The notes beneath the pieces were generated by a model. It saw nothing but the letters and a program-made list of their open reading frames with translations. It did no database searches and was not told the origin of the DNA. A DNA stretch of 64,000 nt from Promethearchaeati archaeon SRVP18_Atabeyarchaeia-1 (GTDB lineage: Archaea > Asgardarchaeota > Atabeyarchaeia > Atabeyarchaeales > Atabeyarchaeaceae): the NCBI GenBank assembly GCA_037308085.1, contig CP147779.1, forward strand, positions 544,001-608,000, written 5' to 3'. The translations under genes and the position numbers were made by a program. Positions 1 to 64,000 of the stretch are shown piece by piece; positions within the stretch are counted from its first letter, which is position 1; every line of letters begins with the position of its first letter.

Positions 1-714
1 TACGCCGAACTGAGAGCGTCTGATCGTGTTTTCGAAATCGGAGCGGGTCTGGGAGCGCTCTCGATGGCAATAGCGGCCAGGGGCAACGAGTTAGTCAGCA
101 TCGAGATAGACAGCAGGCTAGTCAAACTACTTTCGGCAACACTCAAGGAGCAAAGAAACCTTTCACTAGTTAGGGCAGACGCACTTACCTTCGAACCGAG
201 AGGGATCAACAAGATCATATCTAATATACCATACAACTTGTCTTCTAGCATCACCTTCAAAATCCTTGAATCAGAATTCGAGACGGCGATTCTCACCTAT
301 CAGGTCGATTTCGCAAGGAGAATGATCGCCAAACCGGGATCGAAGGATTACAGTAGGCTTAGCGTGAATGTCTACTATAGAGCGGACGCAGAGATCATGG
401 ACAAGATACCGAGAAGTGCTTTCTATCCCATGCCATCTGTCGATTCTGCAATTGTGAGGTTACGGCGCCGGGAGACCCCTTTTTCCGTTGACGACGAGGG
501 ATTCTTCTTCAAGCTGTTGCGCGGGCTTTTCCCCTACCGGAACCAATTGCTGACCAAGGTAATGAAACGCTTTCTTAGGCTCAACAGCTATGCCAACCTT
601 GACGCCCTGAGAATAATGAAGGACGCAGGTGTAGATGACGATCGAATAAGGAACCTTCAGCCAGAATCGATCGCAAGGCTCTCAAATGTGCTATTTAATT
701 CGGTTAATCGCTGA
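1..714 (+). CDS. ksgA: 16S rRNA m6,2A dimethyltransferase KsgA/Dim1 (5'-partial)
   Basis: Frame open from base 1 (VFEIGAGLGAL SAM motif); ISNIPY, YSRLSV and FYPMPSVDSAIV motifs. Confidence 0.93.
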   Translation, partial: YAELRASDRVFEIGAGLGALSMAIAARGNELVSIEIDSRLVKLLSATLKEQRNLSLVRADALTFEPRGINKIISNIPYNLSSSITFKILESEFETAILTYQVDFARRMIAKPGSKDYSRLSVNVYYRADAEIMDKIPRSAFYPMPSVDSAIVRLRRRETPFSVDDEGFFFKLLRGLFPYRNQLLTKVMKRFLRLNSYANLDALRIMKDAGVDDDRIRNLQPESIARLSNVLFNSVNR

Positions 715-1344
715 TCTATTTCTTCCCAGCCTTGGAGGGTCCACTTGTTGCGCCGACAGAACCAAGAGTTTGTCGAAGAAAATCTTCTTAGATCTCACCG
801 TGGAGACTTCCATTCCCCTAATCCGAAGCCTTCTGATTGTCTTCTTAGCGCCACTGGACGGGTGAACGATAAGCGCTACCCCCCCTGCCTGTAGACGTCC
901 AGACAGCTCATCGATGAATCTATCTATTACCACTCTTCCCCGTGGCCCACCTGCCCATGCCTTCTCCAGCCAACCTGCCCTGTACTCGGAGGACTTTGTT
1001 CGCAGGTAAGGAGGATTGAACAAGACAATATCAAACAAAACACCTTCCCTAAGAGAGCTGAACAGGTCACCAGTGATCACACTCACCAAACCTGTTAAGC
1101 CATTCAACCGTACGTTTTTGGACGCGCATCTTGACGCATGTGGGTTTATGTCTATCGCCACAATTCTTCGCGCCCCGAGAAGTGCAGCCCTAATTGCTTG
1201 GATTCCCGTTCCAGTACCCATATCCAGAACCTGGCTACCTTTCTCCACCTTAATGCTTTCTTCCAGAAGAAACGAGTCATCACTTGGAGAATATACTTCC
1301 TCATCCGAAAGGATTCTTGGATTCGGTCCTGAGTATTGCGCCAA
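691..1344 (-). CDS. HemK2/N6AMT1-like release-factor glutamine methyltransferase
   Basis: VYSPSDDSFLL, LDMGTGTG, FNPPY, AWAGG motifs. Confidence 0.88.
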   Translation of the reverse strand: MAQYSGPNPRILSDEEVYSPSDDSFLLEESIKVEKGSQVLDMGTGTGIQAIRAALLGARRIVAIDINPHASRCASKNVRLNGLTGLVSVITGDLFSSLREGVLFDIVLFNPPYLRTKSSEYRAGWLEKAWAGGPRGRVVIDRFIDELSGRLQAGGVALIVHPSSGAKKTIRRLRIRGMEVSTVRSKKIFFDKLLVLSAQQVDPPRLGRNRSAINRIK

Positions 1345-1366
1345 TGTTTAAACAGACTGCCCCCGT

Positions 1367-1999
1367 TCACTGAGTCTTTACAGTTTTCACCTCCGATGCG
1401 GCTCCGCGAGCTATGAGGACCAAAGCGTTTTCCTTTGGCAACGCAACGATGTCCTCCTGCTGAAATGGGCCATATTCCTCCAAGTCCACGCCGACCAGCT
1501 TTGGCATAGGTTGGAGCATGCGAAGCAACATCATTTCCGAGGATTCTCCCACATCAGTCGCAGTGTGCTCCTCCTCCCTGGGAATGCTGATTGCCGTCCT
1601 TCCTTCTCCGCGCGGCGATTGCATCCGTTGTTGCACATAGTTACTCAAATCCCTGCGCAGATCTTCAATTAGTGATGTCTCTCCTGCAAGTAGGTTGGGA
1701 GCGATCTGCGCCGAGTCTTCAAGAGACAGTGACACGATCTTCTTGGCCCTGGTCTTGAGCAGAGTCCTTAGCATGAATTCCGTGTACTCTATCTCACGTT
1801 TCTTGGCTTGCTCCGTACTAGTGTCCTCGCCCCGTGTAGAGAGTGAAGACTTCAGATTTGATAGGTACACAGTAGCTCTCTCGAAAAAGTCGGACGGAAG
1901 AGGCTGGATGGCTTCCGAGTTTTTCTCGCGCTTCCAAGCATCAAAGATCTCCCCGTACAAGCTAATCCCAACCTTGTCAGTCATCAGGATAGGAGGCAT
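1367..1999 (-). CDS. GINS complex subunit (Gins51-like)
   Basis: N-terminal helical domain (IQPLPSDFF, RAKKIV) and C-terminal B-domain YGPFQQEDIVALP..NA; adjacent to PCNA. Confidence 0.82.
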   Translation of the reverse strand: MPPILMTDKVGISLYGEIFDAWKREKNSEAIQPLPSDFFERATVYLSNLKSSLSTRGEDTSTEQAKKREIEYTEFMLRTLLKTRAKKIVSLSLEDSAQIAPNLLAGETSLIEDLRRDLSNYVQQRMQSPRGEGRTAISIPREEEHTATDVGESSEMMLLRMLQPMPKLVGVDLEEYGPFQQEDIVALPKENALVLIARGAASEVKTVKTQ

Positions 2000-2019
2000 T
2001 CCTCCTATTTCTGAGAAAC

Positions 2020-2787
2020 CTATTCGGCCTCACGCCTAGGTGCCAAGAAATAGGTTATGCGTCCGCCGCTTGAGATCCCTAGATCTACTCTGAGTGGCAT
2101 ATTTGTGGAAAACTGAAGAGAAGCCGTTTCAGAGATCGAACTGGCTTTCATCATGTCGTTCAGGTAATTGAGAGCGTATATGGCATTTGACTCCTCCTTA
2201 ACCTCCAATTCAAGCAGCGCTTCACTCCCCTTCCTGAACTCGATGAGTGCGTCCCCTGTATCGCCCGAGGCCTGCATTGTCAGCATATCCGGTTTCACAA
2301 TTATCTTCACCTGGTCGCTAACTACGCCAGCATCCTTGATCGCCTCGCCAATAGCCTCAGTTGTTAGCTTTGCCGTCACATTGAACTCGACGCGAGGCGT
2401 CGGTAGCTCCTCCGACCCAAGATCTAGAAGTGATTGGCTGAAAGTTCTTGTTGATTTCCCGCGAAACCGAACAAGAAGTTTATTGCTCTTGTCATCATGA
2501 ACTAATTCAAGTGAATCACCCGAACCAGCGCGCCTCATGATTTTCCCCATTTCTTCCAGGTTTATCCCCATCTTCATCTCTGAGCTACATTGATACTCTT
2601 CAAAGGCATCTTTTGAAAGCTCAAAGTCGACCATCGCTACGCGAACGGGGTCCATTGCCCGCATCTTCAGGGCCGCTGGCGTGACCATGAAGTTGGCTTG
2701 TTCCACCAATGTCGAGAGTGCTTCGATAACAGATCGCCACAGTTTTGCATCAGAGAGTACTGCTCTAAACAAATACAATTCCTCCAA
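2020..2787 (-). CDS. pcn: DNA polymerase sliding clamp PCNA
   Basis: RAMDPVRVAMVD, C-terminal YFLAPR. Confidence 0.96.
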   Translation of the reverse strand: MEELYLFRAVLSDAKLWRSVIEALSTLVEQANFMVTPAALKMRAMDPVRVAMVDFELSKDAFEEYQCSSEMKMGINLEEMGKIMRRAGSGDSLELVHDDKSNKLLVRFRGKSTRTFSQSLLDLGSEELPTPRVEFNVTAKLTTEAIGEAIKDAGVVSDQVKIIVKPDMLTMQASGDTGDALIEFRKGSEALLELEVKEESNAIYALNYLNDMMKASSISETASLQFSTNMPLRVDLGISSGGRITYFLAPRREAE

Positions 2788-2849
2788 CTATCTTAGATGA
2801 GCCACAATCCATTTAAAGCCACAATAGTTTTGTGGAAACACTAATATAA

Positions 2850-3200
2850 TTATTTCCCGTGCTGGTCGTATGCGTTTACCCGCTTCTTTACTTGCTGCAT
2901 TTCGTTGTAGATCTCAAAGTCAAAGTTGCTCATATCTTGGATGACTATTGGATCAATTTCTGGCATGTCACTATTCTCTTTTGCCGAAAAGTGTCCTATG
3001 ACGCGTAGCTTCTGACCTTCTTTGTATTTACAGATGGATCTCACCAAAGCCCTGCCGCCCCCATCCCCTATTATGAAGGGATTCGTTTCAATAACCTGTG
3101 CGTAAACTCTAATGATCCGATCTGAATTGGAAACCTGCCCGATTTTCTTCACGATAGAAGCGCGACTGGATTTAGACAAAAGAATGCGGGTCCCCCCCAT
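2850..3200 (-). CDS. Small OB-fold protein, RPA14/RPA3-like
   Basis: OB-fold pattern IRVYAQV..IIGDG.G..GQKLRVIG..IQDMSNFDFEIY; replication gene context. Confidence 0.6.
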   Translation of the reverse strand: MGGTRILLSKSSRASIVKKIGQVSNSDRIIRVYAQVIETNPFIIGDGGGRALVRSICKYKEGQKLRVIGHFSAKENSDMPEIDPIVIQDMSNFDFEIYNEMQQVKKRVNAYDQHGK

Positions 3201-3227
3201 CAGCTAATTCCCAAGAAAGCTCTGCGG

Positions 3228-3578
3228 TCAATATTCTCTCCACGTGTGCTTGCACTTAAGGCATCTGAAGAACAGCGTAGAACCTTCATCTGCTGCCCTA
3301 GTCTGAACCTGCCAGTAGGCCGCCAAGTTGTTATGGCATTTTGGGCAGTCCACTTTGGCGGTAGGCATAGTAGCAAGATCCTTGGAATCACCTTCGACTA
3401 CAGTTATCTTGTCGCGAGGCGTGTGCTTAATGCTCTCGTGCAGGACGTATGACTCTGGTTTGCTATTATCCTGTTCCGTGTAGCCACATTTGCGACACGC
3501 AAGTATCGTTTCCGATGCGTCCTTTCTTGGCATTAGAAGAGCCCCACATTTTGGACAGAAGCGTACCATAATACACAC
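3228..3578 (-). CDS. tfs: Transcription elongation factor TFS
   Basis: Two Zn ribbons, QTRAADE motif. Confidence 0.93.
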   Translation of the reverse strand: MCIMVRFCPKCGALLMPRKDASETILACRKCGYTEQDNSKPESYVLHESIKHTPRDKITVVEGDSKDLATMPTAKVDCPKCHNNLAAYWQVQTRAADEGSTLFFRCLKCKHTWREY

Positions 3579-3631
3579 CTCGAAGTATGCGCACTCGACA
3601 CAGCGAAGCCACTATCGTGGGCACTGCAACC

Positions 3632-4120
3632 TCACATAGAACCAATGCCCGGGCAAGAGTTATGGGTTTTTTGCTGATCACCGTCAACGGATCGAAGGTC
3701 AAGATTTTGCATTATTCTCTTCAACAAATTGGCAAACCCTCTGATGGCTGAGACCTCCTCCTTCTTTCGATCCCGCAAGTCATCCTCCTTGAATTCTGAT
3801 GCTACAACGCTTGCTGCATCTTCAATGTCGATTATCTTGTTCAGCCATGCCGATGCTATGATCGATTCGACAATGTCACCCATCTGATCGGAGCCTGCTC
3901 TCTTAGGCGCAATCTTCCGAAATCCGGCCTCAGTCAATGCTAGCGACAGAACTTTGTCGGAGGCTCTCATACCTTCTGGTCTTCTCAAGACAAAGGAGAT
4001 CGCGAGCGAAAGCACGAGATTTGTTATGCTATCACCCAGTCTGGCTAGACCTTTGTCATTTACTAGCGATCTAGGTGTTATAACGCCAGATAGGGAATCC
4101 CTCTTCATCTGGAGACTCAT
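3632..4120 (-). CDS. Archaeal RNase III-like family protein
   Basis: GLARLGDS..NL and GDIVES signatures. Confidence 0.7.
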   Translation of the reverse strand: MSLQMKRDSLSGVITPRSLVNDKGLARLGDSITNLVLSLAISFVLRRPEGMRASDKVLSLALTEAGFRKIAPKRAGSDQMGDIVESIIASAWLNKIIDIEDAASVVASEFKEDDLRDRKKEEVSAIRGFANLLKRIMQNLDLRSVDGDQQKTHNSCPGIGSM

Positions 4121-4141
4121 CAGCGACTCTTCCTGATAATA

Positions 4142-4441
4142 TCACTTCTGTGATTCGACAGCTTTGGAGAATTTTTCGCTGAACTCCCCAACTAGAGAGG
4201 CCATTTTAGATGACGCCTCGCCCAGTGTCTTCATTGCGTTCTTGCCGTCAGTCTTCAGAGCTAGGCGTGCGGCCAATTTCATCGGATGATCAATCACATA
4301 GCTGGCAAAGAGCACCTTATCGTCATCAAGAAGAGTATCGCGCAAAAGATTAAGGAGAGTGTGTCCTTCACCTTCTATGACGACTTCCAAGTTATATTCC
4401 CCTTGATTTGTCGCGGTCACTTTCATGAGTTCTTCCTCCAT
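4142..4441 (-). CDS. rpoL: RNA polymerase subunit L (Rpo11)
   Basis: GEGHTLLNLL..Y.IDHP motif. Confidence 0.95.
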   Translation of the reverse strand: MEEELMKVTATNQGEYNLEVVIEGEGHTLLNLLRDTLLDDDKVLFASYVIDHPMKLAARLALKTDGKNAMKTLGEASSKMASLVGEFSEKFSKAVESQK

Positions 4442-5013
4442 TAGAAGAAGGGTTTACCATAATTCAGAGATAGTTTTCTTTCTTCAACATTGTAGCACGC
4501 CGGACATGAAAGCCTTGAGCCGCTTAACGCCAAAGGCGTGCCACAGCGTGAGCAAAGAGTGTAGAGAACCCCCAGGGTGCTTCCAGCGGTGGATAGCTGG
4601 TAAGGAAGATGCGATGCGTTGACTATCCTTGCCCTAACCACATCCCCTGGCTTGAACACCGAATCCATGCTGTCCGTGTATTCATCGCTCACCTGTGATA
4701 TGTGTATCAAGCCAGACGCCGACGTAGAAAGGCTCTGGCCTCTTATCCTCGCTATGCTAACCTCTGCCACCTGCTTATGGACGAACACAATCTTGCCTAT
4801 TACTATATCTCCGTTATTAGGAGGAATGGGCTTGTTCAATCGCCTAAATACTTTGACTTTCTTCTCGACTTTGTCAACAAGGATCACGCCAATCCTCGAA
4901 GAGAATATTGTGCCACCCTCTTCATAGGTTCCTTCTGAAGGCACGTACTCTTCAATGACGCCGATCCTGTCTCCCGGAACCACTAGGTCTCCAGTACTCG
5001 CTTTTGCATTCAT
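4441..5013 (-). CDS. csl4: Exosome RNA-binding subunit Csl4
   Basis: VVPGD, S1 domain, C-terminal Zn ribbon ..EERKLS. Confidence 0.93.
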   Translation of the reverse strand: MNAKASTGDLVVPGDRIGVIEEYVPSEGTYEEGGTIFSSRIGVILVDKVEKKVKVFRRLNKPIPPNNGDIVIGKIVFVHKQVAEVSIARIRGQSLSTSASGLIHISQVSDEYTDSMDSVFKPGDVVRARIVNASHLPYQLSTAGSTLGVLYTLCSRCGTPLALSGSRLSCPACYNVEERKLSLNYGKPFF

Positions 5014-5275
5014 ACGACTATTCCCCCGCTTAAGGCAACATGAACATATGTCAGTGAAACAGTCTATAGAGTAGAACTACTCGCTTCTCCTTAATGATTT
5101 CCCTCTCTGAAGCTAATGAATCTTTTTCACATCAACCATGAGAACAAGCCGAGCAAAAGGAAACAAGACCCTCTGCTCCGTCCCGTTCGGAAAATCCTGT
5201 TAGATGCAAAACTACCAACTATCCTCAAAACATATATGTCATTTGATCATTGCACTAATAAATCTAGTGGAGAAC

Positions 5276-5327
5276 GGTTCTGTTAACTTGTTGGGTGATC
5301 GCTCTGGCTGTTAACCGTCGGGTGATG
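5276..5327 (+). repeat. Left terminal inverted repeat
   Basis: GGTTCTGTTAACTTGTTGGGTGATCGCTCTGGCTGTTAACCGTCGGGTGATG; aligns without gaps to the reverse complement of 11778-11829. Confidence 0.9.
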
Positions 5328-5336
5328 TTGAACGCA

Positions 5337-5807
5337 TCATAGCCTTGGTAGAATCTTTTCCCTTACGACTTTCTCTAGCTCACTCGATTTGTCATAATCT
5401 TGCTCTGTGGTCTCGATCGTAGCTATGGCCCTGCCTTGCATCAAAGCGTCTTTCTCAGCCAAGTTATGAGTATTGGTCTTTCTGAAATATATAATGAAAA
5501 CTTTGAAATGTTTCTCAAGCTCATCTATTGGGTTGAGAATGCACGCTTTGTTTATTTTCTTCCCTTGTCTTCTGTTGCCGAACATAGTGAATGGGATAAT
5601 CAAAATGTATGGTTTGCTTGTTGCTTCTCTATTACATTCATCTATTCGTCTTTGAATGTTTTCTTGAACCTTATCAACATCACAGAATGGTGATTGTTCT
5701 TGTGGTGAACCAAAGTTAACAGCACATACTATCTTGCCTTTGAATTTCCTTTCAACAAAGAAATCTGGGTTAGGAGAATCTTCTTCAATCCCAAAGAAAC
5801 TTCTCAT
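5337..5807 (-). CDS. Hypothetical passenger protein
   Basis: 156-aa AT-rich ORF downstream of the transposase, inside the TIRs. Confidence 0.5.
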   Translation of the reverse strand: MRSFFGIEEDSPNPDFFVERKFKGKIVCAVNFGSPQEQSPFCDVDKVQENIQRRIDECNREATSKPYILIIPFTMFGNRRQGKKINKACILNPIDELEKHFKVFIIYFRKTNTHNLAEKDALMQGRAIATIETTEQDYDKSSELEKVVREKILPRL

Positions 5808-5895
5808 AGTAGTTGTTTTTCCGCTTTTAATCCCACCACAAAGAATGACGATGCTATTCGTATTTCCTCAACAAAACTATGATAGGAGACAGTCT

Positions 5896-7047
5896 TTAGC
5901 TTAAGGGTTTTCTATCCTGTTGGCTTGCGTTTTGGATGATTGTTAGCCACTTGTTGTCTCCTTTGACTTTGATTCCACACCTGTCTGCGGGCGTTTCTCC
6001 GTCTAAGGCTTCGTGTGGTCTAACGTAGTTGTGGAATATTTGATAGCCTTTGATGGCTGGCGTGTCTTTCTTCTTCAGCCCGCGCATGACTTTCTCCCTG
6101 TCTCTGACTTCGCCGTTCATTCTCTCCATCTTGTTATTATTGAGATCTCCCCTAGCACTAATGTGCTGAATATGCTTAGTTCTCGGACTGTGAGTAGTCC
6201 AGAACTCTTTCTTGTACGCGATATGGTAGGCTTGAAGGCCATCAGTTATTATGGTTAAGGGCTTCTTTCCTGCTAGTTCTTTTCCTCTTCGGAAGAGGGC
6301 ACCTGCATCATGCTCATATTTTGTTTCTGCTACCTCCTGCGCGATCCAAAATCTTGTTTGATCATCCATCAGGGCAAACAGGTACTTCATGTCTCCCTTG
6401 ATCTTTACATAGAGTTCGTCAGCTCTCCAAGTGTCAGAGACGTTAGGCTTTATCTGTTCAAGGTACTTACCCATGAGTTTAACGTACTTTATTATCCACT
6501 TGTAGACCGCGACATGGGAAATGTTGACACCTTGCAGTATTAGGAACTTCTGAACATTCCTCAATGATTCGCCAGTGAAGTATAGTTGCATGGCTGAGGT
6601 TATGACTTGCGGGGTTGCCCTCATCTTCTCAAAGCCAATGTTGAAGCTGAACCGCTTCCCACAGTTCCCACACCTATACCTCTGGATGTCTCCGTACTTG
6701 TTGTGGCGTAGAGAATCCTTAACTATGTCCGTTGAACCGCAGAACTTGCACACACTCATAGTTAGCGGTTCAATTACTGCTCCCGCTTGAACCTCATTCC
6801 TTAGAGCTGTTGAGAATTCAACCGCATAGATGTGCTTGCACTTTACCGCTCTATACTTGTAGTCCGGGCACTCGCAAACCCATCTATCCTCGGCCAGTGA
6901 AACGAGGTAGGCTCCGTTCCCACTCTGTGAAAGAACCCTGTAAGTTGTAGGATCAATTCTGCTTACTTGGCTTTCCTTTGCTTTTGAGATTCCTTGTCCT
7001 CGCGTTTCCCGTGCCTTTATTTGAGATTGGTTCAGTTCTGCTAACAT
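5896..7047 (-). CDS. IS6-family DDE transposase with N-terminal SWIM-like and Zn-ribbon domains
   Basis: CECPD..CKHI (SWIM), CKFC..CGNC, WRADELYVKI, ITDGL..Y, NNNKMERMNG..R. Confidence 0.88.
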   Translation of the reverse strand: MLAELNQSQIKARETRGQGISKAKESQVSRIDPTTYRVLSQSGNGAYLVSLAEDRWVCECPDYKYRAVKCKHIYAVEFSTALRNEVQAGAVIEPLTMSVCKFCGSTDIVKDSLRHNKYGDIQRYRCGNCGKRFSFNIGFEKMRATPQVITSAMQLYFTGESLRNVQKFLILQGVNISHVAVYKWIIKYVKLMGKYLEQIKPNVSDTWRADELYVKIKGDMKYLFALMDDQTRFWIAQEVAETKYEHDAGALFRRGKELAGKKPLTIITDGLQAYHIAYKKEFWTTHSPRTKHIQHISARGDLNNNKMERMNGEVRDREKVMRGLKKKDTPAIKGYQIFHNYVRPHEALDGETPADRCGIKVKGDNKWLTIIQNASQQDRKPLS

Positions 7048-7158
7048 GTTTATCGCCTTCTATAAGGGTATAAGGACATAGCTACATATAAGGCTTTCCA
7101 CATAGAAGGCGACATACTTAAAAGGGTAAAAGGGTAAATATATAAATGGTTATGGACG

Positions 7159-7335
7159 ATGACAAAAGCAATAAAGGCGAAGCATAAGACTACCAAAACT
7201 ACCATAGACATCGATGAAGATCTCTGGAAAAAATTCAGCATTATAGTTATTCAGAAATATGGTGGTCGTAAGAAAAACGCTATACTTACTGACCTCATAA
7301 AAGAATATGTGGAGAAGAACGAAGTTGGGAAATAG
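7159..7335 (+). CDS. Small ribbon-helix-helix DNA-binding protein (not in ORF track)
   Basis: Hand translation MTKAIKAKHKTTKTTIDIDEDLWKKFSIIVIQKYGGRKKNAILTDLIKEYVEKNEVGK; divergent from transposase. Confidence 0.65.
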   Translation: MTKAIKAKHKTTKTTIDIDEDLWKKFSIIVIQKYGGRKKNAILTDLIKEYVEKNEVGK

Positions 7336-7575
7336 TATGAGCCAAAACAACATTTCGCCTATAATCTTGGCTGCTATCGGAGATTCACAATCTATAGGCA
7401 TCTCTCCACATCAGGTTGCAATCAAGACTGATGAGAAGTCAACCAAGGAGTTGAAGAGTCTCGGTGCAGAAGGTTCCTGTCGATAGAGCCGTTAAGATCA
7501 TTAAGATGGCTGAAAAGACTAGGAGGAACCTGGATTTGGTGGAAGAAAGGGTGCCTTCACAAGAGGTGAGCCCTG

Positions 7576-10563
7576 ATGCCGAATAGCGAGAAAACCAAGA
7601 GCCAAGCATCTTTTGAGCAGCTTTGCTCTCTGCTCGGTTTCTCGAAGTATAATGGACTCTTCACCGATATTCAGTCGACAGAAGATGCCTATGTTAGGCA
7701 AGCTCTTGATGATGCAATAAAGAAGCTACGCATTGATGCAATATACTTCCTCAGGTCCAAGAAAGGCGGGCCTTCCATACCGCTAATATACTTCAAACTG
7801 ATGGAATATCCCACAGCTTCCGAGATAGCTGATTTGCACAAACTTTCATGGAATATGGGTCAAGCCCCCCTTCTGTTTGTGGTTCTGCCGGATACAGTTC
7901 AAATATACAATAATCTGGAACCTCCCAAGAAAGGAGATGACAAAGCTGGTTTAATTGATGAACTCAAGGTTTTCTCACAATTCGAAAACGAAAGGAAGAA
8001 GTTTAGAGACTATGAAAGAGCGGAATTCGAAACAGGCAACTATTGGCGTAGGAACATAGGTATTTTCAAGACTGATAACAGCGTTTTTCGCATGCTGCTC
8101 AAGAACCTTGACTATATGAGGCGAATTCTCGTTAATACTGGGTTATCATCCAAAATCGTTTATTCGATCCTTGTTCGCTCGATTTTTGTCAGATATCTTG
8201 AAGACAGACGAGACAAGCAAGGGCAAGGCGTCTTTCCTAATGGTTTTTTTGATCAGTTCAAAAACGGTGCGACCTGTTTCACCGATTTACTAAACACAAA
8301 GAAAGCGACGTACGACTTCTTCAGGTTTCTGGATGACAAATTCAATGGTGACATTTTCGTTGTCGGACAGGATGAAGAGGACACCATTGGGCAAGACCAT
8401 CTAGACTCACTACGAAGAATGTTAAAGGGGGAAGAGCATCTTGATACCCGCCAAATGGTACTATGGCCTTTGTACTCCTTTGACGTTATACCTATTGAAT
8501 TGATAAGTAGCATATATGAACAGTTCTTAACACTCAAAAAGCAAGAAGAAGAGGTCTCGTCGACAGGCATTCACTATACGCCGTATTATTTGGTCGCCTT
8601 TTTGATGGATGAAGTCATGCCTCTTTCGGACACAAACATCAACATGCGAATAATCGACGCAACATGCGGTTCAGGGATCTTTCTGGTCGAAGGTTACAGA
8701 AGGTTAGTGGCTCGTTGGATGAAATCTAATCGCTACCAAAACCCCGCTCCCTCAGAACTTCTCAAAATACTCAAGAATAGCATTTTTGGCGTTGACCTTG
8801 ATGAAAAAGCGATTAGAATCTCTGCCTTAAGCCTCTACCTAACTGTCTGCGACTATCTAGAGCCTAAGACCATCTGGAATGAGGTAAAATTCGAGCGGCT
8901 AGTCGGCAGTAATCTACTCGTTTTCGATTCTCTTAAAGACATTCCGGAACTTCGAGATAAATTCGATTTGGTGGTTGGTAATCCACCCTGGGAAAGTAAA
9001 CTTACAGAGTCTGCGGAAAGATATGTCAAATTACATCGGAAGAGAATCGGGGATCGCCAGATCTGCCAAGTGTTTCTCTGGAAGAGTGCTGATCTATGCA
9101 AGCCTGAAGGAAAAGTCTGTATGATTGTGTCCAGCAAAGCGCTGCTTTTCAATCGTTCATCTCGCAATTCGCAATTTAGGAAGGACTTTTTCTCGCAGTG
9201 TGAAATCAAAGCGATATTCAACTTATCGGCCCTTAGGCACTTACTCTTCTCGCATGCTGTAGGCCCCGGAGCCGCAATAGTCTTTTCACCTTCACCTCCT
9301 CCGAAAAACGAGTTGGTTTCCTACTGCTCTCCTAAGCCCAGTTTCACGCTGCAAGACGAATTATCCTTCGTAATTGAACCTCAAGACATTGCCCAGATAC
9401 CTCTTAGTGAAGCGTTGGCATCTGAAACAATCTGGAAGACCGCGATGTGGGGGTCACCAAGAGATCATGAATTGATCAGAAAGCTATCGTCCCACCCAAC
9501 CTTGGATCGGGTCGCTCGTGAGCGCGGCTGGATCCATGGAGAAGGGTATATCGTTGGAAATAAGAGGTACTTCACTAGGGAATTACTTGGGAAACTGGAG
9601 GTTTCGGCAGAAGATCTTCAGAAGTACATTGTGGAAAGCAAATCACTGAAGCGATGTTCCAAAGACCATTTCTACAGATGGGGCAAAGAGAAGAGGCAGA
9701 TATACAAAAGGCCGCACCTCCTGATAAAACAAAGTCCCAGAAAAGGGCAAGGCCTTGTATCCGCAGTAATGGTCGAAGATTCCGTGTTTCCGCAATCCAT
9801 AATTGGAATACACTGCGATGAGCAGTATCTCAGTGACCTGATAGCTGTGTGTGAAACGATAAACTCGGATTTACCATTATATTACGTAATGCTCACAAGC
9901 GGTAGGTGGCTCGTTGAGAGAGACGAATTAACGAAAAGCGAAATCATGAGCATTCCCATTCCCAAGAAGATTCTCAATAGCGGCCTTGACATGAGCTTCC
10001 TCGAAAGACTTGCAAAGGATGGGGAGTTTCGAGAAGCCGAGAATTGCAGGTTGATGAATCTCTATGGTCTGGACAAGACTGAGAAAGCACTTGTGGCAGA
10101 TTCGATAAGATTTACGCTCGACTATTTCCGCCATAAAGTGGACTCTGATGCAATCAAGCCTGCTTCTGAAACCGATGTTAAGAAATACTTGGCAAACCTG
10201 TGCCAAATTCTCAATCACCAGTTCTCACCTTCAAGCCAAAGCTTTATCGGAACCGCATATTCGACAAAGGGGCCTCTTCGAATGATATCTCTTAAGCTAG
10301 TGTCAAATGGCCGAGAAATCGTGAACGAAGAGCTAGGTGAAGAGGAGATGGACAGAGTTCTGAAACAGTTGGACCAAGAGTTAATTGAAGAGAGGGCGCC
10401 AGGTGTTTATGTTAGAAGGCATCTTCGAAGATACTCCAAAGATTCCGTACATATAATTAAGCCCAACCAGATGAGATATTGGACGAAATCATCGGCGATC
10501 CTAGATGCAGACCAGGTCTATGCAGACATCATGGAGACAGATATCACGGAAAGATCTAGGTGA
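7576..10563 (+). CDS. Large N6-adenine DNA methyltransferase (HsdM/Eco57I/type IIG-like, TaqI-like C-terminal region)
   Basis: ISSIYEQFL, HYTP, DATCGSGIFL, VGNPPW motifs. Confidence 0.87.
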   Translation: MPNSEKTKSQASFEQLCSLLGFSKYNGLFTDIQSTEDAYVRQALDDAIKKLRIDAIYFLRSKKGGPSIPLIYFKLMEYPTASEIADLHKLSWNMGQAPLLFVVLPDTVQIYNNLEPPKKGDDKAGLIDELKVFSQFENERKKFRDYERAEFETGNYWRRNIGIFKTDNSVFRMLLKNLDYMRRILVNTGLSSKIVYSILVRSIFVRYLEDRRDKQGQGVFPNGFFDQFKNGATCFTDLLNTKKATYDFFRFLDDKFNGDIFVVGQDEEDTIGQDHLDSLRRMLKGEEHLDTRQMVLWPLYSFDVIPIELISSIYEQFLTLKKQEEEVSSTGIHYTPYYLVAFLMDEVMPLSDTNINMRIIDATCGSGIFLVEGYRRLVARWMKSNRYQNPAPSELLKILKNSIFGVDLDEKAIRISALSLYLTVCDYLEPKTIWNEVKFERLVGSNLLVFDSLKDIPELRDKFDLVVGNPPWESKLTESAERYVKLHRKRIGDRQICQVFLWKSADLCKPEGKVCMIVSSKALLFNRSSRNSQFRKDFFSQCEIKAIFNLSALRHLLFSHAVGPGAAIVFSPSPPPKNELVSYCSPKPSFTLQDELSFVIEPQDIAQIPLSEALASETIWKTAMWGSPRDHELIRKLSSHPTLDRVARERGWIHGEGYIVGNKRYFTRELLGKLEVSAEDLQKYIVESKSLKRCSKDHFYRWGKEKRQIYKRPHLLIKQSPRKGQGLVSAVMVEDSVFPQSIIGIHCDEQYLSDLIAVCETINSDLPLYYVMLTSGRWLVERDELTKSEIMSIPIPKKILNSGLDMSFLERLAKDGEFREAENCRLMNLYGLDKTEKALVADSIRFTLDYFRHKVDSDAIKPASETDVKKYLANLCQILNHQFSPSSQSFIGTAYSTKGPLRMISLKLVSNGREIVNEELGEEEMDRVLKQLDQELIEERAPGVYVRRHLRRYSKDSVHIIKPNQMRYWTKSSAILDADQVYADIMETDITERSR

Positions 10564-10569
10564 TTATGA

Positions 10570-11229
10570 GTGACCTATGTCCCCTCGCAGGAAAGTTATA
10601 GAATCGGCACGCCTCTTGACCTTGCTAAGAAGTTAGGCGAAAAGGGCATTACAAAACTTCTCGAAATGGTCTGTGCGGCATATGCTATCCTATATAGGAA
10701 CCGAATAGTTAAACCGAAAATGGATGAGTGCGACATCACTGAAGAACTCTACAAAGAGGTCAATTTTGCTTGGTCTAAATCCGATATTACGGAGACTGTT
10801 ATTCCTACAAATGAGAAGATTGATAGAGAGAACGCCGAGAGAAGAGGGAGACCACCGACTATCGATTTTTGTTTTAGGGCCCGTTGGGAGAGACATGCGT
10901 TTTTTGGTTTCGAATGCAAAGTGTTGGCCGAAGGCGACAGTAGAAGCTATAGGGAATACATCAACGAGGGATTGTATCGCTACATTGAAGGGAAGTACTG
11001 TGCAAATGGTTCGGCTGGTTCATTGATTGGCTATATTAATTCTGGGAGAATTGCCGTGATAGTCAAAGACATAAAGACTCGAGTTAATAGGCAAAGAATA
11101 GTAGAATTCATGACTTTGGCATCCTCCATTTCTGGTTTCAGGGAGCACTACATCTCGACGCACTTGAGAAAGGATAGCTCTCCGTTTTGTGTTCATCATC
11201 TGTTCTTTAGTTTTGTCGAATTGAATTAA
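10570..11229 (+). CDS. Putative PD-(D/E)xK nuclease partner of the methyltransferase
   Basis: E..ITE..IDF..FECKVL pattern; 6 bp downstream of the MTase. Confidence 0.55.
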   Translation: MTYVPSQESYRIGTPLDLAKKLGEKGITKLLEMVCAAYAILYRNRIVKPKMDECDITEELYKEVNFAWSKSDITETVIPTNEKIDRENAERRGRPPTIDFCFRARWERHAFFGFECKVLAEGDSRSYREYINEGLYRYIEGKYCANGSAGSLIGYINSGRIAVIVKDIKTRVNRQRIVEFMTLASSISGFREHYISTHLRKDSSPFCVHHLFFSFVELN

Positions 11230-11777
11230 TTCCCGGGAGCAGCCGCGTTTAGCTACTGAACAATTTGCCAGTAGAATAGGCTTTGGAGACAGAGATCGTA
11301 ATCCCTGGAACCATAAGCACCATGAGCAGAATTCCGTCGAACTTTTCAATGATGCGGATAACTTCGAAATGCAAAGCCTTGGTGACTGGCGCCGAGCTGC
11401 GAAGCCCTCGTGGATCGCCAGACCAATCTAAACGGAACCATGGCTGAGCACTAGAAACTACCTATTCTATCTCCTTGTTTCCCCTTCTCATGTAGCCTTA
11501 TGCACGCGCTAATGAACATAATAAGACAGTTTTCCTTGAAAATGCGAGGATAGGCATCCTCTTGCTGTGAACAGACCTCCTTTGTGGATGCATATTATCA
11601 GTTAGAGAAGTTTGAGAAGAAAGTTAAGATAATTCCAAAATCAAAGAACTATCGGCGAAGCCGATAACACAAGATTAGCCAACCTATGAACTATCATCCG
11701 AGATTTTACAGAGAGAGGAATTCTAGGCTCCAACCGAGACTTGACAGAGCCCAAAGTAGCAAGTAGTAGAACCGAGT

Positions 11778-11829
11778 CATCACCTGACGGTTAACAGGGA
11801 GACCAATCACCCGAAGACTTAACAGAACC
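11778..11829 (-). repeat. Right terminal inverted repeat
   Basis: Reverse complement GGTTCTGTTAAGTCTTCGGGTGATTGGTCTCCCTGTTAACCGTCAGGTGATG. Confidence 0.9.
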
Positions 11830-11841
11830 TGGAGAACCGGT

Positions 11842-12453
11842 ATGAAGAGAAAACAACTGGAGATCTCGTTATCGTCACTAGCGAGAAATCCCAAACCGAA
11901 GATTCGGTTTGAAGAATACGACCTTGATCCCAGAAGTGCTTCTACGATAGTGCATATTGCGGCGTCGTTAGGCGATGTTGAAGGAAAGCAAGTAGTGGAT
12001 CTTGGGTGTGGCGTTGGCATTCTCTCCATTGGAGCTGCAATGATGGGCGCCAGCCGAGTCGTGGGAGTAGATATTGATAAAGACTCAATAAAGGTAGCAG
12101 TACAGAACATGAAGTCATTGGGTGCGAGAGTTGAGTTCATTTCAGGTTCGATCGACTGTGTCCGCGGAGCATTTGACACAACCATTATGAATCCACCCTT
12201 CGGTAGTTGGAGAAGAGGTTTGGATGTCAGTTTTCTACGCAAGTCGCTGGCGATATCGGACATCACGTACTCGGTGCACAAGGCGAGCGATAGAAGCGAC
12301 CTGTTTCTCCGGAAGAAGATCCAGACAATGGGAAAAGAGGCAAGAAACCTCGGGAGAGTGGAGATAACCCTTCGGCGGACATATGATTTTCATCAGAAAT
12401 CCAAGTATGCGGTTTATGCTTACCTCTACAGGATAGGGTTTCAATCTACGTAG
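11842..12453 (+). CDS. METTL5-family methyltransferase
   Basis: LEI.LS..PK..EEY, DLGCGVG, MNPPFG, YSVHK, YDFH. Confidence 0.88.
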   Translation: MKRKQLEISLSSLARNPKPKIRFEEYDLDPRSASTIVHIAASLGDVEGKQVVDLGCGVGILSIGAAMMGASRVVGVDIDKDSIKVAVQNMKSLGARVEFISGSIDCVRGAFDTTIMNPPFGSWRRGLDVSFLRKSLAISDITYSVHKASDRSDLFLRKKIQTMGKEARNLGRVEITLRRTYDFHQKSKYAVYAYLYRIGFQST

Positions 12454-13813
12454 GCATAGGTAGGTATGCGTCAGCATGCCTGTCGTATGCGTAGCAGATC
12501 TGGGGCTTCACCGCATCATATAGGCGCCTCACGAGTTCATCGGCACCCCTCCGCTCCGCCCCCGTCAAGGCGTACCCACCCACAAGAAGCGCAGGCAGGA
12601 TGCTCGCATCCCACCGCTTCTCCTCGTGGGGAACGCCCTCCATCCTCAGGTAGAGGTTGATGGCGGCGTTGAGCTGCCTATCAATCCGCAGCCCGCAGCT
12701 CCGGCACTCGAAGACTGCTGCTCCTCTTAGGTCTTTGTTTACCCACCCGCATCTGGAGCACGTCTTCGAAGTGAACTGCGGAGGCACCTCAACACCTCCT
12801 ACAAGCCTCTTTATCCCGCGCCAGTCTGTCCTCGCTACTCGCCTGTTCCACACCCTCGACTTGGAGTATAGTCGCTCCTTGCGGAGCTCCTCGAAGCCGT
12901 TTTCGCCGGATAGGGAGCGCATCACCCTCGCTATCTCCACCTGGTGCTTCCTGGCGCGGTTCCTCTCCCTCCTGCCGTATTTTGTGAGGGTTCTTCCCGC
13001 GCGCTTCGACTTTGAGGCCTTCCTCTGCACGCTCCGCCTCTTCTCGAAGGCCGAGATGTGGACGGAGGCGAGCCTCCTCGTGTCAATCTTCACCCAGCCA
13101 GTCTCAGGGCTGAAGCCATCCATGCTGAGCATGTTCGAGTCCCACGCCAGCTTCTCAGTTGGTCTCTTCCCAGTCTCTTCCGGCAAATGGACGGGGAGAT
13201 GTATTTTGTCGGGTGTGATGACTGGTTCGCCTAGGCCCGTGGAGGACACGTTGCCGGGCAGCTTGAAGTAGCGCCGAGACAAGTCGATGTAGACAAACTC
13301 GTGCGGCTTCACTGTGATCCTCAGTTTCTCCCCCTGAAGTTTGAGGAGGGTCTGCTTGGCCCGCAGGAAGAGCCGCCCCGCATGCGGGCATGTCCTACTC
13401 CTGTCACCCTTGTCGTAGTTCCGCTTCCAGGAGCCCATGATGCTGAAGGCAGTCTTCACTGCGGAGTCAACCCAGTGCGCAGCGTAGACCCACCCTGTTA
13501 GGCACGTGTCTCTCAGCTCGCGCTTGAAGGCGTTGTCCTTCCTGTAGCGGGGGTAGAGCCGGTGCTGCTTCTTGCCCCTGATCTGGTGTCTCCTCCACTC
13601 TGTCGCCTGCCAGATGCCCTGCAGCATGGTGTTGAGAATCGTGTTGTAGGCAGTCATGAGGCTGTTGAGTTCTTCGCCCTGGTCATGGTTGAGCGAGTAG
13701 GTTCTTAGCGCCTTCAACAACCTCCCTGCCTCTTGGCGATGCCCTGGCATGTAGCCGATGGGAGCCCTGGTTTCCGTTTCGCATTGTAGACTCCTTATCT
13801 CGGATTCCGGCAT
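12446..13813 (-). CDS. tnpB: TnpB-like RNA-guided nuclease (IS607-type); true start probably near 13720
   Basis: RuvC-I LAWDSN, RuvC-II FEEL, TSKTCSRCG..CRSCG, IDRQLNAAINL; markedly higher GC. Confidence 0.85.
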   Translation of the reverse strand: MPESEIRSLQCETETRAPIGYMPGHRQEAGRLLKALRTYSLNHDQGEELNSLMTAYNTILNTMLQGIWQATEWRRHQIRGKKQHRLYPRYRKDNAFKRELRDTCLTGWVYAAHWVDSAVKTAFSIMGSWKRNYDKGDRSRTCPHAGRLFLRAKQTLLKLQGEKLRITVKPHEFVYIDLSRRYFKLPGNVSSTGLGEPVITPDKIHLPVHLPEETGKRPTEKLAWDSNMLSMDGFSPETGWVKIDTRRLASVHISAFEKRRSVQRKASKSKRAGRTLTKYGRRERNRARKHQVEIARVMRSLSGENGFEELRKERLYSKSRVWNRRVARTDWRGIKRLVGGVEVPPQFTSKTCSRCGWVNKDLRGAAVFECRSCGLRIDRQLNAAINLYLRMEGVPHEEKRWDASILPALLVGGYALTGAERRGADELVRRLYDAVKPQICYAYDRHADAYLPMPT

Positions 13814-13977
13814 CCTTTTCCTTCCACGAGTGTCCCTAGGACTCTTATTAACCCCTCTTTGCCCACTTCTGGACTGTCCCCATGTGCATACGCAGAGGGA
13901 ATGTGAGTTTATCTTGGCGTGTGAAGTCTTTCGGGCATACCTAGAATTAGTATGACTTATACCTACGTAAACCTACA
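12447..13977 (-). mobile_element. Non-autonomous IS607-like element (tnpA remnant + tnpB); ends approximate
   Basis: Decayed tnpA HTH upstream of tnpB; ACCTAC/GTAGGT motifs at both ends, 11/12 inverted match 12447-12458 vs 13958-13969. Confidence 0.65.
13752..13938 (-). pseudogene. Frameshifted and truncated IS607 TnpA N-terminal MerR-like HTH
   Basis: Pieces across frames read MPERLHTPR*..TVQKWAK..GLIRV..GRKRMPESEIRSL..IGY; serine-recombinase domain absent. Confidence 0.6.
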
Positions 13978-14012
13978 CAGACTGGAGCTGCTGCAACAGG
14001 CGGCAGGTAGGC

Positions 14013-15044
14013 TCAGCTTGGTTTGAGGTACGCTTCCAACAGCTTTTCTGAAAGCATCATTTCAGCCTCGTCTGTTGTCAGGACTGGTTTCCTGAACAAT
14101 GAGGCATCGTCGACTGCTATTCTGGGGCAAGCCGTCACCACAAAAGCATCGATATCTTTGATGGAGTTCAGCCGTTCAGGGTCTAAGTTGTCTGCGCAGA
14201 ACAAGACGACTTTCCTTCCAGATTTCTCCAGCATATCTCTGACTCTGATTGCTCTAGCCAAGTCAAGCTGCCCCGACTTCAGCCCGATCACCACGCCAAG
14301 ATTCTGGGCTGACCTGGCTTCCATTATGCAGCCGTAGCGAGACTTCACGTAGCGGCGCAACAGTCCTCTCGTGGTGCTGACTTCTCTCGAATACGGGTCG
14401 ATGATTATTGACTCTTTCTTGGTCGCCAGTGCTAGGCCTATGGCATGGAACTCTCCCCCCGCAATAATGAGGAATTTGTCAACGCGGTCTGAGATGGACT
14501 TTGCCGTCGAGTAGTCACAACCAAGGACCTGTCCATCATTGATGATCCTCCCTTTCGCTTTTCCTATCAAGACCTTGAATCCGTTGTCCTCAAGGTACCT
14601 CCTTGCTACCTGTAGCTCGTGGATATGCTGAATCGTGGAGACCAAACCAACCCGTTTCGAACCGCTGAGGTGGTCTTTGGCCGCAGGTAAGAGATCCTGT
14701 ATGCCGAGCGAAGCGAAGGCTTCTAAATAGATTACAGGAACACCTTGGCTTCCCGGCCATTCGGCGTGACCGTAGTGTATTATTAGATCGGCCCCCAGTT
14801 GAGAAGCAGCAATGGTTGCAAGATCACACGCCCCGTAGCATGTGTCGAGAGAGACAATCGTCTGCGAGCCGGTCTTCTCGCTGATCTTCTCAGCTATCTT
14901 GGTTGCGTGTTCAAGTAGACCGTCTGGAAATTGCAGAATTATTCTCCTACTCTTCCTAGATTCCACGTCTTTGATCAAACCGTCAACGTTTAGTTCATAC
15001 GATGAAACAATCTCATCGCTTTTCATTTCTTGAGCAGCCCTCAA
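14013..15044 (-). CDS. dph2: Diphthamide biosynthesis enzyme Dph2 (Dph1/2 family)
   Basis: LQFPDGL, CYGACD, HYGH, GQVLGC, TACPR. Confidence 0.94.
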   Translation of the reverse strand: MRAAQEMKSDEIVSSYELNVDGLIKDVESRKSRRIILQFPDGLLEHATKIAEKISEKTGSQTIVSLDTCYGACDLATIAASQLGADLIIHYGHAEWPGSQGVPVIYLEAFASLGIQDLLPAAKDHLSGSKRVGLVSTIQHIHELQVARRYLEDNGFKVLIGKAKGRIINDGQVLGCDYSTAKSISDRVDKFLIIAGGEFHAIGLALATKKESIIIDPYSREVSTTRGLLRRYVKSRYGCIMEARSAQNLGVVIGLKSGQLDLARAIRVRDMLEKSGRKVVLFCADNLDPERLNSIKDIDAFVVTACPRIAVDDASLFRKPVLTTDEAEMMLSEKLLEAYLKPS

Positions 15045-15117
15045 ATGATGTGGGGTTATAATAGGAATTACTTAAATTCAGAGTAAGTGAGTAATTACTT
15101 GGAGATGATGACAAGCC

Positions 15118-16350
15118 ATGAAGGTAACAGAGTTGAAAGCCTCGATGATCTTCGACTCAAAGGCGCGGCCTACTGTAAGGATCGATTTGGAATCCAATGG
15201 TATAAAGGTTTTCGCGTGTGCACCCTCGGGCACAAGCGTTGGGAAATTCGAGGCGCAGGCCTTTCCGAAAGAGGGGGTTGAAAAGTCCGTAGCGATCGTC
15301 AACAACGAGTTGCGAAAGGGTTTTGTTGGGTCTGAGATTGATGACCTAAGACAAGCGGATGGCAGACTTAGGAACTTTGATGGGACGAGTAATTTTAACA
15401 GGATGGGGGGAAACACGGCAATAGCCATTTCGATAGCAGTGGCCAAGGCTCTCTCACAGGCTAGCGGGGAAATGCTGTGCGAATACCTTGCCGATAGTGG
15501 AAAGATAAGACTTCCATTTCCGCTTAGTAATGTCATAGGGGGAGGGAAACACACATCTGGTGACTCCCTTGACATTCAAGAATTTCTGGTCATATCAACT
15601 GGCGCCAAAACGTTTGAACAAGCGGCGGCGTTCAACATGCAAGTTCACAAGGAAGTTGGCAACATGATGATCGAAAAGTTGCCCAAGTATGTCTTTGGCA
15701 GGAATGATGAAGGGGCATGGGCAGCACCTTTGAAAATAGATGAAGCCTTGAAGTTGCTATCGTCCGCGATTGAGAAGGTGACAAGCACTCTAGACACTGA
15801 AGGAAGAATTGGAATAGATATCGCGGCATCCGAACTCTGGGACGGAAAGAGATACGGGTACAAAAAAGAAAAGCAGTACCGTAGTGTCGGCGAGCAGTTA
15901 GACTACATGCAAGAACTGGCTGAAAGCTACAACATATTTTACCTTGAAGATCCTTTCCAGGAAGAAGACTATGAGTCCTTTGCCCAACTCAATCGGAAGC
16001 TGGCGGGAAGACGGCTTGTGGTGGGTGACGATCTTGTTGTCACGAACCCAGAGCGACTGAAAACTGCAGTAAGCCAGCATTCGGTCAATGGAGTAATAAT
16101 CAAGCCTAATCAGATTGGAACGCTAACTGACACCGCAATAACCGTGAGAATGGCCAGTTCCAATAACATTGTTCCGATTGCATCACACAGGTCAGGTGAG
16201 ACCACCGACGCAGCACTTGCGCACATAGCGGCGGGACTGAAATGCCCAATAATTAAGATAGGAATATCGGGTGGAGAACGCCTAGAGAAAATCAACGAGT
16301 TGCTTAGGATTGAAAAAAATGCAAAGGCATCTATGGCAAGCCTTCCATAG
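15118..16350 (+). CDS. eno: Enolase
   Basis: PSGTS.G..EA, NVIGGGKH, LEDPF, VGDDL, IKPNQIGT, SHRSGET. Confidence 0.95.
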   Translation: MKVTELKASMIFDSKARPTVRIDLESNGIKVFACAPSGTSVGKFEAQAFPKEGVEKSVAIVNNELRKGFVGSEIDDLRQADGRLRNFDGTSNFNRMGGNTAIAISIAVAKALSQASGEMLCEYLADSGKIRLPFPLSNVIGGGKHTSGDSLDIQEFLVISTGAKTFEQAAAFNMQVHKEVGNMMIEKLPKYVFGRNDEGAWAAPLKIDEALKLLSSAIEKVTSTLDTEGRIGIDIAASELWDGKRYGYKKEKQYRSVGEQLDYMQELAESYNIFYLEDPFQEEDYESFAQLNRKLAGRRLVVGDDLVVTNPERLKTAVSQHSVNGVIIKPNQIGTLTDTAITVRMASSNNIVPIASHRSGETTDAALAHIAAGLKCPIIKIGISGGERLEKINELLRIEKNAKASMASLP

Positions 16351-17194
16351 ATGCGAAAAAGGCATTGAAGAACCCGACTACTTCGGCACGTGGCACCGCT
16401 CATTCTTCGGAGTGTGGGAGAATCTACAGGGATTGTCCGCCCTTCTTACTCCACTCGCGTATAAGCGTGTGCTTCCTAACGGGGCATCCTCCCCCGTGTA
16501 GCAACTTGCAGTTGTCACAATCTTGTCTAGTAAAAGCTCCGCACCTGAATTCGCAGGGATATCCCAACCAGGCACTCACCTATCAGTCTCTAGGAGGAGC
16601 TGCAATATATACTTTTCAATCGAAGCGGAAAGGTTCAAGGAGATAAGCTACGTTGCCTTGCAAAGAAATCTGCCACTTGGGTCGCGTATCATCATCTCTA
16701 GCTTCCTTCTCCTTATGGCCAGAGCAAGTGGAGTACAATCATGCAGGTCCGACTCACAGTGATCGATGTCGGTCAAAACCACGGTTTTGCCTTTGATACC
16801 CTTGCTTCTGGCTTCCATTATGCAAATCTGACACCATTTCTCCATGGGTCCACCCCCTATCCTTCAAGAAGCATGAGGAGTGTCTCTCTCAGTTCCCTAA
16901 CTCGCTTTAGGCAGAAGAAGCACCGGTCTCTTACGGGACTCGCACTATTCTCACTGATTACTCCGATCTCAATAATCCTCAGCACTTCCGATAAGCAGTC
17001 TATCGCTTGGCAGATGATCGATGAAGGGATTTCAACGTCGTTATCTGAACAAGGTTTGGGGTCTCTTGTAAGGGTCCTCTGCGCGGACAGAATTATCTCA
17101 ACCGCCTCCTAGGTCGCCTCTTGAGTATACGCATGTTGATAAATATGAATGATGAGGGACCTACCTGAAAGTGAAATAGTTTCTCAGTAGGGTG

Positions 17195-17377
17195 TCATCT
17201 CAGCCATCGAGCCAGCGACGCCTCCCCCTCCTTGGTGGCGCGAAGTCTTCTGAAGACTTCTCTCATCACACCTCTATCATAGCCACAAAGTCGAAAAACG
17301 GTCTTCTTGCTTAGTCTCCTACCACCTTTCTCGGCATCGATAATTCTGTGAACAACTTCATCAATGTCAACCATCAC
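17195..17377 (-). CDS. Small hypothetical protein
   Basis: 60-aa charged helical ORF with upstream purine-rich/TATA-like signals; no family recognised. Confidence 0.4.
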   Translation of the reverse strand: MMVDIDEVVHRIIDAEKGGRRLSKKTVFRLCGYDRGVMREVFRRLRATKEGEASLARWLR

Positions 17378-17823
17378 AATCCATCCAGATTGCCAGATTG
17401 TTTCCCTAGACTCTATAGCTCTACGAAATGGTTTTAATCTGTTTCCACAAGGCCACGGACACAGTCCTCACTGCGCTTCTGGCGCAATGGTTTCATGCCT
17501 CCGTACCTGGCTCTATACGGCAGAGCTCCTCCATCAGGTTTCCGGCTTAGGCAGGCGAAACTTGGTGCAGGCAGTCTTCGAAACCGCCAAACCACTATAG
17601 GGTGAAATACCGTTGCTGGATTGCGGGTCTGCGGGCTCCCATCCGGGCAATCCTTGAAGCCAGCCAGTCTCTCCTCATTCCCATTTTGCGCGCCTATTGA
17701 CCTTGATTCTCATTGCCCGACGCAACTAGACCCCACAGAGAATTCACCGTTCCCGTAGAACCTCAGGCAACCCTAAACACATTCATTCAACAGCAGGGGC
17801 TACAGACATTCTCAAACGTCGAG

Positions 17824-18594
17824 TCAGATCATAAACACTGATGATAAATCACCGAACAGTAGGGAGACAAGGAGCGCTATCGTAATAATGAGAATTAGTG
17901 GAATCCTAAGTGGCACCCACAATTCAACGATGCCTCGACTAGTATTGTGGTTCTCGAGACTCAAGTTACCTAGACTGCTCAGTTTGACTAGTCGACCGTT
18001 CCTGACAACAATCGCTTCAGAGTCCATATGGCGACCTGATCTCGAGTTGTCTTTCTTCCCACGTTGATGATGATGCATAGCAGCCCTCTTGTATCCGAAA
18101 ACAAGTAAGATCTTGCCCATTCTTGTCTTACACTTGGGCATCAAGCTTCCATTTTCAGGACGGCTTAGGAGGTTGTGTATTGCGTTGAGAGCGAGAAGTG
18201 TGGCAAGCAATGTGACAAGGTTGACCGTCGCCGACAGAGATGCGGTCATGGGCACTTCTGAGGGGTGAAAAAAGGGGTGAAGTGTGGGTACGAATACAGA
18301 CAACATGATCATTGCCTTTGCATCAGAGCCACCAAACAGCCCAATCCTGAACAGAACCAGCGCGACTGGAAGTGTCAGTGCGAGCGACAGTAATATGTCT
18401 AACAGCATCCCAGCCGGGTCAGAAACCAAGCAGCCGTACACTGACGATAGGACAGCAACCACTGTTGCGACTAACCAAAATCTATTTGGAACGAACCCAG
18501 TTCTCTTGTCCATCCAAGAGGCGCTAGCCAACAATGATAGGCAGAGTAGAATCTGAACTGGGCTCGAGTATTCACTAGTCAACGATAACGACAC
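17824..18594 (-). CDS. A24 prepilin/prearchaellin peptidase (FlaK/PibD-like)
   Basis: D.RTG.VPN..W, FGGSDAKA, C-terminal WVP.RIP; multiple TM segments. Confidence 0.8.
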   Translation of the reverse strand: MSLSLTSEYSSPVQILLCLSLLASASWMDKRTGFVPNRFWLVATVVAVLSSVYGCLVSDPAGMLLDILLSLALTLPVALVLFRIGLFGGSDAKAMIMLSVFVPTLHPFFHPSEVPMTASLSATVNLVTLLATLLALNAIHNLLSRPENGSLMPKCKTRMGKILLVFGYKRAAMHHHQRGKKDNSRSGRHMDSEAIVVRNGRLVKLSSLGNLSLENHNTSRGIVELWVPLRIPLILIITIALLVSLLFGDLSSVFMI

Positions 18595-18818
18595 CCCAGA
18601 AACTATATCTAAGCAACCTGTTTTAAACCCCAGAAGCGGAGAGCATCTTCCTTCGTCAGGTACCCACTTGCACGTGTCTGCCCGGCCTCAAGAATTCCAC
18701 AATATCCTTAAGCTTGACAGAAGCGTTAATGGTATCTGAGCCTGAAATTGAGTTTCGGTTCCCGCATCGGCTAATCTCGGTCAGCATTGGCTTCCATGTA
18801 GCGAAGATGTGAGCGTGG

Positions 18819-19361
18819 ATGAAGATTAATAGCAAGTACTACAAGTTCTACCAGATGCAGATGGACCTGAAGAAAATCAATCTTATCGAAGCCAAGAAAG
18901 TTCCTGGCCTCATAATAAGGAACTACGGTCCAAGCGATTCTGGTCAACTTGTGAAAGTCTTCAACCTAGTCTTCTCAGGGACAAACGATCCTTTTCCCAT
19001 AATAACGGAGAGCGATCTTGGTGATCTGCCTTCTGACCGAATCATCATTGCCGAGATTCGGAATCTAGTTGTGGGTTTCCTGATGTGCGGAATTAAGAAT
19101 ATTGAAGGTAAAATGGTTGGCGTCATCGGGTATCTCGGGGTCCTGAAGGAGCACAGACGGAAGGGAATAGCGACATCTCTTGCAGTAGAAGCGGGCAAAT
19201 ACTTCCTTCAGAACAGACTAACGAAAATCATCGCTGAGGTCTTCTATCTGAGTAAGGACTCGTACAAATTCATAGAGGGCTTTGGGTTCGAGCAAACCGC
19301 GACAATACGCGTCCCGGGAGAAGAAATTGAGAGATCACTCTTCAGGGTCAAGCCCCCGTAG
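18819..19361 (+). CDS. GNAT acetyltransferase
   Basis: LGVLKEHRRKGIA motif A; F..FGF. Confidence 0.85.
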   Translation: MKINSKYYKFYQMQMDLKKINLIEAKKVPGLIIRNYGPSDSGQLVKVFNLVFSGTNDPFPIITESDLGDLPSDRIIIAEIRNLVVGFLMCGIKNIEGKMVGVIGYLGVLKEHRRKGIATSLAVEAGKYFLQNRLTKIIAEVFYLSKDSYKFIEGFGFEQTATIRVPGEEIERSLFRVKPP

Positions 19362-19398
19362 ATGTGCGCTGACAAGTGACGTTTCGAGCCGGGCGCGA

Positions 19399-19980
19399 TC
19401 AGGCGGCAGCCTCCTGCAAATGCATAGTTATTAAAGTGCGAATCAAAGCCTTGAAGGTCTGAAGAAGACCTATGCCGAGTACAGAAATTGTCTCATACAC
19501 CTGATACTTCTCAAGCCCAAGTGCCTCTACGATCTCTCTGCGACCCATTGCATTTGGCAGATCCCGTTTGTTGAGCATCGTAATAAGAGGAGACTCCTTT
19601 CCAAGCCGATCCCCGAAAGTCTCTTTCAGCTCCCTCAAGCTCTCCATGTTTTCGCTCAACCGTTCCCTCGACGAATCCACAACAAACAAGACGCCGTCTG
19701 AATCCTTTGAGACGATCTGCCGTCTCTGTCTCTGGGTCGGGGCACCGGCAACAGTGAAGACATTGAATATAACTCGACCCGAAGCAGACATCGGAGCATA
19801 GTCGAAGAAGATTGTCCGTCCGTCTGGCCCCTCAATTGAAGTGAATCCACCCTTGGTCAAACCTTCCGAATGGTTGTAAATCCATCTAAGAGCGGTAGTT
19901 TTTCCCGACATCGATGGTCCCCATAGGACAACCTTGAAATGTATCCTCCCTTTGTCATCCCGCTTCATGTCCAAAGCCAC
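19399..19980 (-). CDS. MglA-like small GTPase
   Basis: GPSMSGKTT, GRTIFFD, DGVLFVVDS, NKRDL. Confidence 0.85.
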   Translation of the reverse strand: MALDMKRDDKGRIHFKVVLWGPSMSGKTTALRWIYNHSEGLTKGGFTSIEGPDGRTIFFDYAPMSASGRVIFNVFTVAGAPTQRQRRQIVSKDSDGVLFVVDSSRERLSENMESLRELKETFGDRLGKESPLITMLNKRDLPNAMGRREIVEALGLEKYQVYETISVLGIGLLQTFKALIRTLITMHLQEAAA

Positions 19981-20250
19981 CCCCTATTTCCAGCTTACTC
20001 CCAGCGTTGTTAGCGGCTAATAATAAGCGAGCGCTTCTAGTAGATATCTGTTACCGCTGTGTTACCCCATATTAATTACAAACTCACAAATAAACCTATC
20101 AATAGAGTGAAAACAGTTAAATGCTCAAGGGCGCAATCATCGATCCGTGTCATGCGGCTGTACCGTATGACACTCGAGCGATAGTAAGCCAAATAAGAGA
20201 GAACAATTCCCTAAGGCTCCAATCCTCTTCCTTGGGAAGGAGGAGAGAAG

Positions 20251-20529
20251 ATGAAAGCGAAAGTGTTTGATAGGATCCTTGACTTCGTGATCATAAGTGC
20301 GGCGGCAGGCTTCGTCGTTGCCTTTGTCTACGCTGGGCTGCGCGGAACAGGTCTCACTCTAAAATTGTTTGCGGTGATATGGCTATTCATATACATCTTC
20401 GCTGCAACCCTCGCATTTCATGGAAATCTCAACGCCCACGAGGGCAACCTGCGCAGATATGCCATGGAGTGGATCATCGCTTGTCTAGTCGGGGCCGCCA
20501 TGACGCTCTTTGTACTTGTAGTCGCCTGA
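20251..20529 (+). CDS. Small membrane protein
   Basis: Three hydrophobic segments; GGAGG RBS upstream. Confidence 0.6.
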   Translation: MKAKVFDRILDFVIISAAAGFVVAFVYAGLRGTGLTLKLFAVIWLFIYIFAATLAFHGNLNAHEGNLRRYAMEWIIACLVGAAMTLFVLVVA

Positions 20530-20614
20530 GTGATTCCTTGAAAACGGGAAGGCTAACCCGATCGGTATGCTTAGCTCCCAGAAAAACACCCATTACCTCA
20601 AAGGTGGTCTCTGA

Positions 20615-21271
20615 ATGTCAACAAACATAATTCGCGGCGTCCATCCCACAAGGATGGAGCTGATCTTGCTTCAGCGTAGGAGACTCTTGGCCGAAAAAGG
20701 ACACAACCTGCTAAAGGAAAAGCGTGATGCCTTGATAATGGAATTCTTCAGCACCTTAGAAGATATCAGGAAACTGAGAGAAGACGTCAACTCTGCGCTC
20801 CAAATAGCGTTTAGAGAATTGCTGGAAGCAAAAATGGTTTTGGGACCGGCGAGAATGGCCGAGCTATCAATGGACATACCCAGCTCAGCTGGAGTAGATG
20901 TGGATACAAAGAACATAATGGGTGTGAGGGTTCCAATTCTGAGGCTTACGGAAGAGACCAAGAAGAACATGGTTCCCTACAATGTGCTCGATACGACGGC
21001 CAAAATGGACGAAGCCACCAAGAAATTCCAGCAAGCCGTGCAGATGATCGTCCGCTTGGCAGAGACGGAGATCGCTGTCCGAAAACTGGCAGAGGAAATC
21101 GACAAGACAAAGAGAAGGGTGAATGCCCTCAAGTACATCATTATCCCAAGAATAGGGAACACCATCGTATACATACAATTTCACTTGGAGGAAGTAGCAA
21201 GGGAGGATTTCTTCAGGCTAAAGAGAATAAAGGCGACACTGGAAAGAAGAGAATTGGAGCAAGCCAGATAG
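20615..21271 (+). CDS. atpD: A/V-type ATP synthase subunit D
   Basis: PTRMEL..GH.LLKEKRDAL, NIMGVRVP, KTKRRVNAL. Confidence 0.96.
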   Translation: MSTNIIRGVHPTRMELILLQRRRLLAEKGHNLLKEKRDALIMEFFSTLEDIRKLREDVNSALQIAFRELLEAKMVLGPARMAELSMDIPSSAGVDVDTKNIMGVRVPILRLTEETKKNMVPYNVLDTTAKMDEATKKFQQAVQMIVRLAETEIAVRKLAEEIDKTKRRVNALKYIIIPRIGNTIVYIQFHLEEVAREDFFRLKRIKATLERRELEQAR

Positions 21272-21290
21272 ACGCCAGACTTCTTAGACC

Positions 21291-21656
21291 CTATTTCTTT
21301 TGCATTTTCAGGTTAAGGATTGCCTGGGCAAGGTCACCCTTGGACTCGACAAGTGCAGCGCGAGCCTCGTCCAGACTGACCCCAACTTGGCTGGCAACTA
21401 GTTCCACATCTTCAGATGAGATGGCAGAGGCCTCAACATGCTCAACGGCCGTGCGTTGCATTGGCGTGCCTATTACTTGGAAAACGTCACGGTCGCCTGC
21501 CTTCATTCTCGTGACCTGAGGATTCTGTATCACGAGTTCACTGCCTGAGGTCATGCGGAAGACGACCTCGGCAACCTCCCCAAGTTCTTCAAGTTTCACG
21601 CCCATTCTGTCCATCAATCGGCGCATTGCCCTGGGATCCATTCTTCTGGACGCCAT
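21291..21656 (-). CDS. nac: Nascent polypeptide-associated complex protein
   Basis: PRAMRRLMDRMG, NAC domain, UBA tail GDLAQAI. Confidence 0.92.
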   Translation of the reverse strand: MASRRMDPRAMRRLMDRMGVKLEELGEVAEVVFRMTSGSELVIQNPQVTRMKAGDRDVFQVIGTPMQRTAVEHVEASAISSEDVELVASQVGVSLDEARAALVESKGDLAQAILNLKMQKK

Positions 21657-21657
21657 G

Positions 21658-22158
21658 TTAGGAATTCACGCCCCTTCTCACTTTGATAGCAACACCACGC
21701 TTAAATCTCTTGGCTTCGTCCCCGCACAAGAGCGAACGACCAGTGGCTAAGACGCTGGAATCTTCAGAAACGGCGACTGCTTCGTTGCCTGCTCGGATTC
21801 CAGGTTCAGCTTCGGCTACGTGTTTTGCAAAGACATTTCCACCGCCCGCAATCTCAGAAACAAAGTCGCTTCTTACAACCATAATTGGATTCCCTTTTGT
21901 GCCAACTAGCCTCCTAGCCCCATCAATTGAAAGTGAGAATACGCCACTCTTGGGATTCAAAGTCGCGATGTAAACGTCTCCGTCCCTTATCTCCTTGATT
22001 TTACCAGTTCGTGGCGACGATGAGACACTAACACCACTGGGAAAAAGCAGAATGCCCGCTCCATCAGAAAACTGGTAGTCGGCGATCATCCGTATTTTTC
22101 TGAGTGTCCATTTGCCTCCTCCATCGCGCATAATGGACGCCTCTCCCGAGATTCCCAT
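21658..22158 (-). CDS. PUA-domain protein (archaeosine tRNA modification, TgtA2/ArcS C-terminal-like)
   Basis: IADYQF, NVFAKHV, GVAIKVR. Confidence 0.75.
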   Translation of the reverse strand: MGISGEASIMRDGGGKWTLRKIRMIADYQFSDGAGILLFPSGVSVSSSPRTGKIKEIRDGDVYIATLNPKSGVFSLSIDGARRLVGTKGNPIMVVRSDFVSEIAGGGNVFAKHVAEAEPGIRAGNEAVAVSEDSSVLATGRSLLCGDEAKRFKRGVAIKVRRGVNS

Positions 22159-22160
22159 TG

Positions 22161-23372
22161 CTACCCATATATTCCGTTACATGAGTCCATGTTGGAGATA
22201 GAGCCACCTAGTACCTTAGTTACGGCTTTCTCAAAGTCGACCTGTTGCACTTTGCGCCTGAGTTCTCTGATTGCAAACATACCAGCCTCGGTACAGATGG
22301 ACTTGATGTCAGCCCCAGTAGCACCCTCTGTCATCTTAATCAGGTTATTCAGGTTCACATCCTCAGACATATTCATCCTTCTCGTATGTATGGAGAATAT
22401 CTCAAGACGAGCTACATCGTCCGGGAAGGGAAATTCAATAACTCGGTCAAAACGCCCTGGCCGAAGAAGCGCGGGGTCAAGTATGTCGGGGCGATTAGTC
22501 GCCGCTATTATTCTGACGTCTCCCCGAGAATCAAAACCGTCGAGAACGCTGAGAAGCTGCATCAGAGTCCTCTGCACTTCTCGATCGCCACTTGTCGCAA
22601 CTTCGAGTCTTCTGCTTGCAACTGCATCTATCTCGTCGATGAAAACTATACTGGGGGCCTTTTCTCGCGCCAACTGAAAGACTTCTCTAACCAATCGGGC
22701 GCCCTCGCCTATGAATTTCTGCACAAATTCTGAACCAATTACCCTTAGGAAGGTGGATTTGGTTTCTTTCGCCACAGCTTGGGCAACCAGCGTCTTCCCC
22801 GAACCCGGGGGTCCGCACAGGAGGACGCCTTTAGGTGGATCTATCCCTATCTCCTCAAATATGTCAGGTTGCAGGAGAGGAAGTTCAACTGTCTCCCTTA
22901 TCTCCTGTATTTGTTCACTCAGACCGCCGATATCGTTATATGATACAGGAGGAGCCACTTCAACCTCCATTCCGCGCACGAAGGGATCTTTTGTCTGAGG
23001 AAGGACCTCGACTACTGCAAAAGTCCTTTGGTTCAGCGCAACTTTGGCCCCTGGGAAGAGACTCTTGGGTATGCTCTTCGACACGTAAACGATGAAATTC
23101 GGTCCGGTAGAGCTCTTAACAACCGCGCGACCATCTTCCAGGATGTCAATAATCTGAGCAGCTATCAGAGGCGGCTGCCTGGCTTTCTCGATCTCAACCC
23201 TGAGCGAATGGAGCTCTCTTTCCAGTCTTGTTCTTTCAACTTCGATCAACTGTTTCTCATTTTCAAGTGAGCGAACTTTCTTCTCGAGATGCCTTGTATA
23301 AGACGATATATATGATTCCTCAACGTTGCTGTAGACCCTTTTCTTGGAACCCGATTCTAGCATCTCGGGCAA
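22161..23372 (-). CDS. pan: Proteasome-activating nucleotidase
   Basis: Coiled coil, OB domain, [23 protein letters not shown]. Confidence 0.95.
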
Positions 23373-23458
23373 AGTGAGCTCCCACCAGAATGCATATGCG
23401 GATCTTAGTTTGAAAGATTACCAGAAGGTAAATAAACTCGACCTTATTAATCCTTGCT

Positions 23459-24076
23459 TTGCCGCGAAACCGGGAAGCGCCAGAGAGAGTAGTCGATCTG
23501 AATTTACTCCCGGAGCATCTGGAGGCTGGTACCTTGAGGTGCGAGATCTGTGGCACGGAGTTTCCTTCTAGTGGCATAATGATTGAAGTCGACGGAGCGA
23601 AGTTGATGGTCTGCGAGAGATGCAGGAGGTTCGGTACAGAAGTCAAGAAGCAGGCAAAGAAGAGCATCGTCTTGCCGGCAAAACCGGTACCGAAGGCGCC
23701 GCCAAGAGTCGCTAAGCCGAGCAGACCAGGACCAGCGCGCGAGAAGGCAAAGATAACCGTGATACTAGAGTACGACCTAGTCGACGATTATCCACAGCAG
23801 ATTAGGTCAGCACGCGAATCTTCCAAACTCACGCAAAGCGAGCTAGCACAGAGAATAGGAGAAAGGCTTTCAATAGTTCAGAAACTTGAGACAGGCAAGA
23901 TACGACCATCGGACGTAATCATAGAGAAGATAGACAGAGTGCTCCGCATCAATCTAAGAGCACCAGTTGAAGAAGACGTGGCTTCGCACCATTACCAGAA
24001 ACCTGACCTAGAGCTAACGATCGGAGATATAGCGAAACCCTCGATTAGAAAGAAGGATGACGAGGATCAGCTTTGA
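23459..24076 (+). CDS. Multiprotein bridging factor aMBF1 (true start probably downstream)
   Basis: CEICG..VCERC Zn ribbon, HTH, LTIGD. Confidence 0.88.
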   Translation: MPRNREAPERVVDLNLLPEHLEAGTLRCEICGTEFPSSGIMIEVDGAKLMVCERCRRFGTEVKKQAKKSIVLPAKPVPKAPPRVAKPSRPGPAREKAKITVILEYDLVDDYPQQIRSARESSKLTQSELAQRIGERLSIVQKLETGKIRPSDVIIEKIDRVLRINLRAPVEEDVASHHYQKPDLELTIGDIAKPSIRKKDDEDQL

Positions 24077-24593
24077 TTACCTTCTTTTTCCTGGTAGATG
24101 GAACCACGCGGATTCTCGCGCTAGGAAACTCCAGGTCGAACTCAGCCCCTTCAGACAAGAGGTGCATAAATACTGCAAGTGCAGAAACCTCGCTGTGTGG
24201 CTGATTAGTAATTGAAACGTTCCAGTCTGCGATTTGGTAGAGTTCCCCGGGAACTTTCTGGCTTCCCACAATCAGCAATAGATCCGTGTCACAGGACCTT
24301 ACCTCATCTATCACGCTTCGTACATCGGAACCATACATAGTCAAATGAACTGACTTTCCAGCTGATCGCCAGTTGTCAAGGAATTTTCTCCAAGACGTAA
24401 TATGCTCGACTCTGAATTCCCCGCCCCAACTCGCCACAACCTTGTTTATGCTTCTTATGAGTGCCTCGTCGTTCTCTCCTGATACGAACATGCCCTGGGC
24501 TCCAAACGCCCTGGCAACGAGCGCCACGTGGGTTGTCAGTCTAGGATCCCGTTTCCTCCGATGGCCCAACCTGAGCACGAAAACTCGTTTCAA
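24045..24593 (-). CDS. trm56: tRNA (cytidine56-2'-O)-methyltransferase
   Basis: LRLGHR..RD.R.TTHV.L.ARAFGA, HLTMYG, NQPHSEV. Confidence 0.95.
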   Translation of the reverse strand: MKRVFVLRLGHRRKRDPRLTTHVALVARAFGAQGMFVSGENDEALIRSINKVVASWGGEFRVEHITSWRKFLDNWRSAGKSVHLTMYGSDVRSVIDEVRSCDTDLLLIVGSQKVPGELYQIADWNVSITNQPHSEVSALAVFMHLLSEGAEFDLEFPSARIRVVPSTRKKKVIKADPRHPSF

Positions 24594-24811
24594 CAGCTAA
24601 TCACCCGCAACAATAGCGAAAACTGTCGGTGAGACTACTCATAATCTGCTTATTCTCTCTTCGATAATGAATCGAGTGAATGTTTTCAAGTTAGATATAA
24701 TTTTTAAGTGATCAGTCCCTATTATACTTAGGGAGACGACCGGCCGTTCAGCAGTCTGTACCGCGATATCTGAGGGTTATATTGTACAATAATTAGAGAG
24801 GAGTTGCCCCT

Positions 24812-25330
24812 ATGAGTTCCAAAGGCTACGATACCGGTGACATGCTAGCTTCTATAATAGGTGAGATCGGGGGGGATGAAGCGGTCAAGGTCGCCGTAGC
24901 CTTGGCTAACGAAGAAGAAACCACAGATGAGAAAATAGCGGGATCCACTGGGATGCGGCTGAACGCCGTCAGAAAGGTTTTATACCGACTTCATGAGAAC
25001 CACCTTGCATCCTATCGGAGGACGAGGGACAACAACACGGGATGGTTCGTCTATTTTTGGAAGCTCAACCCGGAGAAGATATCTGACCTTGTCAGGGATA
25101 GGAAAAGGCTCGCACTGCAGAAGCTCAAGGAACGACTGTCATACGAGAAAGAACATATCTTCTTTCATTGTGGCAATGAGCAGTGCCCGAGATGCACTTT
25201 TGATGAGGCTGTAGAGCTTTCATTTCAGTGCTCGACCTGCAAGCGCCCACTGCAATTCTACGGCAACAACGGGCTCGTAGGTGTTCTAGAGGACAAGATC
25301 AGAAAGCTTGAAGTAGAAACTAATGCGTAG
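24812..25330 (+). CDS. tfe: Transcription factor E (TFE alpha)
   Basis: TDE.IA..VRKVLY.L..GWFVYFW, Zn ribbon. Confidence 0.94.
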   Translation: MSSKGYDTGDMLASIIGEIGGDEAVKVAVALANEEETTDEKIAGSTGMRLNAVRKVLYRLHENHLASYRRTRDNNTGWFVYFWKLNPEKISDLVRDRKRLALQKLKERLSYEKEHIFFHCGNEQCPRCTFDEAVELSFQCSTCKRPLQFYGNNGLVGVLEDKIRKLEVETNA

Positions 25331-25374
25331 ACACCTTAAGAGTCAACATCCAGACTTTGCCGACGGGACTTCTA

Positions 25375-25482
25375 GGGCGGGTGATCTAGCCTGGTTATGA
25401 TGCCGCGCTTACAACGCGGTAGAAGCCACCACTCAAAAGATTGCTTCCGCGAGAATCGCCGGTTCAAATCCGGCCCCGCCCA
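25375..25482 (+). tRNA. tRNA-Val(TAC) with 33-nt non-canonical intron (25421-25453, position 44/45)
   Basis: Acceptor GGGCGGG/CCCGCCC; anticodon arm CCGCG-CTTACAA-CGCGG; T-arm GCCGG-TTCAAAT-CCGGC; BHB-type splicing restores a 5-nt variable loop. Confidence 0.88.
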
Positions 25483-25816
25483 CTACGCGCGGTCCTCAAG
25501 AATAAAAAGGTGGAGAGTCTATTCTGGTGTTGCTAGACGCTGCGACTACAGAGGGATAAAGGGGCAGCCAGGTTCACCAGACATCTGCCGCTGTACTGGG
25601 TTGGACTTGTATAGCAACCTTGATGTCGCAACCACAAACAGAGGCAGGATCCTCTTCACACTCTCGTTCATCTGCTTCACACTCTTTTCCTTTGACCAAG
25701 CGTCTGGTCAAGGCTATTTCAACACCACTAATGCCATGTGATGTGAAGCAGATGGCATGGACGCCCACTGAAGAAGAGGAGAAAAAGTGGCGCGTTGCTA
25801 TGATTCTCGAGAGAGG

Positions 25817-25918
25817 CGCCGGGGACGGGATTTGAACCCGCGCGACCCGAAAGAGTCACGGGCTGTCCTAGCATTTGTCACTCAAGGCCCGCGCCGTAGT
25901 CCACTTGGCTACCCCGGC
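25817..25918 (-). tRNA. tRNA-Ser(TGA) with about 16-nt canonical 37/38 intron
   Basis: GCCGGGG acceptor, CGGGC-CTTGAG-intron-A-GCCCG, long variable arm, GGTTCAAATCC. Confidence 0.9.
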
Positions 25919-26095
25919 ACGTTTCAATACGACTAAGGCGAGGCACGACCCCGCGTACAGGTGCTCACAGCGAGTAGATACGCCAATTCTCAAGAAGCCG
26001 ACAGGTTTTTCCACCCGAAGCCCAACCCAGCTAGAAGCCGAGCACAAGTTCTAGCTTACCCTTCGCAGATCAGAGACGAATGCGCATCCTATCGC

Positions 26096-26413
26096 TTAGA
26101 CGATCTCTATTTCGATGTACACATCCTCTGGAATCCTGATCCGCATTATCTGCCTCATAGTTCTCTCATCAGCGTCGAGATCTATCAGCCGTTTGTGGAC
26201 GCGCATCTCCCATTTGTCCCAAGTGTGAGTACCTTCTCCACATGGAGACTTTCGAGTGGGCACTAAGAGATGCTTTGTAGGGAGAGGTATCGGTCCAGAA
26301 ATCCTAGTCCCAGTCTTAATGGCAATATTCTTTACCTGTTTGCAGACGTCGTCAAGTCGGTCAGAACTAATGCTTGACAACTTGATTTTGGCTTTTTGAA
26401 CCATTGAACTCAC
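26096..26413 (-). CDS. rpsJ: 30S ribosomal protein uS10
   Basis: [27 protein letters not shown]. Confidence 0.97.
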
Positions 26414-26461
26414 CGATGATCGCGCTGAGGCGTAAAAGAAAGGGAGTGTGAGACGTCAGCC

Positions 26462-27763
26462 CTACTTGTCAGACTTGACTACGTCCTTCACGATCCCGAC
26501 TGCGATTGTGATTCCCATATCTCTTATGGCGAATCTCCCGAGCTGAGGAAAGTCAGCAAACTTCTCGATTACTAGAGGACGCGCAGGAACAAGTTTCACG
26601 ACTGCATTGTCCTTTGATTTGATGAAATCTGGGTTCTCCTGTATCACTTGACCTGTCCGCGGGTCTAACTTGGATATCAGCTTCTCGAACTTGCATGCCA
26701 CAGTCGCCGTGTGTGCGTGTAAGACAGGAGTGTAACCGACGGCCACGCTCGTGGGGTGCTGAATCACTACGATCTGTCCTGTGAATTCTTTTGCAACAGT
26801 CGGAGGATTGTTCACATGACCAACCACGTCACCCCTGTGCACCGTTGCCTTGTCAATGCCTCGGACGTTGAAGCCAATATTGTCACCTGGGACAGCCTGA
26901 TCGAGGCGCTCATGATGCATTTCGATAGTCTTTACCTCACCCTTCCCCGATCCCGGCATGAATATGATCGAGTCACCCTGCTTGAGCACGCCAGTCTCCA
27001 CCCGTCCTACAGGAACAGTTCCAGCACCGCTAATCGAGTAGACGTCCTGAATCGGGATTCTCAGCGGCTTCTCCGTCGGTTTAGGTGGAACCGTCAGGTT
27101 CTCCAGTGCCTGAAGTATTGTTGGGCCCTTGTACCAAGGCATCTTCTTACTCAGTTCGGTCAGGTTTTCACCCACCCAAGCAGAAACGGGGATAAATGGA
27201 ACCTTCTCAAGTTTGTATCCCACGACCTTGAGAAGTTCTGAAGCTTCCTTCTTTACCTCTTCGTACCTGTCCTGACTCCAGTTTACCGTTTGGTCATCCA
27301 TCTTGTTGATCGCGACTATCAACTGGTTTACACCCAGCGTGAATGCCAGGAATGCATGCTCGCGTGTCTGTCCTCCCGGACCAATCCCCGACTCGAATTC
27401 TCCTTTCTTGCCAGAGATCACAAGTATTGCTGCATCAGCCTGGCTCGCCCCAGTAATCATATTCTTAACGAAGTCCCTGTGACCAGGTGCGTCGATGAAA
27501 GTGAAGTAGTACTTGTCCGTTTCAAACCTCTGGAACATTATGTCAATAGTGACTCCCCTTTCTCGCTCTTCCTTGAGCTTGTCCATCACCCAAGCTATGT
27601 ACTCTGATCCCTTTCCGATCTTCTCTGCCTCTGTCTTGTAAGTGTCCAGAGTACGTTTGTCAACGGCGCCCTTCTTTATTAGCAATTGGCCACCCAAAGT
27701 GCTCTTCCCATGGTCGATATGTCCTATTACTATCAGGTTCAAGTGCGGTTTCTTCTGAGACAT
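26462..27763 (-). CDS. tuf: Elongation factor 1-alpha
   Basis: [37 protein letters not shown]. Confidence 0.98.
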
Positions 27764-27906
27764 TTCGGATTCACTCCTTCGATCGATCTGCTAAACTTAA
27801 TCGGAATTAACCTGCTAAGCAGTGACTACCATATCTGGCTAAGAGTTTATAATTCTGATCCCTTTCGCCTTATAAAAGTTTTTGGTAGGATTGACTGGTC
27901 TGCGCT

Positions 27907-29007
27907 GTGTACTCGCGTCCATCAAGGACGAGAAACCAGCATAATCTCACACGTCTGAGAGTTTGCACCGACCTCTCTTTCCTAGTTGTGTTTAATAGGC
28001 TTCTTTCCTTACATTCCATAGGGTTTTTGCTGTTGACCTATGCCGAGCTTCCTGCATTGTGTATAACCTTAGCGACAGTTACTTGGCTGATCGCGCTTTT
28101 CGTGTTAATGAGAGCGTGGAGAAATAAGGACCTAAGGCTCTTGCCCTTCCTGCTACTCGATGTCATCATATCAGGAGTTTTCCCTTTCATCTTGTCAGGT
28201 CTGGTTGCGCTTGACCTCACTACTGTCCAGAAACTCTTCCTATCCGCATTCCTGCTCTACTCAACAATAGGTTCCATCTACCTTCTTTTCCCTTCTGCCG
28301 GAAGAAGAATCCTGATCCCATTTGCTTCCCTATACCTCCTTCTCGCAGTCCTCCAGTTGCTCCTAAGACTCTTGTATGACCCTATGGTATTTGGTTTTGC
28401 CCTGTTCACGTACAGCTTTATGGATGAAGTTAACATAGCGACACTTTCCGCGCTAGCCCTCACTATTCTGCTTCCTTTCTGCACGCAGCTTACCCGCAAA
28501 ATAGGCATATTGGTTGATTCAAGGCGACTTGACGGCATTGTCAGCTCCACTGAAGTCGAGAGCGGCAATGCAACAAGGCAACCCTCCAGTCCTAGCCCAG
28601 AATCTCTTCCAAGTAGCCCATCAGCATCCGTTTTGCGTGATGCCGTGAGGCTCTTTAATCAAGACCGATACCGGCAGTGCATAGAATACTGTGATACGGA
28701 GGTAGAGCGTATGCTGCTGTCGAAACTAGGTGAATTGTGCTCAGCCAGGATAGATCTTCCCATGAGGTTACAGGATCAGGTAACCATGTTAGAGTCAAAG
28801 AACATACCAATACGAGGAAAAGGCATATTGCAGTTACGGGAACTCCGTAATCGCCTTACAATGTCCACCCTCAAGTCGACAGGACTTCAGGCAAGGTGGG
28901 CAATTAGAGTGCTACGCAGAACCACAAGGGCTTTTGCGGGTCTTGAAGACTCCTCTCCCCCCTCCGTCGAGAGTCAGCAGCTACTAAGTTCAGAAACCCC
29001 TCAATGA
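27907..29007 (+). CDS. Hypothetical multi-pass membrane protein with soluble C-terminal domain
   Basis: About 6 TM segments, Ser/Pro linker, helical C-terminal domain (..LRELRNRL). Confidence 0.6.
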   Translation: MYSRPSRTRNQHNLTRLRVCTDLSFLVVFNRLLSLHSIGFLLLTYAELPALCITLATVTWLIALFVLMRAWRNKDLRLLPFLLLDVIISGVFPFILSGLVALDLTTVQKLFLSAFLLYSTIGSIYLLFPSAGRRILIPFASLYLLLAVLQLLLRLLYDPMVFGFALFTYSFMDEVNIATLSALALTILLPFCTQLTRKIGILVDSRRLDGIVSSTEVESGNATRQPSSPSPESLPSSPSASVLRDAVRLFNQDRYRQCIEYCDTEVERMLLSKLGELCSARIDLPMRLQDQVTMLESKNIPIRGKGILQLRELRNRLTMSTLKSTGLQARWAIRVLRRTTRAFAGLEDSSPPSVESQQLLSSETPQ

Positions 29008-29019
29008 CTAGGGACTCGG

Positions 29020-30045
29020 CTATAGATAGTAGAGTATGTTGACAAGCAGAAACTCTACCAACCCACAGAATCCTCCTATTTTGTCCAGCAGACTAGCTCT
29101 CTTTAGTGCCTTGGGAGCCCCGTGGCGACTCAATGCAATTAATGATGAGCCCAGGACGACCAAGCTTCCTAAAACGACCAGGGGCAATGGGATCATTTTG
29201 GCCCCATCCATGAGCCAGCTAAGGCTGAAGAAGAGTATACCAAAGGAATTGGATGCTGCTGCAACCTTCGCGGCTGTTCCGGTACCGTACCGGCGAGCTA
29301 TCGTCTTTACAGATCTCAGTTTGTCTCCCCTAAGATCTTCGATTCCTTTGATTACTTCTCTTCCAAACAATACGAATGTTGCCGTTAAGAAGTATACCCA
29401 AATCACGGTAGGAAAGAAGAGAAGGGCCTCTCCACTAATCAGAATGAATTCATTACGCGACTCCGCAGCCACTATTGATCCAAAAAACATGCCAAAGCTA
29501 AAGCTCGACGCAACAGCAATATTGCCTATGGGTCCCAAGGCCTTCACCCTGGCTGCGTAAACATACCCAAATGCGGCAAAAACCATCGCCATGATACCAG
29601 CGATCAGGCTTATTGCAAAGGCAAGCGCACCACCTACGAGCCACAGCGTCAACGTTAATGCCTTAGCCTGCCTTAATGTTAGAGCTCCGCGCGGTAGCGG
29701 CCTGCCTGGCTTGTTTACCTTATCAACTTCAATGTCATAGATGTCATTGATAATGTTGCCAGCAGCAGCAATGAACACATAGATGAGATAAGTAAGAACC
29801 AGAATCTCATACAATCTCGAGGGAAAAGGCACACCAAGTTTGGACAGAAGCGTTGAAGGAGGCAAACCTGCCAAATTAAGTGAATACACTCTGTCTGTGG
29901 CAAGTACACCTATTACACAAGTCAACGCTCCCATTAGGCAATTGTGGGGGCGGGTGATCTCAATCAGAGATTTCAATTCCAACCAAATTCCCTCAGTGGC
30001 ACAAGGAACCAGTACACGGTAGTTAAGAATCCCAGAAACCCACAT
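29020..30045 (-). CDS. Digeranylgeranylglyceryl phosphate synthase (UbiA family)
   Basis: RPHN, NDIYDIEVDKVNKP.RPLPRG, REVIKGIED..GD. Confidence 0.88.
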   Translation of the reverse strand: MWVSGILNYRVLVPCATEGIWLELKSLIEITRPHNCLMGALTCVIGVLATDRVYSLNLAGLPPSTLLSKLGVPFPSRLYEILVLTYLIYVFIAAAGNIINDIYDIEVDKVNKPGRPLPRGALTLRQAKALTLTLWLVGGALAFAISLIAGIMAMVFAAFGYVYAARVKALGPIGNIAVASSFSFGMFFGSIVAAESRNEFILISGEALLFFPTVIWVYFLTATFVLFGREVIKGIEDLRGDKLRSVKTIARRYGTGTAAKVAAASNSFGILFFSLSWLMDGAKMIPLPLVVLGSLVVLGSSLIALSRHGAPKALKRASLLDKIGGFCGLVEFLLVNILYYL

Positions 30046-30108
30046 ATAAATGGGTAGGATGGTGTCTCTTATGTACTTGGTGACTATTCGCTCTGTGCTG
30101 ACTGGGGG

Positions 30109-31857
30109 TTGCGGGTCTTGACCGCCTGCGATAATGTCGATGCAGCTCTGGGAAGAGTCAAGGCCGACCTTGTTATCAAGGACGCAAAGATAGTTGACGT
30201 AAACACCCGGGAGATATACGTATCTGACATAGCTACTAAAGGAGAAAGGGTCGTCCTGGTAGGCGATTCCTCTGGATTAGTTGGGAGTGCCACGTCAATA
30301 ATCAACGCGGACGGCATGTACGCGGTCCCAGGTTTTGTCGATGCACATCTCCATGTTGAGAGTAGCATGCTCACGCCCACTGAATTCTGTAAAGTCGTGA
30401 CAGGTCATGGCACTACAACAATAATATGGGATCCGCACGAAGTCGTGAATGTTGCCGGCATAGAGGCGCTGAGAATAGCTATCAGGGAAACTGCGAGGCT
30501 TCCTCTTCATGTCTACTTTGTTGTTCCTTCCTGCGTCCCCTCCGCGCCCGGTAAAGAGACCTCAGGAGCCTGCGTCAGTACTGCGCAGGTTTCGGAAGCA
30601 TTAGGTTTGGATAGGGTTATTGGGCTAGGAGAAGTAATGGATTACCCTGGTGTTCTGTCATGTTCCACGGAAGTAATAGGCAAGATTGAGGAGGCTCGAC
30701 GAAGGCGCGTGATAATCGACGGTCACGCTCCTGGATTGCGGGGAAAGGAACTATGTGCCTACATTGCTTCGGGCGTTCGCTCAGATCATGAGTCTGTTAG
30801 TGGAGAAGAGGGACTAGAGAAGCTCCGCCGTGGGATCTGGCTAATGATAAGGGAAAGCTCGACATCAAAGGATCTCAGCAATCTCATCAAGCCCCTAGTT
30901 GAAGGCAAGGTGGACACCAGGCATTGTATGTTCGTATCCGATGATAGGTCGGTCAATGATCTTATTCTTGAAGGGCACATTGATCATATCCTGCGCAAGG
31001 CCATATCTGGGGGTATTGACTTCATGACAGCCGTCCAACTTGCGACAATCAATCCAGCAACCTACGCTCGATTGGACAGTGAGACAGGTAGCATATCGCC
31101 CGGTCGATTTGCGGACATTCTTCTTCTTAGTGATCCTGGCAAGGTTAGAATAGGGAAAGTCGTCATTGGCGGGAGACAATTAGATCGCGGTCTTACATAT
31201 GGGGATTTCAAGTATCCAAGAAAGCTTACAAGAACAGTCAAGTTAAAGAGAAAGCTTGTACCCGCTGATTTCGAATTTGAGTCGAGTAATGATGAGGAAG
31301 CTGATGTCACTGCCATTGGAATGAGAGAAGGAACTCTCTTAACATCTAATGAGAGAAGACGGGTTAAGACCAGCCATGGAGCTATCCAGGCCCCCAGAGA
31401 CGTCCTTCTCGCCTCAGTTGTCGAGAGACACCGGCGCACTGGAAACGTTGGAAAGGGCTTCATAGTCGGGTTGGGTCCCCTTGATGGAGCGCTTGCGCAA
31501 ACCATCGCTCATGACTCCCACAATATGATAGTCGTAGGATCCAATTCTAGAGACATGCTGAATGCTGCCAGGGCAGTTTATGACATGCAGGGGGGGATAG
31601 CGTTATCAAGCCGCGGAAAGCTTGTTGCTTTCTTGGCTCTTAATATCGCGGGTCTAATGAGCACAGAGTCTGCTGAAGAGGTTGCTAGGAAGAAGGAATT
31701 AATTGAGGGAGAAGGGCGGAAGTTGGGGCTTTGGGCAAAATCCCCAATAGCGAGCCTTAGTTTCGTGTCCTTGCCTGTGATCCCTTCACTCAGATTGACC
31801 GACAAGGGTTTGCTCGATGTCGACCGAGGGGTCTTCATTGACCCAGTTGTAAGATGA
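30109..31857 (+). CDS. ade: Adenine deaminase
   Basis: PGFVDAHLHVESS, DPHE, DGHAPG, SDHE, AHDSHN. Confidence 0.95.
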   Translation: MRVLTACDNVDAALGRVKADLVIKDAKIVDVNTREIYVSDIATKGERVVLVGDSSGLVGSATSIINADGMYAVPGFVDAHLHVESSMLTPTEFCKVVTGHGTTTIIWDPHEVVNVAGIEALRIAIRETARLPLHVYFVVPSCVPSAPGKETSGACVSTAQVSEALGLDRVIGLGEVMDYPGVLSCSTEVIGKIEEARRRRVIIDGHAPGLRGKELCAYIASGVRSDHESVSGEEGLEKLRRGIWLMIRESSTSKDLSNLIKPLVEGKVDTRHCMFVSDDRSVNDLILEGHIDHILRKAISGGIDFMTAVQLATINPATYARLDSETGSISPGRFADILLLSDPGKVRIGKVVIGGRQLDRGLTYGDFKYPRKLTRTVKLKRKLVPADFEFESSNDEEADVTAIGMREGTLLTSNERRRVKTSHGAIQAPRDVLLASVVERHRRTGNVGKGFIVGLGPLDGALAQTIAHDSHNMIVVGSNSRDMLNAARAVYDMQGGIALSSRGKLVAFLALNIAGLMSTESAEEVARKKELIEGEGRKLGLWAKSPIASLSFVSLPVIPSLRLTDKGLLDVDRGVFIDPVVR

Positions 31858-31913
31858 AAACCTGATAATGTTGCAGCCAACCTGTTTCAGATAATGGCGG
31901 TTGATGAACCATC

Positions 31914-32639
31914 ATGGGTAGCTATGACTTGCATGCAGTTCCTGGAAGGTGGACGTGGAAGGCCTCCCTCGACGTGGCCTTGTTCACGCTATTGCTAAAC
32001 ATCACACTCTCTTTTGTGCTGACAGCTTTGTTGCAGAACGTCTCTGGCTCACTCAACCAGCCGATACTCGGTACACCGCTCGGGACATCGTTTCTGGGGG
32101 CTGCAGAAGCAGTTTTCTTGATTCCGCTGTATCTCTATTCGAAGAGATTTGAGGTAAGTCGTCTCCAATTGGGAGTACATGTAGCGAACTGGCGCCAGGG
32201 GCTCACTGATGTGGCGTGTGGGTTTCTGTTTGGACTGGCAATGGTTCCCGTCTCAGTTTCACTATCAACATTAAATGAGTTGATACTTGGGCCACAACCT
32301 GGAGGAGAGTATATTAGGAGATCCTTTTCTGTGGCTTCACCTCTTGAGCTTGCTCTTCTTCTATCCGTGATCGCCTTTGCCGTGGCGCCCGTAGAAGAAG
32401 TCATTTCAAGGGGATTCATCCAGCAAGGCTTCGAGAGAGGCTTCGGGAAGCTCAAAGGCCTCGTTCTAGCATCTTTCTTGTTCTCAGTTATGCATCTTGA
32501 TTTCTGGTCGATTTTTCCCTTGCTGATTTTGGGCATGCTCCTCGGCTTTGTTTTTCAGCTTAGGGGCGGGAGGGTTCTAGCACCGATCACTTCCCATGCC
32601 GTGTATATGGTATGCTTGGTTATCATTGCTTCAACATGA
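31914..32639 (+). CDS. CPBP/Abi (CAAX protease-like) intramembrane metalloprotease
   Basis: EEVISRG, FSVMH, H motif; TM segments. Confidence 0.85.
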   Translation: MGSYDLHAVPGRWTWKASLDVALFTLLLNITLSFVLTALLQNVSGSLNQPILGTPLGTSFLGAAEAVFLIPLYLYSKRFEVSRLQLGVHVANWRQGLTDVACGFLFGLAMVPVSVSLSTLNELILGPQPGGEYIRRSFSVASPLELALLLSVIAFAVAPVEEVISRGFIQQGFERGFGKLKGLVLASFLFSVMHLDFWSIFPLLILGMLLGFVFQLRGGRVLAPITSHAVYMVCLVIIAST

Positions 32640-32947
32640 GGAATCGCCAAGAGAGATGTTAGGGCTACCCCATCACCGAAAACTAGCATATTTCTGGGAG
32701 GCATGGGGAGGTCTTGAAACCGCCTACAGGGGTAGCCGTACTCCAGTGGGAAGACTTGGGGATAAAAAGACCACTAGCAGAATCGAATAATCGTAGGAGA
32801 AAAGGCGAGTGAACGAGACACGCATCGTCTCTGACCGGAGCCGTGGATTACTGTTTCCCCCATGATACTCGTTGTTGGGCTTTTTATATCGCGCCCAAGA
32901 AGACGATAGTAGCAGATCCAGATATCAAGTAGTAAGGAGGAAGTAAG

Positions 32948-33550
32948 TTGTCGGAGGCTCTTTGTGCCTATTCACAGAACAGCGTTCTAAAGATCGTGGT
33001 GGCTGGAGATGGAGGCGTCGGGAAGACTAGCCTAATCAGAAGGTATGTTTCAGATTGCTTCAATCCATCTGAGCACATAACAATTGGCTGTGACTTTCAC
33101 ACCAAAACGATAGAAGCTGAAGTAGGGGGCAAATACAAGTTACAAATATGGGATCTCGGTGGTCAGGAGCAATTTAGGATGCTGCTGCCATTATGGTCAA
33201 AAGGTCTTAGAGGGGCAATCCTGACCTTTGACGTGGGAAGCATAGAGTCGTATCTACACCTTGATGAATGGCTAGCGCTTATACTGAATGGAGAGAGGCA
33301 CAGAAAGTTTCCTATAATCGTTGTTGGAAACAAGAGAGACTTGTCGGATGGCGCGATCAGGGAGAGTGATTTGGAGAGTTATGTTGCTAAGAGGGGGTTG
33401 AACGCTTACTACTTGGTGAGCGCCAAGGATGGCACCAGTGTTGCATCTCCATTCGTAGGTCTTCTCAACCTGATCCTAAGCACCGAAGGCGTGAGTGGTG
33501 GTTCTCAAGATGGAAAGCAGCAGGCATCTGCAGCAGAACTACTTGGATGA
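32948..33550 (+). CDS. Rab-like small GTPase
   Basis: GDGGVGKT, TIGCDF, LQIWDLGGQEQF, GNKRD, SAK. Confidence 0.92.
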   Translation: MSEALCAYSQNSVLKIVVAGDGGVGKTSLIRRYVSDCFNPSEHITIGCDFHTKTIEAEVGGKYKLQIWDLGGQEQFRMLLPLWSKGLRGAILTFDVGSIESYLHLDEWLALILNGERHRKFPIIVVGNKRDLSDGAIRESDLESYVAKRGLNAYYLVSAKDGTSVASPFVGLLNLILSTEGVSGGSQDGKQQASAAELLG

Positions 33551-34385
33551 GACATTCGATGCCCGAGGCTTCTGCTCCCTCTGCGGGCGTCTCGTCTCAA
33601 GAAGTTTCTCGAAGAGATTTGTCATATCTGAGGAAGAAATATCGCGGATAATGGATCAAGAGAACATACAAATCGAGCCAACTCCTCACGTCCACATATT
33701 CTGGATTGACAGGAATTTCTGCGTTCGAAGAGTCGAGGGAGTAAAGGTGCGGGACGAAGGGCTGAAGACCCAGACCCGAATAGTGGACGAAACCCTCAAC
33801 CCTCACAAGGAGAGTAATGTGGTTCTCCTCGGCGATAATTTCATATCTAGCTTCAACAAGATAGGAGGCTTTCTGATTAGAAATGGGAGTACTGTCATAG
33901 AATCCATGCCAAGAGCCACCGAAAACTCCCTAATAACAAAGTACTCCTCTGATCACGATGTTGCTGTTTCTATCCTGCCATGCAACTCTTCCAGCATTTC
34001 GAATCTCTCGGAATGGGTCAAGACATTCGTGAAGGCAATAGAGAATTCCCAGAAAGACCTAGATTCAAACTCCATTTGGCTAGCACTGAGCTACGGGGAC
34101 ACGAATGCGGAGAGGGTGCCCGTGGCCGTTGACGAGAAGATAATCTCTCTGTTGCTTTCGTCCAGACATCTTGCCGCCACGCTTCGACCTGAAATCAAAT
34201 CTCTGATCTTGAGTTTCTCAGATGAGCTGGGCGTGGAGCTGGACAGCGTAGAGCAATCCTTTAACCTGAAAAACCTATACGACGAGGTCGAGGATATGAT
34301 AAAACGAGTTGGCGTAGGCAAGACTTCAAAGCTGTTCTTCAAGCTCTTCAACAATAGGATGCTCAAGATCGAGCGGCTAGCCTAG
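33495..34385 (+). CDS. Hypothetical protein overlapping the Rab-like gene, with a CxxC/HxH N-terminal domain
   Basis: CSLC..PHVHIFWIDRNFCVR; ATG start possibly 33509-33511. Confidence 0.6.
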   Translation: MVVLKMESSRHLQQNYLDETFDARGFCSLCGRLVSRSFSKRFVISEEEISRIMDQENIQIEPTPHVHIFWIDRNFCVRRVEGVKVRDEGLKTQTRIVDETLNPHKESNVVLLGDNFISSFNKIGGFLIRNGSTVIESMPRATENSLITKYSSDHDVAVSILPCNSSSISNLSEWVKTFVKAIENSQKDLDSNSIWLALSYGDTNAERVPVAVDEKIISLLLSSRHLAATLRPEIKSLILSFSDELGVELDSVEQSFNLKNLYDEVEDMIKRVGVGKTSKLFFKLFNNRMLKIERLA

Positions 34386-34584
34386 ATCCAGCAAGTTGAA
34401 GCGCGAGTTCGTTCTCCTTCTTTGTCAATGCTGGGCCGTGGTCGGTATATGGAGTCAGAGATCAGAGATGCCAATATTTATATGCCGCGTTTTCTCTTCT
34501 CAATCCTAGCTCAGCTTCCGTTACGCACGGAGAGAAGAAGCATAGAGAGCTCAAAAGCTACTCTAGAGGAAAAGGTGTCGCGAG

Positions 34585-35544
34585 TTGACGCTTGAGACGC
34601 TAGTAGATTCCGGAAAGCGATTCCTACTTTTCGGTGGCAAGGGGGGAGTTGGCAAAACGAGTTGTGCCGCGGCCACATCAGTATGGGCGGCAAACAGGGG
34701 GTACGACGTGCTTGCAATTAGCACCGACCCAGCCCATAGCCTTGGGGTCATCTTTAACCAGAAGATAGGACCTGAAGTCAAGGCGATCAAGGGAGTCAAG
34801 AACCTATCTGGGCTAGAGATAGATCCAAAAGTAGCGTATGGTCAACTACAGGGCGAGCTCTCGAAAACAGGAAAACAAGATCTCTCATCCCTTGGTATTG
34901 ATTCCATGAGCGATTTAGACGTTGGCGCGCCTCCAGGTGCGGATGAGGCATTGGCATTCGCTAAGGTGTTGGAGTACATCGAGAAACCTGATCACGATCT
35001 CATAGTCTTTGATACAGCCCCGACAGGTCACACTCTCCGCCTGCTGTCATTGCCTGACGTACTAAACAGTTGGCTGGGCAAGATGATCAAGTTGAGGTTC
35101 ACCATGGGCAAAATTTGGGGCGGCCTCAAGAGCCTTGTCGGACGAGGCGCCGAAGAGAAGGATGATAGCATGAAGGCCTTAGAGAGGATGAAGGGGACAG
35201 TCGAGAAGGCTAGGGCTGAACTCAGCAACAAAGATAGGACCAGCTTCGTTCCAGTAATGATACCGGAGGCAATGGCTGTGGAGCAGACTGAGATGCTCCT
35301 GACCGCACTATACGAATTTGAGATACCTGTCTCGCATCTAATTGTAAACATGATCTTTCCAGAGGATGTGTCATGCAAGTTCTGCGAGGCTAGGAAGAAG
35401 ATGCAGGATCGCCACCTAGTCGAGATCCGCCGGTTGTACTCGGATCAGTTTAGGCTCACCGAATTGCCACTTCTCGAGGCGGAGGTGAGAGGACTAGACG
35501 AAATCAAGCACCTGTCAAAGTATCTTTTTGCAGACAAGAGTTAA
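34585..35544 (+). CDS. ArsA/Get3 (TRC40) family ATPase
   Basis: GGKGGVGKT, STDPAHSL, DTAPTGHTLRLL, CKFC. Confidence 0.9.
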   Translation: MTLETLVDSGKRFLLFGGKGGVGKTSCAAATSVWAANRGYDVLAISTDPAHSLGVIFNQKIGPEVKAIKGVKNLSGLEIDPKVAYGQLQGELSKTGKQDLSSLGIDSMSDLDVGAPPGADEALAFAKVLEYIEKPDHDLIVFDTAPTGHTLRLLSLPDVLNSWLGKMIKLRFTMGKIWGGLKSLVGRGAEEKDDSMKALERMKGTVEKARAELSNKDRTSFVPVMIPEAMAVEQTEMLLTALYEFEIPVSHLIVNMIFPEDVSCKFCEARKKMQDRHLVEIRRLYSDQFRLTELPLLEAEVRGLDEIKHLSKYLFADKS

Positions 35545-35622
35545 GCCCAGGACAACATCCCTACAAAATCGCGAGGATGCCCCTTCAAGACCCGCCCTCA
35601 GAGGGGATGGATTCCTGCCTGC

Positions 35623-37164
35623 TCAGACAAATCCACTTATCATGCGGGTCGACAAGATGAATACCACCAAGAACACGGACGCCGATGAACACAGATAGAC
35701 GGCTGGCTTCTCTATTCCGACGGCTTTTGCAACGTTGAATGTGTTTGTTAGCGTCATTAGTAGGAGAACCATGACTGAGACCATGGCATCGCTGCTCCAG
35801 AGCGACGACGTGAAGAAGCTAAGACTGAACTGTCGCATACCGACCATCATGAATAGCGGCGAGAGAGCCGCGATTAGACCCAGAGCTGCAGAGGAGAATA
35901 CTGAAAGAAGCTTCGCCTTGAATCTCTGGGCTCCCAGAACATTCTCTCTTTCTTCAATCAGAGTCTGGTTCTCTTTTATGTAGGATGCAACGTCTATCAG
36001 CCGCTCGCCTGCCACTTCAGCGGTTCTCTCAATCATGAGAGGCAGAGTACCTAGGACTTGGCGACACTGGGGATTCGAAAAGCTGTTGGCGAATCGCATC
36101 CAAGCTTCGCCGAATGTTTCACCGTCATAGATAATTCTGTATGTCAATTCATTGAGAATTGGGCTGAGCCATCCTCGATATATCTCGCTCGCTCTCTTTA
36201 CGGCTCTCTCAGGGGACACGTTCTCTCTATGTAGCAGCTCTCCCAAAATTGACATCAGAATGATTGTTTCTTGCAGTTCTTCTTTCAGCGTGTGGTTCAG
36301 CAGACCTTTGGCGCGCTGACCGCTGTTCTCCCCGCCAAGGATCTGTACGTTTCTGACAGGTTTCATCAGTCTTCTTTGAAGTACATAGAGAAGGACACTG
36401 AACAGTAGGGCCACGAAGACCATGGAAAGCAGGTTACGCCACAGGTTATTTATGAAAATGGCTATTGAGAAGATGATAGGCCAGAAAGTTCCAAATCCGA
36501 CTATAAGGAGTATTCTCGTCTCTGTCTGCATCGTGTATTTCTCGTATTCGAATTCAGCTTCGCCTCTTCTGCCTTGAAGTACTCTCTTGATTTCGCTCCA
36601 CTCCAGATTGAGAGATATTGCGTCCATTAGGTGCCTCCGGAGTGTCTCACAAGGCTGATAATTCGCATACCTCATGACAAGCTCCTCAGGTCTATCGCCA
36701 TTGTTCACATGTTCGACGATTCTTGAGAAGGCTTTCGAGACGATAGGGTGTTTACCCATTACTACCATTTTGGCCAAGTCAAAAATGGATTCTGACCCAG
36801 CTGAGGCCAATATGATCTCTTGAAGGATGAGGGGGGTCTCATAGGAGATTGTCAGTTTCTCTCTTTCAAGCTCCCTTGGAATCCAGTTTAAGAACCAAGA
36901 AGCAATACTGTAGGCAACTAACAGACCAATTAAGAGACTGAGATAGCCCACTAGATAGAAGAGCAGTGATGCTGAGGCAGCGAAGCTGATGAGGAACACC
37001 AGCGCTGACCCCGCGGCGACATCTTGGGGGATGAGACCGTACCTATGGCAATGTCTCGTTGTGATCGATGTCTTGCCCTTAAGTAGCCTGCCGCCAAGCG
37101 CACGCGCCACTCTGTGGTTCGTCGCTGTTTTGCAGATTTTGACAAAAGTCTTAGGGTTGGTCAA
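35623..37164 (-). CDS. Type II secretion F / TadBC-FlaJ-like membrane platform protein
   Basis: Two cytoplasmic helical domains, each followed by TM clusters. Confidence 0.55.
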   Translation of the reverse strand: MTNPKTFVKICKTATNHRVARALGGRLLKGKTSITTRHCHRYGLIPQDVAAGSALVFLISFAASASLLFYLVGYLSLLIGLLVAYSIASWFLNWIPRELEREKLTISYETPLILQEIILASAGSESIFDLAKMVVMGKHPIVSKAFSRIVEHVNNGDRPEELVMRYANYQPCETLRRHLMDAISLNLEWSEIKRVLQGRRGEAEFEYEKYTMQTETRILLIVGFGTFWPIIFSIAIFINNLWRNLLSMVFVALLFSVLLYVLQRRLMKPVRNVQILGGENSGQRAKGLLNHTLKEELQETIILMSILGELLHRENVSPERAVKRASEIYRGWLSPILNELTYRIIYDGETFGEAWMRFANSFSNPQCRQVLGTLPLMIERTAEVAGERLIDVASYIKENQTLIEERENVLGAQRFKAKLLSVFSSAALGLIAALSPLFMMVGMRQFSLSFFTSSLWSSDAMVSVMVLLLMTLTNTFNVAKAVGIEKPAVYLCSSASVFLVVFILSTRMISGFV

Positions 37165-37325
37165 GACAAGTCCATCTCACTCAGGAGCTCAGTGAATTGA
37201 TGCGAAGGAAGCGCCTCAGTTGCTCTCAATTAGGTATTTTTGCCCGATCGTTATAAACTCCGAGTGACTGGGTATAACCTAGGGAGACTGGATAGGTCTG
37301 ACCGCAATTCTCATCTTATCGAGAG

Positions 37326-38474
37326 ATGATTCATCTCAATATTGAAGATCTGATCACTACACCAGGTGTTGTGCTAGGCTTGCAGGGCGTCGTTCTGGCC
37401 GCTGGGACAGGTACAAGAATTATGCCTCTGACAGAGACAATTCCCAAGGCACTTCTACCCATTGCGAATCGACCCATCCTGGAATATGTGTTGGATTCGC
37501 TGGAACGGGCTGGACTCAAAGAAATAGTTGTTGTTACGGGGCATTTAGGACGAAAGTTAGAGGAATTCTTGAAGGTTTCACTGGACCATGGAGACGCCGA
37601 TGTCAGACCCGTTAATGCTATTGATTATGGAAGAGGACCTATCTTCTCACTACTGGCGGCAGAGAACCATGTCACGGATGACTTTGTTCTGGCACCTGTT
37701 GACTTGATCCTCGCACCTCGAATACTTGCCAGACTCTTGTCAAGTCGTGTCGAAGAGGATACAGCCTACATAGCAGTTCGGGATCGGGATCAGGGAATGG
37801 GGGGAACTCCAGTCACATATTATCAGCCCCCAGCAGATGATCTCGGCTCCGTGGTTGCGTTCGGGCCTTCTGGTGCGCGGCGAGATAGCATGATGAAAGG
37901 CAAGGTCGCTGTGGGCACCTCTGTAGGCGTTACAGTGTGTCCAAGGAAGATATTCGACTATGCACACGCTGCAGCCAGGAATGGCTCAACGAGGGTCGTT
38001 GACGCACTCAACCTCTTCTTCTCCGAAAATGGCAAAGGAAGATGCGTTAAGATTGGCGATGAAGATTACTGTTTCGATGTTGACACTGTTGAAATGGCTC
38101 TTTCTGCTAACAGGTACATCCTTCAAAACTCACTTATAGGAGACAAACCTAGAGGAAAGCTGTTCCCTGACCAACTTGCACTCTGGTCAAGTGACGAATC
38201 TCCCGATTCAAGTCATTCAATCGCAAGGATTATTGGTCCATCAATTATCGGCAGAAGTTGCGAAATAGGAGTCGGAAGTAGTCTAGGACCATTTGTCTCT
38301 GTTCAGGACGACTGCGTCATAGGGACCAACGTGACTTGCACGAATTCAATAATAACCGGCGGGTCAAGGATAAATGCTGGTAGCACGATAAGGGATGCCA
38401 TAACTATAGACCACGAAATCATATCCACCGGAAGCCACAGAGGAACAAACCCACACAGAGATGGGAAAAATTGA
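37326..38474 (+). CDS. NDP-sugar pyrophosphorylase / nucleotidyltransferase with left-handed beta-helix
   Basis: LAAGTGTR..P...PKALLP, C-terminal hexapeptide repeats. Confidence 0.85.
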   Translation: MIHLNIEDLITTPGVVLGLQGVVLAAGTGTRIMPLTETIPKALLPIANRPILEYVLDSLERAGLKEIVVVTGHLGRKLEEFLKVSLDHGDADVRPVNAIDYGRGPIFSLLAAENHVTDDFVLAPVDLILAPRILARLLSSRVEEDTAYIAVRDRDQGMGGTPVTYYQPPADDLGSVVAFGPSGARRDSMMKGKVAVGTSVGVTVCPRKIFDYAHAAARNGSTRVVDALNLFFSENGKGRCVKIGDEDYCFDVDTVEMALSANRYILQNSLIGDKPRGKLFPDQLALWSSDESPDSSHSIARIIGPSIIGRSCEIGVGSSLGPFVSVQDDCVIGTNVTCTNSIITGGSRINAGSTIRDAITIDHEIISTGSHRGTNPHRDGKN

Positions 38475-39163
38475 CTGAGAATAGACTGAGGCTGAGAACG
38501 GTATTTCGACCAGTGATTGATCCCGTAGCATCCCTATTCACGAGGCTGAGACTAACCCCCAACATGGTGACAGCATTTGGCGCGTTACTGGCTACCACAA
38601 CCCCATTCTTGATGGCGAACAGCGAATACCTGCTCTTCGGCATAATGGTTTTTCTTGTCGGGTTTCTGGACGGTGTGGATGGCGCGATTGCACGTATGAC
38701 TGGGACCTCTACCAAATGGGGAGGATTCCTGGACTCGATGCTGGACCGCTATGGCGATTCACTGATTCTACTGTCATACCTCTTCATCCCAGTAGCTGCG
38801 CCACTCGGCGAAACCAAGGTTCTTGCAATTCAATTCAGGATGTGGATCTGCGTCGCGATCATAGGCTCGTTGATGGTCAGCTACACAAGGGCGAAAAGTG
38901 AAGCGATTGGAGTTAGACAGGCGGATGTTGGCATAGCAGCAAGATCCGAGAGGTTATTATTATTGTCAGTGACGGGGATTTTGGGCTGCATTAATGAGTA
39001 TATTGCAGTCTACGGTCTAGTGGCAGTGGCAGCATTGGCCAACTTCACCGCGCTTTACCGAATAGCCCACACTAATGCGATCCTGCGAAGGGAGGAAGAG
39101 AATCTCAAACAGTGTGGAAAGGATGTGCATCCAAAAAGAGGAAATCGTCAGAGGCATTCATGA
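38471..39163 (+). CDS. CDP-alcohol phosphatidyltransferase (archaetidylinositol phosphate synthase-like)
   Basis: TPN..T, DGVDGAIAR..G.FLDS.LDR..D, SYTRAKSE. Confidence 0.88.
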   Translation: MTENRLRLRTVFRPVIDPVASLFTRLRLTPNMVTAFGALLATTTPFLMANSEYLLFGIMVFLVGFLDGVDGAIARMTGTSTKWGGFLDSMLDRYGDSLILLSYLFIPVAAPLGETKVLAIQFRMWICVAIIGSLMVSYTRAKSEAIGVRQADVGIAARSERLLLLSVTGILGCINEYIAVYGLVAVAALANFTALYRIAHTNAILRREEENLKQCGKDVHPKRGNRQRHS

Positions 39164-39199
39164 CAATAGGAAACCAGTATATGAAGGAGGGATAGCTAG

Positions 39200-39634
39200 T
39201 TGCCTGCGTTCAGAATAGATTTCTACGTTCAAGCAACATTAGACCACGAAGTGCGGTTTGAGGAAGACTCCAAAAGAATGATGGAGACTCTCAGGAAGAT
39301 TCAGGTCCTGAAGAACATTAAGATGAGTGAAGTGAAGTCGTCTAACGACAAATGGTTCGAGTTCGAGGGAAATATCGATATTCCCCAAGGCTCTAAAGCA
39401 TTTCTCGCACTGCTGAAACGCAAGGATCAAGAAGATCCATACAACATTTTCTTGAGGATCGACGTGAACAAGGAGTCCGATACCCGAGAAAGGGCTGAGA
39501 AGGAGACTAGGGAATGGATTGAGAGCACATTTGGCCAACCCGTAAAGGGTGCAATGGGCATCGCCAAAATCAAGATCGCGACTCCGCTTGAGATCATCAA
39601 GGACAAGAAGGGTAGCCGCAAGTCGGTCGCCTAG
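39200..39634 (+). CDS. Hypothetical protein
   Basis: 144-aa ORF with GGAGG RBS, operonic position. Confidence 0.65.
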   Translation: MPAFRIDFYVQATLDHEVRFEEDSKRMMETLRKIQVLKNIKMSEVKSSNDKWFEFEGNIDIPQGSKAFLALLKRKDQEDPYNIFLRIDVNKESDTRERAEKETREWIESTFGQPVKGAMGIAKIKIATPLEIIKDKKGSRKSVA

Positions 39635-39698
39635 CCAGAGCCGAGTGAACTCGATTACCTGGGATAAGTGTCAACACGAGAAGTAACGTGATAGAATT

Positions 39699-40457
39699 TT
39701 GCCAGAGAAAGCAGGAAGAACTAGGATACTCGTGGGAGTCGAAGGGGTCGAAGAATCAGCAAGGACGAATGACATTATCATAGTTGTGGATGTACTCAGA
39801 GCTAGCAGTACCATAGTCACCGCCCTTGCCAACGGGGCCTTGAGCATTTTGCCGACTCTGACCGTAAAGCAGGCGAGGGCAACAGCGAGGTCGATGCCCG
39901 ACTCAATTCTTGGCGGGGAAAGAAAGGGATTGAGAATACCCAAGTTTGAGCTTGGAAACTCCCCCCTTGAGTATACAACTCAAGCTGTGAAGGGCAGGAA
40001 GATAGTATTTACGACGACCAATTGCACAAGAGTACTCGAAAGGTGCAAGGAGTTGCCTTCGGTTACTAAAGTATATATTGGGGCGTTTCTGAACGCCGCA
40101 GCGATCGCGAAGAAGGTGAGGATGTTACTACAGGAGTCTGAGAGACGAGTAACGATAGTCCAAGCAGGCACTGGAGGAAGATCAAGCTTAGATGATCTGG
40201 TATGCGCCGAATTCATAGAAGAGATCATCGAGGCTAGCGGTGAAGTGAAATTGACGCCAAATCTGGGCGCCATAATTAGCTCAATTTCATACGCAGTTCT
40301 CTCCAATACTAAACACGGAAGATACCTTGCCAGCATAGGGTTCGAGAGCGATGTGAAGTACTGCAGTCAACTAAGCATATTCGATGTGACTCCCAGACTA
40401 CAGAGTGGCGGAGGGATGGCAGCCATAATTGAGGAATCTGCTCAACGCAAAAACTAG
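39699..40457 (+). CDS. comB: 2-phosphosulfolactate phosphatase family
   Basis: VDVLRASSTI, GGER.G..GNSP.E, TTTN.T. Confidence 0.88.
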   Translation: MPEKAGRTRILVGVEGVEESARTNDIIIVVDVLRASSTIVTALANGALSILPTLTVKQARATARSMPDSILGGERKGLRIPKFELGNSPLEYTTQAVKGRKIVFTTTNCTRVLERCKELPSVTKVYIGAFLNAAAIAKKVRMLLQESERRVTIVQAGTGGRSSLDDLVCAEFIEEIIEASGEVKLTPNLGAIISSISYAVLSNTKHGRYLASIGFESDVKYCSQLSIFDVTPRLQSGGGMAAIIEESAQRKN

Positions 40458-40468
40458 CGGGGCTTTCC

Positions 40469-41146
40469 CTAGGGAAGCCAGATGATTTTCTGCTGGGATT
40501 CTGGTAAGTAGAACCGTCGGAGACCATAATCTTCGGCCAACTTATAGAGAATCAGAAGACCGAGTCTGCCGCCCTCACTGAGATCGACAATAACCTCGTG
40601 AGAGGCCAGTTCGTCTATGATTACCCCTTCGAAGACCCTCTTGAGACCCGCAGAGTCTCTTTCCAGCATGTCTTCTGAGACAAAGACAAATTTGACATTA
40701 CCCGGGACTCCTGAGACCTTCTTTCTAAATTCCTCGCGTGCTACAAAGTAATATCGGATCGGTTTGAGGTCATCCGCCTTGAGGGCGGACTCCACGAAGC
40801 TCACGCTCCTAAACCTTTCCTCCGACCCACCGACACACACCACAGGGGATTTGGTGCCAAAGTACTCGCGGACAGGTTGAAGCCACATCGGGTCAAGTTC
40901 CACCTCTTTTCCGCGCCATTTACCGTGAATCTTTACAAGGCGCGCTTCAAGCAGAACCTGCAGGTTGTAGTAAAGCCTGGCGTTAGAGATTCTGGACCTC
41001 AGCCTTTCTGCGAGAAAACTCCGAAGATCCAATCCAGTTTTGGACCCCCCGGCCAGCGCCTCCAATAGTAATTCCCGCGCCTTCACGCCCCCTATGACAG
41101 TTGAAACGAACCCTCCGCCGTGATTTCTATAACTCATATTAATCAT
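40469..41146 (-). CDS. Winged-HTH + CARF-like domain transcription regulator
   Basis: N-terminal wHTH (LYYNLQVLLEARLV); C-terminal Rossmann-like region with VIVDLSEGGR, resembling the CARF D(I/L)(T/S)GG.(K/R) motif. Confidence 0.6.
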   Translation of the reverse strand: MINMSYRNHGGGFVSTVIGGVKARELLLEALAGGSKTGLDLRSFLAERLRSRISNARLYYNLQVLLEARLVKIHGKWRGKEVELDPMWLQPVREYFGTKSPVVCVGGSEERFRSVSFVESALKADDLKPIRYYFVAREEFRKKVSGVPGNVKFVFVSEDMLERDSAGLKRVFEGVIIDELASHEVIVDLSEGGRLGLLILYKLAEDYGLRRFYLPESQQKIIWLP

Positions 41147-41168
41147 AAAAGTAATAGCATAATCCAGC

Positions 41169-41184
41169 TATAAAGGTTTTTATA
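41169..41184. promoter_or_regulatory. Back-to-back TATA elements between regulator and actin
   Basis: TATAAA-GGTT-TTTATA inverted repeat in the 112-bp divergent intergenic region. Confidence 0.5.
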
Positions 41185-41258
41185 CGCAGATTCACAACAA
41201 GATGGCACCAGACAAAATTGCATTGCGAACTCAGCTATGAGAAAGGTGAACAATCTAG

Positions 41259-42407
41259 ATGTCCGGACTAGGAGAAGAAATCGTTGCAGCTAAGCCTATA
41301 GTCTTAGACAACGGCAGCGGCTTGACTAAGAACGGGTACGCAGGAGAAGACCGCCCTAGAAGCGTGTGGCCAACCATAATTGGCTACCCTAAGTACACAT
41401 CGATAATGACAGATGTAGAGCATTATACGAGGGAGTACTACATCGGCGAAGAAGCCCTCAACCTTAGGGGCGTCCTGCGGCTAGTCTACCCGGTCGAGCA
41501 CGGAATGATACTCGACTGGCAGGCTATGGAAAAGATATGGCACTTCACGTTCTACAACGACCTGAGAGTCAATCCATCCGAACACCCAATACTTCTGACT
41601 GAGCCTCCACTGAACCCACGCAAGAACAGAGAGAAAATGGCAGAGATTATGTTTGAAACATTCAATGTTCCAGCGATGTACGTCTCAATGCAAGCGGTTC
41701 TCAGCTTGTACGCTTCTGGTCGAACTACGGGACTCGTCGTAGACTCTGGAGACGGCGTGACCCACATTGTCCCTATCTACGAAGGTTTCGCACTAACGCA
41801 TGCTATCAACAGGATAGACCTCGGTGGAAGAGACATCACCGAGTACCTACGTAGGTTACTGAGACAGAGAGGGTACAGCCTTGTCTCTTCGGCTGAAAGA
41901 GAAATCGTTAGAGACATCAAGGAGAAGCTATGCTACGTTGCACTAGAGCCCGAGAAAGAAATGAAACTCGCTGAGAAAGTAGCCGAAATGCAGAAGGAAT
42001 ACGTTCTGCCTGACGGAGAGAAAGTCGTAATCGGTGCAGAGCGGTTCCTCGCGCCTGAGGTTTTCTTCAACCCAGGAGTAATAGGAATGGAAGCTACTCC
42101 GCTCGACGAATCTATTGTGGACTCAATCCGGAAATGCGATGTTGATCTAAGAAGAGAACTATACGCCAACATTGTACTGAGTGGCGGCTCGACTATGTTT
42201 CCAGGACTGAAGGAGCGCTTAGAGAAAGAGATTAAGGAGCTAACGCCTGAGGAAGTCGACGTTAAGATCATCGCTCCTCCTGAGCGTCAGTACTCAGTCT
42301 GGATGGGTGGCTCAATTCTGTCAAGCCTCAAGACATTCCAGAAACTCTGGATCACGAACAAGGAATACAAGGAACAGGGAAGCTCGGTGATTCACCGCTG
42401 CTTCTAG
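41259..42407 (+). CDS. Asgard actin (eukaryote-like actin)
   Basis: [77 protein letters not shown]. Confidence 0.96.
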
Positions 42408-42794
42408 AATCAGTCCCACCTCTCTTCTTTTTTTGATTCTGCCCGCTATCTTTTCTCGTCTCTTGATCTCGTATACCCAGCATGCCTGGTTCTTATGCTT
42501 CTCCCTCGTGACCTTCAGGGAGGCTCTGATCGCATCACTCTTCAGCATGCCTCTCTTCATGGATCAAGCAGGCGCGTGCCTCAATCAAAGTGCGCCTTTC
42601 ATCTAGTCCCTAGACGGCATGGGCTTTATCGTTCGATTTGGTGGGCAGGCTCGCGGTGGGCGAAGCCAAGAAGGCAACCCTGCCTTCTACTTCGAGGAGG
42701 AGAAAAAAACACAGGGAAGGACTTCGGCGTGTGGCATCCGCAATTGCCCCGCCCACGCAGACCAACAAAAGATGGAGCAGTCTTAGAGCGCGTT

Positions 42795-43901
42795 CTAGGC
42801 TCTGTCGGCGCGGAAAGTCATCAGCATCTTTGACAACTTGAATTTCTCAAACCCACATTCCCAGAGCGCCTTTCTGAACTGCTGCAGATTTGGGTAGTGC
42901 GTGAACTCAGGGATAACAGTACCAGTCCATTCTCCATGCACGAGGTCTCCTTCCCGAAGATGCATTGGCTCCATTCCCGCAAGACAACCATTTTCCCCAA
43001 GTACGTTTCTAATATTCATGATCACCTTGTTGTAATCGTCTTCCCTGATATAGTGCCAGAACAGAAAAGTGGTCGCAACGTCAAAGTCTTTTCCCGTCTT
43101 GTCGAGGGCTCCATCCCTAGCGTCACCCATCAAGAACTCCACCTCAGCCATCTCCTTCCGGTCAGAGGCTGGAAGTTCTTGGTATCTAACTACTGCCTCA
43201 GAGAACAGGTTCTCATCAAGCTCGAGTCCGACAACGTGACCCTGGGATCCAACTGCCTGGGCGATTTGAATTGTGCTCGTACCAGAGCCACATCCCAAGT
43301 CGATTACGCTCATCCCCGGCTTGATCCCAACAAAGGATATTGCCCGTTTCCTACCTTCCTCCATCAGCTTGGCCCTTAGCCCTATTGAGATTGCTATCAT
43401 TTCCCTCGCTCTTGAGATCTCTGTCTCAGATTCGCCACGGACCACGTGCTTCCAGTTTTTCGCCAGCTCAAAGTGTTGCCCTCTGAGCAGTTCGCCACAG
43501 TACTTGTGAGCCAGCATGTTGTCTACTTCTTCTTTGATGGTTTTAGCTTCCTTGACATGGTCTTTGTGGCATGCCCAGATGTAGCGCGTTGTCCCCCTCG
43601 AGTCCTTCTCCCTTTTCATGACATTGTAACAAACCAAGGAGTCCAGAAACAGCCTGATCTTATCTCTAGCACCCGGAGCATAGTTTTCCGACGCACAGAG
43701 CTGATCGATTGTCGTCGGTTTTGAGAGCATCCTCTGGTAGCCCTCTTCTATTGCTGTCTGGACAGCTATGAATCTGAGCCCCCGACGCAGGGCCCTAGCA
43801 ATTCGATAACTCGTTATGATGTTCAAGCTTGTTCTTCCCTCATCAGAAATCCTTGACCCGAGCATTAAAACTCCACGGACCACTGCAGACAAGTGACCCA
43901 T
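42795..43901 (-). CDS. Class I SAM-dependent methyltransferase with N-terminal wHTH/dimerisation region
   Basis: VIDLGCGSG..VVGLE..GDA. Confidence 0.8.
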   Translation of the reverse strand: MGHLSAVVRGVLMLGSRISDEGRTSLNIITSYRIARALRRGLRFIAVQTAIEEGYQRMLSKPTTIDQLCASENYAPGARDKIRLFLDSLVCYNVMKREKDSRGTTRYIWACHKDHVKEAKTIKEEVDNMLAHKYCGELLRGQHFELAKNWKHVVRGESETEISRAREMIAISIGLRAKLMEEGRKRAISFVGIKPGMSVIDLGCGSGTSTIQIAQAVGSQGHVVGLELDENLFSEAVVRYQELPASDRKEMAEVEFLMGDARDGALDKTGKDFDVATTFLFWHYIREDDYNKVIMNIRNVLGENGCLAGMEPMHLREGDLVHGEWTGTVIPEFTHYPNLQQFRKALWECGFEKFKLSKMLMTFRADRA

Positions 43902-44131
43902 GACTCTCCAGAAACTTCAGATCATCTACTACGGTCCGCCTGAAAAAGGAGAGGCCTACAACACCGACCCATATTATACCTCTGGCACGCGGCAAATCAG
44001 AGATAATAGGCTACGAGCCTTTCTCGCCCTCTTGCATAAGGAATATAACTGGCAATCGTTCCGTAGTAGGCATGTTTAGACATGGTTCCTGAAACGCGTT
44101 CTAGAATACAGAGTTTTTTGGAGTAGGGAAC

Positions 44132-44971
44132 ATGGATAGCGAGATTAAGAATGTAGTCATCATAGGGGCAGGATTCATGGGACGGAACATCACCGCCCAA
44201 ATCGTCCCATATGGCTACAACGTCCACATCTTCTATCATCGATTTGACACAAATCCCACAGCCATAGACGAAGCGAAGAGAATCATAGGTCACCTGCTGA
44301 AGGCGGCTCCTAAGAAGGGACCCCAAGGGACTATAACATATTACAGGAGCCTGTCGGAAGTTCTGAAAAACGCGGATCTAGTTATCGAGTCAGCTCCAGA
44401 GAACCTAGAGCTTAAGAAAAAGCTCTTTGCCGAGATAGATGCGGCTGCACCGCCACGCACCATCATAGCCACAAATAGCTCTTCAATACCAGTCTCAAGG
44501 ATTGAGAATTCTGTGAAGCGAAAAGACAGAGTTCTGAATTTGCATTTCTATCCAAGGGTAAAAATGGTTGACATTATGAGGGGTAGCAAAACAAGCGATG
44601 AGACGTTCGAGAAGGGGAAGAAGTGGATCGAAAGCATCGACTGCCTCCCGCTAGTTGCCAAGAAGGAATCGGTCGGCCTCGTATTCAACAGGGTGTACAT
44701 AGCGATAAATAAAGAATATCTGGACATGTGGGATAGGGGCATCGCCGATATCGAGAACCTCGACAAGGCATGGAACATATTCACCGGGATGCCTCTCGGA
44801 CCGTTTGCCTTGATGGATTGGGTTGGCTTGGACGTTGTCGTAGAAGTCAGTATGGTGGTCTATCAGCTAACAGGTGATCCCAGGTACAAGCCACCTCAGA
44901 AACTCATCGACAAGGTTAACAAAGGTGAGCTTGGCAGGAAAACTGGGAAAGGCTTCTACACGTACAAGTAG
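44132..44971 (+). CDS. 3-hydroxyacyl-CoA dehydrogenase family
   Basis: GAGFMG, ESAPE..LK, TNSSS, GPFALMD.VGLD, G.KTGKGFY. Confidence 0.92.
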   Translation: MDSEIKNVVIIGAGFMGRNITAQIVPYGYNVHIFYHRFDTNPTAIDEAKRIIGHLLKAAPKKGPQGTITYYRSLSEVLKNADLVIESAPENLELKKKLFAEIDAAAPPRTIIATNSSSIPVSRIENSVKRKDRVLNLHFYPRVKMVDIMRGSKTSDETFEKGKKWIESIDCLPLVAKKESVGLVFNRVYIAINKEYLDMWDRGIADIENLDKAWNIFTGMPLGPFALMDWVGLDVVVEVSMVVYQLTGDPRYKPPQKLIDKVNKGELGRKTGKGFYTYK

Positions 44972-45345
44972 ACGAGATATGCAGGTGGAATGGAAGACTC
45001 TTCTTGGGATTCTGCTTGTTCCGATCCCGCGACATGATGCATCGCTGAGCGGTGTCTTCTTTGAATCTTTTCCTCAAACCACCTCCAGAGTGGGGAAAGT
45101 CCGGGAAAGGAAGGCAATTCCGCCTCGAGATGGTCTCTATTGGAAGCTCCGCGCATTAAATAGCGGCATCTTTAGGTCCACCGCGCTACCTCTGACCCGA
45201 TTTGTCTAGCCAGTCATTATCCAGTTCGAAAAGTTGACATCAGCCAACCCCGGAACCACTTTGGGGCGAGTTTCTTTGGGTTTATATCCCATCCTCCCAC
45301 CAACAATGAGGTTGGGAAGATACTTTCATAACAGGCGAGTGGAAA

Positions 45346-47217
45346 TTGACACCGTCCAGGAAATTGCAGGCGCTAGTCATGGTGATTGCGCTCCTCCTGA
45401 TTATGCAGCAGGCATGCGAAACCAGGGCTGAGGGCGACCAGATAATCCACATCTACTTTGTGGAGGTCGACAGCGGAACATACGAGGTTGGACAGAATGT
45501 TAATGTCACCTCGGCATGGTACATTCAATATGATAGCTACTCGATTCCAAGAAATATGCAGCATAATGAAGCAGCAATATCCCTGCTGCGTGGAGGCGTC
45601 TACCTATCATCTGACCAGTGGTTGAATGAGACTGACGGATACCATGCACACGAATCAAGGCTTCTCTTGAACCCGGGCGTGTGGAATCCAGGCCAAGCAG
45701 GTGAGAATGGCGTCGCGGAGTGTTCACTCGCCATGTACACCGATGGCGGGAACCCACTAGGGCCCGACTCCCTGGGGAAGAGCTTCAGGGTGGTACAGGC
45801 AGGGCAGGGTTGCACCTTGATTAAGATACTCCCCACTCCTATCCCCGCAAACGCCACCTCGGTGACCATGTTCCTAAGAGTCTACAACAGGAACAACTCC
45901 ACTTTTGGCGTCAATCTGAACAGAATTAACTTCGACATAACTAACCCGATCGGCATACTTACCGTTAGAAACGGCTCCAGTTTCTCTGATGCAGGGGGGA
46001 ATTTCACATTGACCTTCGATCCGAGCTTCGTCTACGGTCCATACCAGGTCTCACTGGTAAGCCAGGAGAATGGGAGGTACCTTCAAGGGCGATTCAACTA
46101 CACGGTATACGTGAACAAGAGCCCGATCCCATCCAACCTAAGCATACAATGGAGCTATACAGGAATCATGTATAACGCCTCAACAAGCTACGCGCTTGAG
46201 CCTGCGAAGGTCACAGTGAAACTGGCAAGCTGGCTTGATGGCGTGGGAATAAGCGATCAGCAACTGGACATGAAGGTCCTTGACTCCTCAGACTTGGAGG
46301 TAGTCTACGAGACCAGAGAGACGACAAATGCCTCAGGGTTCGCGACCTCCACCTTCACGATTCCATACGCAGGGGAATTCGCTCTAGAAGTATCCTATGA
46401 CGGGCTAATCAACACGTGGCTGGCAGCGGCCAAAACATCTCCAAACCTCATGAAAGCGAAGTGCAGAGACATATCAATAGTCGAGCTTGTGGGACCACCC
46501 CCGGTAGTTGCACTGAACCGCAGCTACCCCGTCAGATACCTTATCCTTGATTTCTTGTCCAACAAGCCAGTTCTGGGGATCAAAGTATGCGCAGAGTTCA
46601 ACAACTCCACAATCGCCGAAGGCCTCACCAACAGCTATGGGGTGACCGATCTGGAAATCGATTTTTCTTCTGGCAGGCTAGATCTCCTAGGTAACACCAC
46701 GCTAATCATAGAGGCGTCCTCCAACTCCCCCAAGCCGGTTTTCGAGGGCACTGCCATAGCCGTGCCCCTCTTCTGCAAGATTCAAACAGTCATCAAGCTG
46801 AAAGCCTCTTTGCAGAACGTGCTGGAAGGCGGAGGCAAACTAGTAGTCACCTCCGAACTATTATTCTCAAACAACACCCCCATTCCAAACCAGACAATAA
46901 TATTCACACTCATCCTAAACCTAGGGGAAGCTCCCTATGACACTGCTTCTGCGGAGACCAACCCACAGGGAACCTGCAACGTCTCGCTGAACCTACCAAG
47001 GCACGGAGCCATAACGATAACAGCCACCTTCATCGGCAACCTAACACTAGACGTCTCCAATGACTCGTGCTCCATCTCAGTCATCCCCGCGTATCAAGAG
47101 CGGCTCTCCTCCTCCACCCCCATCATAGCCTCAGCCATACTTCTCTCGATGATCGCGATGCTAGTCATGGAAAGGACAAGACGAAAAGCAAGATGGCAGG
47201 ACATACGCATCGCATGA
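45346..47217 (+). CDS. Secreted/surface glycoprotein with Ig-like repeats and C-terminal TM anchor
   Basis: Signal peptide, T(N/D)xxG repeats, many NxS/T sites, terminal TM and basic tail. Confidence 0.75.
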   Translation: MTPSRKLQALVMVIALLLIMQQACETRAEGDQIIHIYFVEVDSGTYEVGQNVNVTSAWYIQYDSYSIPRNMQHNEAAISLLRGGVYLSSDQWLNETDGYHAHESRLLLNPGVWNPGQAGENGVAECSLAMYTDGGNPLGPDSLGKSFRVVQAGQGCTLIKILPTPIPANATSVTMFLRVYNRNNSTFGVNLNRINFDITNPIGILTVRNGSSFSDAGGNFTLTFDPSFVYGPYQVSLVSQENGRYLQGRFNYTVYVNKSPIPSNLSIQWSYTGIMYNASTSYALEPAKVTVKLASWLDGVGISDQQLDMKVLDSSDLEVVYETRETTNASGFATSTFTIPYAGEFALEVSYDGLINTWLAAAKTSPNLMKAKCRDISIVELVGPPPVVALNRSYPVRYLILDFLSNKPVLGIKVCAEFNNSTIAEGLTNSYGVTDLEIDFSSGRLDLLGNTTLIIEASSNSPKPVFEGTAIAVPLFCKIQTVIKLKASLQNVLEGGGKLVVTSELLFSNNTPIPNQTIIFTLILNLGEAPYDTASAETNPQGTCNVSLNLPRHGAITITATFIGNLTLDVSNDSCSISVIPAYQERLSSSTPIIASAILLSMIAMLVMERTRRKARWQDIRIA

Positions 47218-47306
47218 CTTCTTCAACATGCTGTGTAGAATTCAGCAAGGGCTACTGACCCAGCTGAAGAGAAGTCATTCACCGTCTCAGACCGAAATGC
47301 TAGCGC

Positions 47307-47660
47307 TCACTTAACGAGGCTCATCAGGAAGCTCCACACTTGGGGAGCCACCGTGTCCCTGAAGAAGTCGAAGCCCGCAACCCAGTCCAGGCATACGACG
47401 AGAATGACGGCGTCGACAGCAATCTCCACGACACGCCTCGGCGTAAAACCAGAGGAAACTCCTCTCCGCACGGCAAACAGCAGCTGGGCAAAGACAACTA
47501 TAGCACCGATGCTGAAGAGAACATCTACGATGTGCTCCACGGCGCCGTTCCCAAGAATGATTTCACTCATGAGATCGATCTCAACCCCATCAGCGGAAGG
47601 TTCACGGCACACCCTATAAATACCCCACCTCAAGAATGCAAATCCCGCAATCCACAACAA
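47307..47660 (-). CDS. Small membrane protein (start probably internal Met)
   Basis: Two hydrophobic segments. Confidence 0.45.
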   Translation of the reverse strand: MLWIAGFAFLRWGIYRVCREPSADGVEIDLMSEIILGNGAVEHIVDVLFSIGAIVVFAQLLFAVRRGVSSGFTPRRVVEIAVDAVILVVCLDWVAGFDFFRDTVAPQVWSFLMSLVK

Positions 47661-47785
47661 TACTCATCAGAAACTTGGCGGTTGCCGAGGAAAACATAGA
47701 CACATAATTGTGCCCTTGAACCCAATTAGCTGCGCTGGTCGATTTCAATTGCCAAAATCGTGATGAGCAGCGTAACTTACTGGGT

Positions 47786-48427
47786 TCAAGCGAGCGCACG
47801 CTTCCGTTCGTAGTGTCGACGCGCCTTGGCGCGGTTGCCGCAGTCCTTCATGTCGCACCACCGGCGGGTACGGTTTCGACTCATATCCAGGAACAGCCAC
47901 CCGCAGTCCTTCGATGAGCACCTTCTTATTCTGTTAATCTCCTTAGAAGTTAGCAGATCTGCCGCGGATCGCGCAATGGACCAAAGTACTCGGCCAAGCT
48001 CGTTTGCCTTGGTGTCAAGAATCCAAGCGAAGCCACCTGACTCTGGCCTGATTTGTGAGTGGGCCATTGCCTCGGACAGCTCAGTATTCAGTGTGGCGAG
48101 ATCCTCGGCGTGCGGCGGATTTCCATCCACGATCGCCGAGAAGACGTGGTATATGACTTCTCTCAGGGCGGTGGCTCGTTTGAGAACTGCAGTTGCCTCT
48201 GTAGGGCGTAGTCTTGCTGACTGGAGAAGCTCTTGCGCTTCGTCGTCGCGCAAGATGCCTGCATGTTGACTCCATGAAATGAGTTCGGAGTAGCTGTTAA
48301 GGCTTTCATGCGAGTGGTCGGTGCCGCGCCAACTGACCGTGTTGGTAAAGTCCAGGCACAGCCACCCGCCAATGAGCTTTAAGTTGCCTGCACCTGTTTC
48401 TTCTTCGTTCATGAGTTCTCTAACCAC
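47786..48427 (-). CDS. ABATE/CGNR zinc-finger protein (DUF1470)
   Basis: LDFTNT, C...C.WLFLD.SRN..RRWC.M..CGNR. Confidence 0.92.
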   Translation of the reverse strand: MVRELMNEEETGAGNLKLIGGWLCLDFTNTVSWRGTDHSHESLNSYSELISWSQHAGILRDDEAQELLQSARLRPTEATAVLKRATALREVIYHVFSAIVDGNPPHAEDLATLNTELSEAMAHSQIRPESGGFAWILDTKANELGRVLWSIARSAADLLTSKEINRIRRCSSKDCGWLFLDMSRNRTRRWCDMKDCGNRAKARRHYERKRALA

Positions 48428-48562
48428 CTAAATGCACTCTTGGCAGCTAAAAGCTTATATACGTATAACCTCCTAATATGACTTTTGACGGTTAGCTCGA
48501 CAGATTGGTTTAGGAGGCCCTAGAACCTGACGACCCTGACACAAGATGTAAAGCAGAAAGCC

Positions 48563-49276
48563 ATGGAACTCGGCTTTGTATCCATTGGCGTTTCTAACCC
48601 TGAAGCGCTCCGGGCACTGCCCTACGGATGGGTGGAAAAAATCGTGAATCTGCGGAGACCCGAAGAGCAACTTCCCACCGTCAAATCGGTAATACTCATG
48701 GCCATGCATGCCTGGGACAACAAGGCATTCAGCTTCGCCATTGACCCACCCAATTGGCTCGGCTACGGAATGCACCCACCCGAACAGCAATTCGACAGCT
48801 ACTACTTCTGCACCGAGATCATGAGGAACAAGGCGTGGCTAATGGTTGAGCATCTCAGAAAAAGCGGCTTCGAATCCACCATTGCTTCTGGATTTCCCCT
48901 CAAGACAGCCGCCGTCAAATGCGGCCTAGGCTGCCAAGGAAAGAACACTCTCCTAATTACCCCCCAGTTCGGACCAAGAGTAAGACTGATCTCAGTGCTA
49001 ACACCAGCACAGCTCGACGCAGACGAACCCTTCAAAGAAGACCTATGCGGAACCTGCGAGAAATGCCTCGCCGCTTGCCCCACAAAGGCGCTTGAACCCC
49101 ACAAGCTGAAAATCACCCGCTGCATGACCTACTCCGTAGAAAGCCCACACTCCTCGGACGTCCCCGACGATGTCAGGAAATTAGAGAAACAATTCGTCGT
49201 GAAGCCCACTCCGAACAGCTACATGGAATGCACAATATGCGCCGATGTCTGCCCCATTGGGAAGACGAAGAAATGA
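48563..49276 (+). CDS. QueG/epoxyqueuosine reductase-like 4Fe-4S protein
   Basis: AAVKCGLG..GKN.L..P.FG.RVRL, CGTCEKC..ACP, CTICADVCP. Confidence 0.8.
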   Translation: MELGFVSIGVSNPEALRALPYGWVEKIVNLRRPEEQLPTVKSVILMAMHAWDNKAFSFAIDPPNWLGYGMHPPEQQFDSYYFCTEIMRNKAWLMVEHLRKSGFESTIASGFPLKTAAVKCGLGCQGKNTLLITPQFGPRVRLISVLTPAQLDADEPFKEDLCGTCEKCLAACPTKALEPHKLKITRCMTYSVESPHSSDVPDDVRKLEKQFVVKPTPNSYMECTICADVCPIGKTKK

Positions 49277-49329
49277 GCCTGATGCTGCACTCCAGGCGGT
49301 TACGGGCCACAGAATAGAAGCAGCCTTCC

Positions 49330-49632
49330 TTATGTCTTAGGCGAGGGCTGCCTACCTTCACCACCAACTTCCCTTATTTCGCCTGCCTTGCTTACCTTGA
49401 ATTTATGCTTAGTCCTCGTAGTTGAGGAGGGCCCTTCATAGAGCTCGCATACGACGGTAAAATCCTTTCTCCCCCTCTTGACAGAGGCTACCGTAATCTC
49501 CTTCCAGTCCGCCACAATCCTATCAGCTGCCCTCTCCATTCCAGCACCCTTCTTCGTCCCAGACTCATTCCTTTCAAGATAGTTTCTTGCAAGCAGGGCA
49601 GCCGTGTCAGCATTGATCTCTTTTTCTTTCAT
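49330..49632 (-). CDS. Hypothetical protein
   Basis: 100-aa ORF with upstream TATA-like element. Confidence 0.5.
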   Translation of the reverse strand: MKEKEINADTAALLARNYLERNESGTKKGAGMERAADRIVADWKEITVASVKRGRKDFTVVCELYEGPSSTTRTKHKFKVSKAGEIREVGGEGRQPSPKT

Positions 49633-49759
49633 GCTAATGCGATCTGCATCCGAATCATATAAGAATTCCCGAAAAAATAGAGCTGCCGCCCCTAAGAGGC
49701 TTAATAAGGCAGCTACACAAGACTATCAGTCAACGAGGCGAGGGTGGGGATGAGGTCGC

Positions 49760-50215
49760 ATGCCTAAGTGCCCAGTCTGCGGTGCCAGCATAAGCTCCAA
49801 CGAGCGGGGGTTCAGAGGACGGGGAACATTCGAATGCCCCGAATGCAAGACAAAGCTCAAACTAAGCAGCTCAGTACACACAGTCATCTACACAACACTG
49901 CTACTCGCAACCATCGCGACCATCATCATACTGGTCCAGACCTCCGGGGGGCTAACAGGCACCCACCAATATACAGTCAATGGCGAAATAGCTGGAGCGT
50001 TGGGCTTTCCCGGATCCTTCTTACTAATTTTCTTCGCCCCCTCCATGTATTGGCTGGAAAAGGCGCCCCTCAAGATCGTTGAGCGAAGACCAAGGTGCAG
50101 CCACTGCAACACCATCATTACGCAGCAAAACCCAGAGTTCTGCCCAAAATGCGGGGAGCGACTGACGACTGAGGACCTAAAGGGCACCTTGCCCCGACGC
50201 ACACCCAAGGGTTGA
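49760..50215 (+). CDS. Zn-ribbon membrane protein
   Basis: CPVC/CPEC, two TM segments, CSHC/CPKC. Confidence 0.7.
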   Translation: MPKCPVCGASISSNERGFRGRGTFECPECKTKLKLSSSVHTVIYTTLLLATIATIIILVQTSGGLTGTHQYTVNGEIAGALGFPGSFLLIFFAPSMYWLEKAPLKIVERRPRCSHCNTIITQQNPEFCPKCGERLTTEDLKGTLPRRTPKG

Positions 50216-50318
50216 TGGGGCGGGTCACCATTCCAGGTAGTATCCGTCGTATATTGGCCCAGAACAGAAGTGAAGGAAGCAGTATTTGGGCAGACCCATA
50301 CACTTGATTAGCCCCGCC

Positions 50319-50346
50319 AGGATCACACCGCTTCAACTCACCCTCA
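50319..50346 (-). repeat. atpB 3'-end copy R4 (28-nt core only)
   Basis: TGAGGGTGAGTTGAAGCGGTGTGATCCT = EGELKRCDP. Confidence 0.8.
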
Positions 50347-50413
50347 CTCTAGTTAAACCTGGATGACTAGAAACCAATCTGCCAAAAGAAAACCAAAAAA
50401 AGAAGGGGAATTG
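50347..50413. repeat. Cassette end arm, copy 1 (includes U-rich terminator on - strand)
   Basis: About 67 nt nearly identical to 54711-54776, abutting the atpB core. Confidence 0.85.
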
Positions 50414-50441
50414 GAGTGTTCCAGCGAGCGCTGCCAATCGC

Positions 50442-51779
50442 CTACATCGTTTTCCTGTTGTGCCCGTCTATCATGAAGACGAACCCAACTATGCCGTGAA
50501 GGTTCGGTACAATGAATTTCAGGTTTATGTAATCCCCTTTGAATGTCTGCGTCCACGTGTCGTCGTTGAACATGAGTGGCCCTTTCACGTTCCCGTCGCG
50601 CGAGTGAACTGCCGATATCAGTGGGCATAGGTTCCATCTTCCGTACTTGTCAACGGCGTAGAGCTTGACCTGGTCGATCCACGAGTGGCTGTTGTTGTAC
50701 GCTGCGCCGATCTCAGCGAGCCGTATCGAGCAAACCTGGTGGTTTAGAGCTGGCATCGTGGTCAAGGTGTGGAACACGGTTATGTCGCTTTCAGGGTTGA
50801 CCAAGTTGTGTAGGTTCAGGACGCCCTCGTTAACGAACCCTGTGCCGTCCCAGACCAAGAGGTCCGGGCAGCCGCCACCACCGCCAGGCGGAGGGGGAGG
50901 GGGAGGCGGATAAAGATCCAACGTGACCGATGTCTGCAGAGTTTCCAGGGTCTCAACATGGGTTGGATTACCATCTACATGTTCGAACTGAACCGTTGCA
51001 ACCAGTGTTATCATGTGGGGGATGTTGCCCCTCGTGAGGTACCACTCGATGTCGGCATAAGCCGAAGCTTCGTCCACGCCATAGTTAGCCATCCACCATA
51101 TGTTCCTCTCGTAACTGGCGTCGATGAATCCTGGGTTAATCCATGTAAAGTATCCTCCACTGCTAGCGAAGGGGACATCGGTGTAAGAGCCACCATCTTG
51201 GTTTGCCTGGGACATGTCGTTGCACAGCGTGGTGATGCTATATACCCATCCAAGGATCCCAATGCCGGCAAGGGATGTTATCAGGTCCACCCCAACACCC
51301 AAGGCATACGAGTTGAGGGGGTCGATAGGGTGTGTCTCAGGAATGGGTTTCAAGCCCAAAGTGTTGGTATTATGAATGTATATTCCCATGTATTGCTGGT
51401 AAGATGGGTCCTCAACGACGTCGAGCTTAACCCACCTCACGAAGTAGAACTGATTTCCGGCAGGGGGCTCGGTATCATGAAACACGTTAAGGAGGGAAAC
51501 ATCTATGCTGACTCGAAGCGGCAAAAGGTCATAGGAGTAGCCGCCATCTCCTCTATAGTCGAAATCATAGACGTAGCATGCAATCGCAACCCCGCCCATA
51601 TTCCCTTGCTTCGAGTCCCCAATTGTTTGCCGGAATTGTGTGTCTGTAGTGGGCGTATAAGTAGAGAAGACACTGGGATGCCACGTTGCCGCCGCTGGTG
51701 CCACAACACTGAAAGTAGTGAGTAGCATTACTGACATGAGGGCTATCGTAGCGAGCTTTAATGATCTCTTGTTCTCCAT
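50442..51779 (-). CDS. Secreted protein with Pro/Gly linker and conserved GGCP C-terminal domain (cassette gene)
   Basis: Signal peptide; PPPPPPPGGGGGCP.L.V..G..VNEG..IDQVKLYA. Confidence 0.8.
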   Translation of the reverse strand: MENKRSLKLATIALMSVMLLTTFSVVAPAAATWHPSVFSTYTPTTDTQFRQTIGDSKQGNMGGVAIACYVYDFDYRGDGGYSYDLLPLRVSIDVSLLNVFHDTEPPAGNQFYFVRWVKLDVVEDPSYQQYMGIYIHNTNTLGLKPIPETHPIDPLNSYALGVGVDLITSLAGIGILGWVYSITTLCNDMSQANQDGGSYTDVPFASSGGYFTWINPGFIDASYERNIWWMANYGVDEASAYADIEWYLTRGNIPHMITLVATVQFEHVDGNPTHVETLETLQTSVTLDLYPPPPPPPPGGGGGCPDLLVWDGTGFVNEGVLNLHNLVNPESDITVFHTLTTMPALNHQVCSIRLAEIGAAYNNSHSWIDQVKLYAVDKYGRWNLCPLISAVHSRDGNVKGPLMFNDDTWTQTFKGDYINLKFIVPNLHGIVGFVFMIDGHNRKTM

Positions 51780-51799
51780 TTACTCGTCTCACTTCTCTC

Positions 51800-52050
51800 T
51801 CCATGTCTTGCGTTCTCTCTCAGCCCTTCAATTAGGGCTAGGCGGTGACCGCCTCCAAGACAAGCAGCCTTGGCTTACCTGCCGTGTTTCGCATCTGAAC
51901 AACGCAAGCATCGTTGCTCTGGGTTTCCCTCAACCGACTTAGCTGAGTTGTTCCCTGAGCGCCCCTCTTGAGCGGCGAATCGTCTCGATTCTGAGACTCT
52001 AGTTGCCTATCACGGCAGGATTTGTTTCCCCGTCCCTCGATCAACTGATA
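51800..52050 (-). ncRNA. Candidate structured 5' leader RNA, copy A
   Basis: Stems conserved with covariation against 54220-54405; lies between TATA (52072-52080) and ATG 51779. Confidence 0.55.
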
Positions 52051-52164
52051 GAAATTATTCCGATGGACCTGCTATTTATAGTTAACGTTTTCTGCTGGGG
52101 GAATCGATTATCGCATTAGAAATAAAACGGCCCCCCGCGCAGCGGAACGTGCCTCGAGCAGAAC
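52009..52164 (-). promoter_or_regulatory. Cassette promoter block, copy A
   Basis: TATAAATAG on - strand; about 155-nt block homologous to 54366-54523. Confidence 0.7.
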
Positions 52165-52263
52165 AAGAAAAACCAGCAAGCCGAGGAAATCGAGCCCTTT
52201 CAAGAACCAGTAAGGGAAACAAGCCAAGTAGCGAGCTTGTGAGAAGGGAGGAGAGAAAAGCGA

Positions 52264-52363
52264 TCAGGCGGTTGCCTGCGGCGTCATAGAAGCGTACTTG
52301 TAGCGGCTGGCCCTGCGGGCAGCCTCAATCGTCTTTGGATCGCAAGGCTTCAACTCATTCTCA
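52264..52363 (-). repeat. atpB 3'-end copy R3 (100 nt including stop)
   Basis: Encodes [32 protein letters not shown]; 81/100 identical to 61055-61154 by hand count, no indels. Confidence 0.93.
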
Positions 52364-52579
52364 GAAGCGCACGGTGGGAGCAACCCGGTGAGATTATGTC
52401 CTACCTGCGTGACAATGTTTCATGGGATTCCTCGTCGTTGCATCGGGCTTGCTGATCTTGGAGCTTATTACCAATCTTCGAGTATTAGGGTCACAGGAAG
52501 ATGTTTACTGTCAGCATCTGGTGCATAATAGAAAAAGTAAGGGAGTTGGAGTAGTCTCTCGATCCCTTTAGGTGTTGGC

Positions 52580-54190
52580 TCAGAATTTCGATATCACGTT
52601 ATATCCGATTATGACGAATGTGAAGCTTACTGGGTGTATCCATGGTGGTAGCGCTAGGAATCTGAGGTCTATGCTCTGGCTGGCGCCATTGTTCCACTTT
52701 GCCCCAAACTCAGTTGCCCTCAAATTGTCGTCCAAGAGCAGCTGCGGCAACACGTTACCGACTTGTGTTTCAACCGCTGAAACCAAGGGTAGTTGAATAG
52801 TCTTGCCGTTACTCAGGGTAGCGTAGAGCTTGACTTGGTTGATGTGGCTGATCGTCTCCCAATGCTCCGTTAGTCGGAACACGTATGTGTGGTCAACAAC
52901 TGCTGGCGTGTCTGTTAGGATGTGGCTTCTTACCAAGTCCGTTCCATTGTACCCAGAGTGTATGTCCAGCAGACCTTCGTTGACGTACTGAGAACCGCTG
53001 TAGACGTAGAGGTACGGGCAGCCGCCACCCCCGCTCTTTGACCATTGTACGTACACTGTGACCGCCGAAGTGTAAACACAGTCTCCCAACTCGTCATAGA
53101 CTCTAGCTTGAATTGTGTGGGCTACCGGACTAGTAGAAAGGGACACTTCCTTGTACCATAGATGATTGTCTCCGGCTTCGAGATCTAGCCAGGTGCCACC
53201 GTCGCAACTTACTTGGACACCACTAATGAATGGATAATTGCCCTGGTATGCATACACATAAACGCCAACAGCAGCAGTGGATCCGCTGGTGTAGAAAGTC
53301 AGACCAGATGTCGGGTATTTAAGTTGAATCTGAGGCAAATCAGTTATTTTGTTGTAGTTGTATCTGATTACGTCATTTGCATCTATTGTTACATCCGCGT
53401 AGACAGGAGCAGTTCCCACCTGCTTCCCAGTTCTCGGATCAGTGATAGGTTGCGTATCGACTACGTAACTGACCCTGATCGCGTAGTGGACATACACGAG
53501 ATAGGAGCCGTCACCTCCTGTGCAACCGAATTGGAACTTGAACATCAATGAACGCTGTGTCGAGTCTGCCCCAAGAATTGCACGATTGCGATCGTAGTCT
53601 CCATACACATCGTTACCGGTGCCATGTCCAGTCGTGCAGAATGTTCCGTCGAGCTGTACATTCGGTAGCAAGGCGCTAAGACCCGTGCCAACGTGGGCAA
53701 GCAGAAATTTGGCGAGAGCGTTAAAGATGTATGTTAGTAATGGTGCAGCATCACTGCTTGCCGGAGGAGAGGTTTTGACCGAATCCGCGTAAAGGGAGAG
53801 CCAGTTCCCAGGTACCTGGTTGGACTTTGGATCAACCACATAGGCATCAATGCACAGCCTTGTTACCTCGCCCACCCCCGCATCGCATATCAGTCCGCAG
53901 ACGATGTTCTGGTACTGTTGATTGCTAGTTGCGAACTGGCTGACAAGATACTCAATTGACATACCATAGGTGATATTGAATGGCTGTGCGTGGTAGTAAA
54001 CCCCAGACGGTGGGGTAACACGGATTGTCTTCAATTGTGCGCCCGAATGGTAGATCCCATTTGGATATTGCTCTTCTGTTGCGGTGCATTGCGGAAGAGC
54101 GTAAGCGAACATCGTAAGCAACAAGAGCGCTGATACGAGCAATACAGCTCTATACTTGCGAGTGCCAATTCTGCATGTCAGATTTCTCAC
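52580..54190 (-). CDS. Secreted protein with Ig-like domain and conserved GGCP C-terminal domain (cassette gene)
   Basis: Signal peptide; GGGGCPYLYVYSG..VNEG..INQVKLYA. Confidence 0.8.
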   Translation of the reverse strand: MRNLTCRIGTRKYRAVLLVSALLLLTMFAYALPQCTATEEQYPNGIYHSGAQLKTIRVTPPSGVYYHAQPFNITYGMSIEYLVSQFATSNQQYQNIVCGLICDAGVGEVTRLCIDAYVVDPKSNQVPGNWLSLYADSVKTSPPASSDAAPLLTYIFNALAKFLLAHVGTGLSALLPNVQLDGTFCTTGHGTGNDVYGDYDRNRAILGADSTQRSLMFKFQFGCTGGDGSYLVYVHYAIRVSYVVDTQPITDPRTGKQVGTAPVYADVTIDANDVIRYNYNKITDLPQIQLKYPTSGLTFYTSGSTAAVGVYVYAYQGNYPFISGVQVSCDGGTWLDLEAGDNHLWYKEVSLSTSPVAHTIQARVYDELGDCVYTSAVTVYVQWSKSGGGGCPYLYVYSGSQYVNEGLLDIHSGYNGTDLVRSHILTDTPAVVDHTYVFRLTEHWETISHINQVKLYATLSNGKTIQLPLVSAVETQVGNVLPQLLLDDNLRATEFGAKWNNGASQSIDLRFLALPPWIHPVSFTFVIIGYNVISKF

Positions 54191-54219
54191 TATCCTTAGA
54201 CTCTTTCTTTCTCTATATT

Positions 54220-54405
54220 TCCCTGTCTTGTTCTCTTTCTGCCCCTCATATGGGGCCAGGCGGTGACCGCCTCCAAGACAAGTAGCCCTGGCTTCTTAGC
54301 CACCGTGACCCACGCCAGACCGACGTGCCCACGAATCATCATAGACCTCAATCTCCAGCCGCGAATCACGGCAGACTGCTTTTCCTCTTCCCTCAATCAA
54401 CTGAT
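54220..54405 (-). ncRNA. Candidate structured 5' leader RNA, copy B
   Basis: Same stems as copy A with compensatory and G-U changes. Confidence 0.55.
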
Positions 54406-54523
54406 TGAAATTATTCCGATGGATCTGCTATTTATAGCTGTCGCGTTCTACTGGGGGAAACGATTATCGCATTAGAAATAAACCGTCCTCCAGCGCATCG
54501 GGACTAGGGTCTCGGGCAGAACA
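54366..54523 (-). promoter_or_regulatory. Cassette promoter block, copy B
   Basis: TATAAATAG at 54428-54436 (-); homologous to 52009-52164. Confidence 0.7.
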
Positions 54524-54610
54524 CGCCGGCAGACCCGTTCGCGTTATCCTATTCTCCGGCACGCCGTCTGCAGAAGAGACTTGCAGGGTAGACAAATAGG
54601 GAAAGAAGGG

Positions 54611-54710
54611 TCACGCCGTTGCCTGCGGCGCCGTACACGCATACTTGTAGCGGCTGACCTTGCGGGCAGCCTCAATCGTCTTAGGATCACAACGCTTCAA
54701 CCCACCCTCA
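54611..54710 (-). repeat. atpB 3'-end copy R2 (100 nt including stop)
   Basis: Encodes [32 protein letters not shown]; 80/100 identical to the native end by hand count. Confidence 0.93.
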
Positions 54711-54776
54711 CTCTGGTTAAACCTGTATGACGAGAAACCGATCTGCCAAAAGAAGATCAAAAAAAGAAGAGAATTG
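54711..54776. repeat. Cassette end arm, copy 2
   Basis: Homologous to 50347-50413. Confidence 0.85.
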
Positions 54777-54800
54777 AAGAATCTATAGGTAGCGATGCAA

Positions 54801-55808
54801 TCACCAAGTGAGACCGTACGGATTGGGGACCTCCCACGGACCGGAAGTGGTGGCTGTATTTCCAGCGGAGTCGGTAACCGTGTGCGTAAGGATATAAGTA
54901 CCCGGCGCACTGTAAGTGTGATCTACTACAAAGCCTGTTGCCGTGGAGCCATCACCAAAGTCCCAAGTGCTGCTAACGTAAGGCGTGGTGCCTCCACTTG
55001 AACTGTCAGCGAATTGTAAGTAGAGCCCATTCCAGTGAACTGCGTAGAAGTTAGCCTGTAGTTGAAGATCCCCGGCGCAAGCAGGATAGAAAGTAGGCTC
55101 TGTAAATGACGGAGTCTCTAATGGTATTAAGCCGGGTTGGACTCTCCAATGCGTAGTTATTGTGATGCCGGTTGCAAATGCCTGGTACTTATGTGTTCTA
55201 ATCAATGCCGTCAGAAGCACTTGGTTCGAATTTGATTGTGCAATGTCATTCATTGAGAATGTCCATTGAATATAGCCTCCGAAATTGTCGTCACGCTGTG
55301 TCGTAATCGTAAGAGACTGCTGAGTGTAAGAAGATGTGGCGGAAAAGGTAAGTACGTCCTGACTATTTAGAGATACACCAGTGCCATATGTAAACGACGT
55401 CGTGCCTGTGCTCGGGTCTAGATAGACAGCCATGGATGAATGAGCTAGCTCAAGCCTCGTTGTAGCTCCAGTTATGTATCCAGATTCGCCTCGACTCTTG
55501 CTTGGGTTCATTACTTCCAAGATATAAATCGCGTAATAGTCATATTGCGTACTGGTAGTCGGGATGTACTTGATCATCCATTCATAGTGCAATTGACCAA
55601 CATAGTAAGTCGTTGTATACCATGGAAATATCCAGAAATAGAATTGATGTGTAACATAGTAATCCCTAATGACGGGACCAGAGCTTTGGGCGGTTGGGTT
55701 CGTCCATAGACTAAAGACGTCGTCCGAAGCACGAGCTGGTGCTGCTTGCACTGCCAGAATACTCGTCATCATTACTGCGATCACGATGAATGCAAATGCT
55801 TTTCTCAC
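54801..55808 (-). CDS. Secreted protein with C-terminal PKD domain (cassette gene)
   Basis: GTG start after purine-rich RBS gives signal peptide MRKAFAFIVIAV..; WDFGDG..HTY..PGTY PKD motif. Confidence 0.82.
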   Translation of the reverse strand: MRKAFAFIVIAVMMTSILAVQAAPARASDDVFSLWTNPTAQSSGPVIRDYYVTHQFYFWIFPWYTTTYYVGQLHYEWMIKYIPTTSTQYDYYAIYILEVMNPSKSRGESGYITGATTRLELAHSSMAVYLDPSTGTTSFTYGTGVSLNSQDVLTFSATSSYTQQSLTITTQRDDNFGGYIQWTFSMNDIAQSNSNQVLLTALIRTHKYQAFATGITITTHWRVQPGLIPLETPSFTEPTFYPACAGDLQLQANFYAVHWNGLYLQFADSSSGGTTPYVSSTWDFGDGSTATGFVVDHTYSAPGTYILTHTVTDSAGNTATTSGPWEVPNPYGLTW

Positions 55809-55971
55809 TCTCTCTCCCTCCTCTCTTGGTCCGCGCCTCCACGCGGCCATTCCTGACTACTCAGCCGCGTATATTTATGCATTTCGATAGAAAACTGTAC
55901 GGAGGTTGAGTATCCCCAGCCACGAATATGTCAGAAGCGTCAAAGTCAGGTTCGTGAAAATAGATCTACTT

Positions 55972-56082
55972 CTATTCCTCTATGTACTCGTACGCATTCA
56001 CCTTGCGGGCAGCCTCAATCGTCTTAGGATCACAGCGCTTCAACTCACCCTCAGGAAACACTGAAAGAAGATCCCAAGCCAT
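55972..56082 (-). repeat. atpB 3'-end copy R1
   Basis: Encodes [36 protein letters not shown]; homology to atpB about 55984-56076. Confidence 0.92.
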
Positions 56083-56116
56083 TGCTGGAAATAGGCAATA
56101 ATCAGGTGACAATAAC

Positions 56117-57073
56117 CTACTGCCGGTTCTCCGATGCATAATCGTGTAGTAGGTTCTCTTGAGAGTCGGACTTAGTTGACTCTCGACTAGTATTCGGCGT
56201 ATTAAGAATAATAACTTCCTTGATCGCTCCTCTCCCGTCGCCCTTGCAGCTTATCATTCTCTTTGCGAGGATTTCCTCCACCTTATACCCGCTGTAAAGA
56301 TCTGTGATAAGGGGAGCAGCGCTGTTACTTAGCATTAGGAGGCATCCCCTTTTTGCCAGCTCGTCGAAGACCTTAAAGAGGTTTCTTTGGTCATCCTCCG
56401 AGAATGAGCCGCTAGTGTAGCTCGTGAAACTGGAAGTCTTGGAAAGAGGCTGGTATGGTGGATCGAAATAGACAAAGTCTCCTACGGTCGCGTACCTCAA
56501 AACTTCATCATACGGTCTGATATTGAGCTCGACTCCCTCAAGTAACCTGCTTGCTTTGAGTAGGTTACGCTCCTGCACGATCGATGGCTTCTCATAGCTA
56601 CCCATTGGCACGTTGAACTTACCTTGGGAGTTGACACGGTACAGGCCATTGAAACACGTCTTGTTGAGATAAATGAAGTCAGCTGCATTCACTAGGTCCG
56701 GAAAGTCTTCTTTGTTGATCGACGTTCTGAAGTTCTGCCTAGTCTCATAATAGTGGCCTCTTGGATCTTTGTGATGCTCTCGCGCGTGTCTCTTGAGTTC
56801 TGAAAGCAATTTATTGACAGCGTCCCGGACAGAAACGAATCCGTTGATCAAAACGGAGTTGACATCGGTTAGAACGAAATCCCTCTTCGACGCACCCTTC
56901 TTTTCAAGAATACTCTTCAGATAAAAGAAGACTGCCCCACTTCCAAGGAAAGGTTCGAAGTATCTCTCAAAGACCTTGGGAAAGTATTTTCTGTACTCTC
57001 CTAGAAGCTGGGTCTTGCCGCCTGCCCATTTCACAAAGGTGGGAACAGATATCCTCGCGGATTTCGGGTCCAT
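56117..57073 (-). CDS. Dam/DpnM-family adenine methyltransferase (GATC type)
   Basis: KWAGGK, EPFLGSGAV, FNGLYRVN..G.FNVP.G, YFDPPY. Confidence 0.92.
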   Translation of the reverse strand: MDPKSARISVPTFVKWAGGKTQLLGEYRKYFPKVFERYFEPFLGSGAVFFYLKSILEKKGASKRDFVLTDVNSVLINGFVSVRDAVNKLLSELKRHAREHHKDPRGHYYETRQNFRTSINKEDFPDLVNAADFIYLNKTCFNGLYRVNSQGKFNVPMGSYEKPSIVQERNLLKASRLLEGVELNIRPYDEVLRYATVGDFVYFDPPYQPLSKTSSFTSYTSGSFSEDDQRNLFKVFDELAKRGCLLMLSNSAAPLITDLYSGYKVEEILAKRMISCKGDGRGAIKEVIILNTPNTSRESTKSDSQENLLHDYASENRQ

Positions 57074-57130
57074 AGGCGCTCTCCTATGAGTAAGTAGAAA
57101 TACATATTATATCTATTCCATGCTCGTTCA

Positions 57131-58027
57131 ATGAGTTTGGAGGGAGAATTGTTGGTAGACTATCGCTTGCTAGGCTTCGAAAGCGAGAATCAATACCTTG
57201 GCTATTTCTTCGAAACACTTCTCAAGACTAACTGGACCTACGAGTACTTCGTCTACTGGGAAAAAGTCAGAGAAAACACTAGGAAGAATGTGAAGGAGAT
57301 ATCTCTCCTAAATTCTCTGACGAAAATCCCGCCCAAGAACAGGAAGGAGGAACTTCAGAGGATCTTCATGGAGTACCCGAAGACGATACCAGTCATCCCC
57401 TCAATCATAGCAATAAGGGAGAAAATCATTCCCATCCTGGAAATCGAGAAAACACCTCTCTACAAGACATTTGACTTTTCTGTCAGAAGACTCGAAGAAC
57501 AAGAGATCCAAGATCTCACCGATTTCTGCGAGAAAGCGGGGATTCTCCAACTTCTTGGAGAGATCAACGATCTCTACGCATACATGCTCGGAGTAGAAGT
57601 CGGACTGGACTCAAATGCAAGAAAGAATAGAAGCGGAGACATATTCCAGCAACTAGTAGGCATGCTCCTGAAGAGAAAACTAAAGCAGGCGGATCTGAAA
57701 ATAGTGACTGAAGATTCAAGCGTAGTAACCACCAGGAGCAAGAGAGCAGACTTTGTTCTCTACCATAGAGGCAGTGCAAAGATAGTGATTGAGTGCAATT
57801 TCTACAACACCACCGGCAGCAAACCAATAGAGACAGCAAATGCCTACGTAGACTTCCAGCGAAGGATACGTGAGAAAGGAGGAACCTCCTTCATCTGGAT
57901 AACCGACGGGCCTGCATGGGAAACAATGAAACAAACCGTCATGCAAAGCTTCAGAGAAATCGATTTTCCAATGAACTACACGATCGCAGGCGACAGACTA
58001 GACAGCCTAGTATCAGCTCTCCTATAG
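57131..58027 (+). CDS. DpnII-family type II restriction endonuclease
   Basis: GVEVGLDSNARKNRSG, IECNFY..GSK, FIWITDG..W. Confidence 0.9.
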   Translation: MSLEGELLVDYRLLGFESENQYLGYFFETLLKTNWTYEYFVYWEKVRENTRKNVKEISLLNSLTKIPPKNRKEELQRIFMEYPKTIPVIPSIIAIREKIIPILEIEKTPLYKTFDFSVRRLEEQEIQDLTDFCEKAGILQLLGEINDLYAYMLGVEVGLDSNARKNRSGDIFQQLVGMLLKRKLKQADLKIVTEDSSVVTTRSKRADFVLYHRGSAKIVIECNFYNTTGSKPIETANAYVDFQRRIREKGGTSFIWITDGPAWETMKQTVMQSFREIDFPMNYTIAGDRLDSLVSALL

Positions 58028-58185
58028 GACCCGCAGACGCGTACTCGCGACTCGGCACAACAAAGAAAACCAGTAAACCTAGAAAACCGGGCTCTTGTAC
58101 TGCTTGGCTCCCTGCACCGCATCTCCCATTTTAGGGCCACGGTGATTGAACTCACCCCCACCCAAGGAGATCCCTTCTCACTCCA

Positions 58186-59727
58186 ATGCGCCAACGAGGG
58201 ATAGCGCTGCCAGAAATGTACCAGAGAGACGGAAGTAACAATGGCTTAGTGGAGACTATAAGGCGACAACCGGAACCACCAACCAGCAGGAAAACAAGGC
58301 GAGGCCAGACTATGACCGGCGGACAATCGGCTGAAAGTAGCAATGGGTCTTCTCCGCTTGAACTCAACAAGAAACCCCGAGGCTTCGCCGGCGAAAACCT
58401 AGAACAGCTTATTGATCAGGGAGTACTGCCCAAGAAGGATGAAGCAAAGCTAGGCAACAACACGGTCTTGAGACTTGACGTGAATATGGGGCTCACCATA
58501 ACCCACGAGAACATAGACTACAGGATCTCAAGCGCGAACCACAGCAAGATAGGAGACCTAGACTTCTACAGATACGCCACCCAACGCGGGGAGGAATTCC
58601 TCCACATCCCAGCCCAAGGCAAGCTTGTCCCACCCACTGAAATGACCTGGTACGCGTACCCCCCTAACACGGAAGTATATCTGGACAAGAAGTACAAGCA
58701 CAAACTGCTTGAGACTGCAGTAAAGAAGGCAGGAGGGATAGTTGCCCTTCGGCATGAACTAAAGCGAAACGGAACAAGAATGAACGCCATGTACGTCTAC
58801 AAGCAGCTGAACGATCTGAGAAAAGGTATGACTGAAGATAAGTTGATTCCAATTCTCAACTACCTAGGAAGAAACCTAGATGAGGCAAGCAACCACATCT
58901 ACGCGATAGGACACATCCAAGCAGTGAAGGACCCTCAACTACCGTTCAACTTGAGTGGAAAGGATGGTGCAAGGCTACTATCTGCCAGGTACGGAGACGG
59001 AACACTCTGTGCATCAGTAGGGAGAGGACCAAGGTTTGACTACTCTAACAATGATACAGAGATGAGAGACAGAGTAATCGAATCATTAACCAATGTGTTC
59101 GGCGAACCAAACGTACTCAACAGAGAGCACAGTGATGGCCGAGTCTCGCAGGTGCGTACATCGTCAGACATCATCGGACATGCACTGCAAAGGGCGGGAG
59201 CAATAACCGGTGAAATCGTTAACCAGAATCCTCACGTACCCACATGGATCGAACAGGGATCCATAGAAAACAAGCGCGAGTGGATAGTCCAAGCCTTTGG
59301 TGACGAAGGATTTGTGTGGGCAAACAGGGGAAAGGTCTGCATAGGAAGATCTGTCGAGTTGACAAGCGTCTTGCTAGAACACATGTCTCGACACCTTGAT
59401 CAGATGGACTGGGGGAGCAGGTATATTGACGATGTCTTTGTCGATGACGTAAGAGCATGTGATGATCTTCCAGCCGACATCACTCAGGCGATAAGAGAGC
59501 ATCCCATCAACCTGCTAGTCGAAGAGAAGAAGATGCTTGAAGATTTCGGCATAGTCACAGAAATGTATCCCTCAGAGATTCATAGAGGAAAGTATGGAGA
59601 CTATTCAGCTCATTGGACCCTGCAAGCCAAAACAAGAGAAGACACGAGACGTTTCTATGAGGAGATAGGGTTTCCCCAAGAAAGAAAGCAGGAGGACCTA
59701 AGATCGGCTATTCGGTTTGAGAGGTGA
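58186..59727 (+). CDS. Free-standing LAGLIDADG homing-endonuclease-like protein (start possibly 58312)
   Basis: Two degenerate motifs LLSARYGDG and IVQAFGDEG; C-terminal FYEEIGF..RKQE.L. Confidence 0.65.
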   Translation: MRQRGIALPEMYQRDGSNNGLVETIRRQPEPPTSRKTRRGQTMTGGQSAESSNGSSPLELNKKPRGFAGENLEQLIDQGVLPKKDEAKLGNNTVLRLDVNMGLTITHENIDYRISSANHSKIGDLDFYRYATQRGEEFLHIPAQGKLVPPTEMTWYAYPPNTEVYLDKKYKHKLLETAVKKAGGIVALRHELKRNGTRMNAMYVYKQLNDLRKGMTEDKLIPILNYLGRNLDEASNHIYAIGHIQAVKDPQLPFNLSGKDGARLLSARYGDGTLCASVGRGPRFDYSNNDTEMRDRVIESLTNVFGEPNVLNREHSDGRVSQVRTSSDIIGHALQRAGAITGEIVNQNPHVPTWIEQGSIENKREWIVQAFGDEGFVWANRGKVCIGRSVELTSVLLEHMSRHLDQMDWGSRYIDDVFVDDVRACDDLPADITQAIREHPINLLVEEKKMLEDFGIVTEMYPSEIHRGKYGDYSAHWTLQAKTREDTRRFYEEIGFPQERKQEDLRSAIRFER

Positions 59728-59984
59728 AAAGAAACACTATCAAAGAAAATCAAACAGTACTAGTTCAGCAGGCGTATGAATAGTGGAAGGCTGAATACAT
59801 CAAGGAGGAGTAACTGCTGGGATGGCCGAAGGGAAAAGGACTGTCACCAGAAGAAAGGCAACATCCCAAAATAATGACTCCTGGATGGGTGACTCAAGTA
59901 CTTGAATACGTATTCAACCTAATGAAGAAAGTTATGCTTAGGCAATAATCCCAAAAGTTTAATATCGTTTGCCAAATACTTAGC

Positions 59985-60704
59985 TTGAGGGGATACGGTT
60001 TGGTTCGCCAAGTCAGGAGACCCATAGAAAGGCTCACCGATATGCTTCTTCTGCTCTTTCTGATCAACGATGTTAATGATAAAGATCATAACTGCGGAAT
60101 CACGAAGCTACAGAAGCTTGTTTTTCTGTCCCAACTAGAAATGAACAACCATAGACAGAAGGGGTTCAGCTACAAGTTCGTGAAAATAAATCTCGGACCA
60201 GTCAGTGGTCAGATTGAGAAAACTGACATTCCCAAGCTAGAGAAGGTTGGATACTTAGCCCAGGAGCAAGTTGGCAACTTCAACAAGTTTGTTGCCAGTG
60301 AGAGCGGTTCCAGATTTCTTAGCCATCTTTCAGGCATTTTCCATCGGAACGAACGATTCGTGCAGATTATATCCAGAATCAACGAGAAGTACTCTGGCAT
60401 GTCAGCCACTGATCTTGTTAACGAGGTTCACAGTATGCCGAACCCCTACAGGCGGAATCTGACCATAGATGAAACCCCCCAAGGAGAGGTCTTACTCTCA
60501 AAGATATCAGACAAAGCCACCCAAACAAGATTCGACTTCACCGGTAACGAACTCGCAACCCTTGAACTCTACTTTGACGCGGAGGCCAGAGAATCAGTTG
60601 AACGTGCAATGAGTTCAGCACTAAGTGAGCCTAGCGTTCCTTGGGAGGTCGTCCTTAGACATGCAGAAGAAGCGCTACGAGGTAAGGGTCAGCAAAGACT
60701 TTGA
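59985..60704 (+). CDS. Panacea/SocA-like (DUF4065) antitoxin
   Basis: GITKLQKLVFL..F...GPVS; overlaps downstream RelE gene. Confidence 0.7.
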   Translation: MRGYGLVRQVRRPIERLTDMLLLLFLINDVNDKDHNCGITKLQKLVFLSQLEMNNHRQKGFSYKFVKINLGPVSGQIEKTDIPKLEKVGYLAQEQVGNFNKFVASESGSRFLSHLSGIFHRNERFVQIISRINEKYSGMSATDLVNEVHSMPNPYRRNLTIDETPQGEVLLSKISDKATQTRFDFTGNELATLELYFDAEARESVERAMSSALSEPSVPWEVVLRHAEEALRGKGQQRL

Positions 60705-60996
60705 GCGCGAATTCATAAAACTCGTTAAGAGAGACCCTGAACTGAAGCGCAGACTTGAGTCTCGAATCGAGGAGCTTTCTATAGATCCTAGATTAGGAAC
60801 GACGCTCTACAAGTGGGATTATCAAGGCTGGAGGAAGGCTAGGGTTGGAGAGTACCGCATAATACTGGGAGTGTGCGAGGAATGCAGACAGATCCGAAAC
60901 CCGAATCTGCAACGATGCATCGACTGCGATCAAATGACTGACAACTTAGTGAAACTCATTGAAGTCGGTCACCGGAACGATGTCTATGATGACTAA
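60661..60996 (+). CDS. RelE/ParE-family toxin with CxxC-CxxC insertion
   Basis: YEVRVSKDFERE..RKARVGEYRII..IEVGHRNDVY. Confidence 0.85.
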   Translation: MQKKRYEVRVSKDFEREFIKLVKRDPELKRRLESRIEELSIDPRLGTTLYKWDYQGWRKARVGEYRIILGVCEECRQIRNPNLQRCIDCDQMTDNLVKLIEVGHRNDVYDD

Positions 60997-61054
60997 GAAA
61001 AATGCCTGCCCAATTCAAGTTTGAATCATGCCAAACGAGGTAGACGAAAGAAAG

Positions 61055-62536
61055 CTAGGCGGTTGCCCGCGGAGACATAGACGCGTACTTATAGCGACTG
61101 GCCTTCCGGGCAGACTCGATCGTCTTCGGATCACAGCGCTTCAACTCACCTTCAGGAAACGCCGACAACAAATCCCAACCAAGATCCAAAGTCTGCTCAA
61201 TGCTGCGATCCTCGTATTCCCCTTGACTAATAAACTTGCGCTCAAAGGTGTCAGCAAACTTCAGGTAGAGCTTGTCCCTATCAGTCAAAGCCTCCTCACC
61301 AATAACGGCAACCAAATCACGGAGATCCATACCCTCACTAAAAGCATAGTAAAGCTGATCCGACACTTCACGATGATCCTCACGCGTATGCCTAGTCCCA
61401 TCCTTCTCGACACCGATGCCCTCTTTCATTAGGCGACTCAGAGAAGGACGCGGATCCATCGGAGGGTAGATGCCCTTGTGGTGTAATGCCTCAGAAATAA
61501 TCAGTTGTCCCTCAGTGATATAACCGGTAAGGTCGGGAACGGGATTCGTAATGTCCCCGTGGGGCATCGTGAGGACGGGCATTTGTGTGATGGTGCCTTT
61601 TCTGCCTTGTATTCTTCCTGCTCTTTCGTAGATGGTGGCGAGGTCTGTGTAGAGGTATCCGGGGTATCCTCTTCTTCCTGGGACTTCTTCTCTTGCTGCG
61701 CTTATTTCTCGTAGGGCTTCTGCGTAGTTGGTCATGTCTGTTAGGATGACGAGTATGTGTAGGTTTTGTTGGTATGCGAGGTATTCTGCGGTGGTGAGTG
61801 CGCATCTGGGTGTTATGATGCGTTCGATGGCTGGGTCGTCTGCGAGGTTTAGGAAGAGGGTGCATCTTTCTAGTGCGCCGGTGCGTTCGAAGTCTTTGCG
61901 GAAGTATTGGGCTTCTTCTGCGGTGATGCCCATGGCTGCGAAGATTACTGCGAATTGTTCTTCTTTGCCGAGTACTTTGGCTTGTCTGGCTATTTGTGCT
62001 GCTATGCGGTTGTGTGGGAGTCCTGCTCCGCTGAAGAGTGGTAGTTTTTGTCCGCGGACGAGGCTGTTCATGCCGTCGATGGTGCTGATGCCGGTTTGTA
62101 TGAATTCTCTGGGGTAGGCTCTTGCGTCGGGGTTGATGGGGCTGCCGTTTATGTCCCACATGTCTTCGGGGATGATTGGTGGGCCGTTGTCGATGGGTTC
62201 GCCTGAGCCGTCGAGTATTCTTCCGAGGATGTCTGTTGTGACCGGGATCTTTAGCGTTTCTCCTGTGAATCTGGCTGTGGTGTTCTTCGTGTCGAGTCCT
62301 GTTGTTCCCTCGAAGACTTGGACGATGGCTTTTCCTCGCCCTACTTCGAGGACTGTGCCTTTTCTCTTTTCTCCGTCCGGTGTTTCGATGTTGACGAGTT
62401 CGTTGAAGGACACGCCTTCTACGTTTTGAAGTATTATTAGTGGTCCCTTGACTTCGGTTACTGTCCTGTAGGTTCTCTTGGTGTAGAGGTCGGACGTTGC
62501 GGTCCGTGGTTCTGATTCTTCTCTTGCTGTCTTCAT
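61055..62536 (-). CDS. atpB: A/V-type ATP synthase subunit B
   Basis: [59 protein letters not shown]. Confidence 0.97.
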
Positions 62537-62734
62537 TGGCGGGTTCTCCTCTTCTTCATCTTTTCTTCTTCTGTTCCGCGGGGTGGATGATGCAGGTGGG
62601 TCATCTAGTGATTCGCTAATCGGTTGGTTGGTTGCGTGTGTTATATAATCCTTGTGGTGTCGGGTTTTGCCTATTCTTGTCAGGCGTCGCGCCGTGCTGC
62701 GTCTCGTCGGCGTGATTTCGGTTCTGACCTCGGC

Positions 62735-64000
62735 CTAGAGGGCCGTCCTGTCAGTTATGTGGTTTGCGAGTTTGTCGGTTTCATCTTCGCTGAAGTGCAT
62801 GACCACTACTCCGGGTTGATTGATTTGGGCGACCAGGTCTCTGAGTTTCTTGGCGTCCCTTTTCCAAGGTGTGATTATAATCAGCTCTCCTGTTTGCTCG
62901 TATTTTAGTTCCTGCCTTATCCTTGCGAGCTTGGAGATTGCCGTAGTTAGGTCTATGCTGTTGTTCGTCCAGGTTGCGATCACGTGTTGGTTGTCGGTGG
63001 TTGCGAGAAGCTCCATGACTTGGTCTACCCATCTTGTGTTGACTCCCTTGCTGTGTAGATCTCTGTGGATTGCGTCTATGATGTATTCTTGTAGTATGTT
63101 CCTTGCCTCGTGGTCCGCGATTTGGTAGTATATTCTGGTAATGGTTACGGGAACCGTGTAGCTCGGCGCCTTGACTTCGCCGAGAAAACCATTTCTGATG
63201 AGAGGCTCAACCAGATTCCTCAATTCCTGTTGTGTTTGCACGTTGAGCCTCGATTGGAGTTTTGTCTCCTCGACTATCTCCTGCAGGTGCCTGAAGGCTC
63301 CTCTCACTTTGAGCCATGTCTCTTTGTCTTCTGATGCCCGCGGTGATCTGGCCATGGCTTGGTCCGGTGGTTTCCCTGCTTCTGGTTTCTGTAATCGGTT
63401 TGGGAAGACTAGGTTCATCTGGCTAGGCGGAGCTGAGGCTTCAATTCTCCCCGGGGGTGCCAGGGTCGGGAGTGTCTGGTGACTGACGGGGTAGGCTACT
63501 TGGGGGGTGATTGCGGCGCCTAACCTATCCTGTCTCTTTTCTTCTCTTGCCCCCTTCATACTCTCTATTGCTTTTATGGATGTTTTCAGGGCTTCCCTGT
63601 AGTCTCCTGCCTCGTAGGCTTCCTTTGCCATGTTTCTGAGCCTCGCGGTCTCTGGGGGAAGTGGTTCAACGGGTTTGTGTAGCCGGCTGGGGGTCTCCTC
63701 CATTCCGGTGCTTGGCTTCTGGATCTTCGCTTCCGTGTCGTATATTATTGGGTAGTTCATCATGTTGTTTATCATAATGTCTCTCTTCTCAACTTTCGGA
63801 AGATCCATCTCGAGAGTTTTGATCCTGATTGGCTTGGGGAACCTTGGCGTCGTGATTAGCGCCTCTCTCTTCGGCATTGTCTTCAGGTAGCTTGCCTGCT
63901 CTTCGTCCAAGTTGAGCCACTTTGCTGCTCGCTCATTGTCCACCGTGGTTCGAAGAAATATCTTCGTGGCGGCGTTTGCCACTATGTTTTGGCTTATGTT
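62735..64000 (-). CDS. C-terminal part of a HerA/VirB4-like ATPase (5'-partial)
   Basis: Frame open to the window end; ANAATKIFLR..L.L.EEQ..YL..M..REALI..PIRIK resembles HerA/VirB4 C-termini. Confidence 0.55.
   Translation of the reverse strand, partial: NISQNIVANAATKIFLRTTVDNERAAKWLNLDEEQASYLKTMPKREALITTPRFPKPIRIKTLEMDLPKVEKRDIMINNMMNYPIIYDTEAKIQKPSTGMEETPSRLHKPVEPLPPETARLRNMAKEAYEAGDYREALKTSIKAIESMKGAREEKRQDRLGAAITPQVAYPVSHQTLPTLAPPGRIEASAPPSQMNLVFPNRLQKPEAGKPPDQAMARSPRASEDKETWLKVRGAFRHLQEIVEETKLQSRLNVQTQQELRNLVEPLIRNGFLGEVKAPSYTVPVTITRIYYQIADHEARNILQEYIIDAIHRDLHSKGVNTRWVDQVMELLATTDNQHVIATWTNNSIDLTTAISKLARIRQELKYEQTGELIIITPWKRDAKKLRDLVAQINQPGVVVMHFSEDETDKLANHITDRTAL

Follow-up and report, generated by a model that had tools for sequence, protein, structure and literature searches.

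The 3' end of atpB, which encodes subunit B of the A-type ATP synthase, anchors an array of small gene cassettes in this Atabeyarchaeum genome, a single closed contig of 2.81 Mb. In the window (the whole 64,000-nucleotide stretch analysed, 544–608 kb of the contig), the last 100 nucleotides of atpB are repeated on the same strand at three further sites, and a 27-nucleotide core of this sequence occurs at another (Table 1). Five modules can be recognized here, each 1.3–2.9 kb long and with one to three genes. On balance, the array probably arose as small cassettes without an integrase inserted, one after another, at an attachment site in the atpB tail, with the enzyme supplied from elsewhere.

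Table 1. Features of the atpB array (positions in the window)
Feature	Position	Strand	Details
atpB, A-type ATP synthase subunit B (anchor)	61055–62536	-	493 aa; Pfam ATP-synt_ab 1.3e-74, ATP-synt_VA_C, ATP-synt_ab_N
Native atpB tail	61055–61154	-	Core 61128–61154, 41 bits; attachment-site equivalent
Module 1a	58167–61054	.	ParE/RelE-like toxin, Panacea/SocA-like protein and LAGLIDADG-like protein; Pfam, PHROGs, PADLOC
ParE/RelE-like toxin, module 1a	60625–60996	+	
Panacea/SocA-like protein, module 1a	59985–60704	+	
LAGLIDADG-like protein, module 1a	58186–59727	+	513 aa; motifs and fold
c58, decayed former atpB tail	58079–58166	-	Core 58134–58160; ca. 60% identical to native tail
Module 1b, type II restriction-modification cassette	56083–58078	.	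PADLOC REase_II, MTase_II
DpnII-family endonuclease, module 1b	57131–58027	+	Pfam 4.7e-74
D12/Dam-type methylase, module 1b	56117–57073	-	Pfam 4.2e-57
c56, displaced tail	55972–56082	-	Core 56027–56053, 43.8 bits; E 2.9e-31
Module 2	54711–55971	-	349-aa PKD-domain protein (Pfam PKD), signal-like N-terminus, 54801–55850
c54, full-length displaced tail	54611–54710	-	Core 54684–54710, 42.1 bits; TGA stop in register
Module 3	52364–54610	-	536-aa signal-bearing protein, 52580–54190
c52, full-length displaced tail	52264–52363	-	Core 52337–52363, 38 bits; TGA stop in register
Module 4	50347–52263	-	445-aa signal-bearing protein, 50442–51779
c50, core only	50319–50346	-	27-nt core 50320–50346, 44.6 bits
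Probable older cassette remnant	49211–49674	-	100-aa ORF 49330–49632

The atpB gene is intact – it is full length and keeps all three Pfam domains – and is 92% and 88% identical to those of two relatives, G001 (same genus) and G002, which with this genome make up the set of three Atabeyarchaeia genomes compared. The ORF upstream of atpB encodes a HerA/DUF87 ATPase. The 27-nt core, TGAGGGTGAGTTGAAGCGNTGYGATCC, codes for part of the (P)EGELKRCDP stretch of AtpB.

The atpB-tail copies were found with nhmmer E-values of 1e-27 to 3e-31, and none was found beyond the array in the 2.81-Mb genome. With a matrix of the 27-nt core, five sites score 38–45 bits and the rest of the 5.6 million positions at most 17.4 bits. 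The best match genome-wide beyond these five clear sites, c58, also lies inside the array and on the same strand. A first-pass annotation of this DNA had placed the same-strand copies at the five clear sites, in a reading that copies scattered genome-wide would have contradicted; the positions hold, with the relic c58 added, and the copies are confined to the locus. It had also divided the array into modules of about 5.1, 1.3, 2.3 and 2.0 kb. The start-to-start spacing from the native tail to c50 (5101, 1343, 2347 and 2017 nt) agrees, but the proximal 5.1 kb is most likely two modules divided by c58. The c56 copy includes an extra 24 nt of atpB 5' of the core, and its end is shorter and different.

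The two full-length displaced tails, c54 and c52, align with 99 nt of the native end with no indels and 81–85% identity, and their stop codon is at the same position as in native atpB (TGA rather than TAG). There are 10–11 synonymous and 7 non-synonymous differences between these tails and the native end, giving dN/dS of 0.13–0.15 (Fisher p ca. 2e-4 to 4e-4), not near 1. Preservation of the frame and stop, together with the low dN/dS, indicates that the tails evolved as working gene ends and not as decaying duplicates, as had been proposed from their identity (estimated at about 80%), lack of indels and common stop position. The sequence comparison thus supports divergence of the displaced tails under purifying selection.

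The two proximal modules carry the expected defence genes – for a DpnII-family endonuclease, a Dam-type methylase, a ParE/RelE-like toxin and a Panacea-domain protein – and GATC m6A has been reported in this genome (preprint supplement). The three distal modules have one gene each, every one with an N-terminal signal-like segment, in keeping with the single secreted-protein gene per module described before; the proposal of an Asgard host with defence and surface genes as cargo stands. The cassettes have TATA-like boxes of their own and genes in both orientations. In module 2 the box lies ca. 27 nt ahead of the ATG, and a T-tract with an arm, X, occupies 54711–54779. The module 3 gene is preceded by a conserved leader of ca. 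420 nt with a TATA-like box and a hairpin block. The head of module 4 is paralogous to that of module 3, and the proteins of the two have a common C-terminal domain; the module 4 arm X' (50347–50416) is 89% identical to arm X. The probable older remnant is 74% identical to positions 2346–2811 of G001 contig C247, where the homologue directly follows a decayed atpB tail copy (2952–3079).

The kinship of modules 3 and 4 is what would be expected if a unit of tail plus gene had been duplicated in place and then diverged, and contigs of the short-read graph end at c54 and c56, as they might if the repeats were mis-assembled. Either is barely plausible as the origin of the array: the remaining modules and the relatives' arrays carry unrelated cargo, the arm of module 4 matches that of module 2 and not module 3, and the genome is closed in one contig. 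In public runs, the assembled contigs break at repeats and contain no circle joints, but c58 and the native end are spanned by contigs from two runs, and c50 and c52 by one long contig from a run that is possibly the source sample.

Repeats of the atpB tail are found in all three Atabeyarchaeia genomes, and in none of the 28 other Asgard genomes searched. Both G001 and G002 have at least six copies: G002 has six over 26 kb downstream of atpB, and G001 has about ten on separate contigs, six of them within 12 kb. The elements in these relatives are 0.9–13 kb, and their cargo is unrelated (AbiE, a ZorD/DpdE-like helicase, a HerA-like ATPase, an HD protein, peptidases, a permease and membrane proteins), so that cassette content is wholly different among the three genomes, the variability behind atpB that the gene-capture proposal called for. 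In G001 the end of the DpnII gene is 47 nt behind atpB, while here a block of 2.9 kb separates the two, with the relic tail at the matching place, 51 nt from the c58 stop to the DpnII stop. In G001, the stretch from the atpB stop to the end of the DpnII gene, where the contig ends, has none of the module 1a genes. Because the DpnII gene directly follows atpB in G001, the toxin-antitoxin and endonuclease block is an extra proximal insertion in this genome. The displaced cores of G001 are 83–85% identical to the cassette cores of this genome and 74–76% to G001's own atpB, which suggests a shared pool of cassettes. The present atpB cores of G001 and G002 deviate from the cassette consensus at several positions and would be poor partners for a recombinase that requires identity.

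The core is present in 19 of the 20 atpB-tail copies in the three genomes, while their 5' limits lie anywhere from the core edge (0) to ca. 60 nt upstream, and their 3' limits 0 to 72 nt beyond it. The breakpoints of c50 and c54 are the exact core edges, and homology in c50 ends sharply past GATCC(T). A constant core with variable limits points to recombination at a fixed site. Homologous recombination with no dedicated recombinase is an unlikely substitute, though several observations agree with it. DNA from relatives carrying an atpB-like segment would circularize and enter by a single crossover in 50–160 nt of homology, and the tail copies would later act as mobile stretches of homology, allowing unequal crossing-over and the exchange of cassettes among arrays. 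The variable 5' limits fit this account, as do the mosaic parts, with heads common to modules 3 and 4 and arms common to modules 2 and 4. It does not predict the same 27-nt core in nearly every copy, nor a copy such as c50, which has 27 nt only and is cut off sharply at either end; in several copies the homology is under 50 nt, short for efficient crossover. No copy has the 5' part only, and a single match has the 3' part only (weak, E 0.006), though both kinds were detectable.

Another array built in this way, at the 3' end of a RuBisCO-like gene, recurs in all three genomes. It has seven gene tails and cassettes of 1–4 kb, three of which are MNT/HepT toxin-antitoxin pairs. The repeat sequences of the two arrays are unrelated, so that either two specificities are needed or the mechanism does not read sequence. 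This is a further point for homologous recombination, as is the finding that all copies in the RuBisCO-like array reach the stop codon and vary in their 5' limit only.

The whole genome was searched in six frames for recombinases with PF00589, PF16795 and PF00239. No tyrosine or serine recombinase was found in the window, as had been noted from the reading frames, and the four genes matched by PF00589 lie outside it, at 1.55, 1.66, 2.02 and 2.59 Mb. Nor was one found in or near the atpB array of this genome or of G002, in or near the RuBisCO-like arrays of these two genomes, or on the tail-bearing contigs of G001, where the few recombinase matches are all on contigs without tail copies; these absences too favour homologous recombination. 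The sole tyrosine recombinase intact in all three genomes is an Xer-like protein of ca. 300 aa. Beyond the array, no core-like site was found in the genome, whether near an integrase or elsewhere. Tyrosine recombinases usually use sites with dyad symmetry, and none is obvious in the 27-nt core by inspection. Free or circular elements with an atpB tail were not found in viral or metagenome collections.

The LAGLIDADG-like protein of module 1a could itself be the agent, as a homing endonuclease that cuts naive atpB tails; repair from an allele with a cassette would copy in the cassette with a cut-resistant, synonymously changed tail, and misaligned repair would give tandem tails. Two LAGLIDADG-type motifs are conserved in the 513-aa protein, its top fold matches are PI-PfuI, PI-SceI and I-DmoI, and a homologue is found in the G002 atpB array. 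There is an HNH endonuclease gene near the RuBisCO-like anchor gene, and the tail differences are mainly synonymous. Homing is nevertheless highly unlikely to explain the array. Only one of the five modules has such a gene, no repeats flank the five paralogues elsewhere in the genome, and double-strand-break repair normally replaces sequence and does not duplicate it; the structure is poorly modelled (pLDDT 54), with weak fold matches (E 8e-3).

Accretion at the end of a protein gene has a precedent in Streptococcus thermophilus, where ICESt1, ICESt3 and CIMEs, integrase-less elements mobilizable in cis, accumulate in tandem at the 3' end of fda. There, as here, a housekeeping gene is targeted at its 3' end and stays intact, direct repeats derived from the gene end bound each element, elements lie head to tail, and some lack an integrase and rely on one in trans. 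Of the features expected of CIME-type elements, direct repeats of the gene end and an intact target were found, but not an integrase in the element or a helper with the same att site. The arrays differ in that no element in any of the three genomes has an integrase, the modules are far smaller (1–3 kb), a coding tail of ca. 100 nt under purifying selection is replaced, and the host is an Asgard archaeon with atpB as target. IMEX elements, such as the CTX/TLC arrays in Vibrio, exploit the host Xer recombinases at dif, and thus also place integrase-less elements in tandem at one chromosomal site by a host enzyme; the Xer-like recombinase of the three genomes is a parallel. The site here is inside a coding gene and by inspection shows no dif-like dyad symmetry, and two sites are used, atpB and the RuBisCO-like gene.

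Archaeal mobile elements are known to integrate in 3'-distal parts of protein genes and to use a single site repeatedly, in tandem (PMC6563490). Those surveyed in Thaumarchaeota likewise enter protein genes at the 3' end, bring a new stop codon with them and form arrays by re-use of the site (PMC6563490). They are proviruses, casposons, ICEs or cryptic elements, at least several kb in size, that have an integrase or casposase and att sites mostly shorter than 25 bp, whereas the present array consists of at least five tiny enzyme-less cassettes with 27–130 nt of gene mimicry. A casposon was rejected: there are no inverted repeats at the module ends and no Cas1 family match among the module proteins in Pfam scans.

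Reports of integrons exist for Archaea, Asgard genomes among them (PMC9668308). Integrons share with this array a fixed chromosomal insertion point, small recombinase-less cassettes divided by a repeated site, toxin-antitoxin and other adaptive cargo like that of chromosomal integrons, and content variable between relatives. A true integron, in which IntI captures attC-bounded cassettes, can hardly be credited at all. No IntI or other tyrosine recombinase is encoded beside the array or in the window, the sites mimic the end of a coding gene, and the cassettes bring their own promoters and have genes in both orientations. Single-strand DNA folds of four sites (two on both strands) had z-scores of -0.44 to +0.19 relative to shuffles; the copies are not attC-like hairpins, and the array is therefore not an integron. 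The label "integron-like" in the first-pass annotation is apt as an analogy but not as a classification.

In the favoured mechanism, insertion by site-specific rather than homologous recombination, the atpB 3' end would be a hot spot with the 27-nt core as its active part. Each element would combine an atpB-like segment, which spans the core and mostly runs to a stop codon, with one to three genes under a promoter of their own. Elements, presumably as circular intermediates, would insert repeatedly by recombination at the core; each would supply a new functional atpB tail and push the old one distally as a relic, and successive insertions would give the array of five recognizable modules. Since the elements encode no recombinase, the enzyme would have to act from elsewhere, as a chromosomal or helper-element recombinase in trans. 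Cores within the array are probably usable too, besides that of atpB. The relic nearest atpB, c58, is far more decayed than the distal copies, so that insertion or homogenization must take place at inner sites as well, and a simple history of proximal insertion only fails. The original suggestion that the newest modules lie next to atpB is thus borne out by the extra proximal block relative to G001 but contradicted by the relic, and that interpretation as a whole is partly supported.

No closer relatives of eukaryotes are known than the Asgard archaea, and little is understood of how new genes enter Asgard genomes. The main text of a paper on the mobile elements of these same genomes does not include atpB, ATP synthase, RuBisCO or cassettes, and no entry in the element table of the preprint (type, host and size, no coordinates) could be matched to the array. 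As a tentative extension, Atabeyarchaeia may have independently evolved an integron-like system of gene capture, in which conserved genes (atpB and the RuBisCO-like gene) offer their 3' ends as fixed insertion points, mimics of the gene ends are the recombination sites, and a trans-acting recombinase, perhaps of a new type, carries defence, toxin-antitoxin and surface cassettes between arrays and species. The search would then be for an enzyme that recognizes a 27-nt coding stretch. If correct, two conserved loci per genome would serve as capture sites for enzyme-less cassettes of defence, toxin-antitoxin and surface genes – a natural system that rebuilds an essential gene at each insertion, and a compact route to strain-level variation.

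The end of atpB recurs downstream of the gene, on the same strand. Displaced copies of its last ca. 100 nt (the tail) delimit a series of cassettes, referred to here as modules (see the table); c54 and c52 are full-length copies with a TGA stop codon, versus TAG in native atpB. This observation of the first-pass annotation was confirmed, and a sixth site and a second array were added to it. A profile built from the copies recovered the atpB-tail copies with E-values of 1e-27 to 3e-31 and had no further match anywhere in the closed 2.81-Mb genome (G000). When a matrix of the 27-nt core inside the tail was scored at 5.6 million positions, five sites reached 38–45 bits, and the next best position, at 17.4 bits, was a sixth core (58134–58160, named c58), in the array and on the same strand. 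A match to the last codons of the tail at 49293–49321 was rejected as chance – its score was at chance level and it was missing from the profile search. Rfam and tRNA scans of 47–64 kb found no match. The atpD gene (20615–21271, + strand) is 40 kb from atpB and convergent with it, and the two are 67 kb apart in G002, another Atabeyarchaeia genome; in this lineage, atpB is thus last in its piece of the operon.

Features of the atpB and RuBisCO-like arrays (window coordinates in nt; G000 coordinates in kb)
Feature	Position	Strand	Description
atpB	61055–62536	−	A-type ATP synthase B subunit; array anchor
c56	55972–56082		tail copy with 24 nt extra atpB sequence 5'; end differs, shorter
c54	54611–54710	same as atpB	full-length tail copy, no indels, stop in register
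c52	52264–52363	same as atpB	full-length tail copy, no indels, stop in register
c50	50319–50346		core-only copy
Module 1a			ParE/RelE-like toxin, Panacea-domain protein, 513-aa LAGLIDADG-like protein
Module 1b			DpnII and Dam-type methylase
Module 2			PKD-domain protein
Module 3			536-aa protein, signal-like N-terminus
Module 4			445-aa protein, signal-like N-terminus
RuBisCO-like tail copies (n = 7)	G000 ca. 2700.5, 2703.0, 2704.1, 2705.9, 2707.0, 2708.2, 2712.3		in stretch L125 (G000 2698001–2716000)
513-aa protein paralogues (n = 5)	G000 891.6, 981.2, 1027.2, 1067.0, 1405.1		

An ORF of 1253 aa between atpA and atpB (62735–64000 and beyond; L128:735–4496, − strand) encodes a HerA/DUF87 (FtsK-like) ATPase domain; it is kept in G002 (51% identity), and the AT skew of its DNA is very strong (−0.43 to −0.52). 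The atpA gene, beyond the window (G000 610621–614079; L129:2497–5916; ca. 1140–1150 aa), has an intein with a LAGLIDADG endonuclease; atpA of G002 is without an intein (598 aa).

All 20 tail copies of three genomes were aligned: G000, G002 and G001, a fragmented genome of the same genus as G000. The core was present in 19 of them, preceded by 0 to ca. 60 nt of atpB-like sequence. On the 3' side the similarity extended 0 nt (c50), ca. 20–45 nt (in several G001 and G002 copies) or up to the stop codon. None of the 20 copies had the 5' part only, and there was one 3'-only match, a weak one (E 0.006). A 70-nt arm of non-atpB sequence common to c54 and c50 stops exactly at the core, and in c50 similarity is lost completely right past GATCC(T). 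In the alignment these limits look like hybrid attachment sites left by recombination at a fixed place; crossovers spread along the homologous stretch would produce the pattern less easily. The displaced cores of G001 had 83–85% identity over 54 nt to the cassette cores of G000, but only 74–76% to G001's own atpB, a likeness that fits a cassette pool with its own type of site. GATC, the target of the array's own DpnII/Dam cassette, is part of the cassette-type core; in the present-day atpB of G001 and of G002 the core has GACCC in its place. The supplement of a preprint reports GATC m6A methylation in this genome, which fits an active Dam/DpnII cassette.

Native atpB differs from c54 by 11 synonymous and 7 non-synonymous changes (dN/dS 0.13, Fisher p ca. 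2e-4) and from c52 by 10 and 7 (dN/dS 0.15, p ca. 4e-4), in a sample of only 32 codons. Even over so few codons, c54 and c52 can be said to have diverged while coding for the AtpB C-terminus, and not as duplicates that decayed in place. The ratios are far from 1, and they uphold the earlier proposal that the copies are former working atpB ends.

Arrays of atpB tails were found in all three genomes of the class that were compared, with unrelated cargo and not a fixed gene content. G002 has six tail copies across 26 kb downstream of its atpB, and G001 has about ten, six of them on one 12-kb contig and 1.1–2.5 kb apart. The cargo in these two genomes is unlike that of G000: an AbiE pair, a ZorD/DpdE-like helicase, a HerA-like ATPase, an HD protein, M20 peptidases, an amino-acid permease and zinc-ribbon membrane proteins. 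A whole-protein search of 28 other Asgard genomes gave no partial tail matches. Both relatives have the AbiE module among their atpB tails (L025:15683–17322 in G002; L031:1246–2094 in G001, contig C247), in opposite orientations relative to the tails, and the AbiEi proteins are 82% identical in their first 40 residues. The stretch from 28 to 45 kb of the window lacks a counterpart next to atpB in G002 and is collinear with G001. For 29–45 kb a different reading was rejected: it looks unrelated to G002, but the genes encoded there are housekeeping ones (actin, ArsA and UbiA) and collinear with G001. This is ordinary chromosome, and the variable part is therefore ca. 49–61 kb; the actin gene also agrees with the Asgard host originally named.

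The atpB contig of G001 holds the final 35 codons of a DpnII-family gene; that gene and atpB are convergent, and their stop codons lie 47 nt apart. Here, the DpnII stop is 51 nt from the c58 stop, and 2.9 kb separates c58 from atpB. Because these spacings match, we read c58, which is ca. 60% identical to the native end, as a decayed former atpB tail, which would give the array five modules (1a, 1b, 2, 3 and 4). The same comparison with G001 shows module 1a to be an extra proximal insertion. The relic closest to atpB, c58, is the most decayed, while the cores of c56, c54, c52 and c50 are near-perfect, and modules 2–4 were not found in the G001 assembly (94% complete). Given these three observations, events at the inner sites must have come later too, or conversion or selection must keep the inner sites alike. 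The proposal that the newest cassette lies next to atpB is unsafe as a rule, although module 1a is proximal.

Modules 3 and 4 have a common head of ca. 500 nt, consisting of tail, leader (ca. 110 nt with a TATA-like box, >90% identical) and hairpin block, and their proteins have a C-terminal domain in common. An arm is common to modules 2 and 4, and c56 matches c54 exactly over the first 26 nt past the core and diverges from it beyond. The common heads, arms and domain and the 26-nt identity indicate that cassettes swap parts. Homologues of the module-2 protein were PKD-domain matches only, with no second genomic context. A conserved two-hairpin block, ca. 55–65 nt long, lies upstream of three genes for signal-bearing proteins (54230–54294, 51812–51876 and G000 1901693–1901764). 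It has no Rfam match and is all that is matched by metagenome contigs with other surroundings, from four runs; it may act as a leader or as a regulatory RNA motif.

As first noted, no integrase is encoded in the window. Six-frame family searches of G000 found tyrosine recombinases solely at 1.55, 1.66, 2.02 (Xer-like) and 2.59 Mb, those other than the Xer-like enzyme being 441–468 aa long, and small serine recombinases solely at 1.26, 1.50 and 1.97 Mb, and the core matrix found no core-like sequence near any of these genes. No recombinases were found near the G002 arrays or on the G001 tail-bearing contigs – all matches in G002 are far off, and the few in G001 are on other contigs. The 513-aa protein of module 1a (58186–59727, + strand) is a candidate DNA-cutting enzyme, though it is found in one module only. 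It has two invariant LAGLIDADG-type motifs, a homologue in the array of G002, and weak best fold matches to PI-PfuI, PI-SceI and I-DmoI. Its six-member family (ca. 430–800 aa, two LAGLIDADG-type motifs, no Pfam match) shows weak fold similarity to homing endonucleases, both intein and free-standing ones; no flanking repeats were found at the three of five paralogues checked.

Exact-pattern and protein-based scans of viral contigs for free elements gave no match, and the only matches in a metagenome scan were the native atpB end of a relative and two by chance. Logan contigs are interrupted at c54 and c56, with no joints skipping or circularising a module. In one run, contigs across 50.3–56.0 kb had a depth of ca. 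0.5–6 versus 13–15 in the flanks, and in two runs contigs begin at 56239. Both may reflect strain variants with another array; contig depth and gaps are no evidence, and the breaks are off the cores. Two contigs encode an identical AtpB, keep the order up to c56 and end at the repeat.

Archaea contain integrons (PMC9668308), and the array had been called integron-like. As a strict integron it fails: there is no IntI beside the atpB site, the sites show no single-strand folding (z about 0), and the cassettes bear TATA-like boxes and genes on both strands. From the original interpretation, capture of recombinase-less cassettes with replacement tails at the atpB end stands, strict order and integron membership do not, and the mechanism is unproven.

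Self-comparison of the genome revealed a second array, with seven same-strand copies of a 70–150-nt unit at G000 2700.4–2712.5 kb. This unit represents the C-terminal coding end of a RuBisCO-large-subunit-like gene, and the modules (1.0–4.1 kb) encode three MNT/HepT toxin-antitoxin pairs, a secreted protein, a transporter and hydrolases. G002 has at least eight copies (2640.7–2663.5 kb) and G001 has four on one contig (C94). All copies reach the stop codon and vary in their 5' limit only. No recombinase was found near this array, and no motif but T-tracts is common to it and the atpB array. The anchor gene (L125:14298–15700, − strand) is in three different frames of 308, 106 and 69 aa, the last separate in G002 too; possible explanations of the split are a pseudogene, a recoding site and a hybrid junction. 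An HNH endonuclease ORF (115 aa; L125:16583–16930, + strand) lies ca. 2 kb upstream, and further tail relics are at G000 1709987, 1711216 and 1800960. Five other direct-repeat pairs of 100–380 nt, 16–31 kb apart, were seen in G000 (1936784/1958697, 868840/899438, 2527106/2548433, 1576460/1592210 and 619105/640565). In several pairs there is overlap with a long ORF at its 3' end, and no pair encloses a PF00589 match; each may mark a single integrated element of this style.

ICEs at the end of the bacterial fda gene accrete with integrase-less partners. Archaeal mobile elements integrate in the 3'-distal parts of protein genes, and re-use of a site produces tandem arrays (PMC6563490). The paper on mobile elements of the present genomes lists 18 integrated elements, and its main text has no mention of atpB, ATP synthase, RuBisCO or cassettes. 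The preprint's element table, which gives types, hosts and sizes but no coordinates, has no entry matchable to the atpB array; its 1.3-kb element was considered as module 2 and rejected, being of IS605 type. Tandem accretion at a gene's 3' end is the known kind to which the array belongs, and the RuBisCO-like array makes the atpB array one case of a general habit of the lineage. Unusual here are the size of the cassettes, the absence of any recombinase gene from the arrays of all three genomes, and the two conserved anchor genes.

Follow-up and report, generated by a model that had tools for sequence, protein, structure and literature searches.

A putative structured leader RNA upstream of exported-protein genes in Bathyarchaeia and an Asgard archaeon

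Genes, promoters and leaders at the locus

Two genes for secreted proteins were found on the - strand of the window, the 64,000-nt stretch of the source genome (0.544-0.608 Mb) that was analyzed here. Gene A (50442..51779) encodes a 445-aa protein with an N-terminal signal peptide and no Pfam or NCBIfam family, and gene B (52580..54190) encodes a 536-aa protein that also carries an N-terminal signal peptide. Only a C-terminal domain of about 150 aa is common to the two proteins (37% identity, limited to 151 aa). All features of the two leaders given below are on the - strand.

Both genes have long leaders, as an earlier note on this DNA had described (about 270 and 210 nt). The TATA box TATAAATA is located ~270 nt upstream of the ATG at 51779 in leader A and ~215 nt upstream of the GTG at 54190 in leader B. 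In leader A it occupies 52073-52080 within a conserved promoter module (52021..52148; 173 nt, 78% identical to B) with UAUCAGUUGAUCGAGGGA as the predicted first transcribed bases, and in leader B sequence comparison places it at 54429-54436 within the same module (54377..54504). Assuming the usual archaeal TATA-to-TSS spacing, transcription would start near 52050 and 54406, respectively. The same promoter module was also found upstream of copy D of the element described below, which belongs to the sister genus.

A long, lineage-specific stem follows in each leader. In leader A, CCUGCCGUG (52011-52019) pairs with CACGGCAGG (51878-51886) around an insert of ~125 nt, and the stem (51878..52019) closes just 5' of the element. 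The same stem in leader B (54300..54374), which is part of the MFE fold, is formed by CUGCCGUGA (54366-54374) and UCACGGUGG (54300-54308), includes two G-U pairs, and encloses a shorter insert unrelated in sequence to that of A. The earlier description of a long stem around unrelated inserts was thus accurate.

Just upstream of both genes lies an element of ~75 nt that consists of three tandem hairpins and a purine-rich tail, in the order 5' to 3' H1 (CCANNNN-loop-NNNNUGG), H2 (AGGCG-loop-CGCCU), H3 (GCCCY-loop-RGGGC) and tail (family consensus CAGAAAGAGAAC). Copy A (51802..51882; cmsearch against model R1, 79.7 bits, E 8.6e-20), in the 5' leader of gene A, comprises the 7-bp H1 CCAAGGC-UGCUU-GUCUUGG (51855..51873), read from the sequence, H2 AGGCGG-UCA-CCGCCU (51840..51854), H3 GCCCU-AAUUGA-AGGGC (51823..51838) and the tail UGAGAGAGAAC (51812..51822). 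Copy B (54220..54300; 79.3 bits, E 1.1e-19), in the 5' leader of gene B, was delimited by sequence and alignment, with H1 CCAGGGC-UACUU-GUCUUGG including two G-U pairs (54273..54291), H2 (54258..54272), H3 GCCCC-AUAUGA-GGGGC (54241..54256) and the tail AGAAAGAGAAC (54230..54240). Over a 65-nt core the two copies are 86% identical, as against 37% identity over only 151 aa between the proteins, so that the leader is conserved beyond its cargo and the proposed conserved leader element was borne out in both copies.

The earlier note had also described a short leader hairpin in the third cassette. A hairpin containing UGGAGGCG is indeed present at ~55826-55846, but with a score of only 9.2 bits (E 2.9) from the family model it does not belong to the family. 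In the window, 7 occurrences of UGGAGGCG, an 8-mer, were counted where 2.05 were expected; 1 of 100 shuffles contained as many.

Covariation and the structure of the element

The three hairpins were assessed in two alignments of family members. In A3, which includes copy A, 96.7% of the cells pair, a value reached by 0 of 500 shuffles. The A3 search pattern sits inside H2, and the invariance of H2 in this alignment is therefore circular. Alignment A4 was assembled from copies that were not selected on H2 or H3; two-sided changes were present at 15 of 17 pairs, H2 included, compared to 7.8 +/- 1.2 in shuffles (0 of 500 as high) and slid controls paired in 19-48% of cells, although these pair counts are biased towards the model structure by the alignment of A4 to the model. 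Because the sequences inside A3 and A4 share kinship, the p-values overstate the significance. Across the family H1 is conserved in shape only and covaries, whereas H2 and H3, the latter with covariation, are conserved in sequence together with the loops, the junction and the tail, which is nearly invariant also outside the search pattern. Additionally, the MFE fold of leader A contains H1, H2 and H3 in tandem (z -4.9).

The alignments also bear on which strand folds. Among paired cells, G-U combinations far exceed A-C combinations (96:9 in A3 and 70:22 in A4), which indicates that the sense strand is the one that folds. Altogether, the excess of G-U pairs, the strong covariation and the lack of an Rfam match support the claim that a covarying structured element, so far undescribed, is present on the sense strand.

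A protein-coding explanation of this conservation was rejected. Upstream ORFs often extend into the element in all three frames, and about a dozen enter it in one frame that reads K-P-x-L-x-x-L-E-A-C/R-H-R-L-A... In the alignment, indels of a single nucleotide occur in H3 and in the loops of both H1 and H2, so the frame is not kept, and the codons of H1 would change among T/E/A/R/M and V/T/P/A, i.e., non-conservatively, while the base pairs are retained.

The earlier note had arranged these sequences differently, as a three-way junction in which a helix P1 (UGUCUUG/CAAGACA) encloses P2 and P3 and an upstream strand (GGCUG/UAGCC) competes with P3 as a switch. P2 (GGCGG-UCA-CCGCC) is present and conserved family-wide, as is P3 (copy A, GCCCU/AGGGC; copy B, GCCCC/GGGGC), and the two correspond to H2 and H3. 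P1 can be formed in copies A and B and is chosen in the MFE folds of leader B and of both cores, but the share of paired cells in 98 relatives is 57.7%, against a shuffle mean of 57.6% and no better than slid controls, and the 5' arm of P1 is really the 3' arm of the covarying H1. The pairing of this H1 arm with downstream sequence falls within the 1-2% tail of permuted controls for A and B, which count as one observation because they are recent paralogues; it is unremarkable for copies C and D (8-15% level of controls) and shows no excess family-wide. The competing helix lacks two-sided changes, and 86 of 97 sequences cannot form its first pair. For the family, the three-way junction is thus largely refuted in favor of three tandem hairpins, and it would be surprising if it were the functional fold.

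A riboswitch, in which binding of a small molecule or ion would alter access to the ribosome-binding site as in multi-copy bacterial c-di-GMP riboswitches, could also account for sequence-conserved loops, junction and tail beside an H1 conserved in shape only, and for several copies per genome before varied genes for surface or exported proteins. Copies A and B even possess a helix alternative to H1 that is close in energy (-24.8/-27.9 vs -28.0/-30.4 kcal/mol in strict models) and that replaces H1 in the core MFE folds. A riboswitch would, however, be expected to gate the ribosome-binding site or a terminator by a conserved choice between mutually exclusive pairings, and neither such a conserved alternative pairing nor an expression platform was found when P1, downstream partners for the 3' arm of H1, and GGCUG/UAGCC were evaluated. 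Pairing with downstream sequence showed no excess over permuted controls (-4.94 vs -4.88 kcal/mol, p 0.33), the distance from the tail to the SD and its sequence are variable, there is no conserved enclosing helix or multi-helix junction, and the loops of H2 and H3 do not evidently covary with each other by eye. Considering these observations, we regard a riboswitch as improbable. The GEMM-I (c-di-GMP-I) riboswitch (RF01051) is a multi-copy leader motif before many unrelated surface, secreted and membrane protein genes of one genome. The element is like GEMM-I in being a multi-copy 5'-leader motif upstream of such unrelated genes; unlike it, the element is archaeal rather than bacterial, gave no match (cmscan E<=10), and is without an enclosing helix, a tetraloop-receptor or a conserved expression platform.

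Other potential contacts of the element were considered as well. A kissing interaction between the H2 loop (UCAC) and the H3 loop (GUGA) was discarded, as the complementarity is partial and covariation was not seen by eye. Complementarity of the tail, loops and junction to 16S rRNA or SRP RNA was no better than in shuffles. A single low value was obtained for the SRP RNA of genome G061 and was not reproduced in other genomes.

Distribution of the family and the genes it accompanies

Searches of Rfam 15 (4227 models) at the gathering score matched two tRNAs only in the window and left the element unmatched, and at E<=10 there was no match in positions 51700-54800, ribozymes included; these are the Infernal/Rfam scans that had been proposed as a check. 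Nothing relevant was found in the literature on a prior description of the element. The earlier proposal had also called for a covariance model, and the set of copies found with such a model is the one that carries the two-sided changes in A4. Additionally, an exact 21-base pattern returned at least 120 metagenome matches where about one would be expected by chance (a rough estimate), and it also matched MAGs of Bathyarchaeia/Thermoproteota and Ca. Atabeyarchaeum deiterrae.

Occurrence of the element is patchy. With model R1, three copies were identified in the source genome (two in the window and a third elsewhere), one in genome G002 and none in G001; the sister genus of the source genome holds one copy. 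Three of 151 Asgard genomes were positive, as were 12 of 151 genomes of the class holding G061, with 1-7 copies each. Judging from the sequence searches, the main home of the family is a subset of Bathyarchaeia, where more than 100 genes for exported or membrane proteins carry the element upstream, and the copies in the window, the third copy and the sister-genus copy are outliers. The Asgard copies probably arrived with transferred gene cassettes. Spread of the element by viruses was rejected, since the 21-base pattern had no matches in 2.9 million viral contigs.

The element is always oriented in the same direction as the downstream gene, and a same-strand ORF of at least 40 aa starts within ~135 nt of the tail in 92 of 105 distinct copies. 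Among the family copies retained, the start codon follows the tail at a median distance of 26 nt, and at 60 nt or less in 91%. This fixed orientation and the lack of terminal inverted repeats in the alignment are unlike an IS-derived repeat or a MITE, the latter of which the earlier note had named as a finding that would speak against the RNA. A hydrophobic N-terminal segment was predicted for 79 of 88 downstream ORFs (90%) compared to 196 of 798 other ORFs at the same loci (25%; odds ratio 27, p 5e-34), and the Pfam matches of the downstream proteins are of extracellular types (PKD, InlB B-repeat, PQQ propeller, NosD, M28 and reprolysin). These predictions indicate that the element marks genes whose products bear an N-terminal signal peptide or membrane anchor.

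A 47-aa ORF found directly upstream in Bathyarchaeia was considered as a recognizable RNA-binding partner and rejected for lack of a family or structure match. In Pfam it had one match, at E 0.093, which did not reach the cut-off for significance, and in NCBIfam it had no family; its AF2 model (pLDDT 84) had no PDB match at E<=0.001, and it was not found in the source genome. Among 151 genomes, the ORF and the element occur together in 7, with 12 genomes positive for each, a co-occurrence that kinship may explain.

Recombination, processing and the role of a leader RNA

The main rival to a leader-RNA reading is that the element acts primarily at the DNA level, as a junction at which cassettes of exported-protein genes are exchanged, its position in leaders being secondary. 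The ~80-nt repeats could recombine homologously, or a dedicated recombinase could act on one strand in its folded form, as happens at integron attC sites. Homology between copies stops at the element's borders: the upstream flank alone is retained in 26 pairs, the downstream flank alone in 10 and both in 2; examples of such mosaic junctions are L058/L077, L052/L075/L085 and L052/L066. Tandem arrays were also observed, with four copies in 2.5 kb (L083) and four in G061:C13 beside a tRNA-like gene, and mosaic junctions and tandem arrays both fit a role in recombination. The patchy occurrence in both sets of 151 genomes, the upstream ORFs that are overlapped or cut by the element, and the placement of the window copies inside a module array whose boundaries are formed by repeated 3' ends of an ATPase gene point the same way, and a folded single DNA strand would tolerate G-T pairs too. 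Mosaicism is, however, expected at any conserved repeat, and the module boundaries in the window are the ATPase-tail repeats rather than the element, which is located 170-230 nt downstream of the conserved promoter. The fixed orientation, the ~26-nt spacing to the start and the 90% association with signal peptides or membrane segments are not explained by a recombination site. The window contains no tyrosine recombinase gene, and the lack of viral matches also counts against this reading, which overall we consider rather unlikely.

Archaeal integrons with attC sites have been described (Ghaly et al. 2022, as cited in PMC11529989). The element is like attC in being a strand-specific folded repeat between arrayed same-strand cassettes at which homology breaks and which cassette ORFs may overlap. 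The architecture differs, as attC is a single long hairpin (55-140 nt) that is imperfect and has extrahelical bases and the element consists of three short hairpins (7, 5 and 5 bp) plus a tail; the tight start-codon spacing and the tie to exported proteins are features of the element. The attC cores R'' (RYYYAAC) and R' (GTTRRRY), with their AAC/GTT motifs, are not conserved at the ends of the element in the alignment. The closest resemblance is seen in AGCCAAC and GTTGGAG of the H1 arms, each with one mismatch and only 5-7 nt apart, and in about half of the copies the H1 arms are different (e.g., CCAGAGU/ACUUUGG or CCAAGGC/GCCUUGG). A search for an integron integrase at the head of the array, in the source genome only, placed PF00589 matches at 1.55, 1.66, 2.02 and 2.59 Mb and none in the window. 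In the Mycoplasma vpma, vsp and vsa loci, each surface-lipoprotein gene has a conserved 5' UTR site at which the genes are shuffled. The element likewise places the same conserved leader sequence on each gene of a surface cluster; the Mycoplasma sites, in contrast, are short double-stranded DNA acted on by a Xer-like recombinase through inversion, and the element forms direct repeats with structure on one strand and no linked recombinase.

Many copies are positioned directly past the stop codon of the upstream gene within same-strand arrays. This would suit an RNA processing or stabilizing "punctuation", where an endonuclease cuts the polycistron beside the element and the hairpins shield the new 5' end from 5'-to-3' decay without a regulator. 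Stable hairpins 5' of an unstructured tail agree with such protection, and in copies that follow promoters the 5' hairpins could equally stabilize the mRNA. H2, H3 and the tail would not have to be so strictly conserved in sequence for simple protection, a processing signal leaves the restriction to exported-protein genes unexplained, and there is no match to a ribozyme or other Rfam family; we therefore think a pure processing role very doubtful. The leader of E. coli ompA-type mRNAs is a 5' UTR stabilizer in which hairpins stand 5' of a single-stranded ribosome-binding region on an exported-protein mRNA. The layout of the element is alike, but the ompA leader serves a single gene and has no sequence family, and the element is a conserved multi-gene family in two archaeal phyla.

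The explanation we favor, with confidence slightly above even, is that the element is an undescribed cis-acting structured leader RNA of exported-protein genes. It would be part of the mRNA, either in the 5' UTR or between cistrons, and would end ~20-35 nt before the start codon; ribosomes would land on an unstructured, A-rich stretch that directly follows the stable hairpins. Recognition of H2, H3 and the single-stranded purine tail by a factor acting in trans, probably a protein, may set translation initiation and/or mRNA stability for the set of exported-protein genes. JUMPstart/ops, which is RfaH-dependent, lies upstream of bacterial operons for surface polysaccharides, pili and haemolysin. 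Both are short conserved leader elements common to many cell-surface operons; ops, however, is 12 nt of non-template DNA read by a NusG paralogue during elongation, and the element comprises 75 nt with three covarying hairpins by the ribosome-binding site.

Two bolder readings are speculative and, even taken together, are not likely to be right. The element could be an address label of the archaeal secretome, i.e., an RNA tag read by a putative factor for joint control or membrane delivery of mRNAs for exported and membrane proteins, and traveling with cassettes between Bathyarchaeia and Asgard archaea. In the other reading, a new, integrase-remote cassette system dedicated to exported proteins would use the element as its folded-strand crossover site.

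Archaea have yielded few structured cis-regulatory RNAs so far, and to our knowledge none of these is linked to the secretome. The motif described here, well supported by its more than 100 copies and by three helices that all covary, is common to Bathyarchaeia, which are abundant in sediments, and one Asgard lineage. Its covariance model is ready for use in annotation. The element provides a marker for tracing cassettes exchanged between phyla with wetland and sediment habitats in common, as well as a concrete handle on the coordination or targeting of the surface proteome in uncultured archaea.

A sense-strand three-hairpin structure under selection

The element that precedes two genes in the window (copy A, 51802-51882; copy B, 54220-54300, both - strand) exists and is of wider occurrence than the earlier note could tell, and the fold proposed there needs correction. 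What its copies show is a sense-strand three-hairpin structure under selection. In an alignment of 98 copies collected by pattern matching (A3), the first hairpin, H1, had the form CCANNNN-loop-NNNNUGG, and its pairing was retained in 96.9% of cells with arm variants that included CGC/GUG, ACAC/GUGU, GAGU/ACUU, GCGG/CCGU, AGGC/GCCU and AAGC/GCUU. H2 (AGGCG-YGUCAC-CGCCU) lies immediately 3' of H1 and is separated by one A from H3 (GCCCY-AANUGA-RGGGC), which is followed by the near-invariant tail CAGAAAGAGAAC.

Since H2 was fixed by the search pattern, pairing was re-tested in 67 copies found by a covariance model of the element and not selected on H2 or H3 (A4). Both-sided changes were observed in 15 of 17 pairs, compared with 7.8 +/- 1.2 in 500 shuffles, none of which reached that count, and 94.2% of cells were paired versus 19-48% for slid partners; examples of variants are GGUG/CACC in H2 and GUCC/GGAC, GGGC/GCCC and GAAC/GUUC in H3. 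G-U pairs exceeded A-C pairs (96:9 in A3, 70:22 in A4), and the folding strand is therefore that of the downstream gene.

Two helices of the earlier note, P2 and P3, persist as H2 and H3, with both-sided changes in A4. The 5' arm of its P1 helix (UGUCUUG/CAAGACA) is really the 3' arm of H1, which pairs with upstream CCAAGGC in A3; across the family P1 paired no better than shuffles, the complementarity of the H1 3' arm to the sequence downstream in the same copy was not above that of controls, and the helix GGCUG/UAGCC, suggested as a competitor of P3, was without covariation. The leader hairpin of a third cassette is not a member of the element family. In strict models of copies A and B, energies were close (P1, -24.8/-27.9; H1, -28.0/-30.4 kcal/mol), P1 was used in the minimum free energy folds of both cores and of leader B, and the pairing values fell in the 1-2% tail of controls, which amounts to one weak observation because A and B are recent paralogues. 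A local switch in these two copies is conceivable.

The element has one frame without a stop codon, through which about a dozen upstream ORFs run. Its reading as coding sequence was rejected on 1-nt indels in the H1 loop, the H2 loop and H3, on non-conservative changes of the H1 'codons' with base pairs retained, and on the entry of upstream ORFs in all three frames.

Position beside start codons of exported proteins

The position next to the start codon is fixed, and the link to exported or membrane proteins is near-exclusive. For most copies, a same-strand ORF (>=40 aa) begins shortly 3' of the tail, at a median distance of 26 nt (interquartile range 20-35 nt; <=60 nt in 91%); 57 of 91 starts have an SD-like motif in front of them. 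Strong hydrophobicity of an N-terminal segment was seen in 79 of 88 downstream ORFs versus 196 of 798 further ORFs from these loci (odds ratio 27, p 5e-34, for sequences that are not independent). The majority of the downstream proteins are without a Pfam family, and the remainder carry extracellular-type domains. On the upstream side, some loci have a promoter-like AT-rich box 60-270 nt away; elsewhere a same-strand gene precedes, and its stop codon lies before the element or within it. At several unrelated metagenome loci (L022, L029, L034, L041, L104, L099 and L122), short stretches of alternating (GC)n, such as GGCGCGCGCGCGG, recurred 50-120 nt from the element.

Cassettes, arrays and possible recombination

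Genes A (50442-51779, -, 445 aa) and B (52580-54190, -, 536 aa) encode signal-peptide proteins with no family in Pfam or NCBIfam. Their upstream regions are alignable module by module: an AT-rich promoter module with TATAAATA (52073-52080 for A, 54429-54436 for B, -) followed by UAUCAGUUGAUYGAGGGA, a long stem enclosing unrelated inserts, and a common 65-nt core of 86% identity, in predicted leaders of about 270 nt (A) and 215 nt (B), in agreement with the lengths noted earlier. The proteins have in common only a C-terminal domain of about 150 aa (50445-50900 and 52583-53032, -; 37% identity over 151 aa), so the leader core is much more conserved than its cargo. A run of Gly followed by Cys-Pro opens this domain (GGGGCP.L..W/Y.G..YV.EG.L.IH); the domain also ends an 849-aa signal-peptide protein in an element-bearing Bathyarchaeia array (L214:9800-10277, +).

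Copies A and B are part of a series of five modules (a Panacea-domain protein with a 513-aa ORF; a DpnII restriction-modification pair; a PKD-domain protein; gene B; gene A). The restriction module holds a DpnII-type endonuclease (PF04556, +) and a D12-class adenine methyltransferase (PF02086, -) within 56117-58027. Every module is closed by a copy of the final 35-105 nt of an A-type ATPase subunit gene (61055-62536, -), at 50319-50352, 52264-52363, 54611-54710, 55985-56053 and, weakly, 58133-58166 (all -), the gene end itself lying at 61055-61160 (-). These repeats, not the element, form the module boundaries, and no integrase (Phage_integrase) gene was found within the window. The arrangement resembles the outcome of successive captures at a single position in the 3' end of the ATPase gene. 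Between cassettes (50319-61160), the 'small conserved ORF' is this repeated gene tail, and extra partial copies also occur in G002, a sister-genus genome, and in genome G001.

Elsewhere, element copies were found in tandem arrays. Among 95 distinct copies compared over 100 nt upstream, with sharing set at >=85%, 26 pairs had a common upstream flank and unrelated downstream sequence, 10 had the reverse pattern and only 2 had both flanks in common. An element that serves as a recombination junction would account for such mosaics and arrays; the start-codon spacing, the fixed orientation and the gene set would be left unexplained, and we consider this reading unlikely. A four-copy array at G061:C13 (L214:4481-4722 and 4804-10492) starts directly downstream of a gene for leucyl-tRNA synthetase and of a stretch that, judged by its translation, resembles a tRNA gene, which is a typical integration hot spot.

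Distribution and possible partners

A third copy in the window's genome was located by BLAST and covariance model at G000:C1:1901690-1901770 (-), 5' of a small secreted protein gene. The single G002 copy has the same promoter module as the window leaders and is identical to a pattern match in CP147780.1 (Ca. Atabeyarchaeum deiterrae). The P2-derived pattern (21 specified bases) matched at least 120 metagenome contigs, about 10 of the listed matches being chance G+C-rich bacterial ones, as well as Bathyarchaeia/Thermoproteota MAGs, and none of the viral contigs. The covariance model recovered copies from 12 genomes (1-7 each) among 151 of the class that includes one pattern-matched MAG; among 151 Asgard genomes, only 3 were positive. 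The only other Asgard genome's copy (L219, G218:C59:2063-2144) lies in an 88%-complete MAG, on a roughly 2.8-kb contig that is possibly a mis-binned Bathyarchaeia one. No Rfam match and no prior description in searchable literature were found; the family is undescribed in both, as the earlier note had supposed.

A conserved 47-aa ORF (MKKAVIIVKLVPES...IPWAAKIEKVTV) lies directly 5' of the element in at least 14 Bathyarchaeia loci (L031:1477-1617 and L066:1010-1150, both +, and a further 12 or more from metagenomes) and at G124:C83:23394-23534. It ends 6-30 nt 5' of the element in many Bathyarchaeia loci, where downstream genes differ, and was present in 7 of 12 sampled element-positive genomes. 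It matched nothing significantly in Pfam and no family in NCBIfam, and its AF2 model (beta-alpha-alpha-beta, pLDDT 84) had no PDB match. No recognisable partner protein was found, nor any base-pairing partner of the element in 16S or SRP RNA. The 16S rRNA gene of G000 (G000:C1:448464-450889, L218, outside the window) carries an insert of about 0.9 kb, since its match spans 2426 nt against a 1478-position model; the insert is possibly an intron.

The element would act within the mRNA, where H2, H3 and the tail may be read by a factor and H1 may stack on H2 and act as a structural spacer. Such reading would tune translation and/or stability of the transcript.
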